From IMG/VR virus record IMGVR_UViG_3300031881_000087, positions 1 through 44,968 of that record: a DNA stretch of 44,968 nt. One strand, 5' to 3'. Below, piece after piece: positions 1 to 44,968 of the stretch. The DNA comes from a virus. Numbering within the stretch: the stretch's first letter is position 1; every line of letters begins with the position of its first letter. Under the pieces are notes generated by a model. That model saw only the letters and a list, made by a program, of their open reading frames with translations, had not been told where the DNA came from and ran no database searches. The position numbers and the translations under genes were made by a program.

Positions 1-88
1 TCAACTAGACCCTTCCACACATCGGCACCGCCAAGGGCTGCCTGCTGCTCGGCCATGTGCAGGTCATCGGTGAATGGCGTCTGCACCT
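1..88. repeat. Terminal repeat, left copy. Nt 1-55 equal 44827-44881 (direct); nt 1-88 are the reverse complement of 44881-44968 with one mismatch at nt 56.
   Basis: Base-by-base comparison of the window ends. A native 6-bp inverted repeat gtgcag/ctgcac lies at 57-62 and 81-86. Confidence 0.95.
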
Positions 89-3000
89 CGCCGTGCATCT
101 TGCCCACCACGTTGGCGAACTCTCGAACCGCGAGGTCGTGCGCGTAGATGCGGCGCATCTGGTCCTCGTCGTTGGCGTACTCGGCGAGCTTGATGCGCTG
201 CTCTGGAGTCTTGTTGTCGAGGAGCTGGAAAGACCGGATCGTTGCCGACACAGACTCCTCGGAGGAGAGTTGCAGGGACGCCTTCAGCGCCTCGCTGGCG
301 CGCTCCACAGCGAGCCTGACACGCTCGCCGACAGGCTTGTCCCCGTTGGCCGCGATGGCCTGGCGAACCTCTGCCATGGCCGTATAGAACTCGGGCGACT
401 TCTCGCGCGGGAACGCCGGATGCTCGATGCCTTCGGCGCGATCGAAGTTGCGGACCATCCGCGAGTCCGAGAGCGTCCGCTTGTCCTCGCCCAGGATTGC
501 TGCACCGATCGTCGTGCCAAGGTCGCGCATGGCTGCCGGAACGATGCCGCTCGCGGACAGTGCGCGCCCAGCCATGTCGGCTCCGGGGATCCCCGTCAGG
601 CGACGGGCCATGCCCATCGGCGCGGCGGCGGTCCCCGCATCCCAAGCCTCCTTGATCGCCCACAGGTAGGACGGGATCGAGGTCAAGTTGGCCCATGATC
701 TGGCGTCGTTGCTCGAGAGCGCATTGACCGTCTGCGAGATTGGGCCACCGGCCACTTGGCCGAAGAATCCTTTCCCGACCATCGCCGGCAGGCTGTAGGA
801 GACATCATTCAACCAACGCTTCCAGCCGGCCTCGCCCTTGAAGGCGTCCGAGATCATGTAGGCCATGAGCTGCGTACCGACGCCGGCCGCCGCCCATCCT
901 CCGGCCAGGGTCGCAATCCGCATCATGCCTCGAGCGCGCTGTGCGGCGCTGCGATCCGGTCCGACCGACCGCACAGCGCGGCCGATCTCGACAAGACGAC
1001 CGCTGATCCAGTTGCCGAACCGAATGGTGGCTTGGAGGTTTGGGCTGGCGATGAACTGGCTACCCTCGACCTTGGTGCGCCGGCCCGTAGTGAGTTTCAC
1101 GAACTCGTGGCGGAACTGATTCTGGAGAGCTTCGTCAGCCTTCCCAGACGTGAGTTGCGCGATCTGCTCGGGCTCGAATAGAAGCATGTCACGAAGCACG
1201 TCACGATCGTTGCCTGTGACACGACCTCGGCCCCAATCCGTCATCATCTCCAACGCCATCCGATCGAACACGGCGGTCTTGATGTGCTCGGTTTTGGTGC
1301 TGAACCAAGAGATCGCGTCGGCCACCGATTGCAACTTGCTGTCAGTCTCGCGGAAGTCGTGCGATCCCAGGTTACGGAACAGCGACCCGGCGCGTTCGGC
1401 GGCGAGCATCACCTCGCGCGGGCTCTTGGCCATGGCCGTCAGCGCGCGCCGCATGCGGGTGAACCCGGCGTAGGCCGTTCCCTGGATGATCGGGGCCGGA
1501 ATGTCGTGGACGCCTGTGAACATCGTCATCGACGACCGCATCAGGCCCTCGACCGGCGAGATCGCGCGGAAGAACGCCGACATCTTGTGCGGCGCACCGC
1601 CCTGGAGCGTGACAAGTAGATCGCTTGCCGTGTTGATCGCCTCCTCCGACGCGCCGGCCTGGGCCAGCTTGCGCTGGTAGGCTTCCATCTCGGCGGTCGC
1701 GCCCGCCGGAAGAGTGATTCCTTCTGCGTTCTCGATTGCCGCCTTGGCCTTCGCGGGCAGATCCTGGCCGAACTCACGGCCAGCAGCCAGTCGCCCGGAT
1801 TGCTCGTGAATCAGGCGCTTCATGGCCTCGAACGGGTTGGCCTGCAACAGGTGCATTCCCTCAAACACGTCGGGGAAGTTCTTCACCTCGCGGACAAACT
1901 CGAACGCCGCCGCGCGCTCCGAGGTGTCGGTCGTGGGGCCGACTTGCTTCTCGACCCAACGGGCGTCCATGTCGGCTTCGGTCATCTCGCGGAGCTTTGG
2001 CTTGCCATTCTCCATGAGCACCTTGCCGTCTGCTCCACGCTCCGGGATGCGAAGCCCGTTGTGGTCGATTAGCCAGCGCCACAGCCGGTTCCTGGTCGCC
2101 TCGTTGGAGAACACAGCCTCCCAATCGGCGCCCTGCATGCGCGGCACGATTGCCTTGTCACGGGAACCGAGCGGCTTGTAGACGAAATCGCCAAGGTTCT
2201 CATCCCACTGCGCGCGGCGGAACCCGGCGGCGTCGCCATGATTCCACAGGGTCAGCAGCGTCTTTTCGATGCCGTCCGCGACGGTGCGCTCGTAGTCATT
2301 TGCTGGCTCGATGCGGCGCTCGGCCAGAGCCTTCCATCGGTAGGTCGGAACGCTGTCGATCTCGACCACCGAGGAGGCGGTGCGGCCCATCTTCTTCAGC
2401 GCCTTCTCGGCTGGCGCGAAGTTGGTCTGACCCTCGCCGATCAAGGCGCGCTGGTCGGAGCGGGCCCGCTTGAACCGGACGGATGACCATTCATCATCAA
2501 CGATGCGGCGAAGCGTCTCCAGCCGATCCGTGACAGCCCAATCGACCACATTCCTGGCAACCCCGGCGGCCTTCTTGGCACCTGTCACGACTGCTTCGGT
2601 CGTGACACCGATGCCGGAGCCAGCCGTGGTCGTGTGCTTCTTCAGAGCGGCGTTGATCTGCTTCAGCTCGCCGCTGGCGGCAGCATCGCGGATCTCCTGG
2701 GCGGCCTCCTTGTTTCCGGCTGTGTCAGCCACCTCAGCCAGGTGCTCGAGCTGGGCCAGCTTGTCGTAGACGGACTTCTGAACCTTCGCCGCCTGCTTGC
2801 GGCTGGCGACCTTGGGAGGCTCAGGGGTTTCCTTGGCGGTCGTCGGTGGCTTCGCGGCCTCCTTGGGGGTTTCGCCGGTCACTCGTTCTGACAGGGATCG
2901 ACGCTTGCGCGGCTTCTTCTTCGGAGGCGTTGGAGCAGTCGGCTCGGCCTCTGGAAGGGCAGGTCCACCTTCCGAGGTCATCGCATCCTCAGCCAGCCTC

Positions 3001-5717
3001 ATGCGCGCTTCTTCTGCGCGGATCTCGCGGAGAGCGTGCTCTGCATTCGTGGTTCCCGAGGCGAGACTGCCGAGCTGCATCGCCAGGAACTCATCCTGTC
3101 CGTGGCCCCATAGAGGGGCGATATCTGATGCTTTGGCGTTCGTCATGAACAAGCGCAGTTCACGGGCTCCCGAAGAGTCCCCATGCTGCGCCATGACGAT
3201 GGCGTCGGCGATGATGCCGTCCACCAGGGGATCTGGGTAGACCGATCGTTTTGCGGCCAGCCCTCCAACGATGTGCCCAAGGGCGTCGGACGTGAAGTCT
3301 GGTTGTCCGATCCCTCCCTCAGCCACCAGCTCTTGCCGACCGATCTCGGTGCCGTAGATGTCGCTCGTGATGACCTTGCCATCGAGGCCAACCTGACTGT
3401 AGTAGGGGTCGTTCGGGTGAGCCCACACACCGGGAACCGTCTCCCGGAATCCAAGGCGCTCGAATGTCAGCTCGGCGCGGGTTGTCCGCAGCAGGCTCAG
3501 GAGGGTCATTGCATCGACTGCCTTGACCGCCTCTTCACCATGCAGGCGCTCGCCTGACACGGGCCTGCCTGCCTCAGCAAGCGCCTTGACATGCTCTGGC
3601 GAAAGCTGCAACGCCAGCTCCCCAGAGTCACGACTCATGTGCATGCTGTCTGACCCAGGATGGTTCCATGTCACGCCGCCGTCCATCTCGAGCTTGGGCT
3701 CCCAGCGCGACCGCAGCGGAGCGAACGACACTGGAACTGCCCACTCGAACTGAGCCACTACCTGGTTGATCGACTGCTCCACAGCATCCCCGCGCCCTCC
3801 TTCGCTCTCCATCCGTTGGCGATCGAGGAGATCCTGCATGGCATCAGGCCGCGGGCGCGTGAAGTCGTTCGTCTCCTGCGGAACGGGGACCGGGCCCTCG
3901 TTGTCGCGGGCTTCGATCTGGCGGCGCAGCTCCACATCCTGGCGCTGGCGGTCAGCCTCGACGATTGCATCCGCGTGCTTCTTGATTAGCTCGTTGCGGA
4001 TGCGCTTCCGCTCCACCATCTGATCAAGCAGGTCTTGGGCCTCCTGGCGGGCAGCTTCGATCTCTGCCGGCGTCTTGCCGTAGATCGGGTCGCCATTGGT
4101 CTTGGCGTCTAGCAGATGCTGCTCGAGCGCCGACTTGGTTCCCAGGCTCTTGAGCGCGGTGAGCTTCTTCTGCGTCGCCTCGATGACCGAGGCATCCTTG
4201 GCGCTCTCCAACTCGCCGGCCTGACGAGCTTCGTTGAGCTGCTTCTCGAGCACAGCGCGACGGCCAAGGTCCGTGACAGCGCGGTTGCCCTTGCGGCTCA
4301 GGGCATCAGCTCGCGCCTGGGCCTCCTCGCGCGTGACGCCTTCCGCCTCGGCGCGCAGCTTCAGCGTGTTCACGTCCGGCCGCAGCTTCTTGAACATCGG
4401 CGCCAGCTCGGCAGGCACCGAGTGCTTTAGGACGGCGATACCTGCAACACTTCCGGCCCAAGATGCGGCAAGGCGTGCGCCGGCTTCGGAGTCGCCATCG
4501 AGCCAGTCTCCAAAGTCGCTCCAGGTGTGCGGAGTCATCCAGGTGAAGGCCGTGCCCTCGAAAGCTGATGACACCGCATTGGCTGCGACCTTCCGTCCTC
4601 CGGCCCCGCCCACGGCCGCGATCATCTCGTCGGCCATCTTGGGGTCGATGACGCCATTCACCAGGTCGTCGTAGACCGACCCGATCGCCTTCGCCTGGGA
4701 CTTGCTCAGAGTCCCTGTCATGATCTTCTCCGCCAGCTTCTGCCCGGTGGCGGCCAGCGGAGCGACGATCGGCCCCGTCATGAGAGCCATCATCGCTGCG
4801 TTGTTCCGTTCATCCTCCTTCGACATCACGTAGCTCTGGGCCACGATGCTGGCGGTCGTGGACATCGTGTCGCTCAGGTAGCGGCCACCCATGGACATGA
4901 TCTTTTGAGTGCGCGAAGCCTGCGCAGCCCACTCGGGGAGCTTTGCCAGGGCTGACAGGGGCGTCCCTGAGCGCATCGCGGCACCGACAATCCTGGGGTC
5001 GATGCCTTCGATGGCGCCTCGCGCCAGGCGCTTTGCGAGGGCCTTCTCCACTGGCTGGATGAAAGGCCGAACCGCGGCTGATCCGCCACGGCCAATCAGA
5101 GCCCCTGGACCGGTGGCAAAGCTGGCGATCACGCCGGCAGCTTCACCAAAGGCCGCCGAGCTTCCCAGGCGGGCCTTCAGGAGCTGATCGACGTTGCCGC
5201 TAACTGTCTGACCGCCCAGCTCCTCCCGAGAGAAGAACGGGCCGTATACGAGGTCTAGGACGCCAGGGTCTTCGGTGCCGAACGCAGAGGTGAAGGCATC
5301 TTTGAGGTCTGCCTGCGTCCGTGTCCACCGCTCTGAGATCGTGCCCGGCTCAAGCACGTTCATCGACCCGGCCAAGGCGGCACTCTTGAGCGCAAAGGTG
5401 CCGAGATGCGCCACCGAATCGCCGAGCGCTACGCCAAACTGGTCGAACTGGTAGCGAGCGTTCTGCCAGAAGCCGCGAGCCTCCGCGCCCTTCTCGATCG
5501 CAGCGTCACCGAACGCGCTCTGCATCGACTCAAACAAGGCTTGCGCCGGGTCGTGCTCAACGTAGGCGCGCACATCCTCAAGCATGGACTCGCGGGTCGG
5601 AGGACCGATCGGCTTCACAGCAGGCTTCACAGCCATCGGCTCCTGCGGCTGCTGGCCCACCGACTTCATCGGGTCTTGCTGGATCTGGCTTTCGGTGTCT
5701 TGCGTCAGCGGGTCCAT
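1..5717 (-). CDS. Giant internal virion / ejection-type protein (T7 gp16 position), first 1905 codons. The ORF leaves the window at nt 1 and resumes at 44826.
   Basis: ATG at 5717-5715, 1 nt after the stop of the upstream gene. The ORF track shows no minus-strand stop in this frame anywhere in 1-5717. My hand translation reads as a sensible protein. It is the last gene of the internal-protein block, before the fiber. Confidence 0.7.
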   Translation of the reverse strand, partial: MDPLTQDTESQIQQDPMKSVGQQPQEPMAVKPAVKPIGPPTRESMLEDVRAYVEHDPAQALFESMQSAFGDAAIEKGAEARGFWQNARYQFDQFGVALGDSVAHLGTFALKSAALAGSMNVLEPGTISERWTRTQADLKDAFTSAFGTEDPGVLDLVYGPFFSREELGGQTVSGNVDQLLKARLGSSAAFGEAAGVIASFATGPGALIGRGGSAAVRPFIQPVEKALAKRLARGAIEGIDPRIVGAAMRSGTPLSALAKLPEWAAQASRTQKIMSMGGRYLSDTMSTTASIVAQSYVMSKEDERNNAAMMALMTGPIVAPLAATGQKLAEKIMTGTLSKSQAKAIGSVYDDLVNGVIDPKMADEMIAAVGGAGGRKVAANAVSSAFEGTAFTWMTPHTWSDFGDWLDGDSEAGARLAASWAGSVAGIAVLKHSVPAELAPMFKKLRPDVNTLKLRAEAEGVTREEAQARADALSRKGNRAVTDLGRRAVLEKQLNEARQAGELESAKDASVIEATQKKLTALKSLGTKSALEQHLLDAKTNGDPIYGKTPAEIEAARQEAQDLLDQMVERKRIRNELIKKHADAIVEADRQRQDVELRRQIEARDNEGPVPVPQETNDFTRPRPDAMQDLLDRQRMESEGGRGDAVEQSINQVVAQFEWAVPVSFAPLRSRWEPKLEMDGGVTWNHPGSDSMHMSRDSGELALQLSPEHVKALAEAGRPVSGERLHGEEAVKAVDAMTLLSLLRTTRAELTFERLGFRETVPGVWAHPNDPYYSQVGLDGKVITSDIYGTEIGRQELVAEGGIGQPDFTSDALGHIVGGLAAKRSVYPDPLVDGIIADAIVMAQHGDSSGARELRLFMTNAKASDIAPLWGHGQDEFLAMQLGSLASGTTNAEHALREIRAEEARMRLAEDAMTSEGGPALPEAEPTAPTPPKKKPRKRRSLSERVTGETPKEAAKPPTTAKETPEPPKVASRKQAAKVQKSVYDKLAQLEHLAEVADTAGNKEAAQEIRDAAASGELKQINAALKKHTTTAGSGIGVTTEAVVTGAKKAAGVARNVVDWAVTDRLETLRRIVDDEWSSVRFKRARSDQRALIGEGQTNFAPAEKALKKMGRTASSVVEIDSVPTYRWKALAERRIEPANDYERTVADGIEKTLLTLWNHGDAAGFRRAQWDENLGDFVYKPLGSRDKAIVPRMQGADWEAVFSNEATRNRLWRWLIDHNGLRIPERGADGKVLMENGKPKLREMTEADMDARWVEKQVGPTTDTSERAAAFEFVREVKNFPDVFEGMHLLQANPFEAMKRLIHEQSGRLAAGREFGQDLPAKAKAAIENAEGITLPAGATAEMEAYQRKLAQAGASEEAINTASDLLVTLQGGAPHKMSAFFRAISPVEGLMRSSMTMFTGVHDIPAPIIQGTAYAGFTRMRRALTAMAKSPREVMLAAERAGSLFRNLGSHDFRETDSKLQSVADAISWFSTKTEHIKTAVFDRMALEMMTDWGRGRVTGNDRDVLRDMLLFEPEQIAQLTSGKADEALQNQFRHEFVKLTTGRRTKVEGSQFIASPNLQATIRFGNWISGRLVEIGRAVRSVGPDRSAAQRARGMMRIATLAGGWAAAGVGTQLMAYMISDAFKGEAGWKRWLNDVSYSLPAMVGKGFFGQVAGGPISQTVNALSSNDARSWANLTSIPSYLWAIKEAWDAGTAAAPMGMARRLTGIPGADMAGRALSASGIVPAAMRDLGTTIGAAILGEDKRTLSDSRMVRNFDRAEGIEHPAFPREKSPEFYTAMAEVRQAIAANGDKPVGERVRLAVERASEALKASLQLSSEESVSATIRSFQLLDNKTPEQRIKLAEYANDEDQMRRIYAHDLAVREFANVVGKMHGEVQTPFTDDLHMAEQQAALGGADVWKGLV

Positions 5718-5718
5718 A

Positions 5719-7203
5719 CTAGTTCCTGGTTACGCCCCATGCCCGCCGCAGATCGTCAGGCGTCTGGATGGTCTGGTCACCTCGTCCCCAAGCATTCCTC
5801 ATCCTCGAGGTAGGATCGGTGCTCATGCCGGGGCCGGCGCTCGGATTGTAGACACCAGGAGCGGTCCCGGCCTCGTTGAACTCGCTGGGATCGCTGGGAT
5901 CGACGAGCCCCCACTGGTATGCCCATCCGATCATGCGCTGGTCGCCAGACGACAGACCGCGCAGGAACGTCGCCTTGCCGATCTTGATCGCATCCTCGCG
6001 GGTCGATGTCGGGTTTGCACTGCCCTCGATCGGCTTGCCAGTCGCTCGATCAATGACATCCTGGCTGGATGCCCACTCACCGAGCTTGGCGAATGCGTCC
6101 TCGACCGGCCCCCGCGAGCCGACGAACTTGGCGATCCGCAGCTTGGCCTTGGGTTGCAAGATGCTGATGCTGCTGATGGAGTCGTAGGCATCCTTCTCGC
6201 CGGGGGCCATGCCGCCGACGGCCGCCTCAACTTCCTTGGGCGTCGCTGGGCCAGGAGCGGCCGGACCCTGCGTTCCTGGAGCGATCCCATCCCCGGTCTG
6301 AGACTTCGCCTGTAACGCACGGATGCGATCCGCGGCCTGGTCGGGATCGAGTCTCCCTGACGCAAGCTCAAGCTGGATCGCACCCAGCTCGAGCGCGCTG
6401 TCAGGGTAGTCGCGTGACATGGCTTGAGCCAGCCGACCAACGTGGTTGCCCATGGCTTCACGCCGCGCAGAATCCGTGTAGGCGGCGGCCTTCGACGATC
6501 CGCCCTGTCCTGGTCGAGACGGTCCAACCTGGTCGCCCTGCCAGAGCGAGTTGTTTGCCTGCTCGTCGATCCACTGCTGGCGCTGCTCCATGCCCATGTT
6601 GGAGGCTGCTTCAGCCTGCGCCTTGCGTTGCGCCTCCTTCAAGGCGATTTCACGGGCCTGCACCTGGACTTCCAGATCCCGGTTCTCGAGACGGCGACGA
6701 GTCGTCTCGTCCAAAGAAGCCAGCCGCTCTGCGTTGATCTTCTCGGTGGCGATCCGCTGCTTCGTCAGCTCCATCGTGACCGAGGCCGTGGCCTTGTCAT
6801 GCTCGAACTGCAACGCCTGTAGGCTATGGCCCATGGATGCCAGGCTGAGGCGCTTGGCATCGTTCTCGAGGTCGGCGGTGTTCTTGCGGTTCTGCTCGTC
6901 GGCCTGCTTGCCGGCGAGGTCGGTGCGCCGCGAGTCGTTCTGGATCTGGGCGTCACCTTGGCGGGCTACCCGGTCCTCGGACTTCGCAGCCAGGTCCATG
7001 CGGCGGTTCTCGAGTGCCGCATTCTGCTCGTCCTGCCGCGCCTTGTCGGCACGCTGCTCCTCGAACTGGCGGTTCTGTTGGTTGTTCTGGATTCCCTGCT
7101 GCACAGAGTCACCGATGTTGTTGACCGCGGCTGTCACGGAGTCGCCGGCATGCTGGTTGATGCCTGCGATCAGTTGCTGCGACTCGAATGTTCTGTCAGC
7201 CAT
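5719..7203 (-). CDS. Internal virion protein, coiled-coil rich (gp15-position)
   Basis: 494-aa ORF, tightly packed with its neighbours. It has a long Q/E/R/A-rich helical stretch. The call rests on synteny. Confidence 0.55.
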   Translation of the reverse strand: MADRTFESQQLIAGINQHAGDSVTAAVNNIGDSVQQGIQNNQQNRQFEEQRADKARQDEQNAALENRRMDLAAKSEDRVARQGDAQIQNDSRRTDLAGKQADEQNRKNTADLENDAKRLSLASMGHSLQALQFEHDKATASVTMELTKQRIATEKINAERLASLDETTRRRLENRDLEVQVQAREIALKEAQRKAQAEAASNMGMEQRQQWIDEQANNSLWQGDQVGPSRPGQGGSSKAAAYTDSARREAMGNHVGRLAQAMSRDYPDSALELGAIQLELASGRLDPDQAADRIRALQAKSQTGDGIAPGTQGPAAPGPATPKEVEAAVGGMAPGEKDAYDSISSISILQPKAKLRIAKFVGSRGPVEDAFAKLGEWASSQDVIDRATGKPIEGSANPTSTREDAIKIGKATFLRGLSSGDQRMIGWAYQWGLVDPSDPSEFNEAGTAPGVYNPSAGPGMSTDPTSRMRNAWGRGDQTIQTPDDLRRAWGVTRN

Positions 7204-7871
7204 TATGCGAAGCCCCCTGGATCCATCGAGCGACCGCGCCGAGCGTCCATTTCGGTGCTCATCATGTTGCCGTAGCCTTCGTCGAACGACGTATCGGCGT
7301 ATTTGTTGTTCGCGGCACTCGCGGTACCGGCGGCATCGACAGCTAGGCTTGCACCGCCGGTGTAGTAGGCAGCAACGAGCTTGACTGCCGTGTTCACGTA
7401 GCCGAGCGTCTGCGCCTGCTTCTGCGCGCGGTTCTGCTGCTGAATGGCAAAGTCGCGCGACCCGGCCATCATATCAGCGGGGTCGATCTGGTCCTGGAAT
7501 GCGGCGTTGGCCCGTTGGCTGTAGAGGCCAGATGCAACCGCACCGTAGCCACCAGGACGAAACGTCTCCGAGGAGCGAACGCCCTGCGCTAGATAGGTCT
7601 GCGCGTCGTTTCTGCTGGCAGCGTTGTGCTGCGCAGCCACCTCATTCGCGCGCTGCTGGTAGGCAAGCGCTAGACCTGGATCGGGAGGGCCGATCAATCC
7701 AATCGGCATTCCCGTGTCAGGATCCCACTGCACCTCGTCAGGTGATCGCTGGTCGTAACCGCTGCGGTCGATTCCCGGCTTGCCTTTGAGGAATCTGAGA
7801 AATCGTCCTTGGGTGCCACGGTCGAACGTCTTGACGATCTTGTTGTTGGTGAACTTCTTGAAGAATCCCAT
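7203..7871 (-). CDS. Internal virion protein (gp14-position)
   Basis: 222-aa ORF whose start and stop abut the neighbouring genes. The call rests on synteny only. Confidence 0.5.
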   Translation of the reverse strand: MGFFKKFTNNKIVKTFDRGTQGRFLRFLKGKPGIDRSGYDQRSPDEVQWDPDTGMPIGLIGPPDPGLALAYQQRANEVAAQHNAASRNDAQTYLAQGVRSSETFRPGGYGAVASGLYSQRANAAFQDQIDPADMMAGSRDFAIQQQNRAQKQAQTLGYVNTAVKLVAAYYTGGASLAVDAAGTASAANNKYADTSFDEGYGNMMSTEMDARRGRSMDPGGFA

Positions 7872-7874
7872 GGG

Positions 7875-8390
7875 CTACTCCAGGTTGACTGTCACGTTGA
7901 GGGCGTCAGCGTCCTTCCAGAAGACTACCTCAGATGCGGATGGGCTCGCAGCCTCGTAGTCGATCTGGATGAATACTGGACGACCAACCGTCATCCTTGT
8001 TGTTGGGCTTCCCATCGAGAATGGGCGCGCTCTTGGGTCGATGACCTGCACTGGAGCCGTGAGCTGAGTGAACTTCCCGTACTCGTCCTGCTCGCATAGC
8101 GAGAGAAACCACCTGCCGTTCACCTTCCGCGTCGGGTTCGTCAGCGAGGTTGAGTACTGGAGCCATGCACGGCCGCTGTCGATCTTGGCATCGGAGGCGT
8201 TGAAGATCCAAAGACGGAGCGTCCCTCGAGTGACCGGAGCCGTTGTCGGTATCACAGCCAGAGGAACCATGACGCTGTGCCCGCTGGTTCGGCGAAGCCC
8301 CATGGATGTGACAGCCTGTGTCAGGCGTCCGACTCCCCCGATGCTGTCGCGCTGGCGGGCTTCGTAAGCGGAGCGTCTGTCGGAAAACAT
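7875..8390 (-). CDS. Small virion-associated protein (gp13-position)
   Basis: 171-aa ORF abutting the 1192-aa gene. An overlapping alternative ORF at 7930..8397 was judged a shadow frame. Confidence 0.45.
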   Translation of the reverse strand: MFSDRRSAYEARQRDSIGGVGRLTQAVTSMGLRRTSGHSVMVPLAVIPTTAPVTRGTLRLWIFNASDAKIDSGRAWLQYSTSLTNPTRKVNGRWFLSLCEQDEYGKFTQLTAPVQVIDPRARPFSMGSPTTRMTVGRPVFIQIDYEAASPSASEVVFWKDADALNVTVNLE

Positions 8391-11300
8391 CAGCCAACCT
8401 CCAGCTTCATGTCCTGTAGGAGCACCTGGGCAGGACCGAACAGCTCGAGCTTGACCTGGAACGAGATGCCTTCCACTCGACCGCCATTGAGCCTGGCTGT
8501 GCGACCAATCGGCGATTCCTCCGTGAACCCAAGGAAGTCGCCAAAGGCCGCCTTGTGCATCGAACTCTCACGCTTGCGAGAAGCGTCTCCATGCCTCCCG
8601 CTCTGGTGAGACTGACGCACGATGGTTGCCTTGACCCATGCCGGAAGCGCAAGAGCCGAAGGGAGGCCATTGCAGATGCGCGAGGCAAGCTGGAACTTCA
8701 GACCTACCGCGTCCAATGTCGCGTTGGAGTTCCCCTTCGGATCTACGAAGGCAGTCTCGATCCTCATCGTTCGGCACCCGATCGCCACGCGACTTCCCGC
8801 TGGCCAGGAACCTGGAGTATCCAGCTCGATCGTCACCGACGCGAATGATGCCAGGGTCGCATCGTGGTAGAGCTGTCCTGTGGTTGGGTCGTAGATGCAC
8901 ACTCGCATGCCGACCCGCAAGTAGCTGCCATTGCCACCCCGGTTGGTGTTCGCGGTGCCTACATAGAGTCCCGAACCGAGCACGCCGTCGATGTGGACCG
9001 TCGTGGTGTCCTGCCCAGCGAGCGTCACGGGGCAAACTGCCGGCTCCTGGTTGTCCTCGCCGAAATGGTCGTCGAGAACGTAGGCACGTTTGTCTGCCGC
9101 AAGGAACGCGGGGCGCGATCTCCCGTCAGAGCACAGTGCCGATGTCATGCCAAGGATCTCGAGCCCTGCCGGCGGCTTCCATTCGCTCCAGGCGCCATTG
9201 GCCGTCGATAGACAGAGCACCGTGTCACATGGGAACCGGCTTTTGGCCTTGTCGGTCGCTGTGTCCCACGTCTTGCTTGCACCCTGGTAGGTGATTGCCA
9301 CGGACTTGCTCTCGAGCACGCCGATGTAGACGAGGCCGCGGCTCTCGTCGTAGTGCGCCCAGCTATGCCGCATCATTCCCCGGCTGTCACGCTGGAAGCG
9401 CGCTGTGCTGCCACGGAACCACTTCTCGAGCAGGTAGCCAGCCCAGCCAACCTGGCCGTTGAACTCGCAGGGGCCGCGGTCCGAGATCCAGAGCGTTGCG
9501 TTGTCGTGCTCGACCACCGCGTTCGGAGCAATGCAGCCGAACTGGCTGCTGGCGAGGATCGGGAACGACCCGGCGGGGCCCTGGTTCCATGACAGCGTGT
9601 AGGTCTGCTGCTGTGTCATGATCAGCGCGACACCGCGGAACTCGCCTCCGGCAACCGTCTCCTCGTCCTTGTTAGCATCCACGATCTGGAGGCCGTATGA
9701 GAGCTGCACCGATGGCAGGCCAGGTTCGCCAATCTGGATCTGCCCACGCGGCAAGATCAGCCAGGCGTTCTTGAAGCTCTCAACTCGCTGGCCGTCCCAG
9801 CGGTGCGGGTTCTCAGTGATCCTCCATCGAATGTGGTGGCGAAGCTGGCCGGATCCTGCGGGAGCAGCGTCAATCAGTGATGCCCCGATGGCGTGCGCGT
9901 TGACCAAGCGCTCGAGGGTCGCAATCTCGAACGGGAATGGCCACAAGCTCTGACCCCAAATCTGGCAACCGCCATAGGAGCTAGGGATCGTCCGACTTCC
10001 AACAAACCCCCATTCCTCGCGCCATGCGCCCTGAACGGTTGTCCGTCGAATCGTGAACTCCTTGGGATTGTTGTGCTCCCCGGCAGATCCGTCGTACATG
10101 TCCGAACCAGATCCAGACAGCAGCTCCTGCCGAGATCCAGTGTCGCCAATGTGACCTCCGCTGATGCGGACTCCGCGAACGACCTTCAACCAGGATGCAC
10201 CCCGCGGCATGCTTCGGAACTCTGGAAGCTCGACATCTGGGTTGTAGAGCGCGGGCGTCGATGCCAATGCTGCCGGCAGAGGGTAGATCCAGAACATCTG
10301 GATGCTTGCGCTGGCTCCCGTCGTCGGATCAAGCCCGTACTCCGATGACGCGCTGGCGTTCACGTCGTAGACGTTCGGCCCGGAAAACAGGGCCGCATTG
10401 TCGTTGGCCTGCACGGTGGCAACGTGCTGTAGCGCGTTCTCCCCGTTCTTCGTCATGTAGATCATGATCGAAAGGGCCATGGTTTCGCAGAGCGCATAGC
10501 CAGGGTGCATCACCATCACGCTGATGTTCAGCGAGTTCCCTGCTCCAACAGCTCGGCTGAACTCCCAGGGCTCAGAGAGCTGCCCGACTTCGCCAGTGGC
10601 CTCATCTCGGTAGGCACATGCGATCTTGAAGTCTCCTGACACAGCGCCTGGAGCGAACCCAAGCAGGTCGGCGCGAACCGAAACGAGTCCGGTCCCATCT
10701 GTCTGGTTTGGGGCGCCCAAGATGGCCTTGGGAACACCAAGGCTACGCGGACGAGCTTCTGGCGTGTTGTATCCAACGGCTGCTCCGACGCGAGGCAGTG
10801 ACACGGAGCTTGCCGCTGGGATTACGCACGGAACCTGGAACAGGCATCCATAGCCAGGGACTGCAAATAGGATCCTGTCTCCTGCAACTTGCGGAACGAA
10901 CCTGTATGGCGCAGACAGCGTTCGCCTTCGTGGAACACCGTAGATGCGGTTGTTCGCTGGGTAGGACGTTGCGAATACGGCTGGTCGGTGCCCCTCAACG
11001 CGAGTCAGGATCCCTGCGCCGAACGACTTGTCGCCGTAGTCACGCTGCCGATTTGCAACATACGAAGGATACACCTTCTGGACCGGATCGCCGTCCAGGT
11101 TGAATGCGTCCTCGATCCAGTAGGCAGTGATCGAATCATCGTCGAGCACTGAGTTGTTGCCGATTTCGCCATACTCCATGCGACCAGCCGTTCCGAAGTC
11201 GCCAGAGTTGTTTCCTCGGCATCGGCCAACATCCACGCTCATCACGCCGACGCTGGCGGCTGCAACCAGCGTCTCAAGCGTGACCTTGCGCGTTGCAGCA

Positions 11301-11968
11301 TCGACGCCGATTACCATGTGAGCGCGTCGTGACAGAGCCGCTGCGTCGGCTGCATCGGCAGGGTTGTCCGAGATGACATCGCCGATCCAAAATGGAAACC
11401 CGACCGCAGGGGTATTCGGTCCAGCCGCAAACAAGACGCCAGGATCTGGCGTGAGAACGATCACCGCCTGTCCACTTCCATCGCGCTCCCAGCTCGTCAT
11501 CTTGCTGATGACGGAATGGGTAGCGGTGAGGTCCATGATCGGCTCTACGCGGATCCCCGATTCACCAAGGATCAGATGCCTGTCACGGACTCGTCCGATC
11601 CAGTGGACGTGCTTTGGTTCAGCCCAGACGTACTCCTCATCGACAACTCCGATCGTGGCTGGAGCTCCAACCGTCGGGGCCTCCGTGTCGAAAGGCACGC
11701 GCTCACGAAGCACGTTCGTCTGAGTTGTAGCGCCGGCAACTGGACGCCGGCTATCGCTCACCAGGGTCTTGTAACCATCGGCGCCAACGGCCCCATCGGC
11801 AGGGTTCAAGATGCACTTCCATCCTGGGAAGGTGCGGATTTCTCGGCCTGACACGTAACCGCCCTCGATCAGCGTGAAGTCTCGGCGGTTGCCCTCCTCA
11901 GTGCTAACGCCCTGCTCTCCGTTCCATGCAGGACCACGCCATGGCATCAGTGAGATGTTGTAGTCCAT
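8390..11968 (-). CDS. Large tail (nozzle / tail tubular B-like) protein
   Basis: 1192-aa ORF directly downstream of the adaptor-like gene, sharing 1 nt with it. Size and position match podovirus nozzle proteins. I recognised no catalytic motif. Confidence 0.5.
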   Translation of the reverse strand: MDYNISLMPWRGPAWNGEQGVSTEEGNRRDFTLIEGGYVSGREIRTFPGWKCILNPADGAVGADGYKTLVSDSRRPVAGATTQTNVLRERVPFDTEAPTVGAPATIGVVDEEYVWAEPKHVHWIGRVRDRHLILGESGIRVEPIMDLTATHSVISKMTSWERDGSGQAVIVLTPDPGVLFAAGPNTPAVGFPFWIGDVISDNPADAADAAALSRRAHMVIGVDAATRKVTLETLVAAASVGVMSVDVGRCRGNNSGDFGTAGRMEYGEIGNNSVLDDDSITAYWIEDAFNLDGDPVQKVYPSYVANRQRDYGDKSFGAGILTRVEGHRPAVFATSYPANNRIYGVPRRRTLSAPYRFVPQVAGDRILFAVPGYGCLFQVPCVIPAASSVSLPRVGAAVGYNTPEARPRSLGVPKAILGAPNQTDGTGLVSVRADLLGFAPGAVSGDFKIACAYRDEATGEVGQLSEPWEFSRAVGAGNSLNISVMVMHPGYALCETMALSIMIYMTKNGENALQHVATVQANDNAALFSGPNVYDVNASASSEYGLDPTTGASASIQMFWIYPLPAALASTPALYNPDVELPEFRSMPRGASWLKVVRGVRISGGHIGDTGSRQELLSGSGSDMYDGSAGEHNNPKEFTIRRTTVQGAWREEWGFVGSRTIPSSYGGCQIWGQSLWPFPFEIATLERLVNAHAIGASLIDAAPAGSGQLRHHIRWRITENPHRWDGQRVESFKNAWLILPRGQIQIGEPGLPSVQLSYGLQIVDANKDEETVAGGEFRGVALIMTQQQTYTLSWNQGPAGSFPILASSQFGCIAPNAVVEHDNATLWISDRGPCEFNGQVGWAGYLLEKWFRGSTARFQRDSRGMMRHSWAHYDESRGLVYIGVLESKSVAITYQGASKTWDTATDKAKSRFPCDTVLCLSTANGAWSEWKPPAGLEILGMTSALCSDGRSRPAFLAADKRAYVLDDHFGEDNQEPAVCPVTLAGQDTTTVHIDGVLGSGLYVGTANTNRGGNGSYLRVGMRVCIYDPTTGQLYHDATLASFASVTIELDTPGSWPAGSRVAIGCRTMRIETAFVDPKGNSNATLDAVGLKFQLASRICNGLPSALALPAWVKATIVRQSHQSGRHGDASRKRESSMHKAAFGDFLGFTEESPIGRTARLNGGRVEGISFQVKLELFGPAQVLLQDMKLEVG

Positions 11969-13695
11969 CAGTTCTGCCAGGGATAAAATGGGTTTCCGAA
12001 CTGACCAAGGAATCCGTTGTTGCCCATGCGGCGCCGGCCTCCATTCAGACGCTGACGACGCTGGCGGTCCACCTTGTTGGCATGGATCGAAACTAGTCCG
12101 AGCAGGCGTGCCTCCTCGACGCGCAGCTTGCTTTCCAACGTCGCGTTGCCAGCAGACACCGTGACTCGGCGAGCAGCAGCAATCTTCACCGCCTCGATGT
12201 ACTCGGCTGGAATCAGCGGCTTCTCGTCGTCAGCCATCATCTTGTTCGGCACGTACATGTGGTGCAGGTCCACAAGCTCTTGCACGTAGTTCAGCGTGAT
12301 GATCTGCACTCGCCCGCCATCAGCGTGCCCAACCATGCTCCAGTCGTAGGTCGTCCATGGCGCGGTCGCTGGACGGATCTCGAGGAGGCGTGTCACAACG
12401 CGCGGCAACGCAACTGGTGTCAGGGGATTGGAGACGAGCGTGATGCGGTTGATCTGCCGCAGCCACCAGCAGGTATCGGCGACATAGTTGATCAGGTCCA
12501 GGTATGCCTCGTTGATCGCCTCTGTGATCACCTCATCGCTCTGCCCTGTGTCTGCGGTGTTCCGTTCCGTGACACGGCGAACCTGCGCGCGAAGCTCGGC
12601 GAGCGTAGGAACGTTGTCCATCGGCAGCGAAATGGACGTGCGAGCGCGGATCGCCAAGAGCGCTGCGAAGTCAGCATTGGCCAGGCTGATGATTCCCAGC
12701 GTTCCGTAGTGGGGATCGTTGGTCGTCAGCTTCTGGAACGAGTTCGTGTCATAGGTTGCGAAGTAGGGGTCGTCAGCCTGCCGACTATCCAGAACGGCAT
12801 TGATCACCGCGGCGTTGGATGATCCCCATGGGTGGTCGGTGATCTTGGCCCACACAAACGGGGTCTGCGCTTCCGATGCAATGGCGATCCCGAGCGAGTA
12901 GATCAGCGATCGAACCCAGTCGATGAAGGCTGGACAGTTGGTGCCCCACATCTCGCGCATGTACGTCGAGATCGCATCCGTCTCTCCCTGCTTCATCGTG
13001 ACAAGGATGATCTTGAGCGTGTTCCCTTCTGCCTCGGTTGCGATCTTCGCCGCAGTGAGAACCTTGACGAGGCGCGCAGCCAGAGCGTCCTGGTCAGATG
13101 GTGACCAGTTCGTATGCAGGCGTCCGTCGAACCATCCCCATTTCCCGAACGAGGCATAGAGGGCGTTCGTTTCCTGCTGCTGTAGGGATGTCGATGCGAC
13201 GGCGCACTGGATCACGTTCACACGCTTCTTGAGCCATCCCTGCATCCTTCTGGCGAGATCGACAACGCTGTTGACAGTTCCTGGGTAGGAAGGGATCACT
13301 ACGCCGGCACCGTCGTCGTAGATCGGGCCGTGCGGGACGCAGAAGTGATTCGGATACTTGAACCCGACCGGGGCCTGGTTCGAGAGCCGCGGGACCGCAG
13401 TGTTGGTCCCCTCGAGTACTGTCCACGGAAGCCACATGCAGTACGACGAGTAGTCGTAGCTGGCGAATGGCGCTGGAGCTGGTCCAGCCGGAAGAGTTCC
13501 TGGAAGCGATGGCGGGTTGTAGAACGTCAGGAACCGAATCGTCTCGATCGCATACCCGTAGTACACCCCTAGCAGGGGATCCGGGGTCAGCGTAGAGAAG
13601 TTCATCTCAGGGATCAGCGCCAGATACTCACTGAGCGGCGCCGTCGGCTCGGCATTGCTCTGGCCGAGAGAGAGGATTGCGTATTCGATGCCCAT
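11968..13695 (-). CDS. Fusion protein: N-terminal SASA/SGNH-type carbohydrate O-acetylesterase-like domain plus C-terminal head-tail adaptor-like domain
   Basis: The N-terminus reads ILSLGQSNAEP (GQSN nucleophile block). A later MKQGETDA matches the QGE(S/T)D block, and NDPHY is a possible D..H block. The C-terminal ~200 aa sit in the gp11/adaptor position. Confidence 0.55.
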   Translation of the reverse strand: MGIEYAILSLGQSNAEPTAPLSEYLALIPEMNFSTLTPDPLLGVYYGYAIETIRFLTFYNPPSLPGTLPAGPAPAPFASYDYSSYCMWLPWTVLEGTNTAVPRLSNQAPVGFKYPNHFCVPHGPIYDDGAGVVIPSYPGTVNSVVDLARRMQGWLKKRVNVIQCAVASTSLQQQETNALYASFGKWGWFDGRLHTNWSPSDQDALAARLVKVLTAAKIATEAEGNTLKIILVTMKQGETDAISTYMREMWGTNCPAFIDWVRSLIYSLGIAIASEAQTPFVWAKITDHPWGSSNAAVINAVLDSRQADDPYFATYDTNSFQKLTTNDPHYGTLGIISLANADFAALLAIRARTSISLPMDNVPTLAELRAQVRRVTERNTADTGQSDEVITEAINEAYLDLINYVADTCWWLRQINRITLVSNPLTPVALPRVVTRLLEIRPATAPWTTYDWSMVGHADGGRVQIITLNYVQELVDLHHMYVPNKMMADDEKPLIPAEYIEAVKIAAARRVTVSAGNATLESKLRVEEARLLGLVSIHANKVDRQRRQRLNGGRRRMGNNGFLGQFGNPFYPWQN

Positions 13696-14120
13696 CAGGA
13701 AGTTCCCCAGTACAGGCCCTCACGCTGCATCAGCTCCTTGGCCTTTTGCAGGTAGTCCTGGCCGTATTGACGCTTCAACGAAAACAGCAATGCGGAGGGG
13801 ATCGCGCCGACCCGCTGCGGGTTGTCACGGCCCTTCAGGCTGATTTTGTTCTCGCGCTGGGCTCGGATGTCAGCCTGGCGCATTTGCTCGATCCTGGACC
13901 GAGTGTGGGCCTCCTGCTGGGCAACGTCTCGTCCCTGCGAATGGCCAACCATGTTGTAGTAGCCAAACTTCCCTGGATCGAGCGTGTGCCGTCGGTCGGC
14001 AACTACCACGTCAACGTGCTCGACAACCCCAATGGGATGGAGCTGGTGCCCGTGACACGTCGCGGCCGATGGGCCGCTGACAGCCTTGTGACACAGACAG
14101 CACCAGAATCGCTCGACCAT
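13695..14120 (-). CDS. Hypothetical protein with N-terminal Cys/His cluster
   Basis: 141-aa ORF between the capsid and adaptor genes. It carries CCLCH...CHGH near the N-terminus. Its start codon lies inside a hairpin and no SD is seen, so the start is uncertain. Confidence 0.45.
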   Translation of the reverse strand: MVERFWCCLCHKAVSGPSAATCHGHQLHPIGVVEHVDVVVADRRHTLDPGKFGYYNMVGHSQGRDVAQQEAHTRSRIEQMRQADIRAQRENKISLKGRDNPQRVGAIPSALLFSLKRQYGQDYLQKAKELMQREGLYWGTS

Positions 14121-14141
14121 GGGTGGCGATGCTACCCATGG
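14117..14141 (-). terminator. Hairpin downstream of the capsid gene (8-bp stem ccatgggt/acccatgg, 9-nt loop)
   Basis: Read directly. It lies 19 nt after the capsid stop and has no U-tract. Its 3' arm on the mRNA contains the ATG of the next ORF. Confidence 0.3.
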
Positions 14142-14159
14142 TCGAGGCTAGGCGCTAGA

Positions 14160-15356
14160 TCACGGGACCAGGTTGGTCGCGCCGCAGATCCCGAACAGGT
14201 TCTGGCAGCTCAGACCCTTCTGGGCCACGAGCATGCCAAGTGCGTAGTCGCCGTCCGTCGAGAGCGGCTTGTACGACAGGCCCTGCATGGTCTGGATCTT
14301 GAACTTCGACGGCATCACCGACAGGATCGTCTCATCGACGTAGACCGTGCCGTTGTTGGCCGCCGAGATCGTGCCACGGAGGTTGTCCGAGGCGGCCTCG
14401 GTCGTCGGCCGGGCGAACGTGGTGTTGTCGTAGACGATCGACGCCCCCTCGATGCCGAGGTAGCGGTCGGGCACCAGGAACAGCGTCCCGTTCGCAGGGG
14501 TCGTGATGACCGTCACGATGTCCTCGATCGCCTGGTCGCGGGCGGGGATCTCGCGCTCGTTGATGACGCCACGGCCCGGCACGAAGTTGAAGTCCGCGAA
14601 GGAGTTCATCATCTTCGGACCGCACATCAGCATCGCGCCATCGCTGTCATGGCCAAGCGTCCAGGCCGGGCCGATGATCTGGTTGTAGAGCAGGTCGCGG
14701 CTGAGTGGGGTGCCACCAGCGTTGTAGAAGCTCGTCCAGTAGGTCTTCTTGATGCCCTGAAGACCATCGCCAACCACGGTCGGGACCGCGCTGGTGGCGT
14801 GGCGCCGCTCGAGGCCGGTCCAGGCCGCCCAGGAGATGAGGCCCTGCGTGCGGGGCTTTGGACCGGCAGGCGTGCCGGCCGCGCCCGTCAGATCCTCGGT
14901 GCCCTGCGAGAAGTGCAGGATGCGCTCCCAGATGTCCATGTGGCGCACCAGGAGGTTGTCGAGGCCGTAGTCGGCGGCATCGGTGACGCCGTACAGCTTG
15001 ATCTGCTGCGACTCGCGTGACACGGCCAGGCCCTCGTGGAAGGTCTGGAGCCGCGTGAACAAGCGATCCGGGTACTTGGCCGCAGCAACCGTGGTCGCCT
15101 GGCCAGCCTGGAGCGCGAAGTTCGTCAGCGTCGTCGCCGATGCGCTGCGGTCGATGTCGTGGTAGTCGATCATCTCGGTCGGCTTGACGGAATCCGTCAT
15201 GGGCTGATCGAAGATCGCATGCATCACGGCAACAGCCGGGTGCATGTTGTTGAGCATGTCGTGAACGGACTCAGCTTCGGCGCCTGCGCCAGAGTTGGCG
15301 AAGCCACCGACGCTGGCGGAGCCAGTGCGAAGGTATTGGTTGGATGGTGCGGTCAT
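14160..15356 (-). CDS. Major capsid protein
   Basis: 398-aa ORF overlapping the scaffold-like gene by 4 nt. Length, composition and position fit an HK97-fold capsid protein. From memory it resembles the SU10/DUF5309-type capsid family. Confidence 0.7.
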   Translation of the reverse strand: MTAPSNQYLRTGSASVGGFANSGAGAEAESVHDMLNNMHPAVAVMHAIFDQPMTDSVKPTEMIDYHDIDRSASATTLTNFALQAGQATTVAAAKYPDRLFTRLQTFHEGLAVSRESQQIKLYGVTDAADYGLDNLLVRHMDIWERILHFSQGTEDLTGAAGTPAGPKPRTQGLISWAAWTGLERRHATSAVPTVVGDGLQGIKKTYWTSFYNAGGTPLSRDLLYNQIIGPAWTLGHDSDGAMLMCGPKMMNSFADFNFVPGRGVINEREIPARDQAIEDIVTVITTPANGTLFLVPDRYLGIEGASIVYDNTTFARPTTEAASDNLRGTISAANNGTVYVDETILSVMPSKFKIQTMQGLSYKPLSTDGDYALGMLVAQKGLSCQNLFGICGATNLVP

Positions 15357-15964
15357 TTCTTCTCGAACTGCGCCCGTGCTTGACCCTGGATGATCTCCGA
15401 GGCGAACTTCAGCGCGAGACTTTGCCGGCTGTGCAAGTTGCCGCGGGCTGCCGCGAGCTTGTCTGCACGAGTCGGTTCAGGCTGGGGCTTCGGTCGCCCC
15501 GAGGATGGAGGAGCCGCGTGGTGGGCTTTTGGATCGAACCCGCGGACATCCTTCCCAAACGCTGCCGGGTTGCGCAAGCGCGCCAGAGCCAGTGCATCGG
15601 ACAGGTCGTTGCCCTTCTGCATGTAACTGCGAACCAGCGAGGCTGCATCCTCGCTGACGTGCAGATTCGCCATGATCTCGAGACGAGCAGTGCGCTCATG
15701 ATCGACAGATGGCGTGCTCTGACGAGTCTGCTCACCTTGCGGCGATTGGGACTCGGGCTCCTCGCTCTCGGCTGCCTCTGGGGCCTCCGGCTCAGGAGGG
15801 GGAGGAGGCTTCTGCTTTTCGGCTGCAAGTTGCGTCCGAAGCGTGGCCAGCTCTGCCTCCGCGGCCTTCATGCGCTCGTTGACAGCGTTGAAGCGGGGAA
15901 GTGGGATGGAGCCTTTCGGCTCCTGCTGCGCAACTGGCGGCGTTGCTTCTGGTTGATCGCCCAT
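15353..15964 (-). CDS. Scaffolding protein
   Basis: 203-aa protein rich in Ala, Glu and Pro, predicted helical, lying immediately upstream of the capsid gene. Confidence 0.55.
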   Translation of the reverse strand: MGDQPEATPPVAQQEPKGSIPLPRFNAVNERMKAAEAELATLRTQLAAEKQKPPPPPEPEAPEAAESEEPESQSPQGEQTRQSTPSVDHERTARLEIMANLHVSEDAASLVRSYMQKGNDLSDALALARLRNPAAFGKDVRGFDPKAHHAAPPSSGRPKPQPEPTRADKLAAARGNLHSRQSLALKFASEIIQGQARAQFEKK

Positions 15965-16054
15965 AGTGTTTGTTCGAGCCTAACGTGCCTCGTCACGAGT
16001 TCGCGCGGGGGCGTTCTGTCAGGTGCGCGACCCTGACAGGCTGTGTCAGCCGGC

Positions 16055-16210
16055 TTACTTGCCGGCTTGCTTGCTACCGGCGCGGGTCGATCCGCTGTGT
16101 ACCGGCTGCAAGTTCTGCCCCTTCGGGCTCGCGGTCTTGCCACTGGTCACCGATGCGAGCGTCGCATCGCGCTGACCCTTGGTCTGCTGGGCTGGTCCCT
16201 TGGTCTTCAT
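16055..16210 (-). CDS. Small basic Lys/Gly/Gln-rich protein (51 aa)
   Basis: Hand-translated as MKTKGPAQQTKGQRD...KQAGK. It has an ATGA start/stop overlap with the upstream gene. It is below the ORF-track size cutoff. Confidence 0.4.
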   Translation of the reverse strand: MKTKGPAQQTKGQRDATLASVTSGKTASPKGQNLQPVHSGSTRAGSKQAGK

Positions 16211-16578
16211 GGGTTCTCCTGAACTTGGTTGCGGAATAGACCTGCATCTTGCATCTCTTCCACCGTCTTTTGCAAGCCCCTTGCCTCTGCTTCCAGGGCA
16301 GCAAGAAGCGCAGGATTGGCGCTGTTGACCGCTCGTAGCGTCGAGAGGGTCTGAATGACGCCTCGCTCGAAGCTAACGTCACAGTCCATGTTTGTGGCCA
16401 GGATCTCCAGGTGCGAGGCCCGGTGACGCTCGATGGTTTCCCGGTACATCTTCCAGCCCTCGTCCTCCGCAAGGCGGATCGCAACCTTGACGTGTGCGAT
16501 CTGGAGGAGTTTGTCAGCCAGGATCAATCGAGGATCGCGGCGGACCTGGCGTCGCGTGTCAACTTCCATTGTTGGCAT
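16207..16578 (-). CDS. Hypothetical protein between portal and scaffold
   Basis: 123-aa ORF packed between the portal and the small basic gene. Confidence 0.5.
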   Translation of the reverse strand: MPTMEVDTRRQVRRDPRLILADKLLQIAHVKVAIRLAEDEGWKMYRETIERHRASHLEILATNMDCDVSFERGVIQTLSTLRAVNSANPALLAALEAEARGLQKTVEEMQDAGLFRNQVQENP

Positions 16579-18790
16579 CCGTGATCGGCCCCTGACGACC
16601 GGACTTGGCTACCTGCTGATTGGTGCCGTCGCCGTTGGTTTTCCTGGTGCCGCGCTCGAGTCCACCAGCCGGAGGAGCCTCCTGTGCAGCGGGCCCCTTG
16701 GCAAGCGCCTGCATAGCCGCCTGCCTCTCCATGGCCTTCTGCTGTGCAGCCTTGCGCATCTTCTGTTCGTGGTGACCCTTGTAGTGCTCGAACGCCGCCT
16801 TGCGGGCTGGCTCTGGATTGTTCTCGTCCTCGACAAAGGCGCGGATCCCATCCTCTTCCATGATCGCAAGGTGCGCGTCATCGTCGTCGAGCGGATGGAC
16901 TGGAACGCGCTGGCCAACAACCAGTTTGCGGTTCTCGAGGCGCTGGTCTGACATCGAGTCGAAGTCCTGCGGATCACGTAGGATCTCGTCCTCGCTGTCC
17001 TCACCGACCACGGCCTGATAGACCTGCTTGGTCAGCTCGGCCATGTTGAACATCTGCGGGTTCTCCTGGATCATCGGACCCATGACCTGGAGGAAGGTCA
17101 GCAGGTTGGTGCCACGCAGGCCGTATGCCTGAATCCGCGTCACGCCGTAGAACGTGAAGTCCACCGGACCAAGCAGCTCGCTCGGGCTCATGGTGTACTC
17201 GTTCGTCCCGAGCAGCTTCGCCCAGCGCGTGTTGAGCACGCGGAACTTGGTCTTGTCGGTCATGAACTGCTGATTGTTCGCGTGCATGATCATCAGCAGC
17301 GATGTCATGCCGTCGTCAACCGAGCGGATCAGGCCGAGCAGCCGGCGGTTGCTTTCTTCGATCTTGCGGCGGACTTCCGTGGCTGTGCTGTCACCGCCGG
17401 CACCGCTCTCGCTTCCTTGCCACAGGCGCGTGACGCCAGTGATCTCCTCCATGTCACGCCGCATGATGGAGTCCATGAACGGCGCCGCGCCGAAGGTGTT
17501 TGGCACCGGGGCGAACGCGATCTCGCCAACGTCCTTGCCGATCCAGCCAGGCGGCATGTCGAACATGCTGTTGGGTAGATCGACGGCTGGACCCTTGGTG
17601 AATGCACGCGGCCCGATCGTCAGGTCCGCTGCCTCGTAGAGCGTGCCGCGGAAATGGTCGATCTCGTCCTGCACGCGGAGCGCTGGGTCGTAAAGGCCAA
17701 CGTCGAAGAACTCGAATCCGTTGTCGGAGTAGCGAGCGACGGCATATGGCAGGTGCTTGTCGTCGTGGAAGTTCTCCTGGAGTCGTAGCACGACGCTGTT
17801 GTCATAGACGGTGATGACCGTCTTGCGCATGTCAGCGGGCTGCCCCATCGGAGCCCAATTGAACCAACACCACAGCTCGCCAAGCTCGCCAAACTGCGAG
17901 GTGCCCTTGGGCGTCTTCGAGTCCTCTGCGGTTGAGTTCTTGAGGCCGGACCTGGCCGCCGATGACTGTCGAGCGCGGATGTTGTTCTGCGCATCGGTCG
18001 AAGTGCGCTCAAGTAGCTTGTCGCGGTTCTTGTAGCGATCGTCGTCGATGATCTCGTGCAGTGGCGTGTCACGGATGTCGCCGATGTAGGCCAGGTCTTG
18101 CAAGTCCCACCGTTGCGCGTCCAGGATCAAGCGCGCCGGATCGACGAGGCGAATGCGGTTGCCGACGAAGGTGCATACGTCACGCCATTGGCGCTTGTGG
18201 ACCTCGACCGTCTTTCCATCCTTCACCACCGTTTCGATCCAGTGGTATGGGATGCGCTCCTTCTTGACCTCCCAGGTCACCTTCCAGCAGCCGACTTGGT
18301 ACTTGCAGATCGAGCTAACGAACGGCGCCATCAGCGTGCGGAAGCGGTTCTGGTCGAGCTGGAAGCTCAACTGTGCTGTCAGCGCCGTGTCGCGCATGCG
18401 GTCCATCCTGTCACGGCCCTTGGCCGCGAAGAATGACTGCCCGTTGCCGAAGAACGCCTCGACGATACGGGGGACGAGGGCGCGGTGAGCCTTCAGCAGC
18501 TCTGGGACGTGGACATCGCGGTTGCTGTTCTTGCGCAGCGAGTTGGCTCGAAACAGGTAGTCGATCCACAACCAGTTGTCACGGATGTTGGCTGTGTCGT
18601 TCTCCCACGTCGTCTTGGCGTCGAGGTAGAGTTGCAAAGCCCTGCCGGCCAGCTCCTCGTCATCGGCGAAGTTCTCGTATGGAACCTGCTGATCCTCCAG
18701 AACGTCAGCCTCGGCCGCGGTCAGGTCGGGCCATGCCTCGACATCAATGACCGTTTCGGTGACCGCCCCGCCGTCTGGAAGTGGCTTCAT
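16559..18790 (-). CDS. Portal (head-tail connector) protein
   Basis: 743-aa ORF upstream of the scaffold and capsid genes. Size and position are typical of podovirus portals. Confidence 0.7.
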   Translation of the reverse strand: MKPLPDGGAVTETVIDVEAWPDLTAAEADVLEDQQVPYENFADDEELAGRALQLYLDAKTTWENDTANIRDNWLWIDYLFRANSLRKNSNRDVHVPELLKAHRALVPRIVEAFFGNGQSFFAAKGRDRMDRMRDTALTAQLSFQLDQNRFRTLMAPFVSSICKYQVGCWKVTWEVKKERIPYHWIETVVKDGKTVEVHKRQWRDVCTFVGNRIRLVDPARLILDAQRWDLQDLAYIGDIRDTPLHEIIDDDRYKNRDKLLERTSTDAQNNIRARQSSAARSGLKNSTAEDSKTPKGTSQFGELGELWCWFNWAPMGQPADMRKTVITVYDNSVVLRLQENFHDDKHLPYAVARYSDNGFEFFDVGLYDPALRVQDEIDHFRGTLYEAADLTIGPRAFTKGPAVDLPNSMFDMPPGWIGKDVGEIAFAPVPNTFGAAPFMDSIMRRDMEEITGVTRLWQGSESGAGGDSTATEVRRKIEESNRRLLGLIRSVDDGMTSLLMIMHANNQQFMTDKTKFRVLNTRWAKLLGTNEYTMSPSELLGPVDFTFYGVTRIQAYGLRGTNLLTFLQVMGPMIQENPQMFNMAELTKQVYQAVVGEDSEDEILRDPQDFDSMSDQRLENRKLVVGQRVPVHPLDDDDAHLAIMEEDGIRAFVEDENNPEPARKAAFEHYKGHHEQKMRKAAQQKAMERQAAMQALAKGPAAQEAPPAGGLERGTRKTNGDGTNQQVAKSGRQGPITDANNGS

Positions 18791-18793
18791 GGA

Positions 18794-19342
18794 TTAGCCG
18801 TTGTACGCAGATCCGCCAGTGATCGGCGGAGCCCAGAGCTGCTTGTTTGCCGGAACAAACAACCCGTCGATCGAGAGCGACAGGTATCCAGTGCCTGCCG
18901 CAAACGCCGTGGCCAGGTTGACATCCGCGCCATCGGCCGCATTCCTGCACACGAGCATCAGGGATGCAGCCCGGTCAGCCGCTGGGACACCCTCGCGGCA
19001 AGGCGTTGGGATCCCTTGCGGGATCACGATGTCTTGAGCGATCACGGTCGTTGCCGGCAGGTACCATTGCCGGATCACTCGGCGAACTGCGGTAGCCCCT
19101 GGGTCTTCCACTGACACGAGCTTCAAGACCACGGCGATCGAAGCATAGGCCATGATGTGGATCGACGAGATCACCACACGATTGGCCTGCTCGTACACCC
19201 GGCCTGCTCCGTTGCCTGTGTCCATCTTCGGTAGGACCGGCGCCGTGACCAGGTTTGCGGTCGCTGCTGCCGGAGCAGTGTCAACCGCGTTGTAGTTGAG
19301 GCTCCTCGAGAAGTGGGAGCCAGCCGATCGCAGGTCGTTCAT
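18794..19342 (-). CDS. Beta-rich structural protein, third member of a local group
   Basis: The start was trimmed to the Met (MNDLRS) that shares 1 nt with the upstream stop (TGATG). The protein is rich in G, A, T, V and N. Confidence 0.45.
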   Translation of the reverse strand: MNDLRSAGSHFSRSLNYNAVDTAPAAATANLVTAPVLPKMDTGNGAGRVYEQANRVVISSIHIMAYASIAVVLKLVSVEDPGATAVRRVIRQWYLPATTVIAQDIVIPQGIPTPCREGVPAADRAASLMLVCRNAADGADVNLATAFAAGTGYLSLSIDGLFVPANKQLWAPPITGGSAYNG

Positions 19343-20052
19343 CAGACGGCCCCCGATGGCTGGATCTGGTAGTTGCTGATCGCTGACTTGTACCCCTGCG
19401 GCTCGTACCGCAGTTGCAGTGAGATCGAGAAGCTGGTCGGTTCGATGTAGACATCTGGACCAACCGTTCCCTGGCGCGTCAGGTAGCCGATGCCGGCAGA
19501 ATCTCCGAGCACGATCTCCACGTCCTTGTGCTGGTAGTTCACCGACAGGGGAACTGTCGCGCTCCGGCGCATACGCCATGAGGGAAGGATCGGATTGAAG
19601 CTACCCTGGTTGATCACCTCGAACTCGTCGAGGTTCGCAGGAGCTGTCGTGAAGGTTGCCGTTGTGATGGTGCCCGCGGCATTCGCGGAGATCAACCGAA
19701 CCTTGCCAGCGTTCACGCCAGTCTTGTAGCGAAGCAGCATGCCAACGTAGGCGTTCACAACGAGGCCGCCACCAGAGACGGAGCAGACTGTTGCGGATAC
19801 CCCGGTGTTCACGCCGGTCAGGGCAACAGGGCTCGAGTTCCCGTCAGCGTCAGCGATCATCAGTCCGACGTTGGCGATGTTCGTCGCGGTGCCGGTGCTG
19901 AGATACGCACTGAAGTTGGCGTGCTCGATGACGATGACCTGGCCTCGGCGAGGCTTGGCCAGCCAGCCATAGCCATTGACGGAGCGGATGACCTTCGGGC
20001 AGAAGTTGACGCGCTGCTTGTTCCAGTCGCGGTAAACGGCGATGTAGCTCAT
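19342..20052 (-). CDS. Beta-rich structural protein, short paralog of 20049..21212
   Basis: The start was trimmed to MSYIAVY (ATGA overlap). It shares the RRGQ.(I/V)VI block and the LV.NA.VGM...TG.....VR.I.AN...TIT....F..AP...D....IN block with the 387-aa neighbour. Confidence 0.5.
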   Translation of the reverse strand: MSYIAVYRDWNKQRVNFCPKVIRSVNGYGWLAKPRRGQVIVIEHANFSAYLSTGTATNIANVGLMIADADGNSSPVALTGVNTGVSATVCSVSGGGLVVNAYVGMLLRYKTGVNAGKVRLISANAAGTITTATFTTAPANLDEFEVINQGSFNPILPSWRMRRSATVPLSVNYQHKDVEIVLGDSAGIGYLTRQGTVGPDVYIEPTSFSISLQLRYEPQGYKSAISNYQIQPSGAV

Positions 20053-21212
20053 GCTGGTGCTCCCGTGAGATTGACGAAGGTGTGCCCGGTCGCGCTGCGG
20101 ACTTCGCATCCGGCAACGACAGAGAGCTTGTTATCGAAGTCTGATGTCGGAGCGCCTGCACCGCCAGACGCGGTTGCTTCGGCGTAGAACCAGAGCGCCT
20201 TGTTCTGCGGGACGGGGATGTTGAGATCCGTGAGCCATTGCTCCGCGCGGAATCCAGGCACCGCAACCGCCGATACCCATTCGTGCATCGGGTTGATGAT
20301 CTGGATCGTGTCCGCTGCGGCTGGGGCACCAGAGAATGCAACGCCTACCGTGATGGTGGTTGTGGTGTTCGCCGTGATCTGACGAACCTCAGCGCGGCGA
20401 TTGCCGGTGATGATGACGACCATCATCCCCACGTGGGCATTGGCCACCAAGGTTGGGCTCGTGACGTTGAGCACTGTCGTCGAGCTCCCGCCCGCGATCA
20501 CAACGGACCCAACATCGCTGTAGCCCACGCCAACGCGATAGTGGTTTGTTGCGCCGATTGCAGATCCGATGCAAAGGGTGCGAAGCACCATCATCTTGTC
20601 GGCGCCAGGAGCCGGAATCAGCTCGCCGTTGGTGATGTAGTTCTCGAGGCCAAGGCCGACGGCTGCGAGATAGACGATCCTGCTTCCCCATGCGCCCGGG
20701 ACGATCCCCTGCGAGAACGCGGAATTGCGCTCTACGTGGCGTAGACCTGGGAGCATCATCTCGAGCGTGTCTTCGCCGCCCGATGACACAGCCATGACGT
20801 AGTAGCCGAGTGTGTTGTTCGCCTCGAACTGGTTCGGCCCACCGGGAACGATCGCCGGCTCGGTGAACACTGGCTGGTTCACGTACCCGAAATGCGGAAT
20901 CGAGTCGCTGTGATTCAACCCTCCGCCCAGGGTGATCATCGAGAAGTGCAGCTCGTCACCTGCCGTGCCAGCGTAGTTCGAGCATCGCAGGACGAGTGCT
21001 TGCGGCGCAGCCACCTGCGTCCCCATCCCGATCATGTCGATGCGGTCGATCACCATCAGTTGGCCCCGTCGCCCAACTGCAAGGTTCTGCTTGACCGTTG
21101 CATCCGCGAACGCTCCGGCAGGATTGTGAGTGTCGGTCAGCGGAGAGAGGCGGAATCCGCCACGAGCGAATGATTTTGCGCCTGGAAGCTCGGGCTTGGT
21201 CGTGATGGTCAT
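20049..21212 (-). CDS. Beta-rich structural protein (387 aa), paralog of 19342..20052
   Basis: Long ORF between TerL and the portal, with shared sequence blocks as listed for its paralog. Confidence 0.5.
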   Translation of the reverse strand: MTITTKPELPGAKSFARGGFRLSPLTDTHNPAGAFADATVKQNLAVGRRGQLMVIDRIDMIGMGTQVAAPQALVLRCSNYAGTAGDELHFSMITLGGGLNHSDSIPHFGYVNQPVFTEPAIVPGGPNQFEANNTLGYYVMAVSSGGEDTLEMMLPGLRHVERNSAFSQGIVPGAWGSRIVYLAAVGLGLENYITNGELIPAPGADKMMVLRTLCIGSAIGATNHYRVGVGYSDVGSVVIAGGSSTTVLNVTSPTLVANAHVGMMVVIITGNRRAEVRQITANTTTTITVGVAFSGAPAAADTIQIINPMHEWVSAVAVPGFRAEQWLTDLNIPVPQNKALWFYAEATASGGAGAPTSDFDNKLSVVAGCEVRSATGHTFVNLTGAPA

Positions 21213-21400
21213 GCTACTGGTTCCTTGATCGACGGAAGAGAGATGAGAGTGCGCTGCGCTGACTCGATGGCCTGAGCGATCTGTGTCAGGACAGCAGGCT
21301 CAACCGGCCGCTTGTCGTATGCAGCCTGGCCACAACGCTTCTTCGTCTGGTCGAGCGTGTTGAGGATCTGGCGGAGCTGCTGGTCGGAAATCTGCTTCAT
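21209..21400 (-). CDS. Small hypothetical protein (63 aa)
   Basis: The start was trimmed to MKQISDQQ, 2 nt after the TerL stop. Its stop overlaps the next gene's start. Confidence 0.45.
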   Translation of the reverse strand: MKQISDQQLRQILNTLDQTKKRCGQAAYDKRPVEPAVLTQIAQAIESAQRTLISLPSIKEPVA

Positions 21401-21402
21401 GG

Positions 21403-23079
21403 TTAGCCGGGTGGTCTGCCAAGGGCCCTGATCCAATCCTGACGCGCCGTGACACGACTGTCAATCCAGGGTTCGGTGATCTGGTCGTGCCGGAACTTCG
21501 GGATCCGCATTCCGCCCATCTGGGTTTGGGGCCGGCGAACGTAGCAGGCCGGCGACTTGTCGTGGAAGTAGTGCTCCACGTCGGCGAGCGCATCGGCGAT
21601 GTCCTTCATCGCGTAGTACGGAAACTGCGCGAACTGCTCCACCAGCTCGCCGCCGGGAAGTCGCTGCTGCGTGTTGGTGTCGAGGAATCCGGTTGGATCC
21701 CACAGCGACTTCAGACGTTGGCCGTCGCGGTAGGTGCGCGGGAATGTGTCCACCACATAGAGATCCTTCGCGCGCATCTTCGGCTGTAGGCGTCGGATGC
21801 GATCATCCTTGCTGCGCTCACCACCGCCTCGAGGGATCTCTCGAATGTTCAGTCTCACGCCGCGGCGACGGGCCTCCGTCTCGATCCAACCTTGCAGCAT
21901 CATGGCCATGGTCACGCGCTCGATCGTCCAGCCGGTCATCATCGTCAAGGCCGACCACTTGTGATGCAGCGAGAATAGCTCGTCTACGTACTGCCCTGGC
22001 TCGACTTTACCGACGAAGGCATCCAACAGGTACATCCGTCGCGCGGCATCGAGCCCTACCACCAGCGCCACCGAGTAGCAGGCGCCCTGCGCCTTGCTGA
22101 GGGCTGAGTCCGTGACGATCCAGGTCGTCAGATTCGCCATCTCGGGTTCCCACGGGATCGGCTGGAACCACTCGCGCTTGAAGGTCTGTGACAGCCCTGA
22201 CACATGGCGATTCAGGTACTGCGAGCAGAACTCCTCGAAGTCCATGCCACCGAGCTGCTGCTCGAGGTACGCCTTGGTGAGGTGCGGGAACATCGGCTTC
22301 TCGCCGGTCAACTTGAACAGGCCGTCCGATCCTTCAGCGATCTCGAAGCCAGTGCCCATGACGAGCTTGTTCCATCCCGGCAAGCTGTCGATGTACGAGT
22401 AGACATCGCCGGGGTTGTAGCGCGTCCCTGTCACGATGATCTTGGCGCCTGGCACGCGCAGCGGCATGACCAGGTGAATCAGCATCTTGGCCAGGTCAAG
22501 CTGGGCCTGAGTGCGGCAGTTGCGCCAGTCGATGATGTCGTCGAGGTAGATCCGGTTGTAGTGGCCGCCGGTCGGCAGCCGCTTCAGCGAGCCGATGCGG
22601 AAACTAGGATCTGCCCGCGAAGCGTCGTTCCTGGTCGAGAGCGTCCACTCATCGACAGTCCACGGGTACCCCTTCAGCGGCTGGCCAAACCATGCCTCGA
22701 TGTTGGGGTTGAACTCGAACGTGTCACGGATCGAGATCGACCATTTGCGCACCTGCGCTGTGGTCCCCGACATGAACAACGTCGCATCATCAGGGTGTGC
22801 GAGGAAGTTGCGTACGCAGTCGGCCTTGACCGTGGACGACTTCAGGCCGCCGCGCGGCGCCAGGAGCATGCATAGCTGCTTGTCGGGGTCGGCGACAAAC
22901 TCGGTCATCGTGGTGTATGGAGGCTCGTCGCGGAGCCCGCCAGTGCCAACGTTGATCTTCTTCCCGGTCTTGTGATCCAGGTCGTAGTTGTAGCCAAGCA
23001 GCTCGCGCCCAACGAACCCTGTATCCGTCATCGCGCGAGCGACCCACTTCTCCAGCTCTTTCTCGGACAGCTCGATCAC
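21403..23079 (-). CDS. terL: Terminase large subunit
   Basis: 558 aa with a Walker A-like LLAPRGGLKSS and a Walker B-like RIYLDDII. The C-terminal half is nuclease-like and the gene lies at the head of the virion arm. Confidence 0.85.
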   Translation of the reverse strand: MIELSEKELEKWVARAMTDTGFVGRELLGYNYDLDHKTGKKINVGTGGLRDEPPYTTMTEFVADPDKQLCMLLAPRGGLKSSTVKADCVRNFLAHPDDATLFMSGTTAQVRKWSISIRDTFEFNPNIEAWFGQPLKGYPWTVDEWTLSTRNDASRADPSFRIGSLKRLPTGGHYNRIYLDDIIDWRNCRTQAQLDLAKMLIHLVMPLRVPGAKIIVTGTRYNPGDVYSYIDSLPGWNKLVMGTGFEIAEGSDGLFKLTGEKPMFPHLTKAYLEQQLGGMDFEEFCSQYLNRHVSGLSQTFKREWFQPIPWEPEMANLTTWIVTDSALSKAQGACYSVALVVGLDAARRMYLLDAFVGKVEPGQYVDELFSLHHKWSALTMMTGWTIERVTMAMMLQGWIETEARRRGVRLNIREIPRGGGERSKDDRIRRLQPKMRAKDLYVVDTFPRTYRDGQRLKSLWDPTGFLDTNTQQRLPGGELVEQFAQFPYYAMKDIADALADVEHYFHDKSPACYVRRPQTQMGGMRIPKFRHDQITEPWIDSRVTARQDWIRALGRPPG

Positions 23080-23609
23080 TTGGCCGTCGCGTCCGCGTCC
23101 TTGGCCTTCTTCGCGGGCTTCTTGTTGGCCATCGCAGCGATCACGGTCGGATCGAGTGTGCTGGCATCCAGGTCGCGCTCGTCGTCGGTCAGGTCTTCGG
23201 TTGCAGCATCATCCTTCGGCTTCTCGGCAGATTGCGCGGCCAGTCGATCGACCAGACCCTGAAGGATCGCAACGCGGTCCTCGAGATCCTTGGTGCGCAC
23301 GGCAGCGGCGGCTTCGATCCGATCTTGGAGCGGGTCAGGCATGCACCCATTGTCGGCGATGCTGCTGACAGCAATCATCACCTGTTCCGGCGAAGATGCC
23401 CATTCCTCGATCTCCTCGATCTGCTCCTGTGTCAGCTTGATCACGGGTGCTTTCTCGCCGGACTTCACCTGGTTCCTGGTGGTTCCAGGCGCGAAGAACA
23501 TCAGCGGAAACTGGAAGCTGGTTGTTGGGATGAACCCCTGCGATGTCATCACATCGCTCACCGACACCTTGGGAACTCGACGCACTTTGGCTAGGCTCAT
23601 AGGAGTCAT
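23076..23609 (-). CDS. Terminase small subunit candidate
   Basis: It lies immediately upstream of terL with a 4-nt overlap and has a basic N-terminus and an acidic/Lys-rich C-terminus. The start is ambiguous: Met codons at 23609, 23600 and 23549, and only 23549 has a GGTGAG SD-like motif. Confidence 0.45.
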   Translation of the reverse strand: MTPMSLAKVRRVPKVSVSDVMTSQGFIPTTSFQFPLMFFAPGTTRNQVKSGEKAPVIKLTQEQIEEIEEWASSPEQVMIAVSSIADNGCMPDPLQDRIEAAAAVRTKDLEDRVAILQGLVDRLAAQSAEKPKDDAATEDLTDDERDLDASTLDPTVIAAMANKKPAKKAKDADATAK

Positions 23610-23823
23610 GGACCCAACGCTACCCAGCAACCAGCCTCCCGACAAGGCATGGACGCGCGACGATGTTCGCCGCCACGCCCAGAATCTGTTCGAGATAGCT
23701 CCAGAATCGGCCGTCAAGCTGAAGTGCCTCGAGCTGATCCTCGACCTGATTCCGCCCGAGGAAAAGAAGGCAAGCGGACTGGCTTCGGTGGCGTCCAAAG
23801 CCCGAGCAAAGGCCAACGAATGA
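23608..23823 (+). CDS. First gene of the rightward arm, hypothetical (71 aa)
   Basis: MDPTLPSNQPPDKAW... reads as a real protein. Its ATG overlaps the minus-strand ATG candidate within CATG at 23607-23610. Confidence 0.45.
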   Translation: MDPTLPSNQPPDKAWTRDDVRRHAQNLFEIAPESAVKLKCLELILDLIPPEEKKASGLASVASKARAKANE

Positions 23824-23942
23824 TCCGACGGATCCTGTGCTTCTTCCTGCGCCACAAGTGGTCCGCATGGTCGCGCCCGTCTCGCTACTGCGAGTTTCGA
23901 TGGTGCGCCAGATGCGGTAAGGCCGAGAACAAGGACTTGTGA
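23820..23942 (+). CDS. Small Cys-containing protein, DUF1660-like (40 aa)
   Basis: MIRRILCFFLRHKWSAW...CARCGKAE matches the HKW...C.RCG pattern remembered for the prophage DUF1660 family. It has an ATGA overlap with the upstream stop. Confidence 0.45.
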   Translation: MIRRILCFFLRHKWSAWSRPSRYCEFRWCARCGKAENKDL

Positions 23943-24313
23943 TGGGCCGGTCCCAGCGAGAGAAGGGCAAGCGCGGCGAGCGCGAGGCCGTAGCCGCCTT
24001 GAAGAAGATCGGCTGCCTCAGCTCGGCGCGGCGCGTGCGCAACTCCGAGGGCGACAGCGACATCATCGACGCCATCGACGGTGTGAGCTTCGAGTGCAAG
24101 CTCGAGAAGCGCACCGCGATCGTCCCGGCAATGCTCCAGGCGATCGCCCAGGCACGCGGCGACATTCCGGCCGTCCTGCACCGGCAGACTGCCGAGCGCG
24201 GCCAGCCGGCCACCCCATGGCTGCTGACGATCCGCCTCGAAGATTTGGAGCGCCTGCTGATCCTCTACAAGCTAGAGCTGTCTGCCGATGCCAAGCAAGC
24301 GCCTGCGTTTTGA
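23942..24313 (+). CDS. PD-(D/E)xK nuclease, Holliday-junction-resolvase-like (archaeal Hjc type)
   Basis: The motifs GKRGEREAV...GDSDIIDA...FECKLEK match the G...ER / D(I/V)I / E.K pattern. Confidence 0.55.
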   Translation: MGRSQREKGKRGEREAVAALKKIGCLSSARRVRNSEGDSDIIDAIDGVSFECKLEKRTAIVPAMLQAIAQARGDIPAVLHRQTAERGQPATPWLLTIRLEDLERLLILYKLELSADAKQAPAF

Positions 24314-24542
24314 CGTAGCCGACGAGAGCCAGCCAGCATGGCCAGCGATCCCGCAGCCGATCGACGACGGGCACTGCGAACTGTGCCGGGAGCCGTGCGA
24401 TCATCTGCTGCGCATGGAGGCGCCGACCGCGCTCGTCTGCTGCGCGTGCGCAAAGCTGACCCTGACACAGGTTGTCAGCCGCATGCTCGACCGCGGCATC
24501 GTGCCACAGTCGAGGATGGTGCAGCTACCCGAAGCAGAGTGA
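24288..24542 (+). CDS. Hypothetical Cys-rich protein (84 aa)
   Basis: ORF with C..C and CC.C pairs. It overlaps the upstream gene by 26 nt, so the start is uncertain. Confidence 0.4.
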   Translation: MPSKRLRFDVADESQPAWPAIPQPIDDGHCELCREPCDHLLRMEAPTALVCCACAKLTLTQVVSRMLDRGIVPQSRMVQLPEAE

Positions 24543-24773
24543 CTACTCGCCCTCGGGCGAGTCACACGCGAGCGCCGCGTTGGCGCGCATGCGGACATCC
24601 TCGAGCGCGGTCAGCGCCAGCGAGTGGTTGCGGCCCTCGGGCATGATCTCGTTCAGCTCCCGCGCCAGCTCGAGGCAGAGAGCTGACACGCGGGCATGCT
24701 TGGCGTTCCGCGAGGGCGGGCCGGAGTGGTAGAGGAATCGGTTCTGGAGATCGGCGTCAGTTGGCTTCGGCAT
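24543..24773 (-). CDS. Small conserved-looking helical protein (76 aa), leftward
   Basis: The start was trimmed to MPKPTDADLQNRFLYH, which has AAGGA 7 nt upstream. The pattern F.YH.P...H..V.....LA.....P.GR..SLA.T.LE...M.AN resembles a widespread small phage/actinobacterial family whose name I cannot recall. Confidence 0.5.
   Translation of the reverse strand: MPKPTDADLQNRFLYHSGPPSRNAKHARVSALCLELARELNEIMPEGRNHSLALTALEDVRMRANAALACDSPEGE
24545..24562. terminator. Candidate bidirectional hairpin at convergent stops (stem actcgcc/ggcgagt, loop ctcg)
   Basis: Read directly. It sits just inside the 3' end of the minus-strand CDS (24543..24773), immediately after the plus-strand stop TGA at 24540-24542. 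It has no U-tract. Confidence 0.3.
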
Positions 24774-24948
24774 TTGGCAGTCCTTGGAGGGGATGAAAGC
24801 CACCACTGACCCGATCGCCCTGCCGCTGCAAGGCGGACATTCGACCGCAGTTACCGGCGCCGCCACGAGGGATCGTGACAGCCGGTGGCATGCCAGCTCA
24901 TCTTGGCCCTATACCCGGATGAGGCGGGGTTCCTTTCGCACGAAAGAA

Positions 24949-25024
24949 TGGAAGCGGGGGCTGGGATCGAACCAGCGGCCTCTGGATTATGAGTCCAGCG
25001 TTCTGCCAACTGAACTACCCCGCA
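24949..25024 (-). tRNA. tRNA with CAU anticodon (Met, or Ile2 if lysidine-modified), CCA encoded
   Basis: Hand-folded cloverleaf: D arm GUUC-AGUUGGCA-GAAC, anticodon arm CUGGA-CUCAUAA-UCCAG, T arm GCUGG-UUCGAUC-CCAGC, acceptor GCGGGG/CCCCGC. Position 1:72 comes out as U-U in my fold. Confidence 0.8.
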
Positions 25025-25051
25025 GTGCGTCGCTGGCTAGGCTACCGCGCC

Positions 25052-25468
25052 ATGACGATCGACGCCAGCGACCACACGCAGTTTCTGGCCATGCGCGTCT
25101 ACCAGGCCCACAAGAACTGGCAGCCCAACGGCAACCTCGGCCTCGAGGAGTGGGTCGCCCTGGCCGAGAGCAACGCCGAGCAGGAGTGGGCCCGCCACAT
25201 TCGCCGCGAGAAGCGCCGCCGGCGCCGCACCGAGCCTCTGGACCTCGTGCTCCCCGAGCCATCGACGCCGCCAGACCGCAGCGTCGAACTCCTCGAACAA
25301 GTCGCCAGCCTGCTACAGCGCCTGACCGAAAAGGAGCTGGAGGTGTTCCTCGCCGTGTGCCTCGACCGACAGCCCCTAACAGCCGCCGCGGCGCAGCTCG
25401 GCATCACACGGGAGGCCGTAAAGCAGCGCCTTCACGACGGTCGGCAGCGGCTTCCACCGTGCCAATGA
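25052..25468 (+). CDS. Small ECF-sigma-like protein (region-4 HTH with a short degenerate region-2-like N-terminus)
   Basis: LTEKELEVFLAVCLDRQPLTAAAAQLGITREAVKQRLHDGRQRL is a typical sigma-70 region 4.2 HTH. W.ALAESNAEQEWARHIRREKRR resembles the end of region 2. The start was trimmed to the Met at 25052 so that it no longer overlaps the tRNA. Confidence 0.6.
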   Translation: MTIDASDHTQFLAMRVYQAHKNWQPNGNLGLEEWVALAESNAEQEWARHIRREKRRRRRTEPLDLVLPEPSTPPDRSVELLEQVASLLQRLTEKELEVFLAVCLDRQPLTAAAAQLGITREAVKQRLHDGRQRLPPCQ

Positions 25469-25972
25469 GTCACGCCACGTAACCCGCTGGGAAAATCTTC
25501 TGCAAGCGACCTATCCTTTTTTCGAGATGGAGTCACTTGTACAGGGTAGAGGCACGCGAAGGTCATCCCCAGTACCTCGACCGGGCCACCCGCCGCCCCT
25601 CCCCGGTACCAAAACCGGGCTCGCCAGACAGCCGGGGCCCCCTCCTTGGAGTCCCACGCCTCCCGCTCGAGAGCGACCCCCCGCCGGGGTGGCCAGAGTT
25701 CCCATAGTCCGCGCCCGAGTTGCCACAGTAGCGGTGGCCTGACAGAAATCCGGCCGGATCCGGGCGGATGTCCGGGCGGCCGGCACGCCACCTGCTGGGG
25801 AAGCCGGGGGCCAGCGGGGGTTCCTGGGGCGGAAGCGTGAGAGAGGGGCTGGCCACCACAGGCCGGGCCGGTATCCGAGGCGGACGGGCGAGAGAGAGAG
25901 TTGAGGACTCCATGTTCTGGAGTCCCTGCGCGGCCGCGGGGTCGGACCCCCCCAGGGGGTGGGGTGGGCCAG

Positions 25973-26646
25973 CCTGTCAGCGCCTGTCACGGCGCCCCCT
26001 CGCAAGCCCCCCGACCTGTCCCGTCGCCAAGGATCGCGCGCCCCGCGCGGGGAGAACGGCCATTCCCAGCCGGCCGCCTGTCAGCCGACTGTCACGGCCG
26101 GGTCGAGTAGTCCGCCAGGAAGGGGGCAACCGCCCGAATGACCATGCCCCGCCAGGGCTCCCTGCAAGCCGCCAGTGACACGATCGGTCCGCCTAGCCTC
26201 CTCCCTGCCTCCCTGGCGTGATGGGCCAGCCACGGGGCACCGAAGAGGGCACAATGGGCTTGGAATGAGCGGATGTATGACAGGCTCGAACCCTCCGTTC
26301 CGCCCTGATTCGGCAACATGGCAGGCGAACCGGCGCGCGTCCCCCGGCGTGACAGGGCAACGGCCAATGCCCGCCAAGCCCAAACAGGCAATCGAAGGTC
26401 CGGGACATCGCGCATCATGGCCCGTGACAGGCCGGCGTATGACAGGCCGGAGGAACGGGGCACACCGGGGCGGCCCTTGCCCTTGGCGTTCCGTGACAGG
26501 GCGACCGCGGGGGCGAACCCGGCGCCCTTCAGCCCACCCGCGGCGATCAAGGCGACCACGGCGCGGCCGCGCAGGGTCGGCCATCGGCGCGATCCGCGGC
26601 GCTCGTTCGGGGCGAGTAGACGCAAGGGATCGGTGGTGATGACAGG
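25973..26646. repeat. Orientation-switching array of a 7-10-nt motif (consensus about CGTGACAGGC)
   Basis: CCTGTCA lies at 25973, 25983 and 26077, with variants at 26015 and 26088. The complement TGACAGG lies at 26278, 26350, 26425, 26440, 26494 and 26640, with a variant at 26176. Close pairs are spaced 10, 11 and 15 nt. Confidence 0.8.
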
Positions 26647-26868
26647 CGGGGGGGCGCCGAGACGGCGAGGATACTTTCGGGGCAAGGGGCGCGCCGGCCG
26701 GCCGTCGGCGAAGAAAGGACTGTCGGGCAAGCGCTTGGCTAGCATGGCGTTAGGGGCGGTCGTGGAAATTGTGTCACGTGGGTATTGCATTGTGGACGAT
26801 ACACAGTAGCGTTCCTGGTGGGGGGCGAGCATCTTCGCCCGGCCCCCCGAACCACAGCAGAGCACAGC

Positions 26869-28005
26869 ATGACAGAACAAACCACCATGGCAGAGCGGTT
26901 GGCGACGGCCAGCATGCAGCGCGTTCTATACCCGATGGCCCGGCGGCTCGGGATCCCCGGATACGTTGAAAAGCGCAAGGGTGACCTTGTGGCGGCGCTA
27001 CTGGCGCATCCCGACTGTCAGGAAGCGTACGATGCCGAAACCGGGGCAAGCGCTCATCCGGCGCCTGTCACGGAATCGCCCGGTGACGACGAGGTAGCGC
27101 GGGCGCTTCGCACGATCCTTGCCGCGCGCGCGCCGCGGTCGGCGCCGGTCGATGAAACGGCCGTTCGCTTGATCGCCGAGGAAGTCGTCCGCGCGGCGAT
27201 GGAAGGCGCGGCCGTTTCTGTCACGGTCAATGACGCCAGGACGGAAAGGTCCGTTTCCGTAGGCGCGCAACACGCCAGGTTCCCCCTTCTGTTGAAGGTA
27301 TGCGATACCTTTGTCGATGGAAAGCGCATGGTGCCTTGGCTTGGCGGTCCGCCAGGAACGGGCAAGACAACGGCCGCGCGGTCCGTGGCGAAAGCGCTCG
27401 ACCTGTCTTTCGCCTTCACTGGCGCCCTAGACTCACCTTACGCCCTGTCAGGCTTCATCGACGCGGGGGGGCGAACGGTCCGAACCGCATTCCGGGAAGC
27501 CTGGGAGAACGGGGGCGTATTCCTTTTCGACGAAATAGACGCTTCGCATGCATCGGCCGTTGTCGCCTTCAATGCGGCGCTGGCGAACGGCGTATGCGCG
27601 TTCCCGGACGGCATGGTCGAACGGCACCCTGACAACGTTTGTATCGCTGCCGCGAACACGTTCGGGCAAGGGGGCAATGCGAACCTCGCGGGGCGTGTGC
27701 GGCAAGACGGCGCCTTCCTTGATCGGTTCGCAATGATCCATTGGAACATCGACCCCGCCCTAGAATCGGCAATCTGCCCGGACAAGCGCTGGCTACGCAC
27801 AGTCCGCGCTACTCGCAAGGCCGCGACCGATCGTTCTGTGACAGGCGCGACAATCACTCCGCGCGCATCCGTCAAGGGGGCGGCGCTACTGGCAAACGGG
27901 GTCGCCTTTGATGATGTATGCGAGATGGCGCTACGTTGTGGGCTCCCTGACGCGTCCTGGGAACCGCTTCTGTCGGTCGCGCGTTCGGCATGGGGGGAGT
28001 CCTAA
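26869..28005 (+). CDS. AAA+ ATPase, MoxR/CobS (AAA_5)-like, with an N-terminal Rho_N/SAP-like motif
   Basis: Walker A GGPPGTGKTT, Walker B VFLFDEID, AANTFG, AFLDRF. The N-terminal LYPMARRLGIPGYVEKRKGDLVAALLAH resembles the Rho N-terminal helix-hairpin motif. The start was trimmed to MTEQTT. Confidence 0.75.
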   Translation: MTEQTTMAERLATASMQRVLYPMARRLGIPGYVEKRKGDLVAALLAHPDCQEAYDAETGASAHPAPVTESPGDDEVARALRTILAARAPRSAPVDETAVRLIAEEVVRAAMEGAAVSVTVNDARTERSVSVGAQHARFPLLLKVCDTFVDGKRMVPWLGGPPGTGKTTAARSVAKALDLSFAFTGALDSPYALSGFIDAGGRTVRTAFREAWENGGVFLFDEIDASHASAVVAFNAALANGVCAFPDGMVERHPDNVCIAAANTFGQGGNANLAGRVRQDGAFLDRFAMIHWNIDPALESAICPDKRWLRTVRATRKAATDRSVTGATITPRASVKGAALLANGVAFDDVCEMALRCGLPDASWEPLLSVARSAWGES

Positions 28006-28820
28006 TGTCCCGTCCCCGCTCCCCTGTCACGGGGGGAAACCCCCCTTGTCGTTGGTATCGGCACTTCGACGGGATCGAAAGCCTACTGGCCTCGGTCCCG
28101 GCCGATCGACTGCGCACGTCCCCCGCATGGCGCGCCATCGACCCGGAACGGTCTACTCGGCTCGCAATCGAAGGCGATACCTCGCCCGATTCCGTCGCGG
28201 CGTTCGAGCGCGGCCGGAAGATTGCCAACGATACGCTGGGCGAATTGTCGGTCGCATCGTCGGACTGGGCGCTCGACTACGCCGGAGCAATTCCATCGGT
28301 CCCCCACTATCTAGCCGGTTGTGACAGGACAATGCGGCGCCGCGTCGAAAGCGCTTCAGTGCATTCTCCGGTCCGCGTGTTCGCATCGACAATGACGCAA
28401 TGGAGTTATTCCCTCGCGCAAGTCGCGGAACGCGCGGGGATCATGGCCGGTGCGATCGCGCTACTCGCCGAGCGTCGCCCGGTGGAACTAGTGCTGTGCT
28501 TCGGATGCGGTAGCAAGGCGCCGGTTATGGCGTCCTGGAATCAGCCGACACGGGACGCCAGTATCGTGCTCGCACAATTCGCACAAACACGGGGCAGCAT
28601 ATATAAGGCCGTTGGCGTCCACAATATGGACAACGGAGGATCGGAAAGCGACGTAAGCCCGTTCTTCGGGAACCCACGGGCGAACAGGGTGCGATTCATC
28701 GCCGACGTTCTGGGAATCGGACCGGACGATATCTATATCGGCGAATGGCTGCCGGGCGAACCCGCTGAGAAGTGCCTTGACGGGTTCCGGGCGACCCTTG
28801 CCGCGATGGCGGACGAATAG
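28005..28820 (+). CDS. Partner of the AAA+ ATPase, unknown fold (271 aa)
   Basis: It is translationally coupled to the ATPase gene (TAATG). It sits where CobT/vWA partners sit, but I could not find a DxSxS MIDAS motif. Confidence 0.5.
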   Translation: MSRPRSPVTGGNPPCRWYRHFDGIESLLASVPADRLRTSPAWRAIDPERSTRLAIEGDTSPDSVAAFERGRKIANDTLGELSVASSDWALDYAGAIPSVPHYLAGCDRTMRRRVESASVHSPVRVFASTMTQWSYSLAQVAERAGIMAGAIALLAERRPVELVLCFGCGSKAPVMASWNQPTRDASIVLAQFAQTRGSIYKAVGVHNMDNGGSESDVSPFFGNPRANRVRFIADVLGIGPDDIYIGEWLPGEPAEKCLDGFRATLAAMADE

Positions 28821-28889
28821 CGCCGCCGCCGGGTCCGGCCGTATTCCCGGCCGCTGACGATGGCCCCAGGTAGGGCCGAAACCCGGAAC

Positions 28890-29177
28890 ATGACAAAGCA
28901 AAGCAATTCACTCCGGCATGCCGATCGGCTTGCCAGCGAACCCTTCACCTTTCCCGGCGGATACCCAATGCTCGCCCTTACGCACGATGGCGGAACGCTG
29001 TGTCCCGCGTGTTGCAAGGCGGAGCGGCGCAACATCGCGCTTGCCGATCCGCGCGGCCGGGACGGTTGGCTTGTGGTCGGCCTTTTCATTCATTGGGAAG
29101 GGGCGCCGAGCACCTGTGACAATTGCGGGAACGATACCGCAAGCGCCTACGGCGATCCCGAGCAAGGGGGCGAGTAG
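28890..29177 (+). CDS. Small Cys-containing protein (95 aa)
   Basis: It carries FPGGYP...DGGTLCPACC...CDNCGN...SAYGD, a putative zinc-binding pattern. The start was trimmed to MTKQSN. Confidence 0.5.
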   Translation: MTKQSNSLRHADRLASEPFTFPGGYPMLALTHDGGTLCPACCKAERRNIALADPRGRDGWLVVGLFIHWEGAPSTCDNCGNDTASAYGDPEQGGE

Positions 29178-29392
29178 TGGGCGTCCCCGTGTCACGAACG
29201 CCCGGCCACGTATGGCGACCGCCTAAGCACGGCGTCAAGCGACTAGTCCGCGTCGCGGATTGTGTCACGGTCGCCGAGGTTCACCGTACCGCAAGCGGGT
29301 TTCTCGTTCGCGTGCCCGGCTTGCCCGATTGCACATGCAAGGGCGCGCAAGAATCCGTTCGTCTCGCCGAGCAGCGCGCTATGGAAAAGTAG
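29177..29392 (+). CDS. Hypothetical protein (71 aa), GTG start
   Basis: TAGTG stop/start overlap with the upstream gene. The remainder of the track ORF upstream is Arg-rich and looks like noise. Confidence 0.4.
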   Translation: MGVPVSRTPGHVWRPPKHGVKRLVRVADCVTVAEVHRTASGFLVRVPGLPDCTCKGAQESVRLAEQRAMEK

Positions 29393-29403
29393 CGTTGCCC
29401 CCC

Positions 29404-29432
29404 TTGTCTATCTCAAGTCTACGCTGTATCGT
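29404..29432 (+). promoter_or_regulatory. Candidate sigma-70-type promoter TTGTCT-17 nt-TATCGT
   Basis: It lies in one of the few less GC-rich intergenic stretches, about 20 nt upstream of the AAGAGG SD and the ATG at 29453. This is a hexamer match by eye only. Confidence 0.3.
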
Positions 29433-29452
29433 TGTCGAAAGAGGTTCCGAAC

Positions 29453-29962
29453 ATGACTGCCCGCCGCGAGCGTTCGCGGTCCCGCTGGCCACGGGTGACA
29501 CGGCCAAACGATAGAACCATGGAAAGCAAAGCAGTCGAAACCAGTCCCGAGGAAGCCGGAAACCATCACTTGGTTATGAAGCTGGCCCGTCAGCGCCTGT
29601 CGCTCATCCAGGCGGCGGCGGAATTGATCAACCGGGCAGCGATGGCCCCCGGCAACCTTTTGGGGTGCCCGTCCGCTGAGTGGGCCGATGGGCGCGCATC
29701 GGCTTCGATCGAATGCGCCCTTGCGGCGGTCCGGTTCGCACATGTCAATTGCGAGCTGGAAGTACAGACCCGCGAGAAGGACAGCGACGTTCCGGAGGAG
29801 GCCGTCTCCGACGCCATCACGCAAAGCAAGTTCAAGGAAGGCGCATGCCGCGAGATCATGGCGGCGGTCGGCGCGTGCGCGCTGGCCGGTGGTAAGTGCG
29901 TGACCGAGCGCGAGCCTGACACGGACCGCGCCGCCGAGGATCATGCCGAGGGGGGCGCGTGA
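29453..29962 (+). CDS. Hypothetical protein (169 aa)
   Basis: ORF with an AAGAGG SD about 9 nt upstream of the ATG. Confidence 0.5.
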   Translation: MTARRERSRSRWPRVTRPNDRTMESKAVETSPEEAGNHHLVMKLARQRLSLIQAAAELINRAAMAPGNLLGCPSAEWADGRASASIECALAAVRFAHVNCELEVQTREKDSDVPEEAVSDAITQSKFKEGACREIMAAVGACALAGGKCVTEREPDTDRAAEDHAEGGA

Positions 29963-30084
29963 TGCGCCCCCGGCGCATCGACTGGCGTGACGTGGCTGTC
30001 ACGCTCGCGGCCCTGCTCGGAGCGGCGCTGATCGGCTACGCCATGGGGCTTGCCGGCGGCATTCGGGAGGTATTCGGATGGTAG
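29962..30084 (+). CDS. Small single-pass membrane protein (40 aa)
   Basis: Hand-translated as MRPRRIDWRDVAVTLAALLGAALIGYAMGLAGGIREVFGW. It has overlap coupling at both ends (TGATG and ATGGTAG). Confidence 0.45.
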   Translation: MRPRRIDWRDVAVTLAALLGAALIGYAMGLAGGIREVFGW

Positions 30085-30395
30085 CCCACCCGCCTATCCT
30101 GGAAGTCGGGTTGCTGCCCCCCGACGTCCCAATGTTCTGTTCAAGCTGTGTCACTGAAGAGCGCAGGACGGACGCAACCCATTGGGCGGTTTCCCCGGAG
30201 GGCAACGCCATAACGAAACTGTGCGGCGACCACGGGCGCGAGCTGTGCGCTTACATGCCCACTTGGTCGCTCCACCTGATCCACCATGACACGGCACACG
30301 ATCGGACCACACACGCCCGACCGCCGGTCTGCCCGCACTCCGATTGCCGGCAACACTTCATCGACACGGGGGCGAACAAGTGCCTGCGCGACTGA
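30078..30395 (+). CDS. Hypothetical Cys/His-rich protein (105 aa)
   Basis: ORF coupled to both neighbours. Confidence 0.5.
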   Translation: MVAHPPILEVGLLPPDVPMFCSSCVTEERRTDATHWAVSPEGNAITKLCGDHGRELCAYMPTWSLHLIHHDTAHDRTTHARPPVCPHSDCRQHFIDTGANKCLRD

Positions 30396-30532
30396 TGCAA
30401 GCCGGGCGCGTGCCCCTTGAAACCATGTTCCGCGCGTACTGCTTCCGGCAGTCGCGCGCCATCTTCCGCCACGATGGCAAGCTGTCGGCCCTTCGCCGGC
30501 TGCTTGCCGATATTCCCTGCCGGTTCCTCTAA
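30395..30532 (+). CDS. Small hypothetical protein (45 aa)
   Basis: TGATG coupling to the upstream gene; sequence begins MQAGRVPLETMFRAYCF... Confidence 0.35.
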   Translation: MQAGRVPLETMFRAYCFRQSRAIFRHDGKLSALRRLLADIPCRFL

Positions 30533-30546
30533 CACAAGCCAGAACC

Positions 30547-30972
30547 ATGACAACAAAGCAAAGCAAAGCGGCCCTCGTCGAGTTGGTTACCGAGTACATC
30601 GCGCACGCGAACGGGTCGGAGGGATTCCACCGCCACCCGTTGGCGCGCAAACTCATCTACACGGACGGGATCAAGTTCGTAGCTGACACGCTGGGCGCGC
30701 ACTGGCTCGTCGATGCCATTGCCAGCTACGTTGCCACGAGCGAGGCCGTGCGGCGCGAGGACTTCCAGGTCTGGACGCTGACCGCCCCCGCATCGGAGCG
30801 CGACGGCGCCCGCCTTGTGTGCGACGACGGCAACGGCCGCGAGATCATCGCGCAAGAGATCGGTTACACCGACTTCCCGCGCGAGCTGATGCCGTTCGGC
30901 GTCTACTGCGAAGCCAGCGAGCTAGAACCCGGCGTGACAGGCTTCGTGCTGATGCTCAAAGGGGAACGCTGA
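30547..30972 (+). CDS. DUF6876-like protein
   Basis: The pattern YH/FH..L....YTDG..F.A...GA.WL.D.I.........FQ.W.L......A.L...DG......Q.I.YTDFP matches my memory of the plasmid/ICE/phage DUF6876 family. Confidence 0.55.
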   Translation: MTTKQSKAALVELVTEYIAHANGSEGFHRHPLARKLIYTDGIKFVADTLGAHWLVDAIASYVATSEAVRREDFQVWTLTAPASERDGARLVCDDGNGREIIAQEIGYTDFPRELMPFGVYCEASELEPGVTGFVLMLKGER

Positions 30973-31217
30973 TGCTGAGTGACTTCGACGCGGGGGCATG
31001 GGCCATGGTTTCGTACATCTACAACACCAGCGGCGAGCAGTTCGCCCGCGACGCCTACGGCGATGAGCCTCACCCCAGCTACCTCGCCGAGAAGGCGAAC
31101 ACCTGGGCAAGCAGCCCTGTCAGGGCGTTGGGGTTTCTCGGTGCGGAGCAGCGTGCCCGCATCTTCACCAAGGTCAGGAAGGAGGCCGTCCAGATGGACG
31201 TGTGGAATCTGCAATGA
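30972..31217 (+). CDS. Hypothetical protein (81 aa)
   Basis: TGATG coupling to the upstream gene; sequence begins MLSDFDAGAWAMVSYIYN... Confidence 0.45.
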   Translation: MLSDFDAGAWAMVSYIYNTSGEQFARDAYGDEPHPSYLAEKANTWASSPVRALGFLGAEQRARIFTKVRKEAVQMDVWNLQ

Positions 31218-31525
31218 GCTATCAAAAGTGCAATCTGTGTCACGAACGATACAAGGGCGTCCACCTGTGCAAGCCGGAGTGGGAAACGGAGCACCTCTGG
31301 GGCAAAACCTTCGAGGAGGACCGCACGGTCCGCGCCCATGACGCCGAAGGCGCTGCCGAGCGGTGGGCCGAGTTCTACGACGATGACGGTGCGATTCGTA
31401 ACGCGGACGGTTGCACGAAAGAGCGCATTCGCGTCAGGCTCCTCGGCTCCTCCGATCCATGGCAAGTGTTCGACGTGACCGCAAGCCAGAGCATTGACTA
31501 CAGCGCCCAGGCGGTGACCGAATGA
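31214..31525 (+). CDS. Hypothetical protein (103 aa)
   Basis: ATGA coupling to the upstream gene; carries a C..C pair near the N-terminus. Confidence 0.5.
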   Translation: MSYQKCNLCHERYKGVHLCKPEWETEHLWGKTFEEDRTVRAHDAEGAAERWAEFYDDDGAIRNADGCTKERIRVRLLGSSDPWQVFDVTASQSIDYSAQAVTE

Positions 31526-31797
31526 AAGCCAACCCCATGAAGTGGAAACCGGCCCTCGACACCGAAGACAGCCAGCCGTGCGCTGTGTGGTCTAAAGCGG
31601 TGGAGTGGCTAGATGATCTGATGGTGGACGCCATCGGCGGGTTCATACCAGCGAGATGGCAGGATGAGACGCCTGCCGGGGGCTGCGATCACATCTACCT
31701 CTACCGCATGGGTCGCGCGTCGTTCCGCGTCCACTGGCACACCTGCTGTCAGGATCACCCGGTGTGGATCACGAAGCTTGAGGTGGTGAAGTCGTGA
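31522..31797 (+). CDS. Hypothetical protein (91 aa)
   Basis: ATGA coupling at both ends. Confidence 0.5.
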   Translation: MKANPMKWKPALDTEDSQPCAVWSKAVEWLDDLMVDAIGGFIPARWQDETPAGGCDHIYLYRMGRASFRVHWHTCCQDHPVWITKLEVVKS

Positions 31798-32186
31798 CGC
31801 AGACCAACGGAGTCCATTGCTGGCGATGCTGCTGCTGGCGATACTGCCTGCGCCCCGCCGCCAAGGCGGGGGAGTGCTCCTGCGAATGCCATCTTGCGAA
31901 GCAAGAGGACGAACGCTACTCTGTAGGCATGCCACAACAAGCAAGCCCAGGGGCGAAAGCCGGCGGCCGACCATCTAACACCGCCTTCGGCCGCGCCCTG
32001 CGCCGCAAGGGCATCACCAGCGAACAGCTCGCCAAGATCACCGGCTACAGCGAGACAGCCGTGCGATCCTGGCGGGCTGGCGTCAGGATTCCGCAGCGCG
32101 GGGCGCTGATCCTGATCGCCGCCGCGCTCGGCATCAAGCCCAGCGCGGTGCTGCGGCTGATCAAGACCGCGATCAAAGCAAAGTAA
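31794..32186 (+). CDS. XRE-type HTH protein with a Cys-rich N-terminal extension
   Basis: FGRALRRKGITSEQLAKITGYSETAVRSWRAGVRIPQRGALILIAAALGI is a classic HTH_3/XRE pattern. It has a GTG start overlapping the upstream stop. An internal Met at 31929 could give an HTH-only product. Confidence 0.6.
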   Translation: MTQTNGVHCWRCCCWRYCLRPAAKAGECSCECHLAKQEDERYSVGMPQQASPGAKAGGRPSNTAFGRALRRKGITSEQLAKITGYSETAVRSWRAGVRIPQRGALILIAAALGIKPSAVLRLIKTAIKAK

Positions 32187-32198
32187 GGACGCAGAACC

Positions 32199-33182
32199 AT
32201 GACACGAAAGCATCTGATCGGCGGCACCGACGCCGCCACCCTGCTCGGCGTTGGCCGAGAGTCCCGACTCCACCTCTACATGCGGCTGCGCGGTGAGATC
32301 CCCAACGAGGAGCCCGACAACGAGGACGCGCTCAAGGCCGGCAAGCTGGCTGAGGATGGACTGATCCGCCCGTTGGTCGAGGATCTGATCGACACGAACG
32401 GCGAGGGTGCGCTCGTTCGCGCGGCCCCGGTGCCACTGCAAGTCGACCCGCGGATCGGCGTCTCGCCGGACTTCTACGCGAGCAACGGCCGCGATGTGGA
32501 AGCGAAGCTGACAGGCTCCCGGCTGCTGTGGGGCACGCACGAGTCTCGACAGGTTCCGCTGCACGTCTACCTGCAAGTGCAGTTCCAGTATGCGGTGCCC
32601 CGTGACAACGGGATGCCGCGTCACGCCATCGACGTGTGGACGATGTTCCTGCCGAGCTACGACCTGTGCCGATACCCGATCCCCGAGGACATCGAAGTCG
32701 GGAAGAAGCTGATTGAGGCCGCGCACGAGATGCTGCGCCGTGTCGATGCAGGACTGGAACCCGAGGCGACCAACGAGGAGGACGCGCGGGCGAAGTTCCT
32801 TGCCTACAACGAGGAGCCGATCGAACTCAGCGCAGAGCAGCAAGCCAGCGTGAAGCGCATCGGCGAGCTGTCACGAATCATGCGGGAGGCCAAGGCCGAG
32901 AGTGACGATCTGCGCAACCAGCTCTTGCCACAGCTCGGCAATGCCTCGGTGTTGATCGGTGCCGGCGGCGAAGTCGTGGCGACGTGGCGAGCCAACCGCG
33001 TGTTCGACGAGGTTGCGTTCGCGCGTAAGCACCCGGACATCCTCGCCCAATACACCGTTCCGAAGCTCGACATGGCGGCTGTCAGGAAGCATCACAAGAA
33101 GGCCGTCGAAGCCTGCATGGTGATGCCTACGCACCCAAGCGAGCAAACCCGCGTATTCAAGGTGAAGGGGGGTGATGACTGA
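32199..33182 (+). CDS. YqaJ-type (lambda Exo-like) recombination exonuclease
   Basis: It has the N-terminal IGGTDAATLLG motif and PD-(D/E)xK-like SPD...EAK, and lies immediately upstream of recT. Confidence 0.7.
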   Translation: MTRKHLIGGTDAATLLGVGRESRLHLYMRLRGEIPNEEPDNEDALKAGKLAEDGLIRPLVEDLIDTNGEGALVRAAPVPLQVDPRIGVSPDFYASNGRDVEAKLTGSRLLWGTHESRQVPLHVYLQVQFQYAVPRDNGMPRHAIDVWTMFLPSYDLCRYPIPEDIEVGKKLIEAAHEMLRRVDAGLEPEATNEEDARAKFLAYNEEPIELSAEQQASVKRIGELSRIMREAKAESDDLRNQLLPQLGNASVLIGAGGEVVATWRANRVFDEVAFARKHPDILAQYTVPKLDMAAVRKHHKKAVEACMVMPTHPSEQTRVFKVKGGDD

Positions 33183-33307
33183 TGGCTCCCAAGACGATCG
33201 AGGAACAGATCGTCGGCTGTGCAGCGTTCGGAAGGGTATCGGAATCAGAGGTCCACGCCGAGATGGCGAGGCGTCACAACCAACAACACAAGCCGTCAGC
33301 CAACTAG
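33182..33307 (+). CDS. Small hypothetical protein (41 aa)
   Basis: Hand-translated as MAPKTIEEQIVGCAAFGRV...; TGATG coupling. It fills the gap before recT. The competing 115-aa track ORF is Arg-rich and overlaps recT. Confidence 0.35.
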   Translation: MAPKTIEEQIVGCAAFGRVSESEVHAEMARRHNQQHKPSAN

Positions 33308-33325
33308 GCCGGCGGAGGAGTAACA

Positions 33326-34324
33326 ATGGCACTGCAAGTCACAATCTCAGACGCGAAGGGGCTCATTGCCCGCGAGTCGAAGCGTTTCCAGGCTGCGCTC
33401 GAAAGCGATCCGGCCGCCGGGCGCATCCGCCCGATCTCCTACGGCCCTTGGTACGCCGCGGCAATCGCCGACTTCGAGCGCCAGCCCGGCTTGATCGAGG
33501 CGTGTGTGCAGGCCCCTGACACGGTGATCGACGCCCTGTCAGTGGCCGCCAACTGTGGCCTGGTGCCAGGCAGCGCGCACGGCCAGTTCTACCTCATCCC
33601 TCGGTGGAACTCGAAGCGCCAGAGCATGACGGCCACGTTCATCATCGGCTACAAGGGCATGATCGACATGGCCTATCGGCACCCGCGCGTCCACAAATGC
33701 GAGGGATTCTTGGTCTACGAGGGCGAGCCCTTCGAGTGGGAACCCGGCGCCGGCAAGCTGATGCACAAGTGGTCGCCGCATGTCACGCGCGGCGAGGACA
33801 AGGTAGTCGCCGCGTACTCGAGGGTCGTGCTCACCGTGGCCAACGGCACGACGGTCGATCAGGAACCGCTCGTGTCGGTGATGACGCGCGACGAGATCCT
33901 GGCCGTGCGTGACAGGTCGGATGCGTGGAAGGCGTTCACCGCTGGCAAGATCAAGTCTACTCCGTGGAGCACTGACCCGTTGCCGATGATGCGCAAGACG
34001 GTGATCCGCGCGCACTTCAATGGCGGCTCAATCCCGCGATCGGCTGACCTGATGCTTGGCATCCAAGCCGAGCAGGATCAGGAGGAGCGGATGTCGCAAG
34101 CCGAGTTCTCGTCGGCGGCCACTGCTGTCACGACGACAGCGGCAACAGCCAGGGCGGCGGCCGGCCTAGCCGCGCTGCCTGACACGTCGTCGATGCTGCC
34201 TGAGCAGATCATCGCTTGGGTGGACACCGCTTCATCGGACCAACTTCACTCGATCGACCTGTCAGCGTTCCACGGCGAGGACCGCAAGCGCATCGAGATC
34301 GCCATCGAGGAGCGGCTGTCGTGA
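33326..34324 (+). CDS. recT: RecT-family single-strand annealing protein
   Basis: 332 aa. CGLVPGS..GQFYLIPR....IIGYKGMIDMA is the typical RecT core. It is paired with a YqaJ exonuclease. Confidence 0.75.
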   Translation: MALQVTISDAKGLIARESKRFQAALESDPAAGRIRPISYGPWYAAAIADFERQPGLIEACVQAPDTVIDALSVAANCGLVPGSAHGQFYLIPRWNSKRQSMTATFIIGYKGMIDMAYRHPRVHKCEGFLVYEGEPFEWEPGAGKLMHKWSPHVTRGEDKVVAAYSRVVLTVANGTTVDQEPLVSVMTRDEILAVRDRSDAWKAFTAGKIKSTPWSTDPLPMMRKTVIRAHFNGGSIPRSADLMLGIQAEQDQEERMSQAEFSSAATAVTTTAATARAAAGLAALPDTSSMLPEQIIAWVDTASSDQLHSIDLSAFHGEDRKRIEIAIEERLS

Positions 34325-34761
34325 GCGAGCAACTGAACATCGCCGAGCTGCGGAGGCTCGCTTCCGTAATCCGGGAACCACGCCACGGCATCGGGTGCAT
34401 CGCATCCGACTGCGCGCTGGCATCCGAAGCCCGCAACGCCCTCCCCGCGCTGCTGGACGCCGCCGATGAACGCGACGCGCTCAGGACCGAGATTGAGGCG
34501 GCGAAACTGATCCTGCCGGTCTGCTGCGGGAGCCTCGCCGATGCGGCCGACACGCTACGGCAGGAGCGCGACGCGCTCAAGGCGAAGCTGGCGGCACTGG
34601 CGTCCGCTTGCTCTACGTGGCAGGAGTGGGGAGGCCACTGCGATACGTGCGAGTTCGTTCGGCAACGAGACGCGAACCTGGCCCTCGACACTGCCCTGTT
34701 CGCCGACTACTGCGACTGCGGATGGTACGCTACGAGGAAGGCCCTCGACGTGAAAGTCTGA
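34321..34761 (+). CDS. Ead/Ea22-like protein, paralog A (shares its C-terminal module with 39921..40421)
   Basis: GTGA overlap start. It has an N-terminal AELRRLA motif and the C-terminal DALKAKLAALASACSTWQEWGGHCDTCEFVRQR module, encoded by a 100-bp exact repeat. Confidence 0.55.
   Translation: MSEQLNIAELRRLASVIREPRHGIGCIASDCALASEARNALPALLDAADERDALRTEIEAAKLILPVCCGSLADAADTLRQERDALKAKLAALASACSTWQEWGGHCDTCEFVRQRDANLALDTALFADYCDCGWYATRKALDVKV
34568..34667 (+). repeat. 100-bp exact direct repeat, copy 1 (copy 2 at 40219-40318)
   Basis: Base-by-base comparison. About 80 nt of diverged similarity follows each copy. Confidence 0.9.
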
Positions 34762-34850
34762 CTGGACGAGCAACGCCACAGCGTGTATATCCATCGGTCG
34801 CCGCGCATTCCGGGGCGTGGCGACCATCCTACTCCCGGCAACAAAGCAGC

Positions 34851-35069
34851 ATGCAGAAGTCCGAGTTTGGTTTCGTCAACGATGCCCGCCAAGAGCTGGC
34901 AACCCTCAACAAGATCGGCAAGGCGTTGAAGGGTCTGCCCCCGCAGATCGCCTTCAACGTGCTGGGCCGTGTCATGTTCGACCTGCAAACGAAGCAGGCC
35001 GAGGAACAGAAGAAGCAGCAGGGGGCCGGGCGGTCCCCGATGTCGGCGTTGCCCGTCGAGCCCGAGTAA
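34851..35069 (+). CDS. Hypothetical protein (72 aa)
   Basis: MQKSEFGFVNDARQELATLNKIGK... It is preceded by a 90-nt intergenic region and followed by a strong hairpin. Confidence 0.5.
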   Translation: MQKSEFGFVNDARQELATLNKIGKALKGLPPQIAFNVLGRVMFDLQTKQAEEQKKQQGAGRSPMSALPVEPE

Positions 35070-35127
35070 GGCTCACGCGCCGGGCTGTGGTGGGAGCCTC
35101 AGCCAGGCTGCACCTTCCCTGCAAAAG

Positions 35128-35165
35128 CACGAGGCCGACATTCGTTTCCGAATGTCGGCCTCGTG
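35128..35165 (+). terminator. Perfect 17-bp hairpin (cacgaggccgacattcg-tttc-cgaatgtcggcctcgtg)
   Basis: Read directly. It lies 59 nt after the upstream stop and has no U-tract. The SD GGAGAGG (35166-35172) and the ATG at 35180 follow immediately. Confidence 0.5.
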
Positions 35166-35179
35166 GGAGAGGTAGAACC

Positions 35180-35774
35180 ATGCTGCAAAGCGAGTCGAAC
35201 ACTACAAGGCGCAAGGGTGGAAGGCAAGCCCGCGATCCTTCGTTCCCGATCTACCCCCGGCGATTTACTGGTCGATCCGCGCATCGCCTGCCTATCGGCC
35301 ACCGAGCTGGGCGTCCACTTCAAGATGCTCCTGTTCGCGTGGATGAACCCGCTGCCCGCTGACCTGGCCCTGGTGCAGCAGATGGCCGGCGGCGAGATGA
35401 CTCCGCGTGTCCGCACGCTCTGGAGGATCGTCGATGGCTACCTACAGAACGACTACCTCGAAGGCGTGAGAGCTGACAGGGAGGCATTCCGAGCCGAGCA
35501 GAAACGCAAGTCGGACCGTGCCCACGGGAAGCCCGCGGGCAGTCCACGGGCACCATCCGGGCAACCAACGGGCGTCCCGCGGGCTGCCCTTCCGTTTCCC
35601 TCTCCTTCTCCGTCTCCGTTTCCATTGATGGATGCAAGCATGCAAGAGGTTTCTGTACCAGGAAAGAACCACGGCGGTAGCCCTGCCAGTACCCAGGAGG
35701 CCATCGCTCAGATCCTCGTAAACGCCAAGCCTAGCCACGATCAGGCAGGGGGGGCTACCGATGGTAACCCTTGA
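35180..35774 (+). CDS. DUF1376-like (replication/recombination-associated) protein, reading frame broken at a C5 run (35254-35258)
   Basis: The ATG at 35180 has a good SD and encodes MLQSE...RDPSFPIYP in one frame. GDLLVDPRIACLSATELGVHFKMLLFAWMNPLPAD continues in the +1 frame. Joined, the two match the DUF1376 signature fPfY.gD.l.d...LS.ee.G.Y..LL...W. Confidence 0.6.
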
Positions 35775-36357
35775 AGAGATCGTCGAAGCGCTGGCCAGCT
35801 ACGCCATCCACGAAGGATTCCCGAAGGAACGTCGCCAGCTCGCCGGCCAACTGCTCGCCGAAGGGGTGGATTCCGGCGCCGTCGAGGCCATCGGCAAGTT
35901 CTGCTTCCGAACCGTGCGCGACGGGAATCCTGCCGCTGTGGCAAACTGGCTGCTGATTGATCCGGTCAGGCGCAAAGACTGCCTCGATGACATCGGGTTC
36001 TGCGCCGACGCCGCCGCCGCCAAGCAGGCCGATGCCGTTGTGTCAAAGAGCTTGACGCCGAGTGAGGTCGCAACCCTCAGCAAGGGAGAGCCAACCGAGG
36101 AATGGTTGCAGAACCGAAACCTCTGCATCGCCTTCGCCCGAGTCGTGACAGAGCGGGCTCCTGTGAAGGTCGTCGCCGAGGAGCTGGGGCTGACCGAGAA
36201 GCAGGTTGCCGCATTGGTGAAGCAGGAGCGCGCTCGGCGCGGTGTCGATGCGGCGGCGCGCGGACACAAGGCGACAGCACTCGACGACGAGAAGGCCAGC
36301 GAGGAGCGGCGCAAGACCTGGCTCGCGGACATGCGGGCGAAGCGGGTGCCGCGGTGA
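35761..36357 (+). CDS. Hypothetical protein (198 aa) with a possible C-terminal HTH
   Basis: ORF overlapping the upstream gene by 14 nt. VAEELGLTEKQVAALVKQERAR is HTH-like. Confidence 0.5.
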   Translation: MVTLEEIVEALASYAIHEGFPKERRQLAGQLLAEGVDSGAVEAIGKFCFRTVRDGNPAAVANWLLIDPVRRKDCLDDIGFCADAAAAKQADAVVSKSLTPSEVATLSKGEPTEEWLQNRNLCIAFARVVTERAPVKVVAEELGLTEKQVAALVKQERARRGVDAAARGHKATALDDEKASEERRKTWLADMRAKRVPR

Positions 36358-36566
36358 ACCTCCGCGCATCACGAAGCAGCGGCGGCGAAAACATCATCCT
36401 GGCCGGCGGCCCGCTCGATGGCAGCCTGATCGAGATCCCCACCTACATACAGCAGAGGGAGTTCGTAGACATCCCGCTCGACGCCGCCGCAAAGGGGCTC
36501 GGCCTACCCATCCCTGAAATGCTCAACCCTCCACGCCTTTACCTGTTTGTTCCAAAGCCAGCATGA
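36354..36566 (+). CDS. Hypothetical protein (70 aa), GTG start
   Basis: GTGA coupling to the upstream gene. Confidence 0.4.
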   Translation: MNLRASRSSGGENIILAGGPLDGSLIEIPTYIQQREFVDIPLDAAAKGLGLPIPEMLNPPRLYLFVPKPA

Positions 36567-36814
36567 ACAACGACGAACTATCCGAAGTGGTCAACCGCCA
36601 CCTGACCATGCTGCGCGAGCATTTCGATGCAGTCCACATCGTTGCAACGCGCGAGGTGGAAGGCGACCAAGAATCGCGTGTCACGTTCTCGATGGGCAAG
36701 GGCTCGATCTACGAGCGCCTTGGGGCGATGCGCGACTACGTGCTAAAGCAGGACGAGAGGACACGCATTCAGGCTGGCCGTGAAGACCGCGACGAAGAAG
36801 AAGGAGCCCTATGA
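36563..36814 (+). CDS. Hypothetical acidic protein (83 aa)
   Basis: ATGA coupling at both ends. It lies directly upstream of the chaperonin, which is a co-chaperonin position, but I saw no GroES motifs. Confidence 0.5.
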   Translation: MNNDELSEVVNRHLTMLREHFDAVHIVATREVEGDQESRVTFSMGKGSIYERLGAMRDYVLKQDERTRIQAGREDRDEEEGAL

Positions 36815-37743
36815 CACCACGCAACATCACTCACAGCACGAAGGCCCGCGACGCCCTCGTCCGCGGCGCCAACACATTGGCCCGTGCAGTCGGCGCAACA
36901 CTCGGCCCGTCTGGCCGCATCGTCCTGATCGACGATCGGTTCGGCAGGGTCGTTGCCACCAAGGACGGCGTGACAGTGGCGAAGGCGGTCCACCTTCCCA
37001 GCCAAGAGGAGCAGATGGGGGCGAGCCTGCTGCGCGACGCCGCGATCAAGGTTGCCGAGACGTGCGGCGATGGCACGACGACGTGTGTTGTCATGGCGGC
37101 GAAGCTGCTGGAGGAGGCGACGAAGCTGGTGCTCGGCGGCGCCGACCTGGTGAAGCTCGTCCGCGAGATCGAGGACGCCGCCGGCTGCGCCGAGAACCTG
37201 ATCATGTCCCGCAGCCAGCCGGCGATCGGCGTGGGCTGGGACCAGAAGATCGCCAACGTGTCTGGCAACCATGACCCGCGTGTCACGCAGTCGGTTGCGC
37301 TGGCCTTCGACCACGTTGGCGCGAACGGCTCCATCTCGATCCGTGACGGCAACACCGACCGCATCGAGGTAGACCGGCAGGAGGGGTTCCGCATCGAGCG
37401 TGGCCACTTCGCCGCCGGCCTGACACCGGAGTCCGGGCTCATCGAGTTGGAAGATGCTCTCGTCCTGATCACCAACCGCACGCTGACAAGTGGCGTTGAG
37501 CTGATCCCGATCCTCCAGTCCTCCGCTGCCGCAAACCTGTCGCTGCTGATCGTCTGCGATGGCCTGGTGGGTGAAGCACTCGAGACTGTGACAGGGAATC
37601 ACCGGGCTGGATCTATCCGCGTCGCCGCCGTGCGCGCGCCGGGCTTCGAGGACCGCCAGTGGGACATGCTCCACGACCTTGCCGTGTGGTGTGACGCCGA
37701 AGTGCAGGACATCGCACAGGCAGGCTCGATGCGGCCAAACTAG
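36811..37743 (+). CDS. groEL: GroEL-like chaperonin (Cpn60), N-terminal about 300 residues
   Basis: ARDALVRGANTLARAVGATLGPSGR, TKDGVTVAK, GDGTTTCVVMA and VRAPGFEDRQWDMLHDLA align residue-for-residue with the GroEL equatorial, intermediate and apical regions. The frame ends at TAG 37741-37743. Confidence 0.8.
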   Translation: MTPRNITHSTKARDALVRGANTLARAVGATLGPSGRIVLIDDRFGRVVATKDGVTVAKAVHLPSQEEQMGASLLRDAAIKVAETCGDGTTTCVVMAAKLLEEATKLVLGGADLVKLVREIEDAAGCAENLIMSRSQPAIGVGWDQKIANVSGNHDPRVTQSVALAFDHVGANGSISIRDGNTDRIEVDRQEGFRIERGHFAAGLTPESGLIELEDALVLITNRTLTSGVELIPILQSSAAANLSLLIVCDGLVGEALETVTGNHRAGSIRVAAVRAPGFEDRQWDMLHDLAVWCDAEVQDIAQAGSMRPN

Positions 37744-38354
37744 GCGCCGTCGCCAACGTGACGCAGGACCGCAGCCGAACCATCCTGCGCAACCCGATCG
37801 GCCAGAACGTCCCGGCGCTCACGTCACGCATCAAGAACCTGGAGTCAGTTCGTGACACAACCTCGAACGAGTACGACCTCGACAAGGCAATCGAGCGCAT
37901 CGGCCGGCTGCGCGGTCGCGTCGTCGAGATCCGTGTCGGTGCAGCAACCGAGACAGAGGCGCGCGAGATCAAGGACCGCATCGAGGACGCGCTGCATGCC
38001 GTTCGCATCGCGCACCGTGACGGCGTGCAGCCGGGCGGCGGGACGGCGCTGCTGCGCGCGGCACACTGGCTTGAGATGAAGCAGACCCTCGGAGCGCAGG
38101 CTGTCAGGACCGCGCTGCGCGAGCCTGCCGCCAAGATCGCCAGGAACGCCGGGACTCCTGAGCATCTGGCTCCGATGACTGTTGCCATCGACCTGAGCTG
38201 GAACACCGGCTGCACGGCTGACGGCGAACCCGTGGACATGATGCAGTTTCCAGATCCGACAGCCGTGGTGGTTGGCGCACTTCGCGCCGCCGTCTCGGTT
38301 GTCACGACGTTGCTGCTCGCGGAGACGAGCATCACAATCGAGGAGAGCCGATGA
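37695..38354 (+). CDS. groEL: GroEL-like chaperonin, C-terminal about 205 residues in the -1 frame
   Basis: This frame is open from 37695. KLGAVANVTQDRSRTIL, EYDLDKAIERIGRLRGRVVEIRVGAATETE, DALHAVRIA..GVQPGGG and DPTAVV align with GroEL residues from about 320 to 525. The first start codon in this frame (GTG 37758) has no SD. Confidence 0.75.
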   Translation, partial: RRSAGHRTGRLDAAKLGAVANVTQDRSRTILRNPIGQNVPALTSRIKNLESVRDTTSNEYDLDKAIERIGRLRGRVVEIRVGAATETEAREIKDRIEDALHAVRIAHRDGVQPGGGTALLRAAHWLEMKQTLGAQAVRTALREPAAKIARNAGTPEHLAPMTVAIDLSWNTGCTADGEPVDMMQFPDPTAVVVGALRAAVSVVTTLLLAETSITIEESR

Positions 38355-38560
38355 CCAAGAAGACCAAGAAGGCGGCGAAGAAGCCGCGTCCCAAGACCGT
38401 GACTAAGACTTACCGTCAGTGGCGCGTCGTAGATTCGTCCTGTGGCGACATCGAGGATCAGGTGTTCCCCGTGCGGGACATGGCGGCGGATTCCGTCGCC
38501 TATCGACCAGCGAGGTTCTGCGCCGCCCGCGTCACCATCACCTACGAGGTGCGCCGATGA
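38351..38560 (+). CDS. Hypothetical Lys-rich protein (69 aa)
   Basis: ATGA coupling to the upstream gene. It ends in ITYEVRR, the same C-terminal peptide and junction as the next gene. Confidence 0.5.
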   Translation: MTKKTKKAAKKPRPKTVTKTYRQWRVVDSSCGDIEDQVFPVRDMAADSVAYRPARFCAARVTITYEVRR

Positions 38561-38664
38561 TCCCGACCCGCGAACAGATCGAGGGAGACTGGGGCGATCC
38601 CCGTTACTCAATGGCCACCGTGGTTCGCACGTGGCTCCGCGCCATGCGCGACGAGATCGACCGG
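38538..38664 (+). repeat. 127-bp exact direct repeat, copy 1 (copy 2 at 39095-39221)
   Basis: Base-by-base comparison with an offset of 557 nt. It spans the end of one gene (TYEVRR stop), the ATGA junction and the first 36 codons of the next gene. Confidence 0.9.
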
Positions 38665-39117
38665 ATCACCGCCGAACTGGCCGCCCTCAAGCCCAGCGAG
38701 GAACCTGTGCGCATGGTGAGCATCCGAGCCTCCACTTTGGAGCAGGTCCGCGACGCGATGACGTGCGCATCGGAGGCCAACTACACCAGCGGAGCAGACA
38801 TGCGAATCAGGTGGGGGTTATCCGAGGGTCGGTGCGTGATCGAGGAGGTGCAGCGACTTTGCTACGCTGCGCTCCATGCTCTTGATTCTGACCCCCAGGA
38901 AGTGACTGAGCCGGTGCGCATGAGTCGTCATGTGCGAGACTGCATCCAGACATCACTGAACTACGCACTCGTGAACACGTCCGCAGTTAGCTATGACGAC
39001 GTGCTTGCTGCGCGGAAGTTCGTGGAGGCGCTTGAGAAGATGCCGGCCCAGCCCGCGCCGGTCGAGCAGCCCGCTGCCGCCGTGCCCGAGACGTTCACCT
39101 ACGAGGTGCGCCGATGA
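38557..39117 (+). CDS. Hypothetical protein, tandem paralog 1 (186 aa)
   Basis: Its first 36 aa (MIPTREQIEGDWGDPRYSMATVVRTWLRAMRDEIDR) are identical to those of 39114..39689. Confidence 0.6.
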   Translation: MIPTREQIEGDWGDPRYSMATVVRTWLRAMRDEIDRITAELAALKPSEEPVRMVSIRASTLEQVRDAMTCASEANYTSGADMRIRWGLSEGRCVIEEVQRLCYAALHALDSDPQEVTEPVRMSRHVRDCIQTSLNYALVNTSAVSYDDVLAARKFVEALEKMPAQPAPVEQPAAAVPETFTYEVRR

Positions 39118-39221
39118 TCCCGACCCGCGAACAGATCGAGGGAGACTGGGGCGATCCCCGTTACTCAATGGCCACCGTGGTTCGCACGTGGCTCCGCGCC
39201 ATGCGCGACGAGATCGACCGG
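39095..39221 (+). repeat. 127-bp exact direct repeat, copy 2
   Basis: See copy 1 at 38538-38664. Confidence 0.9.
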
Positions 39222-39689
39222 CTCACCGCAGCCAACGAAGCGGGTGGTGCCGCGCTCCTGGACGCACAGCGCGAAGCCGCAAAGCTCCGCGCCGAACTGG
39301 CCGCCCTCAAGCCTAGCGAGGACCGCGAGGCGAAGATTCGGGCGTGGGCGGAGGGCGCACTGGCGCACCAGCACGACGACGGATCATTTCCTATGTGGAA
39401 ATACGAGATCGACGACGCCATCGCCCTGATGCGCAGCGCCGGGGATCCCGACGCCAAGCTGCGCGAGCTGCGGGCATGGGTTGTCTCTGACACCAGGTGG
39501 TGGAACCATCCGAAGTGGGCATCCGTGCAGGATGTGTGCAAGCGCATCGACGAGATGCTGGCCCAGCCCGCGCCGGTCGAGCAGCCCGCTGAACCGCCGA
39601 CGATCCACCGCCTCGGCACCGTGCCCGACGACACGCGAGAGCTGGTGGCGCAGTTGGCGGACCTCGTGGCGTGGCCATGCCGACCATGA
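39114..39689 (+). CDS. Hypothetical protein, tandem paralog 2 (191 aa)
   Basis: It shares the N-terminal 36 aa, the AELAALKPSE block and the AQPAPVEQPA block with paralog 1; the middle region differs. Confidence 0.6.
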   Translation: MIPTREQIEGDWGDPRYSMATVVRTWLRAMRDEIDRLTAANEAGGAALLDAQREAAKLRAELAALKPSEDREAKIRAWAEGALAHQHDDGSFPMWKYEIDDAIALMRSAGDPDAKLRELRAWVVSDTRWWNHPKWASVQDVCKRIDEMLAQPAPVEQPAEPPTIHRLGTVPDDTRELVAQLADLVAWPCRP

Positions 39690-39742
39690 ACCACCACAAG
39701 GGCGTCAAGGCCATCGCCGCCAAGCTGTGGGGAGGTGCGTGA
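39686..39742 (+). CDS. Tiny ORF (18 aa) ending in WGGA
   Basis: It is ATGA-coupled on its upstream side and ends in the same 18-nt junction cassette as the next gene. It may be only a remnant. Confidence 0.25.
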   Translation: MNHHKGVKAIAAKLWGGA

Positions 39743-39921
39743 TGGATGATGTCCACATGAGCAATAGCGTCCATCCACAAATGACCGTCTGCGGAATGCG
39801 CTTCGATCCATCCGTGCGAAGGACCCCGCATAGAGATGCCGTCACATGCCAGGCTTGCCTCGCGGTTGACGCCGCCGCCAGAGAAGCCGCGAAGAAACCA
39901 ACGCCATGGGGAGGTGCGTGA
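39742..39921 (+). CDS. Small Cys-containing protein (59 aa) ending in WGGA
   Basis: MDDVHMSNSVHPQMTVCGMRF...VTCQACL. TGATG coupling at both ends. Confidence 0.45.
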   Translation: MDDVHMSNSVHPQMTVCGMRFDPSVRRTPHRDAVTCQACLAVDAAAREAAKKPTPWGGA

Positions 39922-40421
39922 TGGCCTTCCCCAAAGAGGAGCGCGACGAACTGCGGCGGCTGCACGCTGCGGCGACTGCTGGCGAGTGGCACTACGACGA
40001 TGGCGTAACCGACGGCGAAGGAACTCCTGACGCTGAGCGTGGCAAGGCGGCATGGATCACCGCCAAGGGCAACGTGCTCATTGCAGAGCCGTCCGGATGC
40101 GACCCGAAGGAGCCGTGCGTTCCGTCGCTTGCCGAGATGGACGCCAACGGGAAGTGCATCGTTGCCACGCACAACGCCCTGATCCCGCTCCTCGACGCCC
40201 TGGACGCCGCCGAGGAATGCGACGCGCTCAAGGCGAAGCTGGCGGCACTGGCGTCCGCTTGCTCTACGTGGCAGGAGTGGGGAGGCCACTGCGATACGTG
40301 CGAGTTCGTTCGGCAACGTGCAGCGAACCCGATCCTCGATACGGCCCTATTCGCCGACTACTGCGACTGCGGGTGGCACGCTACAAGGCAGGCCCTCGCC
40401 GCCGCGAAGGTGCAGCCATGA
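39921..40421 (+). CDS. Ead/Ea22-like protein, paralog B
   Basis: DELRRLHAAATAGEWHYDDG resembles the Ea22-type LR.LAEAAT.G.W motif. Its C-terminal module is shared with 34321..34761. Confidence 0.55.
   Translation: MAFPKEERDELRRLHAAATAGEWHYDDGVTDGEGTPDAERGKAAWITAKGNVLIAEPSGCDPKEPCVPSLAEMDANGKCIVATHNALIPLLDALDAAEECDALKAKLAALASACSTWQEWGGHCDTCEFVRQRAANPILDTALFADYCDCGWHATRQALAAAKVQP
40219..40318 (+). repeat. 100-bp exact direct repeat, copy 2
   Basis: See copy 1 at 34568-34667; the offset is 5651 nt. Confidence 0.9.
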
Positions 40422-40936
40422 AGCGCGGCGCCGTTCTCAGTCCGTGCGGCACGTGGCGATACGAACTGCCGCGCGAGTGGGATATCGGCAATCGCCTCGT
40501 GGTGGTAATGCTCAACCCTAGCACGGCCGACGCCGAGAAAGACGATCCCACGATTCGCCGCGTGATCGGGTTCGCGAAGTCGCACGGGTTCGGGAACCTG
40601 CTCGTGCTCAACATCTTCGCGCTTCGGTCGACCGATCCCGATGGGCTCAGGGTTGCGCAAGACCCGGTTGGGCCAGACAACGACGCGCATATCCACGACG
40701 CGCTGTCGATACCAGGCACGCCAGCACTGGCCGCCTGGGGAAGCATGGGCGACCAATGGGATCCAGCGCGCCAACGCGCGGCGGCCGTGCTCAATCTTGC
40801 GCCGCTGGCTAGTTGGTTTTGTCTCGGCACCACCAAAAACGGACACCCACGCCACCCTCTCTACATAGCGGGCTCGACCCGCTTCGCTCCGTATCGCGTA
40901 GAGAGGGGTCTAGCCGCCGCGAAGGTGCAGCCGTGA
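40418..40936 (+). CDS. DUF1643-like protein
   Basis: SPCGTWRYELPREW......VVVMLNPSTADAEKDDPTIRRVIGFAKSHGFG.LLVLNIFALRSTDP matches my memory of the DUF1643 signature. Confidence 0.6.
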   Translation: MKRGAVLSPCGTWRYELPREWDIGNRLVVVMLNPSTADAEKDDPTIRRVIGFAKSHGFGNLLVLNIFALRSTDPDGLRVAQDPVGPDNDAHIHDALSIPGTPALAAWGSMGDQWDPARQRAAAVLNLAPLASWFCLGTTKNGHPRHPLYIAGSTRFAPYRVERGLAAAKVQP

Positions 40937-41055
40937 CCGACCCAATGACAGACCCCGAATCCGACTACGACGCGGCCAACGTGATCGCCTGGATCGCAGC
41001 CGCATTCATTCTGCTTCTTGTTACGCTCATGAGCATCAGGAGCTTGCACGAATGA
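40933..41055 (+). CDS. Small single-pass membrane protein (40 aa), GTG start
   Basis: It has an acidic N-terminus followed by IAWIAAAFILLLVTLM. GTGA coupling on its upstream side and ATGA coupling downstream. Confidence 0.4.
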   Translation: MTDPMTDPESDYDAANVIAWIAAAFILLLVTLMSIRSLHE

Positions 41056-42839
41056 TCCGAATCAAGAACAACACCGGCCTTCCATGGCGCGGATGGAAGC
41101 GCCTCAACACCGACAGCCCGTTCGAGAACTCGTTCCAAACGCTCGATGGCAGCGTGATCGTTGGCCTTCCAAGCAGCCTCGACACGCGGCACATCGACGT
41201 GCATTGCCAGCTTGAACCCGGCGAGGAGATCGGCATCGACCCGCACGGCCATGGCGATCCGCTCACCTTCGTCCGCGGCGCGATCCCCGACTCTCTCACA
41301 AAGAACGGGCCAATGGTTGGTGGCGCGCCTCTGGTGTTCAGGTCGGCCGAGGCCAACGGGGCCGGCTTCGATATCCACCTGTCATGCCGTGTCACGGCGA
41401 TGCTGCACGCCAACGTGTGGCTGACCTACTACCCCGACCAGCCATCGCGCTGCCGTGGCGTGATCGGCCTCACAGCGTCCAACGTCGGCATCCCCGCGCT
41501 GGTGGCCAACATCCCTGACAACCTCACGCTCGACATTCCCGGCGCGATCGTGAAGCTCGAGGGACTTGGGTATGGAGAGCCGCTTCGGCCAGCACATACC
41601 ACGATGGCCGATGCCCAGGCTCGCCTGATTCCGTTCATCGTGGTGTGGCCCGAGCACCTGAAAGACGAGATCGACTTCCAGAGCGCCGTAGCCGAGATGT
41701 CGGTGATCGGTATCTGCGGCAATGCGATCGAGAAGCTGTGGCCCATGGGCAACCCGCGAATGGACCCTGACAGCAGCGCCCTGGGATGGACGATCAAGAC
41801 GTGGCCCACCACGTTGCAGCGGATGCACGGCTGGCAGGCTGGCCCCGAGGGTGTCGCCGCGCGCAGCAACGACGCTGGGGCACAGGGTGATCAACTGTTC
41901 ATCGGCGCAGAGTGCATGGCACCTGGCGGCCTTGGCGCGGAGGCTGTGCTCTACCTGACCGCGCTAGGTCAGGCGCGGCGTCCATGTCACCACCTCGAGG
42001 CCAACGGCGAACTGCTCGACTTCAGAGCGCACCCTGACCTGGTGATCTGGGACGCTCGCGCGCACTACCGGGAGGACGTGTCACGGGACCGGCTTGGCAA
42101 GGGCAAGGGAACCATCAGCCTCGTCGATACCAACGGATGGTGGGGCCCTGACGAGGAGCACTGGCTCATCAACACGCTAGCCATCTCGTCCCGCATCAGC
42201 GGCTGCCCGGCCTTGCAGTGGCTGCTCGAGGCGCACGCGCGGCTGTTCTACTGGCAGAAGACCACTGCGCCCAACGTAGCCACGTCACGCCCAGGAGCTG
42301 CACGAGCAACTGGCTGGGAGGCGATCGCGGCATCGCACCTCTACCGGGGACTCAAGGATCGTGACACGGCAGACCTGGTTCGGCGCCGCTGGCACGATCG
42401 GGTCCGCATGGTGTTGCTTCCTCAACTCGGTAGTCGTGTGGCCGATGTCTGGCACGCCATCAACGACCCCCGGTGGCAGCAGGAAACGGGGACGAGCGGG
42501 ACCGACTTGAACTGGTCGCCCTACCAGCAGGCGTTCGGAGCGTGGGGCATGCACTTCGCCTGCTCGACGATCGGGCCGGAGGAGGGCATCGAGCTGGCCA
42601 TGCGAGGGGCGCGAGCAGTCCACAGCCGTGCGTTCGACGAGGATGGCCGGGGCTGGGCAACCATCCAGCTCCGCGGCACCGAGATCGTTCCACTAGTCCA
42701 GAGCCATGGCGCCAGCTTCGGCCCCAATGTCACGGTCTGGCACACGCCGATGCTGTCGATCCTTCCCGAGGCTGAGATCGACCGGCAGATTTACAGCGGC
42801 CTGTTCGGCGACTTCGGCAAGTGGGCCGTGCCGCGCTAG
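41052..42839 (+). CDS. Large protein of unknown function (595 aa)
   Basis: Long clean ORF and last gene of the rightward arm. I recognised no motif. Confidence 0.55.
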   Translation: MIRIKNNTGLPWRGWKRLNTDSPFENSFQTLDGSVIVGLPSSLDTRHIDVHCQLEPGEEIGIDPHGHGDPLTFVRGAIPDSLTKNGPMVGGAPLVFRSAEANGAGFDIHLSCRVTAMLHANVWLTYYPDQPSRCRGVIGLTASNVGIPALVANIPDNLTLDIPGAIVKLEGLGYGEPLRPAHTTMADAQARLIPFIVVWPEHLKDEIDFQSAVAEMSVIGICGNAIEKLWPMGNPRMDPDSSALGWTIKTWPTTLQRMHGWQAGPEGVAARSNDAGAQGDQLFIGAECMAPGGLGAEAVLYLTALGQARRPCHHLEANGELLDFRAHPDLVIWDARAHYREDVSRDRLGKGKGTISLVDTNGWWGPDEEHWLINTLAISSRISGCPALQWLLEAHARLFYWQKTTAPNVATSRPGAARATGWEAIAASHLYRGLKDRDTADLVRRRWHDRVRMVLLPQLGSRVADVWHAINDPRWQQETGTSGTDLNWSPYQQAFGAWGMHFACSTIGPEEGIELAMRGARAVHSRAFDEDGRGWATIQLRGTEIVPLVQSHGASFGPNVTVWHTPMLSILPEAEIDRQIYSGLFGDFGKWAVPR

Positions 42840-43279
42840 GCGTGCGCGACCTTGGCCAGGGCTTGGGCGCGGGTAGAGCTGCGCTTGAGGTAGCTCAACG
42901 CATCACCGGCAGCGGCGACGGTGCCGCCGGCAACGGTGCTCTCGGTAAGCGATGGTTTGCTGGCGATGGCCACCTGCATCTCGTGGGCGGCCTTCGTCAG
43001 ACCCTGGAACTGCTCCGTGGCATTGGCCTTGATCGACGTGATGACATCGACGATGGTCGAGACGGCGGTGGCCGTCGCCTGCATGGTGCCGTCAATGTTG
43101 TGGGCGATCATATCCAGCTTTGCCGCCTGCTCCGGGCTCAGGAGCGGCTTGACGGCGGCGATGAGGGCTCCGGCCGTGGCGACCCCTGCGGCAATGGCCT
43201 CGTTGGCAACGGCCGTCTGGCAGCCGGCGTAGAGAAATGCGACGGCGAGTCCGAGAAGCAAGAGTTGGAAGCGATTCAT
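42836..43279 (-). CDS. Lipoprotein (outer-membrane spanin candidate)
   Basis: Signal peptide plus lipobox: MNRFQLLLLGLAVAFLYAGC. It has an ATGA overlap with the upstream TM/coiled-coil gene. At 147 aa and Ala-rich, it is atypically long for an o-spanin. Confidence 0.45.
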   Translation of the reverse strand: MNRFQLLLLGLAVAFLYAGCQTAVANEAIAAGVATAGALIAAVKPLLSPEQAAKLDMIAHNIDGTMQATATAVSTIVDVITSIKANATEQFQGLTKAAHEMQVAIASKPSLTESTVAGGTVAAAGDALSYLKRSSTRAQALAKVAHA

Positions 43280-43578
43280 CGTTGTTCGATCTTGGTTTCG
43301 AGGCGTGTAATGCGGTTGCCGATCACGTTGAGCGCGTCGATGATCTGGTCCATCTTGCGCAGCAGGTCCGTGTTCAAGGACTCAAGGCGGGTGATATCCT
43401 TGGCGGTCTGGACGATGGCCCCCTCGGCTTTGGTCAGCCGCGTCTCAACCGTGACCGCCCAACCAACCAGGGCGATCGCCACTGTCACTGACAGCTTGAG
43501 CAGGATGTCCCACACCTTGTCGGATAGCGTGGGCTGCTTGGCGACTGGAAGTGCCTGTGGAATCACGGTCGTAGTCAT
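43276..43578 (-). CDS. N-terminal TM plus coiled-coil protein (inner-membrane spanin candidate)
   Basis: TM segment ILLKLSVTVAIALVGWAVTV followed by a heptad-like helix. It lies immediately upstream of the lipoprotein gene. Confidence 0.45.
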   Translation of the reverse strand: MTTTVIPQALPVAKQPTLSDKVWDILLKLSVTVAIALVGWAVTVETRLTKAEGAIVQTAKDITRLESLNTDLLRKMDQIIDALNVIGNRITRLETKIEQR

Positions 43579-43581
43579 GGC

Positions 43582-44589
43582 TTACGGGGCGGAGCTGCGG
43601 GTGGGTGAGAACCTAGTGCAGTCCACGCATAGCGGGGTGTCTGCTCCAGCCGATGCTATCTTCACGATCTTGATGAATGGACCGAATCTTCCAGTCGTGA
43701 TGTGTGTCGTGCTGGTGCCGACCAGTGTGCCGTCGATGTAGAACGTTGCCTCCGTGCCGGCCTCGTTGAGCTCCACGCGCAGCGTCTGCATGGTCGTCGC
43801 CACCAACGCAACGCCAGTGTCGATCGTGTTGGCGGTCCCGTCGTTCGTGATCGCGCGCCAGCGATGGTCACCGTAGCTGTCAGGGTAGTAGGTGCAGCCG
43901 ATGAACTGCGCCGGAACGGTCGCGCTGAACTGCGATGTCCCGAGGCCAAAGTGAATGCGATACGTCTCGGCGCCGCCACTGAGAGCGAGCACGCCCAGGC
44001 GCGCCTCGAACACGAACCGGGCTTGCCCCTTCTTGCATGCGTCCTGGCCCGTGAATAAGCCGAAGTAGCCACCGGCCGCAGTCCCTGGTTTCAGCTCGAC
44101 CACACCGATGGCGTTTTCCGTCGTCGTGATGAACGTTGACCAGTGCGCCGCGTAGCCGTTGCCTGCGCCACTGCCGCCGCTGTTCCATCCGTTCGCGTTC
44201 GGCACCGGAGTGATGAAGTGCGCGAACCAGACGCTGCTTTGATCGGTGTTACCGACATCTAGCACCTGCTTCGCGGCCTCCACCGATGCCGATGCGATGA
44301 TGCTCCTGCCAGTGGCCGTGCAGTCGATCTCCTCGGCTGGCCCCGCCCCAGGACTGACCCTTCCGATCACCTTGTCGGTTGCCGAGACGTTCATCGACAC
44401 ATCGACAAACTCAAAGGGTGGCGTGAGCGCCGAGTTCTTCGCAATCACCTGGCCATCCGCGGCAGAGCTTGCATCGACTAGCACCTCCTCCCCCAGCGTG
44501 TTGGCTGAGACAATCCCGTCTGGTCCGGGGGTCAGAGCTACCGGAATCGGCGACCCAGGGAACAACAGGATGTCATCGAAGGATGTCAT
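43582..44589 (-). CDS. Tail fiber / receptor-binding protein
   Basis: 335-aa ORF directly after the giant internal protein (ATGA overlap), in the gp17 position. Its C-terminal half is G/T/A-rich and beta-type. Confidence 0.5.
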   Translation of the reverse strand: MTSFDDILLFPGSPIPVALTPGPDGIVSANTLGEEVLVDASSAADGQVIAKNSALTPPFEFVDVSMNVSATDKVIGRVSPGAGPAEEIDCTATGRSIIASASVEAAKQVLDVGNTDQSSVWFAHFITPVPNANGWNSGGSGAGNGYAAHWSTFITTTENAIGVVELKPGTAAGGYFGLFTGQDACKKGQARFVFEARLGVLALSGGAETYRIHFGLGTSQFSATVPAQFIGCTYYPDSYGDHRWRAITNDGTANTIDTGVALVATTMQTLRVELNEAGTEATFYIDGTLVGTSTTHITTGRFGPFIKIVKIASAGADTPLCVDCTRFSPTRSSAP

Positions 44590-44826
44590 CGCCGATCCTC
44601 GCGGCGATGATCGTTGGCCCGCTCACGAGCCCGGCGGCGAAGGACGGTTGCCAGCATCCGCGCCCTGGTAGCGATATCGCTAGGACGCGAGATCGACCGG
44701 AGCTGGCGCGGCGCCAGGAATGTGAGCTGCTCAGGGAAGGCCGCCATCGACTCTGACAGGCGGTCGATATCCGAGCTGAATGCCGCTCCTTCGGAGATGC
44801 GGAACACCTCATCATCGACGACTCGA
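44586..44826 (-). CDS. C-terminal 80 codons of the giant virion protein that starts at 5717
   Basis: Nt 2-1 (ga) plus the complement of 44826 (t) form GAT. The frame then reads DRVVDDEVFRISEG... to TGA at 44588-44586. The total is 5958 nt, or 1985 aa. Confidence 0.7.
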
Positions 44827-44968
44827 TCAACTAGACCCTTCCACACATCGGCACCGCCAAGGGCTGCCTGCTGCTCGGCCAGGTGCAGACGCCATTCACC
44901 GATGACCTGCACGTGGCCGAGCAGCAGGCAGCCCTTGGCGGTGCCGATGTGTGGAAGGGTCTAGTTGA
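44827..44968. repeat. 142-nt terminal fold-back: a direct copy of nt 1-55 followed by the reverse complement of nt 1-88
   Basis: 44827-44880 and 44915-44968 form 54-bp inverted arms. The arms are extended by aggtgcag/ctgcacgt (one mismatch) around an 18-nt loop. Confidence 0.95.

Follow-up and report, generated by a model that had tools for sequence, protein, structure and literature searches.

A short, nearly palindromic DNA word is over-represented throughout a phage genome and is densest beside an AAA+ ATPase operon

The window analyzed here comprises the 44,968 nucleotides of the IMG/VR virus record IMGVR_UViG_3300031881_000087. We found that an array of short repeats at positions 25973 to 26646 is the densest patch of a motif that is over-represented throughout this genome, and that about two thirds of the array lies within a lineage-specific gene (26092-26745). 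Taken alone, the local array would pass for an ordinary regulatory patch; the unusual part is the word behind it. We tentatively interpret the array as a high-density patch for a putative motif-reading DNA-binding protein at the control region of an early operon. That the array is a replication origin is unlikely.

Recounting the window reproduced the array as it had first been described. Exact CCTGTCA occurs at 25973, 25983 and 26077 and its complement, TGACAGG, at 26278, 26350, 26425, 26440, 26494 and 26640, with one-off variants at 26015 (CCTGTCC), 26088 (ACTGTCA) and 26176 (TGACACG). Close pairs are indeed 10, 11 and 15 nt apart, and the full set of spacings over the two opposed blocks is 10, 11, 15, 54, 72, 75 and 146 nt. 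The switch in orientation that had been reported also was confirmed: the exact copies divide perfectly, with CCTGTCA to the left and TGACAGG to the right, and the related genomes L006 and L007 keep this arrangement. The switch coincides with the stop codon (26092-26094) of the minus-strand gene. An earlier hand count held up as well: positions 1-23600 contain 8 copies, and the following 7.4-7.6 kb about 10-11. When the 32 genomic copies of the 7-mer were re-placed uniformly in 2000 simulation runs, nine copies in 674 nt were reached in none of them (0/2000). The proposed local enrichment is therefore real for the 7-mer, but the motif is not specific to the locus, as its 32 genome copies compare with about 6 expected. 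The minimal core, TGWCA, showed a modest to marginal local excess: 55 of the 2000 runs reached the 11 copies counted in these 674 nt.

The preliminary description placed the array in a noncoding gap. This proved true only of the left block (25973-26097); the right block (26176-26646) lies entirely inside a conserved but fast-evolving minus-strand gene (26092..26745), referred to below as the ORFan gene. Its ORF is collinear, with identical start and stop, in L001, L006 and L007, and is present in part in L002. Three cluster representatives of the family were found, on 14 contigs read. The synonymous fraction of changed codons in this frame was 0.60, 0.54 and 0.34, compared with about 0.1-0.2 in four other frames, and the single indel within the ORF that separates the window from L006 and L007 is 6 nt long and in-frame. 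By its collinear ORF, synonymous excess and in-frame indel, the right-block DNA is protein-coding sequence. The deduced protein, which is Arg-rich and 217 aa long, gave no match in Pfam, PHROG or NCBIfam, and only its own family was recovered among 1.84e9 representatives. Its AlphaFold2 model (pLDDT 36) was unusable. The gene evolves about 5 times faster than its neighbour, with 84% versus 97% amino acid identity to the L002 lineage. It offers a cautionary case, in that an intergenic-looking repeat array can sit mostly within an unannotated gene.

The right-block copies, all given here on the plus strand, differ in what they encode and in how well they are conserved. The variant TGACACG (26176..26182) occurs in the window genome only, as does TGACAGG at 26278..26284, where the minus strand codes S-L-S; altogether, two of the six copies, plus the variant, are specific to this genome. 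CGTGACAGG at 26350..26356 codes A-L-S-R, and its GTGACAG is invariant in four genomes. The pair TGACAGG ... TGACAGG at 26425..26446, 15 nt apart, codes G-L-S-Y-A-G-L-S-R, and its second copy is likewise invariant in four genomes. CGTGACAGG occurs again at 26494..26500, also coding A-L-S-R; here L001 has CGTGTCACG, in which the motif is retained and the amino acids are altered to V-T-R. TGACAGG at 26640..26646 falls in another reading frame (P-V-I), with ATGACA invariant in four genomes.

Five right-block copies encode (A/G/S)-Leu-Ser in one frame. It had been recognized from the outset that a conserved gene with a repeated peptide could undercut the array; in form, six of the nine copies fit that description, but the codon evidence shows that it is the DNA word that shapes the peptide. 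TCA accounts for 7/15 of the Ser codons in the ORFan gene versus 9.4% in good genes. Leu-Ser pairs are written CTGTCA in 5/5 cases in the ORFan gene and in 8/39 cases in other genes, where about 1.5 would be expected by our own arithmetic from single-codon frequencies. A peptide repeat as the sole cause was rejected on the basis of the rare TCA used throughout, the other frames used elsewhere and the L001 motif that outlasts an amino acid change. The DNA word shapes the codons of the ORFan gene and, apparently, its amino acids too.

The left block belongs to the largest noncoding stretch found in the window (25469-26091). The first doublet, CCTGTCA-gcg-CCTGTCACGG (25973..25992, plus strand), consists of direct copies 10 nt apart. 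Both are kept in L006 and L001 and are lost or diverged in L007, beside an L007 insertion. No frame across this DNA has a coding signature, and indel lengths are not multiples of 3. A degenerate copy, CCTGTCC, follows at 26015..26021 (plus strand), near which L001 has CCTGTCAC. Between the doublets lies a GC hairpin, CGCGCG-ccc-CGCGCG (26035..26049), within a conserved block (GCCAAGGATCGCGCG...) that is kept in all four aligned genomes; the hairpin could be a terminator of the minus-strand ORFan gene. The second doublet, CCTGTCAG-ccga-CTGTCACGG (26077..26097, plus strand), has direct copies 11 nt apart, the second of which contains the ORFan stop codon (TGA, minus strand, 26092-26094). Its TGTCACGG is invariant in the window, L006, L007 and L001. 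At the far end of the stretch, directly 3' of the stop codon of the sigma factor gene, alignment revealed a near-invariant segment of about 97 nt (25469..25565) with four substitutions across four genomes, a level of conservation above that of the surrounding genes. This segment had no significant RNA fold and no Rfam match. A search for structured RNA across the gap gave no significant fold, and Rfam returned only a tRNA. We also noted that the ORFan mRNA would carry CCUGUCA in its coding part and the complementary UGACAGG in its 3' flank, the matches being perfect over 11 nt; as the word occurs genome-wide, this pairing may be a coincidence.

CGTGACA/TGTCACG is the top over-represented word of the genome, with 56 copies against 5.7 expected (z = 21). 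It remains the top word when positions 25900-26700 are left out (51 copies against 5.6 expected). The word has a minimal core, TGWCA, a usual form, CGTGACA(G/C), and a local form, CGTGACAGGC; it is nearly palindromic and holds no information beyond one flanking base. Copies of CGTGACA occur on both strands (22 plus, 34 minus) with no orientation bias relative to transcription (23 sense, 27 antisense), and they use sense frames 0 and 2 and all three antisense frames. Six of the 56 are intergenic in a genome with a noncoding share of about 8%, so there is no intergenic enrichment, and no positional bias along genes was seen. The absence of any intergenic, along-gene or orientation preference is unusual for a transcription factor. 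Neighbouring cores 9-12 nt apart are in excess both in the window (9 versus 2.5 expected) and in L006 (7 versus 1.6); cores one helical turn apart form direct as well as inverted pairs, and direct doublets resembling that at 26077 were found at 25973 and 41378. A promoter element (the -35 of an ECF sigma or of sigma-70) was rejected, as no -10 follows the word and the flanks of the core are uninformative, and a Chi-like polar signal was rejected because the word is without strand polarity outside the array. A literature search for the word itself returned nothing relevant.

The same word family ranks first in L001, L003, L004 and L005, and the word occurs in every relative examined. All of these relatives were retrieved via the AAA+ protein, so the co-occurrence of this protein and the word among them reflects ascertainment; peptide patterns recovered no close relatives from IMG/VR, and no DNA similarity to cultured phages was found. 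Outside the array, 38/48 copies of STGWCAS are identical in L006 (background, 46%) and 13/23 in L001 (background, 28%). Within the ORFan gene, 4/7 TGWCA cores are invariant in four genomes, versus 5.4% of 5-mers (P = 2.6e-4). These comparisons argue strongly that the word is maintained by selection on the DNA and not on the peptide. The position of the patch is conserved too: the densest 700-nt motif window adjoins the AAA+ operon, on its upstream side, in the window, L001, L003 and L006. The patch is syntenic across three diverged lineages, among them that of L003, which at this place has neither an ORFan homologue nor a coding signal.

The left flank of the array is formed by a compact ECF-type sigma factor (25052..25468, plus strand). 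The gene had been called sigma-like, and this was borne out by TIGR02937 (46.3 bits; cut-off, 42.9) and by Sigma70_r4 and r4_2 domains. On the right, a CobS/MoxR-like AAA+ ATPase (26869..28005, plus strand) is the first gene of a rightward operon. It matched phrog_249 (E 1.6e-39) and Pfam AAA and AAA_5, homologues are named cobaltochelatase CobS (JGI) or MoxR-like in their source annotations, and the nearest solved sequences are the classical AAA proteins p97/Cdc48 (PDB). The Rho_N/SAP-like motif previously attributed to this ATPase fared less well than the AAA+ assignment itself, the Rho_N match falling below the Pfam cut-off (20.8 versus 24.9 bits). DnaA, DnaC and Orc gave no significant match in Pfam, PHROGs or NCBIfam and were absent from the 60 best PDB sequences shown; judged by its sequence, the AAA+ protein is not of the initiator type.

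The ORFan gene and the AAA+ operon diverge from an intergenic region (26746..26868) that is more conserved than the ORFan gene, with 7 differences in 123 nt versus 66 in 414 nt between the window and L002. A motif copy in this region, TTGTGTCACG (26769-26778), does not vary among four genomes. Ahead of the AAA+ start, TTGTGWCACG is found in the window, L001, L006, L007, L003 and L029, and TCGTGACACAG in L028. By our own reading, a weak candidate promoter is present (TTGCAT at 26785-26790, 16 nt, TAGCGT at 26807-26812). A consensus promoter scan gave no convincing promoter and did not pick up the candidate at 26785-26812. The scanned ORFs yielded no integrase and no methyltransferase or modification gene, and no repressor was recognized in the window.

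One of the functions initially suggested for the array, a landing pad for a regulator, is still plausible: this is the densest patch, it is syntenic and its copies are conserved beyond background, although two thirds of it is intragenic. Our tentative preference, held at somewhat less than even confidence, is for a high-density patch that a putative motif-reading protein would occupy at the early-operon control region. The patch would stand at the head of a rightward early operon (the AAA+ ATPase and downstream genes), covering most of a lineage-specific, fast-evolving gene on the other strand together with its 3' flank. A putative sequence-specific protein would read TGWCA half-sites, often paired one helical turn apart, and because copies are so dense here it would load or regulate preferentially at the patch, governing the divergent promoters on either side, that of the ORFan gene and that of the AAA+ operon. 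The dispersed copies would serve as secondary sites of lower density. Both the binding of the motif and an effect on transcription are inferred; putative candidates for the motif reader are an HTH_3 protein at 31794-32186, which may also be a candidate repressor, and the ECF sigma factor. Counting against the landing pad are the marginal TGWCA excess, a gene at 13695-14120 that matches the ORFan gene in TGWCA density and the lack of a convincing promoter in the scan.

These same observations could be explained, somewhat improbably in our judgment, if the array had no local function and the word, under genome-wide pressure, simply piled up in a young gene under little constraint and in its 3' flank. 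Enrichment of the word is seen throughout the genome, the local TGWCA excess is marginal, the gene at 13695-14120 is as dense, the ORFan gene evolves about 5 times faster than its neighbour, and some right-block copies (2/6, with the 26176 variant) are confined to the window genome. However, the 7-mer cluster is far beyond chance, the orientation split persists in L006 and L007, four of the seven ORFan cores are invariant where few 5-mers are, and three diverged lineages, one of them lacking the gene, have the patch at a syntenic position.

The minimal core is shared with phiM5, a cultured Sinorhizobium phage. TGWCA occurs 423 times in phiM5 against 62 expected (6.8-fold), in evenly spread copies, about 1 per 100 bp. 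So many even copies are too many for a classical regulon, which argues against the landing pad that we prefer. Host compositional bias was rejected for phiM5, as TGWCA is at 0.8-fold expectation in a 50-kb sample of pSymB, a replicon of its host, and at 0.74-fold in PBC5, another S. meliloti phage. When a genome collection was scanned for a host of the window phage, the ORFan gene gave no hit and the AAA+ profile reached only distant MAG loci. The only genes common to the window phage and phiM5 are the AAA+ ATPase and its partner, which keeps open, and does not demonstrate, a module acting on motif-marked DNA. That TGWCA enrichment simply accompanies the AAA+ module was rejected: Octobien14 has the module, but its enriched word is CTWAG, and eight other AAA+-bearing loci have TGWCA at 0.3-1.6-fold expectation. 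We consider it doubtful that TGWCA-type words are a selectively maintained genome-wide mark of certain podophages, namely phiM5 and the uncultured clade of the window phage, with a putative reader system that would load or nucleate at the array upstream of the AAA+/partner operon.

Rather unlikely, too, is that the word is the substrate of a genome-wide enzymatic or structural process, the patch marking a special place such as a genome end; examples of such a process would be site-specific nicking, base modification, a signal for recombination or nuclease control, and DNA packaging. This would suit copies that are even, on both strands and intragenic, with no intergenic preference, and the very high density in phiM5. 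In both phiM5 and Octobien14 the homologous AAA+ gene pair stands at or close to the beginning of the operon nearest a genome terminus: counting inward from the right terminal repeat of phiM5, the AAA+ gene comes first, and in Octobien14 the pair is close to the right end, from which four small ORFs separate it. The largest noncoding stretch found in the window is at 25469-26091. The phiM5 record is annotated with LUZ24-like notes, and nick-associated words of LUZ24-like podophages contain GTGAC (PMC3517423, PMC11780129). Known nick motifs, however, have 9-14 copies on one strand (PMC3517423, PMC11780129), compared with 22 plus and 34 minus here; their TACT part is absent, and information stops at one flanking base. 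The missing methyltransferase or modification gene among the ORFs scanned also speaks against such a process, and the circular assembly hides physical ends.

The first suggestion for the array, an origin with iterons beside an initiator, was not supported, and it seems to us quite improbable that the repeats serve an unrecognized initiator, such as the ORFan protein might be, in the manner of lambda. It is true that the repeats are clustered at a conserved location, partly in helical phase and within a gene of no assigned function, and that no replication initiator, helicase or polymerase was recognized anywhere in the window. Against this, the GC content here is the highest of the genome (0.687-0.689 over 25001-27000), with no AT-rich unwinding element, the units are short (7-10 bp), their spacing is irregular (10 to about 150 nt) in two orientations, and the word has more than 50 copies elsewhere. 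Iterons would be at least three regularly spaced direct repeats, each about 17-22 bp long and all pointing one way, with an adjacent cognate initiator and a word confined to the origin; none of these was recognized at the array, its neighbouring AAA+ protein is CobS/MoxR-like, and in L003 the cluster persists without the gene. Cumulative GC skew, which had been proposed as a check, has no clear extremum at 26 kb; the skew shows no switch and is uninformative. A relative, L004, has a DnaC/IstB-like loader at the corresponding place. Furthermore, an array at 35520-35640, inside a gene (35217-35774) downstream of RecT, is more typical: its 6.4 copies have an 11-nt period and are followed by a 6-nt repeat and by an AT-richer stretch, L006 retains it, and its sequence is more iteron-like than that of the array at 25973-26646.

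Finally, it is most improbable that the direct doublets are PHO-box-like sites for a head-to-tail host regulator of the PhoB/OmpR type linking early transcription to phosphate: two direct CTGTCAT units in 11-nt register define the box (PMC4415409, PMC3131613), CTGTCAG-ccga-CTGTCAC at 26077-26094 matches it at 12/14 positions in the exact register and similar doublets occur at 25973 and 41378, but the doublets are not uniformly spaced (10, 11 and 15 nt here; in L001, 13 and 10 nt), the CCGA spacer at 26077 is GC-rich and not A/T-rich, no promoter or -10-like element lies downstream, inverted 10-nt pairs are as frequent as direct ones, and most copies are single and intragenic.

What sets this word apart is that a 7-mer about 10-fold over expectation is selectively kept within genes in several frames, and that its minimal core is common to an unrelated cultured phage although the excess is absent from sampled host DNA. 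The dispersed phage operators already described are longer than this word, asymmetric and oriented. Should a reader protein exist, the word may define a new way for a phage to address the whole of its genome, whether to regulate, protect or compact it, and phiM5 provides a culturable system in which the putative reader could be sought.

Among known systems, the iterons of the lambda origin lie inside gene O. As there, repeats within an ORF impose a repeated peptide and some are helically phased; unlike there, there is no AT-rich unwinding region, spacing is irregular, the two blocks point in opposite directions, the word also occurs outside the locus, and the gene is absent from L003 though the cluster is present. 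HIP1 of cyanobacteria is a highly iterated palindrome, a feature of host genomes that is common to their phages. Our word resembles it in being short, palindromic and many-fold over-represented genome-wide, coding DNA included, but differs in that, for phiM5, the excess is missing both from the S. meliloti replicon that was sampled and from a second phage of this host.

The promoter of ECF41-type sigma factors is TGTCACA-N16-CGTC (PMC3426412). TGTCAC(A/G) here adjoins a phage ECF-type sigma gene, but no -10 follows the word and there is no information outside the core. A search for TGTCACA followed at 16 +/- 1 nt by CGTC gave 5 hits versus 3.7 expected from random anchors, none of them in the array. 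The nick-associated words of LUZ24-like phages, TACT/RTGMC and WACTRTGAC (PMC3517423, PMC11780129), likewise are short, intragenic and conserved across related podophages, and have GTGAC in common with ours; they differ from its 56 copies on both strands in number (9-14), in their single strand and in a 9-nt consensus that includes TACT. With the PHO box (PMC4415409, PMC3131613) the word shares the half-site CTGTCA(T/C/G) and one doublet in 11-nt register, and it departs from it in variable spacing, GC-rich spacer, lack of promoter context and genome-wide intragenic copies. The stoperators of Cluster A mycobacteriophages, read by L5 gp71-type repressors, are 13 bp, asymmetric and mostly in one orientation relative to transcription (PMC6550527). 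The word described here is 7-9 bp, nearly palindromic and divided between sense and antisense (23 and 27), in a window with no recognized repressor or integrase. Like stoperators (PMC6550527, PMC9283540), it is one short word found genome-wide, both intragenic and intergenic, conserved in relatives and represented at an early promoter region; as expected of dispersed operators in general, it has many copies, in and between genes, that are conserved in relatives.

The preliminary description had placed an orientation-switching array of a 7-mer in a noncoding gap at 25973-26646. All exact copies were recovered, with CCTGTCA at 25973, 25983 and 26077 and its complement TGACAGG at 26278, 26350, 26425, 26440, 26494 and 26640, as were the one-off variants at 26015, 26088 and 26176 and the spacings of 10, 11 and 15 nt between close pairs. 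The comparison counts were likewise correct (8 in the initial 23.6 kb, 10 to 11 in the 7.4 to 7.6 kb after it). In 2000 random re-placements of the 32 copies of the 7-mer in the genome, 9 copies never fell within 674 nt. On the strength of these positions, counts and spacings and of the simulated clusters, we consider the array and its orientation split to be real. The switch coincides with the stop codon of a minus-strand gene, and this stop codon is itself part of the copy at 26088-26094. The noncoding assignment holds for the left block (25973-26097), in which no frame is prominent and indel lengths are not divisible by three; it fails for the right block (26176-26646), which lies inside the gene.

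That gene, the ORFan, runs on the minus strand from an ATG at 26745 to a stop at 26092-26094 and is a real gene, as five lines of evidence indicate. The codon-usage score in its frame is comparable to the signal of the neighboring AAA+ gene (26869-28005). Among the loci of relatives, fetched via the AAA+ protein, a collinear ORF sharing start and stop is 53 to 56% identical in amino acids in L001 and 84 to 85% in L006 and L007; the counterpart in L002 is partial. Three cluster representatives of the ORFan, on the 14 contigs read, are present in a public protein collection. The synonymous fraction of differing codons in its frame was 0.60 against L006, 0.54 against L007 and 0.34 against L001, compared with about 0.1 to 0.2 in four other frames and an intermediate value in the plus-strand frame sharing the third codon position. 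The sole indel inside the gene between the window and L006 or L007 is 6 nt. Five of the six right-block copies fall in one frame, xxC-CTG-TCA, encoding (A/G/S)-Leu-Ser. The protein is Arg-rich and had no match in Pfam, PHROG or NCBIfam; searching 1.84 billion representatives with its profile returned its own family only, and the AlphaFold2 model was unusable (pLDDT 36). The ORFan evolves much faster than its AAA+ neighbor, whose protein shows 97% identity: the ORFan has 66 differences over 414 nt, and the intergenic region has 7 over 123 nt. A ~290-nt insertion in the noncoding gap of L007 (about 930-1720; relative to window position 26022) includes a duplicated C-terminal fragment of the ORFan (residues 166-185, 90% identity).

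Judged by a second-order Markov model, no 7-mer of the window is as over-represented as CGTGACA/TGTCACG (56 copies against 5.7 expected; z = 21). It kept this rank when 25900-26700 was left out (51 against 5.6) and was followed by GTGACA, GTGTCA, CTGTCA and the palindrome GTGWCAC. The same word family heads the lists of L001, L003, L004 and L005, relatives with AAA+ proteins no more than 46 to 73% identical to that of the window. This signal acts on DNA. Copies occupy two sense and three antisense frames (23 sense, 27 antisense), 6 of the 56 are intergenic, as predicted from roughly 8% noncoding DNA, and no positional bias along genes was found. In well-supported genes TCA accounts for 9.4% of Ser codons; in the ORFan it accounts for 7 of 15, and all five Leu-Ser pairs there are written CTGTCA, against 8 of 39 elsewhere. 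Neighboring TGWCA cores pair at 9 to 12 nt, both directly and inverted, in excess of expectation (window, 9 against 2.5; L006, 7 against 1.6), and conservation around the word does not extend past one flanking base. An unlikely reading is that the array is a by-product of this genome-wide pressure, without local function; the conservation of the copies and the position of the cluster speak against it.

In the aligned sequences, purifying selection acts on the copies. Of the STGWCAS copies outside the array, 38 of 48 have the same sequence in L006, where the background is 46%, and 13 of 23 do so in L001, where it is 28%. Within the ORFan, four of seven TGWCA cores are kept in four genomes, whereas 5.4% of 5-mers are invariant (P = 2.6e-4); the copy at 26494 reads CGTGTCACG in L001, retaining the word while Ala-Leu-Ser becomes Ile-Val-Thr. 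In the window, L001, L003 and L006, the 700-nt stretch richest in the word is found immediately upstream of the AAA+ operon, and L006 and L007 share the layout of CCTGTCA left and TGACAGG right. L003 has no ORFan homologue and no coding signal in its 1-kb gap, which still carries six CGTGWCACG-type palindromes. Upstream of the AAA+ start, TTGTGWCACG (26769-26778) is invariant in four genomes and also present in L003 and L029, with TCGTGACACAG at that place in L028. Because L003 keeps the cluster without the ORFan and relatives carry the TTGTGWCACG copies, the cluster is older than the overlapping gene of the window's lineage.

Among cultured phages, the AAA+ protein is best matched in Sinorhizobium phage phiM5 (MF074189; 46% identity), which shares with the window only the AAA+ gene and its partner. 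phiM5 contains 423 TGWCA against 62 expected, evenly spread in several frames and mostly as xxT-GAC/GTC-Axx, and 84 CTGWCAG against 9.3; literature searches found no published mention of this excess. In 50 kb sampled from pSymB, a replicon of the host, TGWCA occurs at 0.8 times expectation; in PBC5, another S. meliloti phage, it occurs at 0.74 times. Nor is the excess common to other carriers of the AAA+ module: eight MAG loci have TGWCA at 0.3 to 1.6 times expectation, and Gordonia phage Octobien14 is enriched instead in CTWAG and GCTWAGC (184 against 57). Other phage-like sequences have enriched words of their own (L026, TAGCTA, 22 against 0.9; L022, CTACAC, 21 against 3.4). Throughout L004, GGAACT (18 against 3.3) and GCGTTAC/TAACGCA are over-represented and may be the -35/-10 signature of an ECF-type phage sigma factor. 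The AAA+ module opens an operon adjoining a genome end in phiM5 and in Octobien14 is found close to the right end, behind four small ORFs. We regard it as rather improbable that the word marks the genome as a whole for an enzymatic or structural process, in which case the gap might hold a genome end.

No replication protein was recognized anywhere in the window. That the array is a replication origin, one of the readings first proposed, is improbable. The array region has the highest GC of the genome; cumulative GC skew, suggested as a check, was flat. A more iteron-like array lies at 35520-35640, where 6.4 copies of an 11-nt period (CCRCGGGCA) precede 5.5 copies of the 6-nt repeat TCCGTC and a stretch richer in AT. 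This second array, which falls within gene 35217-35774 downstream of RecT and is conserved in L006 (468-571), is a better iteron-origin candidate than the reported array; at the matching place L004 has a DnaC/IstB-like gene. Nearby, a GroEL-like chaperonin is apparently split between adjacent genes (36811-37743 and 37758-38354, covering phrog_5725 profile positions 3-302 and 343-534). The window, assembled as a circle, ends oddly: bases 1-54 recur as a direct repeat at 44827-44880, and from there to 44968 the sequence folds back as the reverse complement of its start, giving inverted arms of 97 nt (1-97) that match at 97%. We read it either as an artefact of assembly or as the trace of a palindromic or hairpin junction. 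A giant minus-strand ORF (1-5717; at least 1905 aa) at the end of the virion arm runs off the window start and has no Pfam or PHROG match; the phage portal is of the SU10/N4-like type. PhoB-type boxes (PMC4415409, PMC3131613) are a very improbable identity for the array.

In PHROG the AAA+ protein hits phrog_249 (E 1.6e-39), and in Pfam it hits AAA and AAA_5; its homologues are named cobaltochelatase CobS or MoxR-like ATPase, and the nearest solved sequences are p97/Cdc48-type. The Rho_N motif attributed to it fell below the Pfam threshold. The sigma-like left neighbor proved to be a true ECF-type sigma factor (TIGR02937 above cut-off). A tRNA-Met gene (24949-25024, minus strand; 66.7 bits) overlaps the 5' end of its longest ORF, so the start is more likely near 25052, as called in L001. 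Across four genomes with protein identities of 53 to 85%, the ~97 nt directly after the sigma stop (25469-25565) differ by only four substitutions; this stretch had no Rfam match and no significant fold. A composite unit, TGGAGTCCC ... GACCCCCC-N3-5-GGGGTGG, is duplicated 270 nt apart (25646-25692 and 25917-25962) and conserved in relatives. The second unit is preceded by the hairpin GGACTCCA-tgttc-TGGAGTCC, and on the minus strand a CU-rich tail follows both hairpins (z = -2.2). The small gene 24543-24806 (minus strand) matches phrog_1454, and its counterparts in L008, L010 and also L001 match Pfam Acb2_Tad1_hairpin, a family of anti-CBASS/anti-Thoeris sponges.

Our preferred reading, held tentatively, is that the array is a dense set of sites for a putative sequence-specific DNA-binding protein at the early-operon control region; the dispersed copies of the word would be secondary sites of that protein. 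The word resembles TGTCACA, the -35 element of ECF41 promoters (PMC3426412); as an ECF41-type -35 it was rejected, since CGTC or TANNNT after the word was no commoner than at random anchors. Among known systems the closest is that of the stoperators of Cluster A mycobacteriophages, from which the word differs in length, symmetry and orientation (PMC6550527, PMC9283540).

Follow-up and report, generated by a model that had tools for sequence, protein, structure and literature searches.

Positions 36811-38354 of the window, by which we mean the whole 44,968-nt stretch of viral DNA analysed here (IMG/VR record IMGVR_UViG_3300031881_000087), encode a divergent group I (GroEL-type) chaperonin, as judged from profile matches and residue conservation. 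In the window this coding region is divided between two overlapping reading frames; the split is most likely an assembly or sequencing artefact in which one C, seen to be missing in this contig alone, has been lost. We propose that 36811-38354 is one gene whose product, a 514-aa group I chaperonin, would be made as a single chain in the phage population. The gene is a divergent new member of the already documented viral GroELs.

The GroEL-like locus and its phage setting

The window represents a complete or nearly complete phage genome. Profile searches annotated a large terminase subunit (21403-23079), an SU10-type portal (16559-18790) and an SU10-type major capsid protein (14160-15356), all on the minus strand. 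A RecE-like gene lies at 32199-33182 and a RecT-like gene at 33326-34324, and bases 1-62 are repeated at 44827-44888, which would fit a circular assembly. The GroEL-like gene would be placed in an early or accessory operon of this phage, whose genome is ~45 kb long and whose capsid and portal are of the SU10 type.

The first of the two ORFs (ORF1) runs on the plus strand from the ATG at 36811 to 37743 and encodes 310 aa. Its part up to the missing base, 36811..37714, comprises codons 1-301 and one further base, the first of codon 302, counted on the intact 514-aa protein (residues 1-301 of protein P0122). It encodes the equatorial segment at the N terminus, then the intermediate domain, then all but the end of the apical domain. 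After the deletion the shifted frame yields eight wrong residues (QAGSMRPN) and then reaches a premature TAG stop at 37741-37743. The second frame, also on the plus strand, is open from 37695, overlaps ORF1 by 49 nt and ends with the TGA at 38352-38354. From 37715 to its end it corresponds to P0122 residues 303-514, encoding the remainder of the apical domain followed by intermediate-domain sequence and the equatorial segment at the C terminus, and its product carries EDALHA (the Asp398 equivalent), GGG and a DP motif. Codons start at 1 mod 3 in ORF1 and at 0 mod 3 in the second frame; the change is therefore -1, equal to one lost base. ORF translation reproduced the coordinates and frames of the first-pass annotation, and the -1 frame change that it had located between 37695 and 37743 can now be placed to the base, at 37714/37715.

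Both pieces belong to the chaperonin family. Against Pfam Cpn60_TCP1, whose gathering cut-off is 34.3 bits, the N-terminal piece (ORF1) matches profile positions 1-108 (E 1.7e-20, 73.7 bits) and the C-terminal piece from the second frame matches positions 328-482 (E 2e-16, 60.2 bits), both well above the cut-off. When the pieces are fused, residues 5-509 of the 514-aa protein are collinear with the GroEL chains of E. coli and Thermus in the PDB, with E values from 2e-84 to ~1e-77. The earlier proposal of a full-length, phage-encoded chaperonin of the GroEL family is thus borne out: the HMM alignment confirms Cpn60_TCP1 membership for each piece, and their fusion aligns with GroEL end to end. 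At the DNA level, a megablast search of 36500-38600 against GenBank phages gave no match.

Origin of the frame break

Contigs for comparison were chosen by their carrying the exact 83-aa protein encoded upstream of the GroEL-like gene, the exact RecT or the exact terminase. Alignment of the plus-strand DNA with these relatives reveals a one-base deletion at 37714..37715, where the window reads ATCG-CACAGG and 11 of 11 other spanning contigs read ATCGCCACAGG, in which GCC ACA encodes Ala-Thr. The GCCACA form is found in L001, L005-L013 and L028, and L017 also has the extra base at window position 37715 and an intact 514-aa gene; the deleted allele is present on one of the 12 contigs that span the site. 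Over 1.9 kb, a single indel separates the window from L001, the DNA locus of P0001. The latter, recovered by protein database search, is a single ORF of 514 aa that is 98% identical to the fused protein. Adding one C to the window at 37714/37715 gives a 514-aa protein identical to P0122, which a protein cluster look-up places on four other contigs; the same look-up finds the split 310-aa form on one contig only, a JGI/IMG contig of 44,968 bp. The 310-aa ORF1 had no exact look-up match as a called gene, and exact-pattern scans tolerating both alleles found none in IMG/VR, JGI metagenome contigs or GTDB genomes, from which the window's own record is absent. The comparison with orthologs thus shows near-identical contigs and more distant clade members all in frame at this site, with the split private to the window.

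A second private one-base indel was identified by contig alignment at 35254..35258 on the plus strand, where the window has a run of five Cs (C5) and twelve other contigs have four (C4). The extra C shifts the frame of a 197-aa gene at 35180-35774, which begins with an ATG preceded by a Shine-Dalgarno sequence at 35180. L015, a 45.3-kb ENA relative, is too divergent (79-97% identity to the window) and stops short of the GroEL break, so it is uninformative on that site; it does have C4 at 35254.

Six contigs (L005-L008, L010 and L013), from at least five samples, align to the window over 2.9-4.1 kb without a mismatch; the only differences are two 1-nt gaps, namely those in the GroEL-like gene and at 35254-35258. 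Both gaps break reading frames and alter the length of a C run. L028, a sibling JGI contig from sample 3300000833, is identical to L005 except for a private A insertion at window position 37530, which breaks the same GroEL gene. Across 23 kb of the window (11403-34597), other assemblies match at 99.9-100% with zero indels. The affected segment is flanked by 189-nt repeats at 34562-34750 and 40213-40401, and contigs of the other assemblies end at 34562-34638 and around 38560-38664.

Zero substitutions together with two private, frame-breaking changes in C runs is the pattern expected of consensus or assembly error. The segment is bounded by repeats and lies where other assemblies break, so that bridging or merging must have been needed in the window's assembly, and the private frame-breaking indel of L028 in the same gene points to a technical source as well. 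Of the four explanations raised in the first-pass annotation (an indel error, recent pseudogenisation, a two-chain chaperonin or non-canonical recoding), the indel error fits best, given that the deletion is private and that six contigs are otherwise identical. The two-ORF appearance would then arise from an error in assembly or consensus calling of a repeat-bounded segment that is hard to assemble. Several observations speak against an artefact and for a real deletion, the main rival explanation, by which the window would represent a sub-lineage of an otherwise clonal phage population with recent frameshifts in both GroEL and the 197-aa gene, which lies 2.5 kb upstream. The contig is not generally error-prone: with zero indels over 23 kb elsewhere, the two indels lie within 2.5 kb of each other as a non-random cluster in the accessory region. 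The loss of one C from a pair is not what a typical long-homopolymer error looks like, C runs are also prone to replication slippage, and De Bruijn assemblers normally follow k-mers found in the reads. Nevertheless, we regard a real deletion as unlikely, whether it had recently turned GroEL into a pseudogene or was a minority allele that the assembler happened to pick up. It would have to have arisen with no accompanying substitution relative to six other contigs, it occurs on one of twelve spanning contigs, and it lies between repeats that break assemblies in a gene where another JGI contig carries its own private frame-breaking indel. A broader proposal, to which we give a low probability, has two parts. 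In the first, both indels are genuine and the sub-lineage has just lost its chaperonin and the 197-aa protein, in which case there would be some host or condition in which the phage can do without its GroEL or is selected against keeping it. In the second, which does not depend on how the indels arose, the intact clade would be a viral chaperonin that lacks the tail, needs no lid and is restricted to small phages with SU10-type capsids.

The 49-nt overlap of the frames could also invite the reading that programmed -1 ribosomal frameshifting, or another form of recoding, joins them into a 514-aa product. The overlap contains a near-slippery G CCA AAC just before the stop, and slipping back by one base at that point would yield a chain of 514 aa in which 7 residues are substituted. 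However, as noted in the first-pass annotation, a canonical slippery site is missing: a scan for X XXY YYZ heptamers found none in frame in ORF1 and none in any frame of the 49-nt overlap. Moreover, alleles identical at all other bases are in frame, close and distant relatives are all single ORFs, and nothing is conserved that selection on a shift site would maintain, which leaves recoding highly improbable; the G CCA AAC could provide occasional rescue at most. Even less credible is a chaperonin of two chains, in which the 310-aa N-terminal chain would assemble non-covalently with a 198-aa chain started at the GTG at 37758. Both ORFs are long and this start codon is available; against this, the arrangement occurs in no relative, the split form is present on one contig only, and the cut falls inside the apical domain with loss of the conserved residues 303-316 of the intact protein. 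With relatives near and far being single ORFs of 502-522 aa, neither of these two explanations from the first-pass annotation holds, and we consider programmed recoding and a two-chain design effectively excluded. That a split or recoded chaperonin is not upheld spares follow-up on a likely artefact and flags a second broken gene in the contig.

The intact protein and its neighbours

The repaired protein, P0122, scores 129 bits against Cpn60_TCP1 and covers positions 1-482 of the 490 in the profile. Its 98%-identical intact relative P0001 matches PHROG 5725, 'chaperonin groEL', with an E value of 6e-93. Among the NCBIfam models, P0122 narrowly passes the GroEL subfamily model NF009487 (358.9 bits against a cut-off of 352) and falls below the cut-off of the GroEL equivalog TIGR02348 (347 against 582.1 bits).

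Residues were compared in E. coli GroEL numbering, on a reference sequence of consistent length and motifs. The residues of the ATP/Mg site (T30-L-G-P33, K51, D52, D87-G-T-T-T91, D398, G414-G-G416 and D495) are all present in P0122 and nearly all are kept clade-wide. From these conserved residues, P0122 is predicted to bind and hydrolyse ATP like GroEL. It may likewise form ring oligomers that help to fold phage proteins, with the SU10-type capsid protein as the obvious candidate client. We also examined the hydrophobic apical groove, the binding surface for substrate and for the mobile loop of GroES, using the set Y199, Y203, F204, L234, L237, L259, V263 and V264. Four of these positions are altered clade-wide, with Y199 replaced by W, H or F, Y203 by A, G or others, F204 by L or M, and V264 by G or Q; most clade members retain L234, L237 and L259 or have conservative substitutions there, with Q at 259 in two. 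Residues of the inter-ring contacts vary. The P0122 chain stops right after the equatorial domain and has no Gly/Met-rich tail of the kind formed by the GGM repeats of E. coli GroEL.

Two small plus-strand genes adjoin the chaperonin gene. Upstream, at 36563..36814, is the gene for the 83-aa acidic protein, an ORFan by profile searches and protein clusters. Its TGA stop overlaps the GroEL ATG (ATGA), and the two genes are therefore probably translationally coupled. Downstream, at 38351..38560, is a gene for a 69-aa basic protein whose ATG overlaps the GroEL stop in the same manner (ATGA); it is conserved in near-identical contigs only, and its product matches no family in Pfam or NCBIfam.

The 83-aa gene had been suggested to occupy the co-chaperonin position, and we find that it does not fit this role. 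The protein has no match, Cpn10 included, in Pfam (E up to 0.1), PHROGs or NCBIfam, and it falls into two clusters only in a collection of 5.8 billion proteins, as expected of a lineage-restricted ORFan. Nor does it stand beside GroEL in the ~50%-identity relatives: the gene 5′ of GroEL in L002, L003 and L004 has a product of 654, 155 and 145 aa, respectively, and nothing homologous to the 83-aa protein occurs at these loci. An AlphaFold2 model of low confidence (pLDDT 60, pTM 0.30), too weak to decide the fold or to warrant a fold search, predicts a helix, a beta-hairpin and a long helix, unlike the all-beta barrel with a mobile loop of Cpn10. The search for a co-chaperonin was also extended to the whole window and to L002-L004. 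There, tblastn queries of GroES and T4 gp31, together with a scan of every six-frame ORF by a small custom Cpn10 HMM made from four sequences, reached E 0.09 at best. Genes neighbouring GroEL gave no match to the Cpn10 profiles of Pfam and NCBIfam. The changed apical groove, the missing Gly/Met-rich tail and the lack of a Cpn10 gene in these searches together suggest that the chaperonin may work without a lid, like gp146 of phage EL, or with GroES from the host.

A viral chaperonin clade and its relation to known systems

P0001 and ten further proteins with 46-51% identity (P0002-P0011) form a clade of eleven single ORFs of 502-522 aa, found in metagenome assemblies only and with no member in NCBI. 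The contigs of the more distant relatives (L002 from a 47-kb contig, L003 from one of 32.6 kb and L004 of 11.8 kb, the first two being the longest) carry phage-like strings of small genes, to which L003 adds YqaJ, RecT, HNH and Acb2/Tad1-hairpin genes. Identity is 44-74% within the clade and 32-38% between the clade and cellular GroELs, whereas the cellular GroELs sampled share 59-99% with one another. In a neighbour-joining tree the clade is monophyletic on a long branch, which favours a phage-lineage over a recent host-derived origin. A recent transfer from the host was considered and rejected: identity is at most 38% to every cellular GroEL, and the GC3 of the GroEL-like gene, 82%, is like that of other phage genes (81-88% for the terminase, portal, capsid and RecT genes). 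By these sequence measures, the GroEL-like gene is an old gene of a phage lineage and not a recent host capture.

Chaperonins have been found in phage genomes of similar and somewhat larger size. About 260 records of the GenBank phage collection match the protein, with identities of at most 35.5%, and GroEL genes are present in GenBank records of the 60-kb Flavobacterium podoviruses (vB_FspP_elemo), the 72.5-kb Cellulophaga phage phi38:1 and the 42.9-kb Caudoviricetes sp. MW202497. Viral GroELs are also common in viromes, where one of their clades comes from contigs without GroES (Marine et al. 2017, PMC5649160). The view in the first-pass annotation that a chaperonin is unexpected in a ~45-kb genome was thus overstated, considering both the GenBank records of 42.9, 60 and 72.5 kb and the frequency of viral GroELs (PMC5649160). 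What the present work adds is a deep, metagenome-only clade of GroEL-type chaperonins in ~45-kb phages, with an intact ATPase site, a consistently altered groove, no tail and no co-chaperonin gene. The clade adds to the evidence of chaperonins beyond giant phages, and a P0122-type protein is a compact candidate for studying lid-less viral chaperonins and their phage clients.

Compared with bacterial GroEL/Cpn60 (PF00118, NF009487, TIGR02348; 1AON), the phage protein has the same three-domain order, is collinear throughout and keeps the nucleotide-binding and catalytic residues. It differs in being only 32-38% identical, with changes in the apical groove, no tail, variable inter-ring contacts and no groES partner gene. 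It also resembles the other viral GroELs (PHROG 5725, the 'GroEL-only' clade of Marine et al., elemo, phi38:1 and MW202497), which are alike in being full-length, in residing in small or medium-sized tailed-phage genomes and in having no adjacent GroES; the present clade (P0001-P0011) differs from them in being known from metagenome assemblies only. The giant-phage chaperonins, namely gp146 of Pseudomonas phage EL, OBP gp246 and AR9 gp228, work without a co-chaperonin (PMC7185714, PMC9598537), and the absence of a need for one may be a functional analogy with the protein described here. In sequence the relation is distant: identity to phage EL gp146 is 23.7% over 78% of the query, and its structure, PDB 6TMT, is matched in two stretches with an E value of 7e-22, whereas the match to E. 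coli GroEL, at ~1e-78, is far stronger. The genomes differ as well, with 45 kb here compared to >200 kb for the giant chaperonin phages.

Single-base indels in the window and in a sibling contig

The window carries a second private single-base indel, five C residues at 35254-35258 (+) where 12 other contigs have four. The extra base lies directly past the ATG and Shine-Dalgarno start of a 197-aa gene (35180-35774, +) and shifts its frame, so that the ORF caller instead reports a 203-aa ORF with a GTG start at 35163-35774. Another private indel is found in L028 (JGI 3300000833), a sibling metagenome contig, in which a single inserted A at the equivalent of window position 37530 cuts the GroEL-like protein to 254 aa. 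Apart from this 1-nt insertion, L028 is identical to L005, one of six contigs that match the window without a substitution over 2.9-4.1 kb. Sporadic indels appear to be recurrent in the JGI assemblies concerned.

Contig end and internal direct repeats

The last stretch of the window (44827-44968) begins with a copy of bases 1-62 at 98% identity and continues to the contig end as the reverse complement of bases 1-80, yielding a 62-nt inverted repeat that flanks an 18-nt loop. Rather than a true genome end, the arrangement appears to be a circular overlap joined to a fold-back artefact of the assembly. We also observe two pairs of internal direct repeats, one at 34562-34750 and 40213-40401 (92% identity) and the other at 38521-38672 and 39078-39229 (95% identity), and both are end points of short-read contigs from the same phage. 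The second pair arises because two tandem paralogous genes, at about 38557-39117 and 39114-39689, have nearly identical N-termini (MIPTREQIEGDWGDPRYSM...).

Gene content elsewhere in the window

Directly upstream of the 83-aa gene that precedes the GroEL-like gene, the slot at 36354-36566 (+) is variable in content. It holds a 70-aa gene in the window and in most contigs identical to it, a 90-aa gene in L009 and a 97-aa gene in L017, and no called gene in L001, L011 and L012, of which L001 is shorter here by about 138 bp.

Between the structural and early modules lie genes for a 76-aa Acb2/Tad1 hairpin-domain protein (anti-CBASS/Thoeris sponge family; about 24543-24773, -) and a 159-aa sigma-70 region 4 protein (about 24989-25468, +), both positions being transferred from the 99.99% identical locus L018. 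The AAA/AAA_5 ATPase gene (26785-28005, +), which PHROGs labels 'porphyrin biosynthesis' (phrog_249), is a 406-aa ORF with a TTG start in the window, compared with 378 aa as called in relatives. A 294-aa protein encoded at 40052-40936 (+) matches the DUF1643 domain (E 5e-39).
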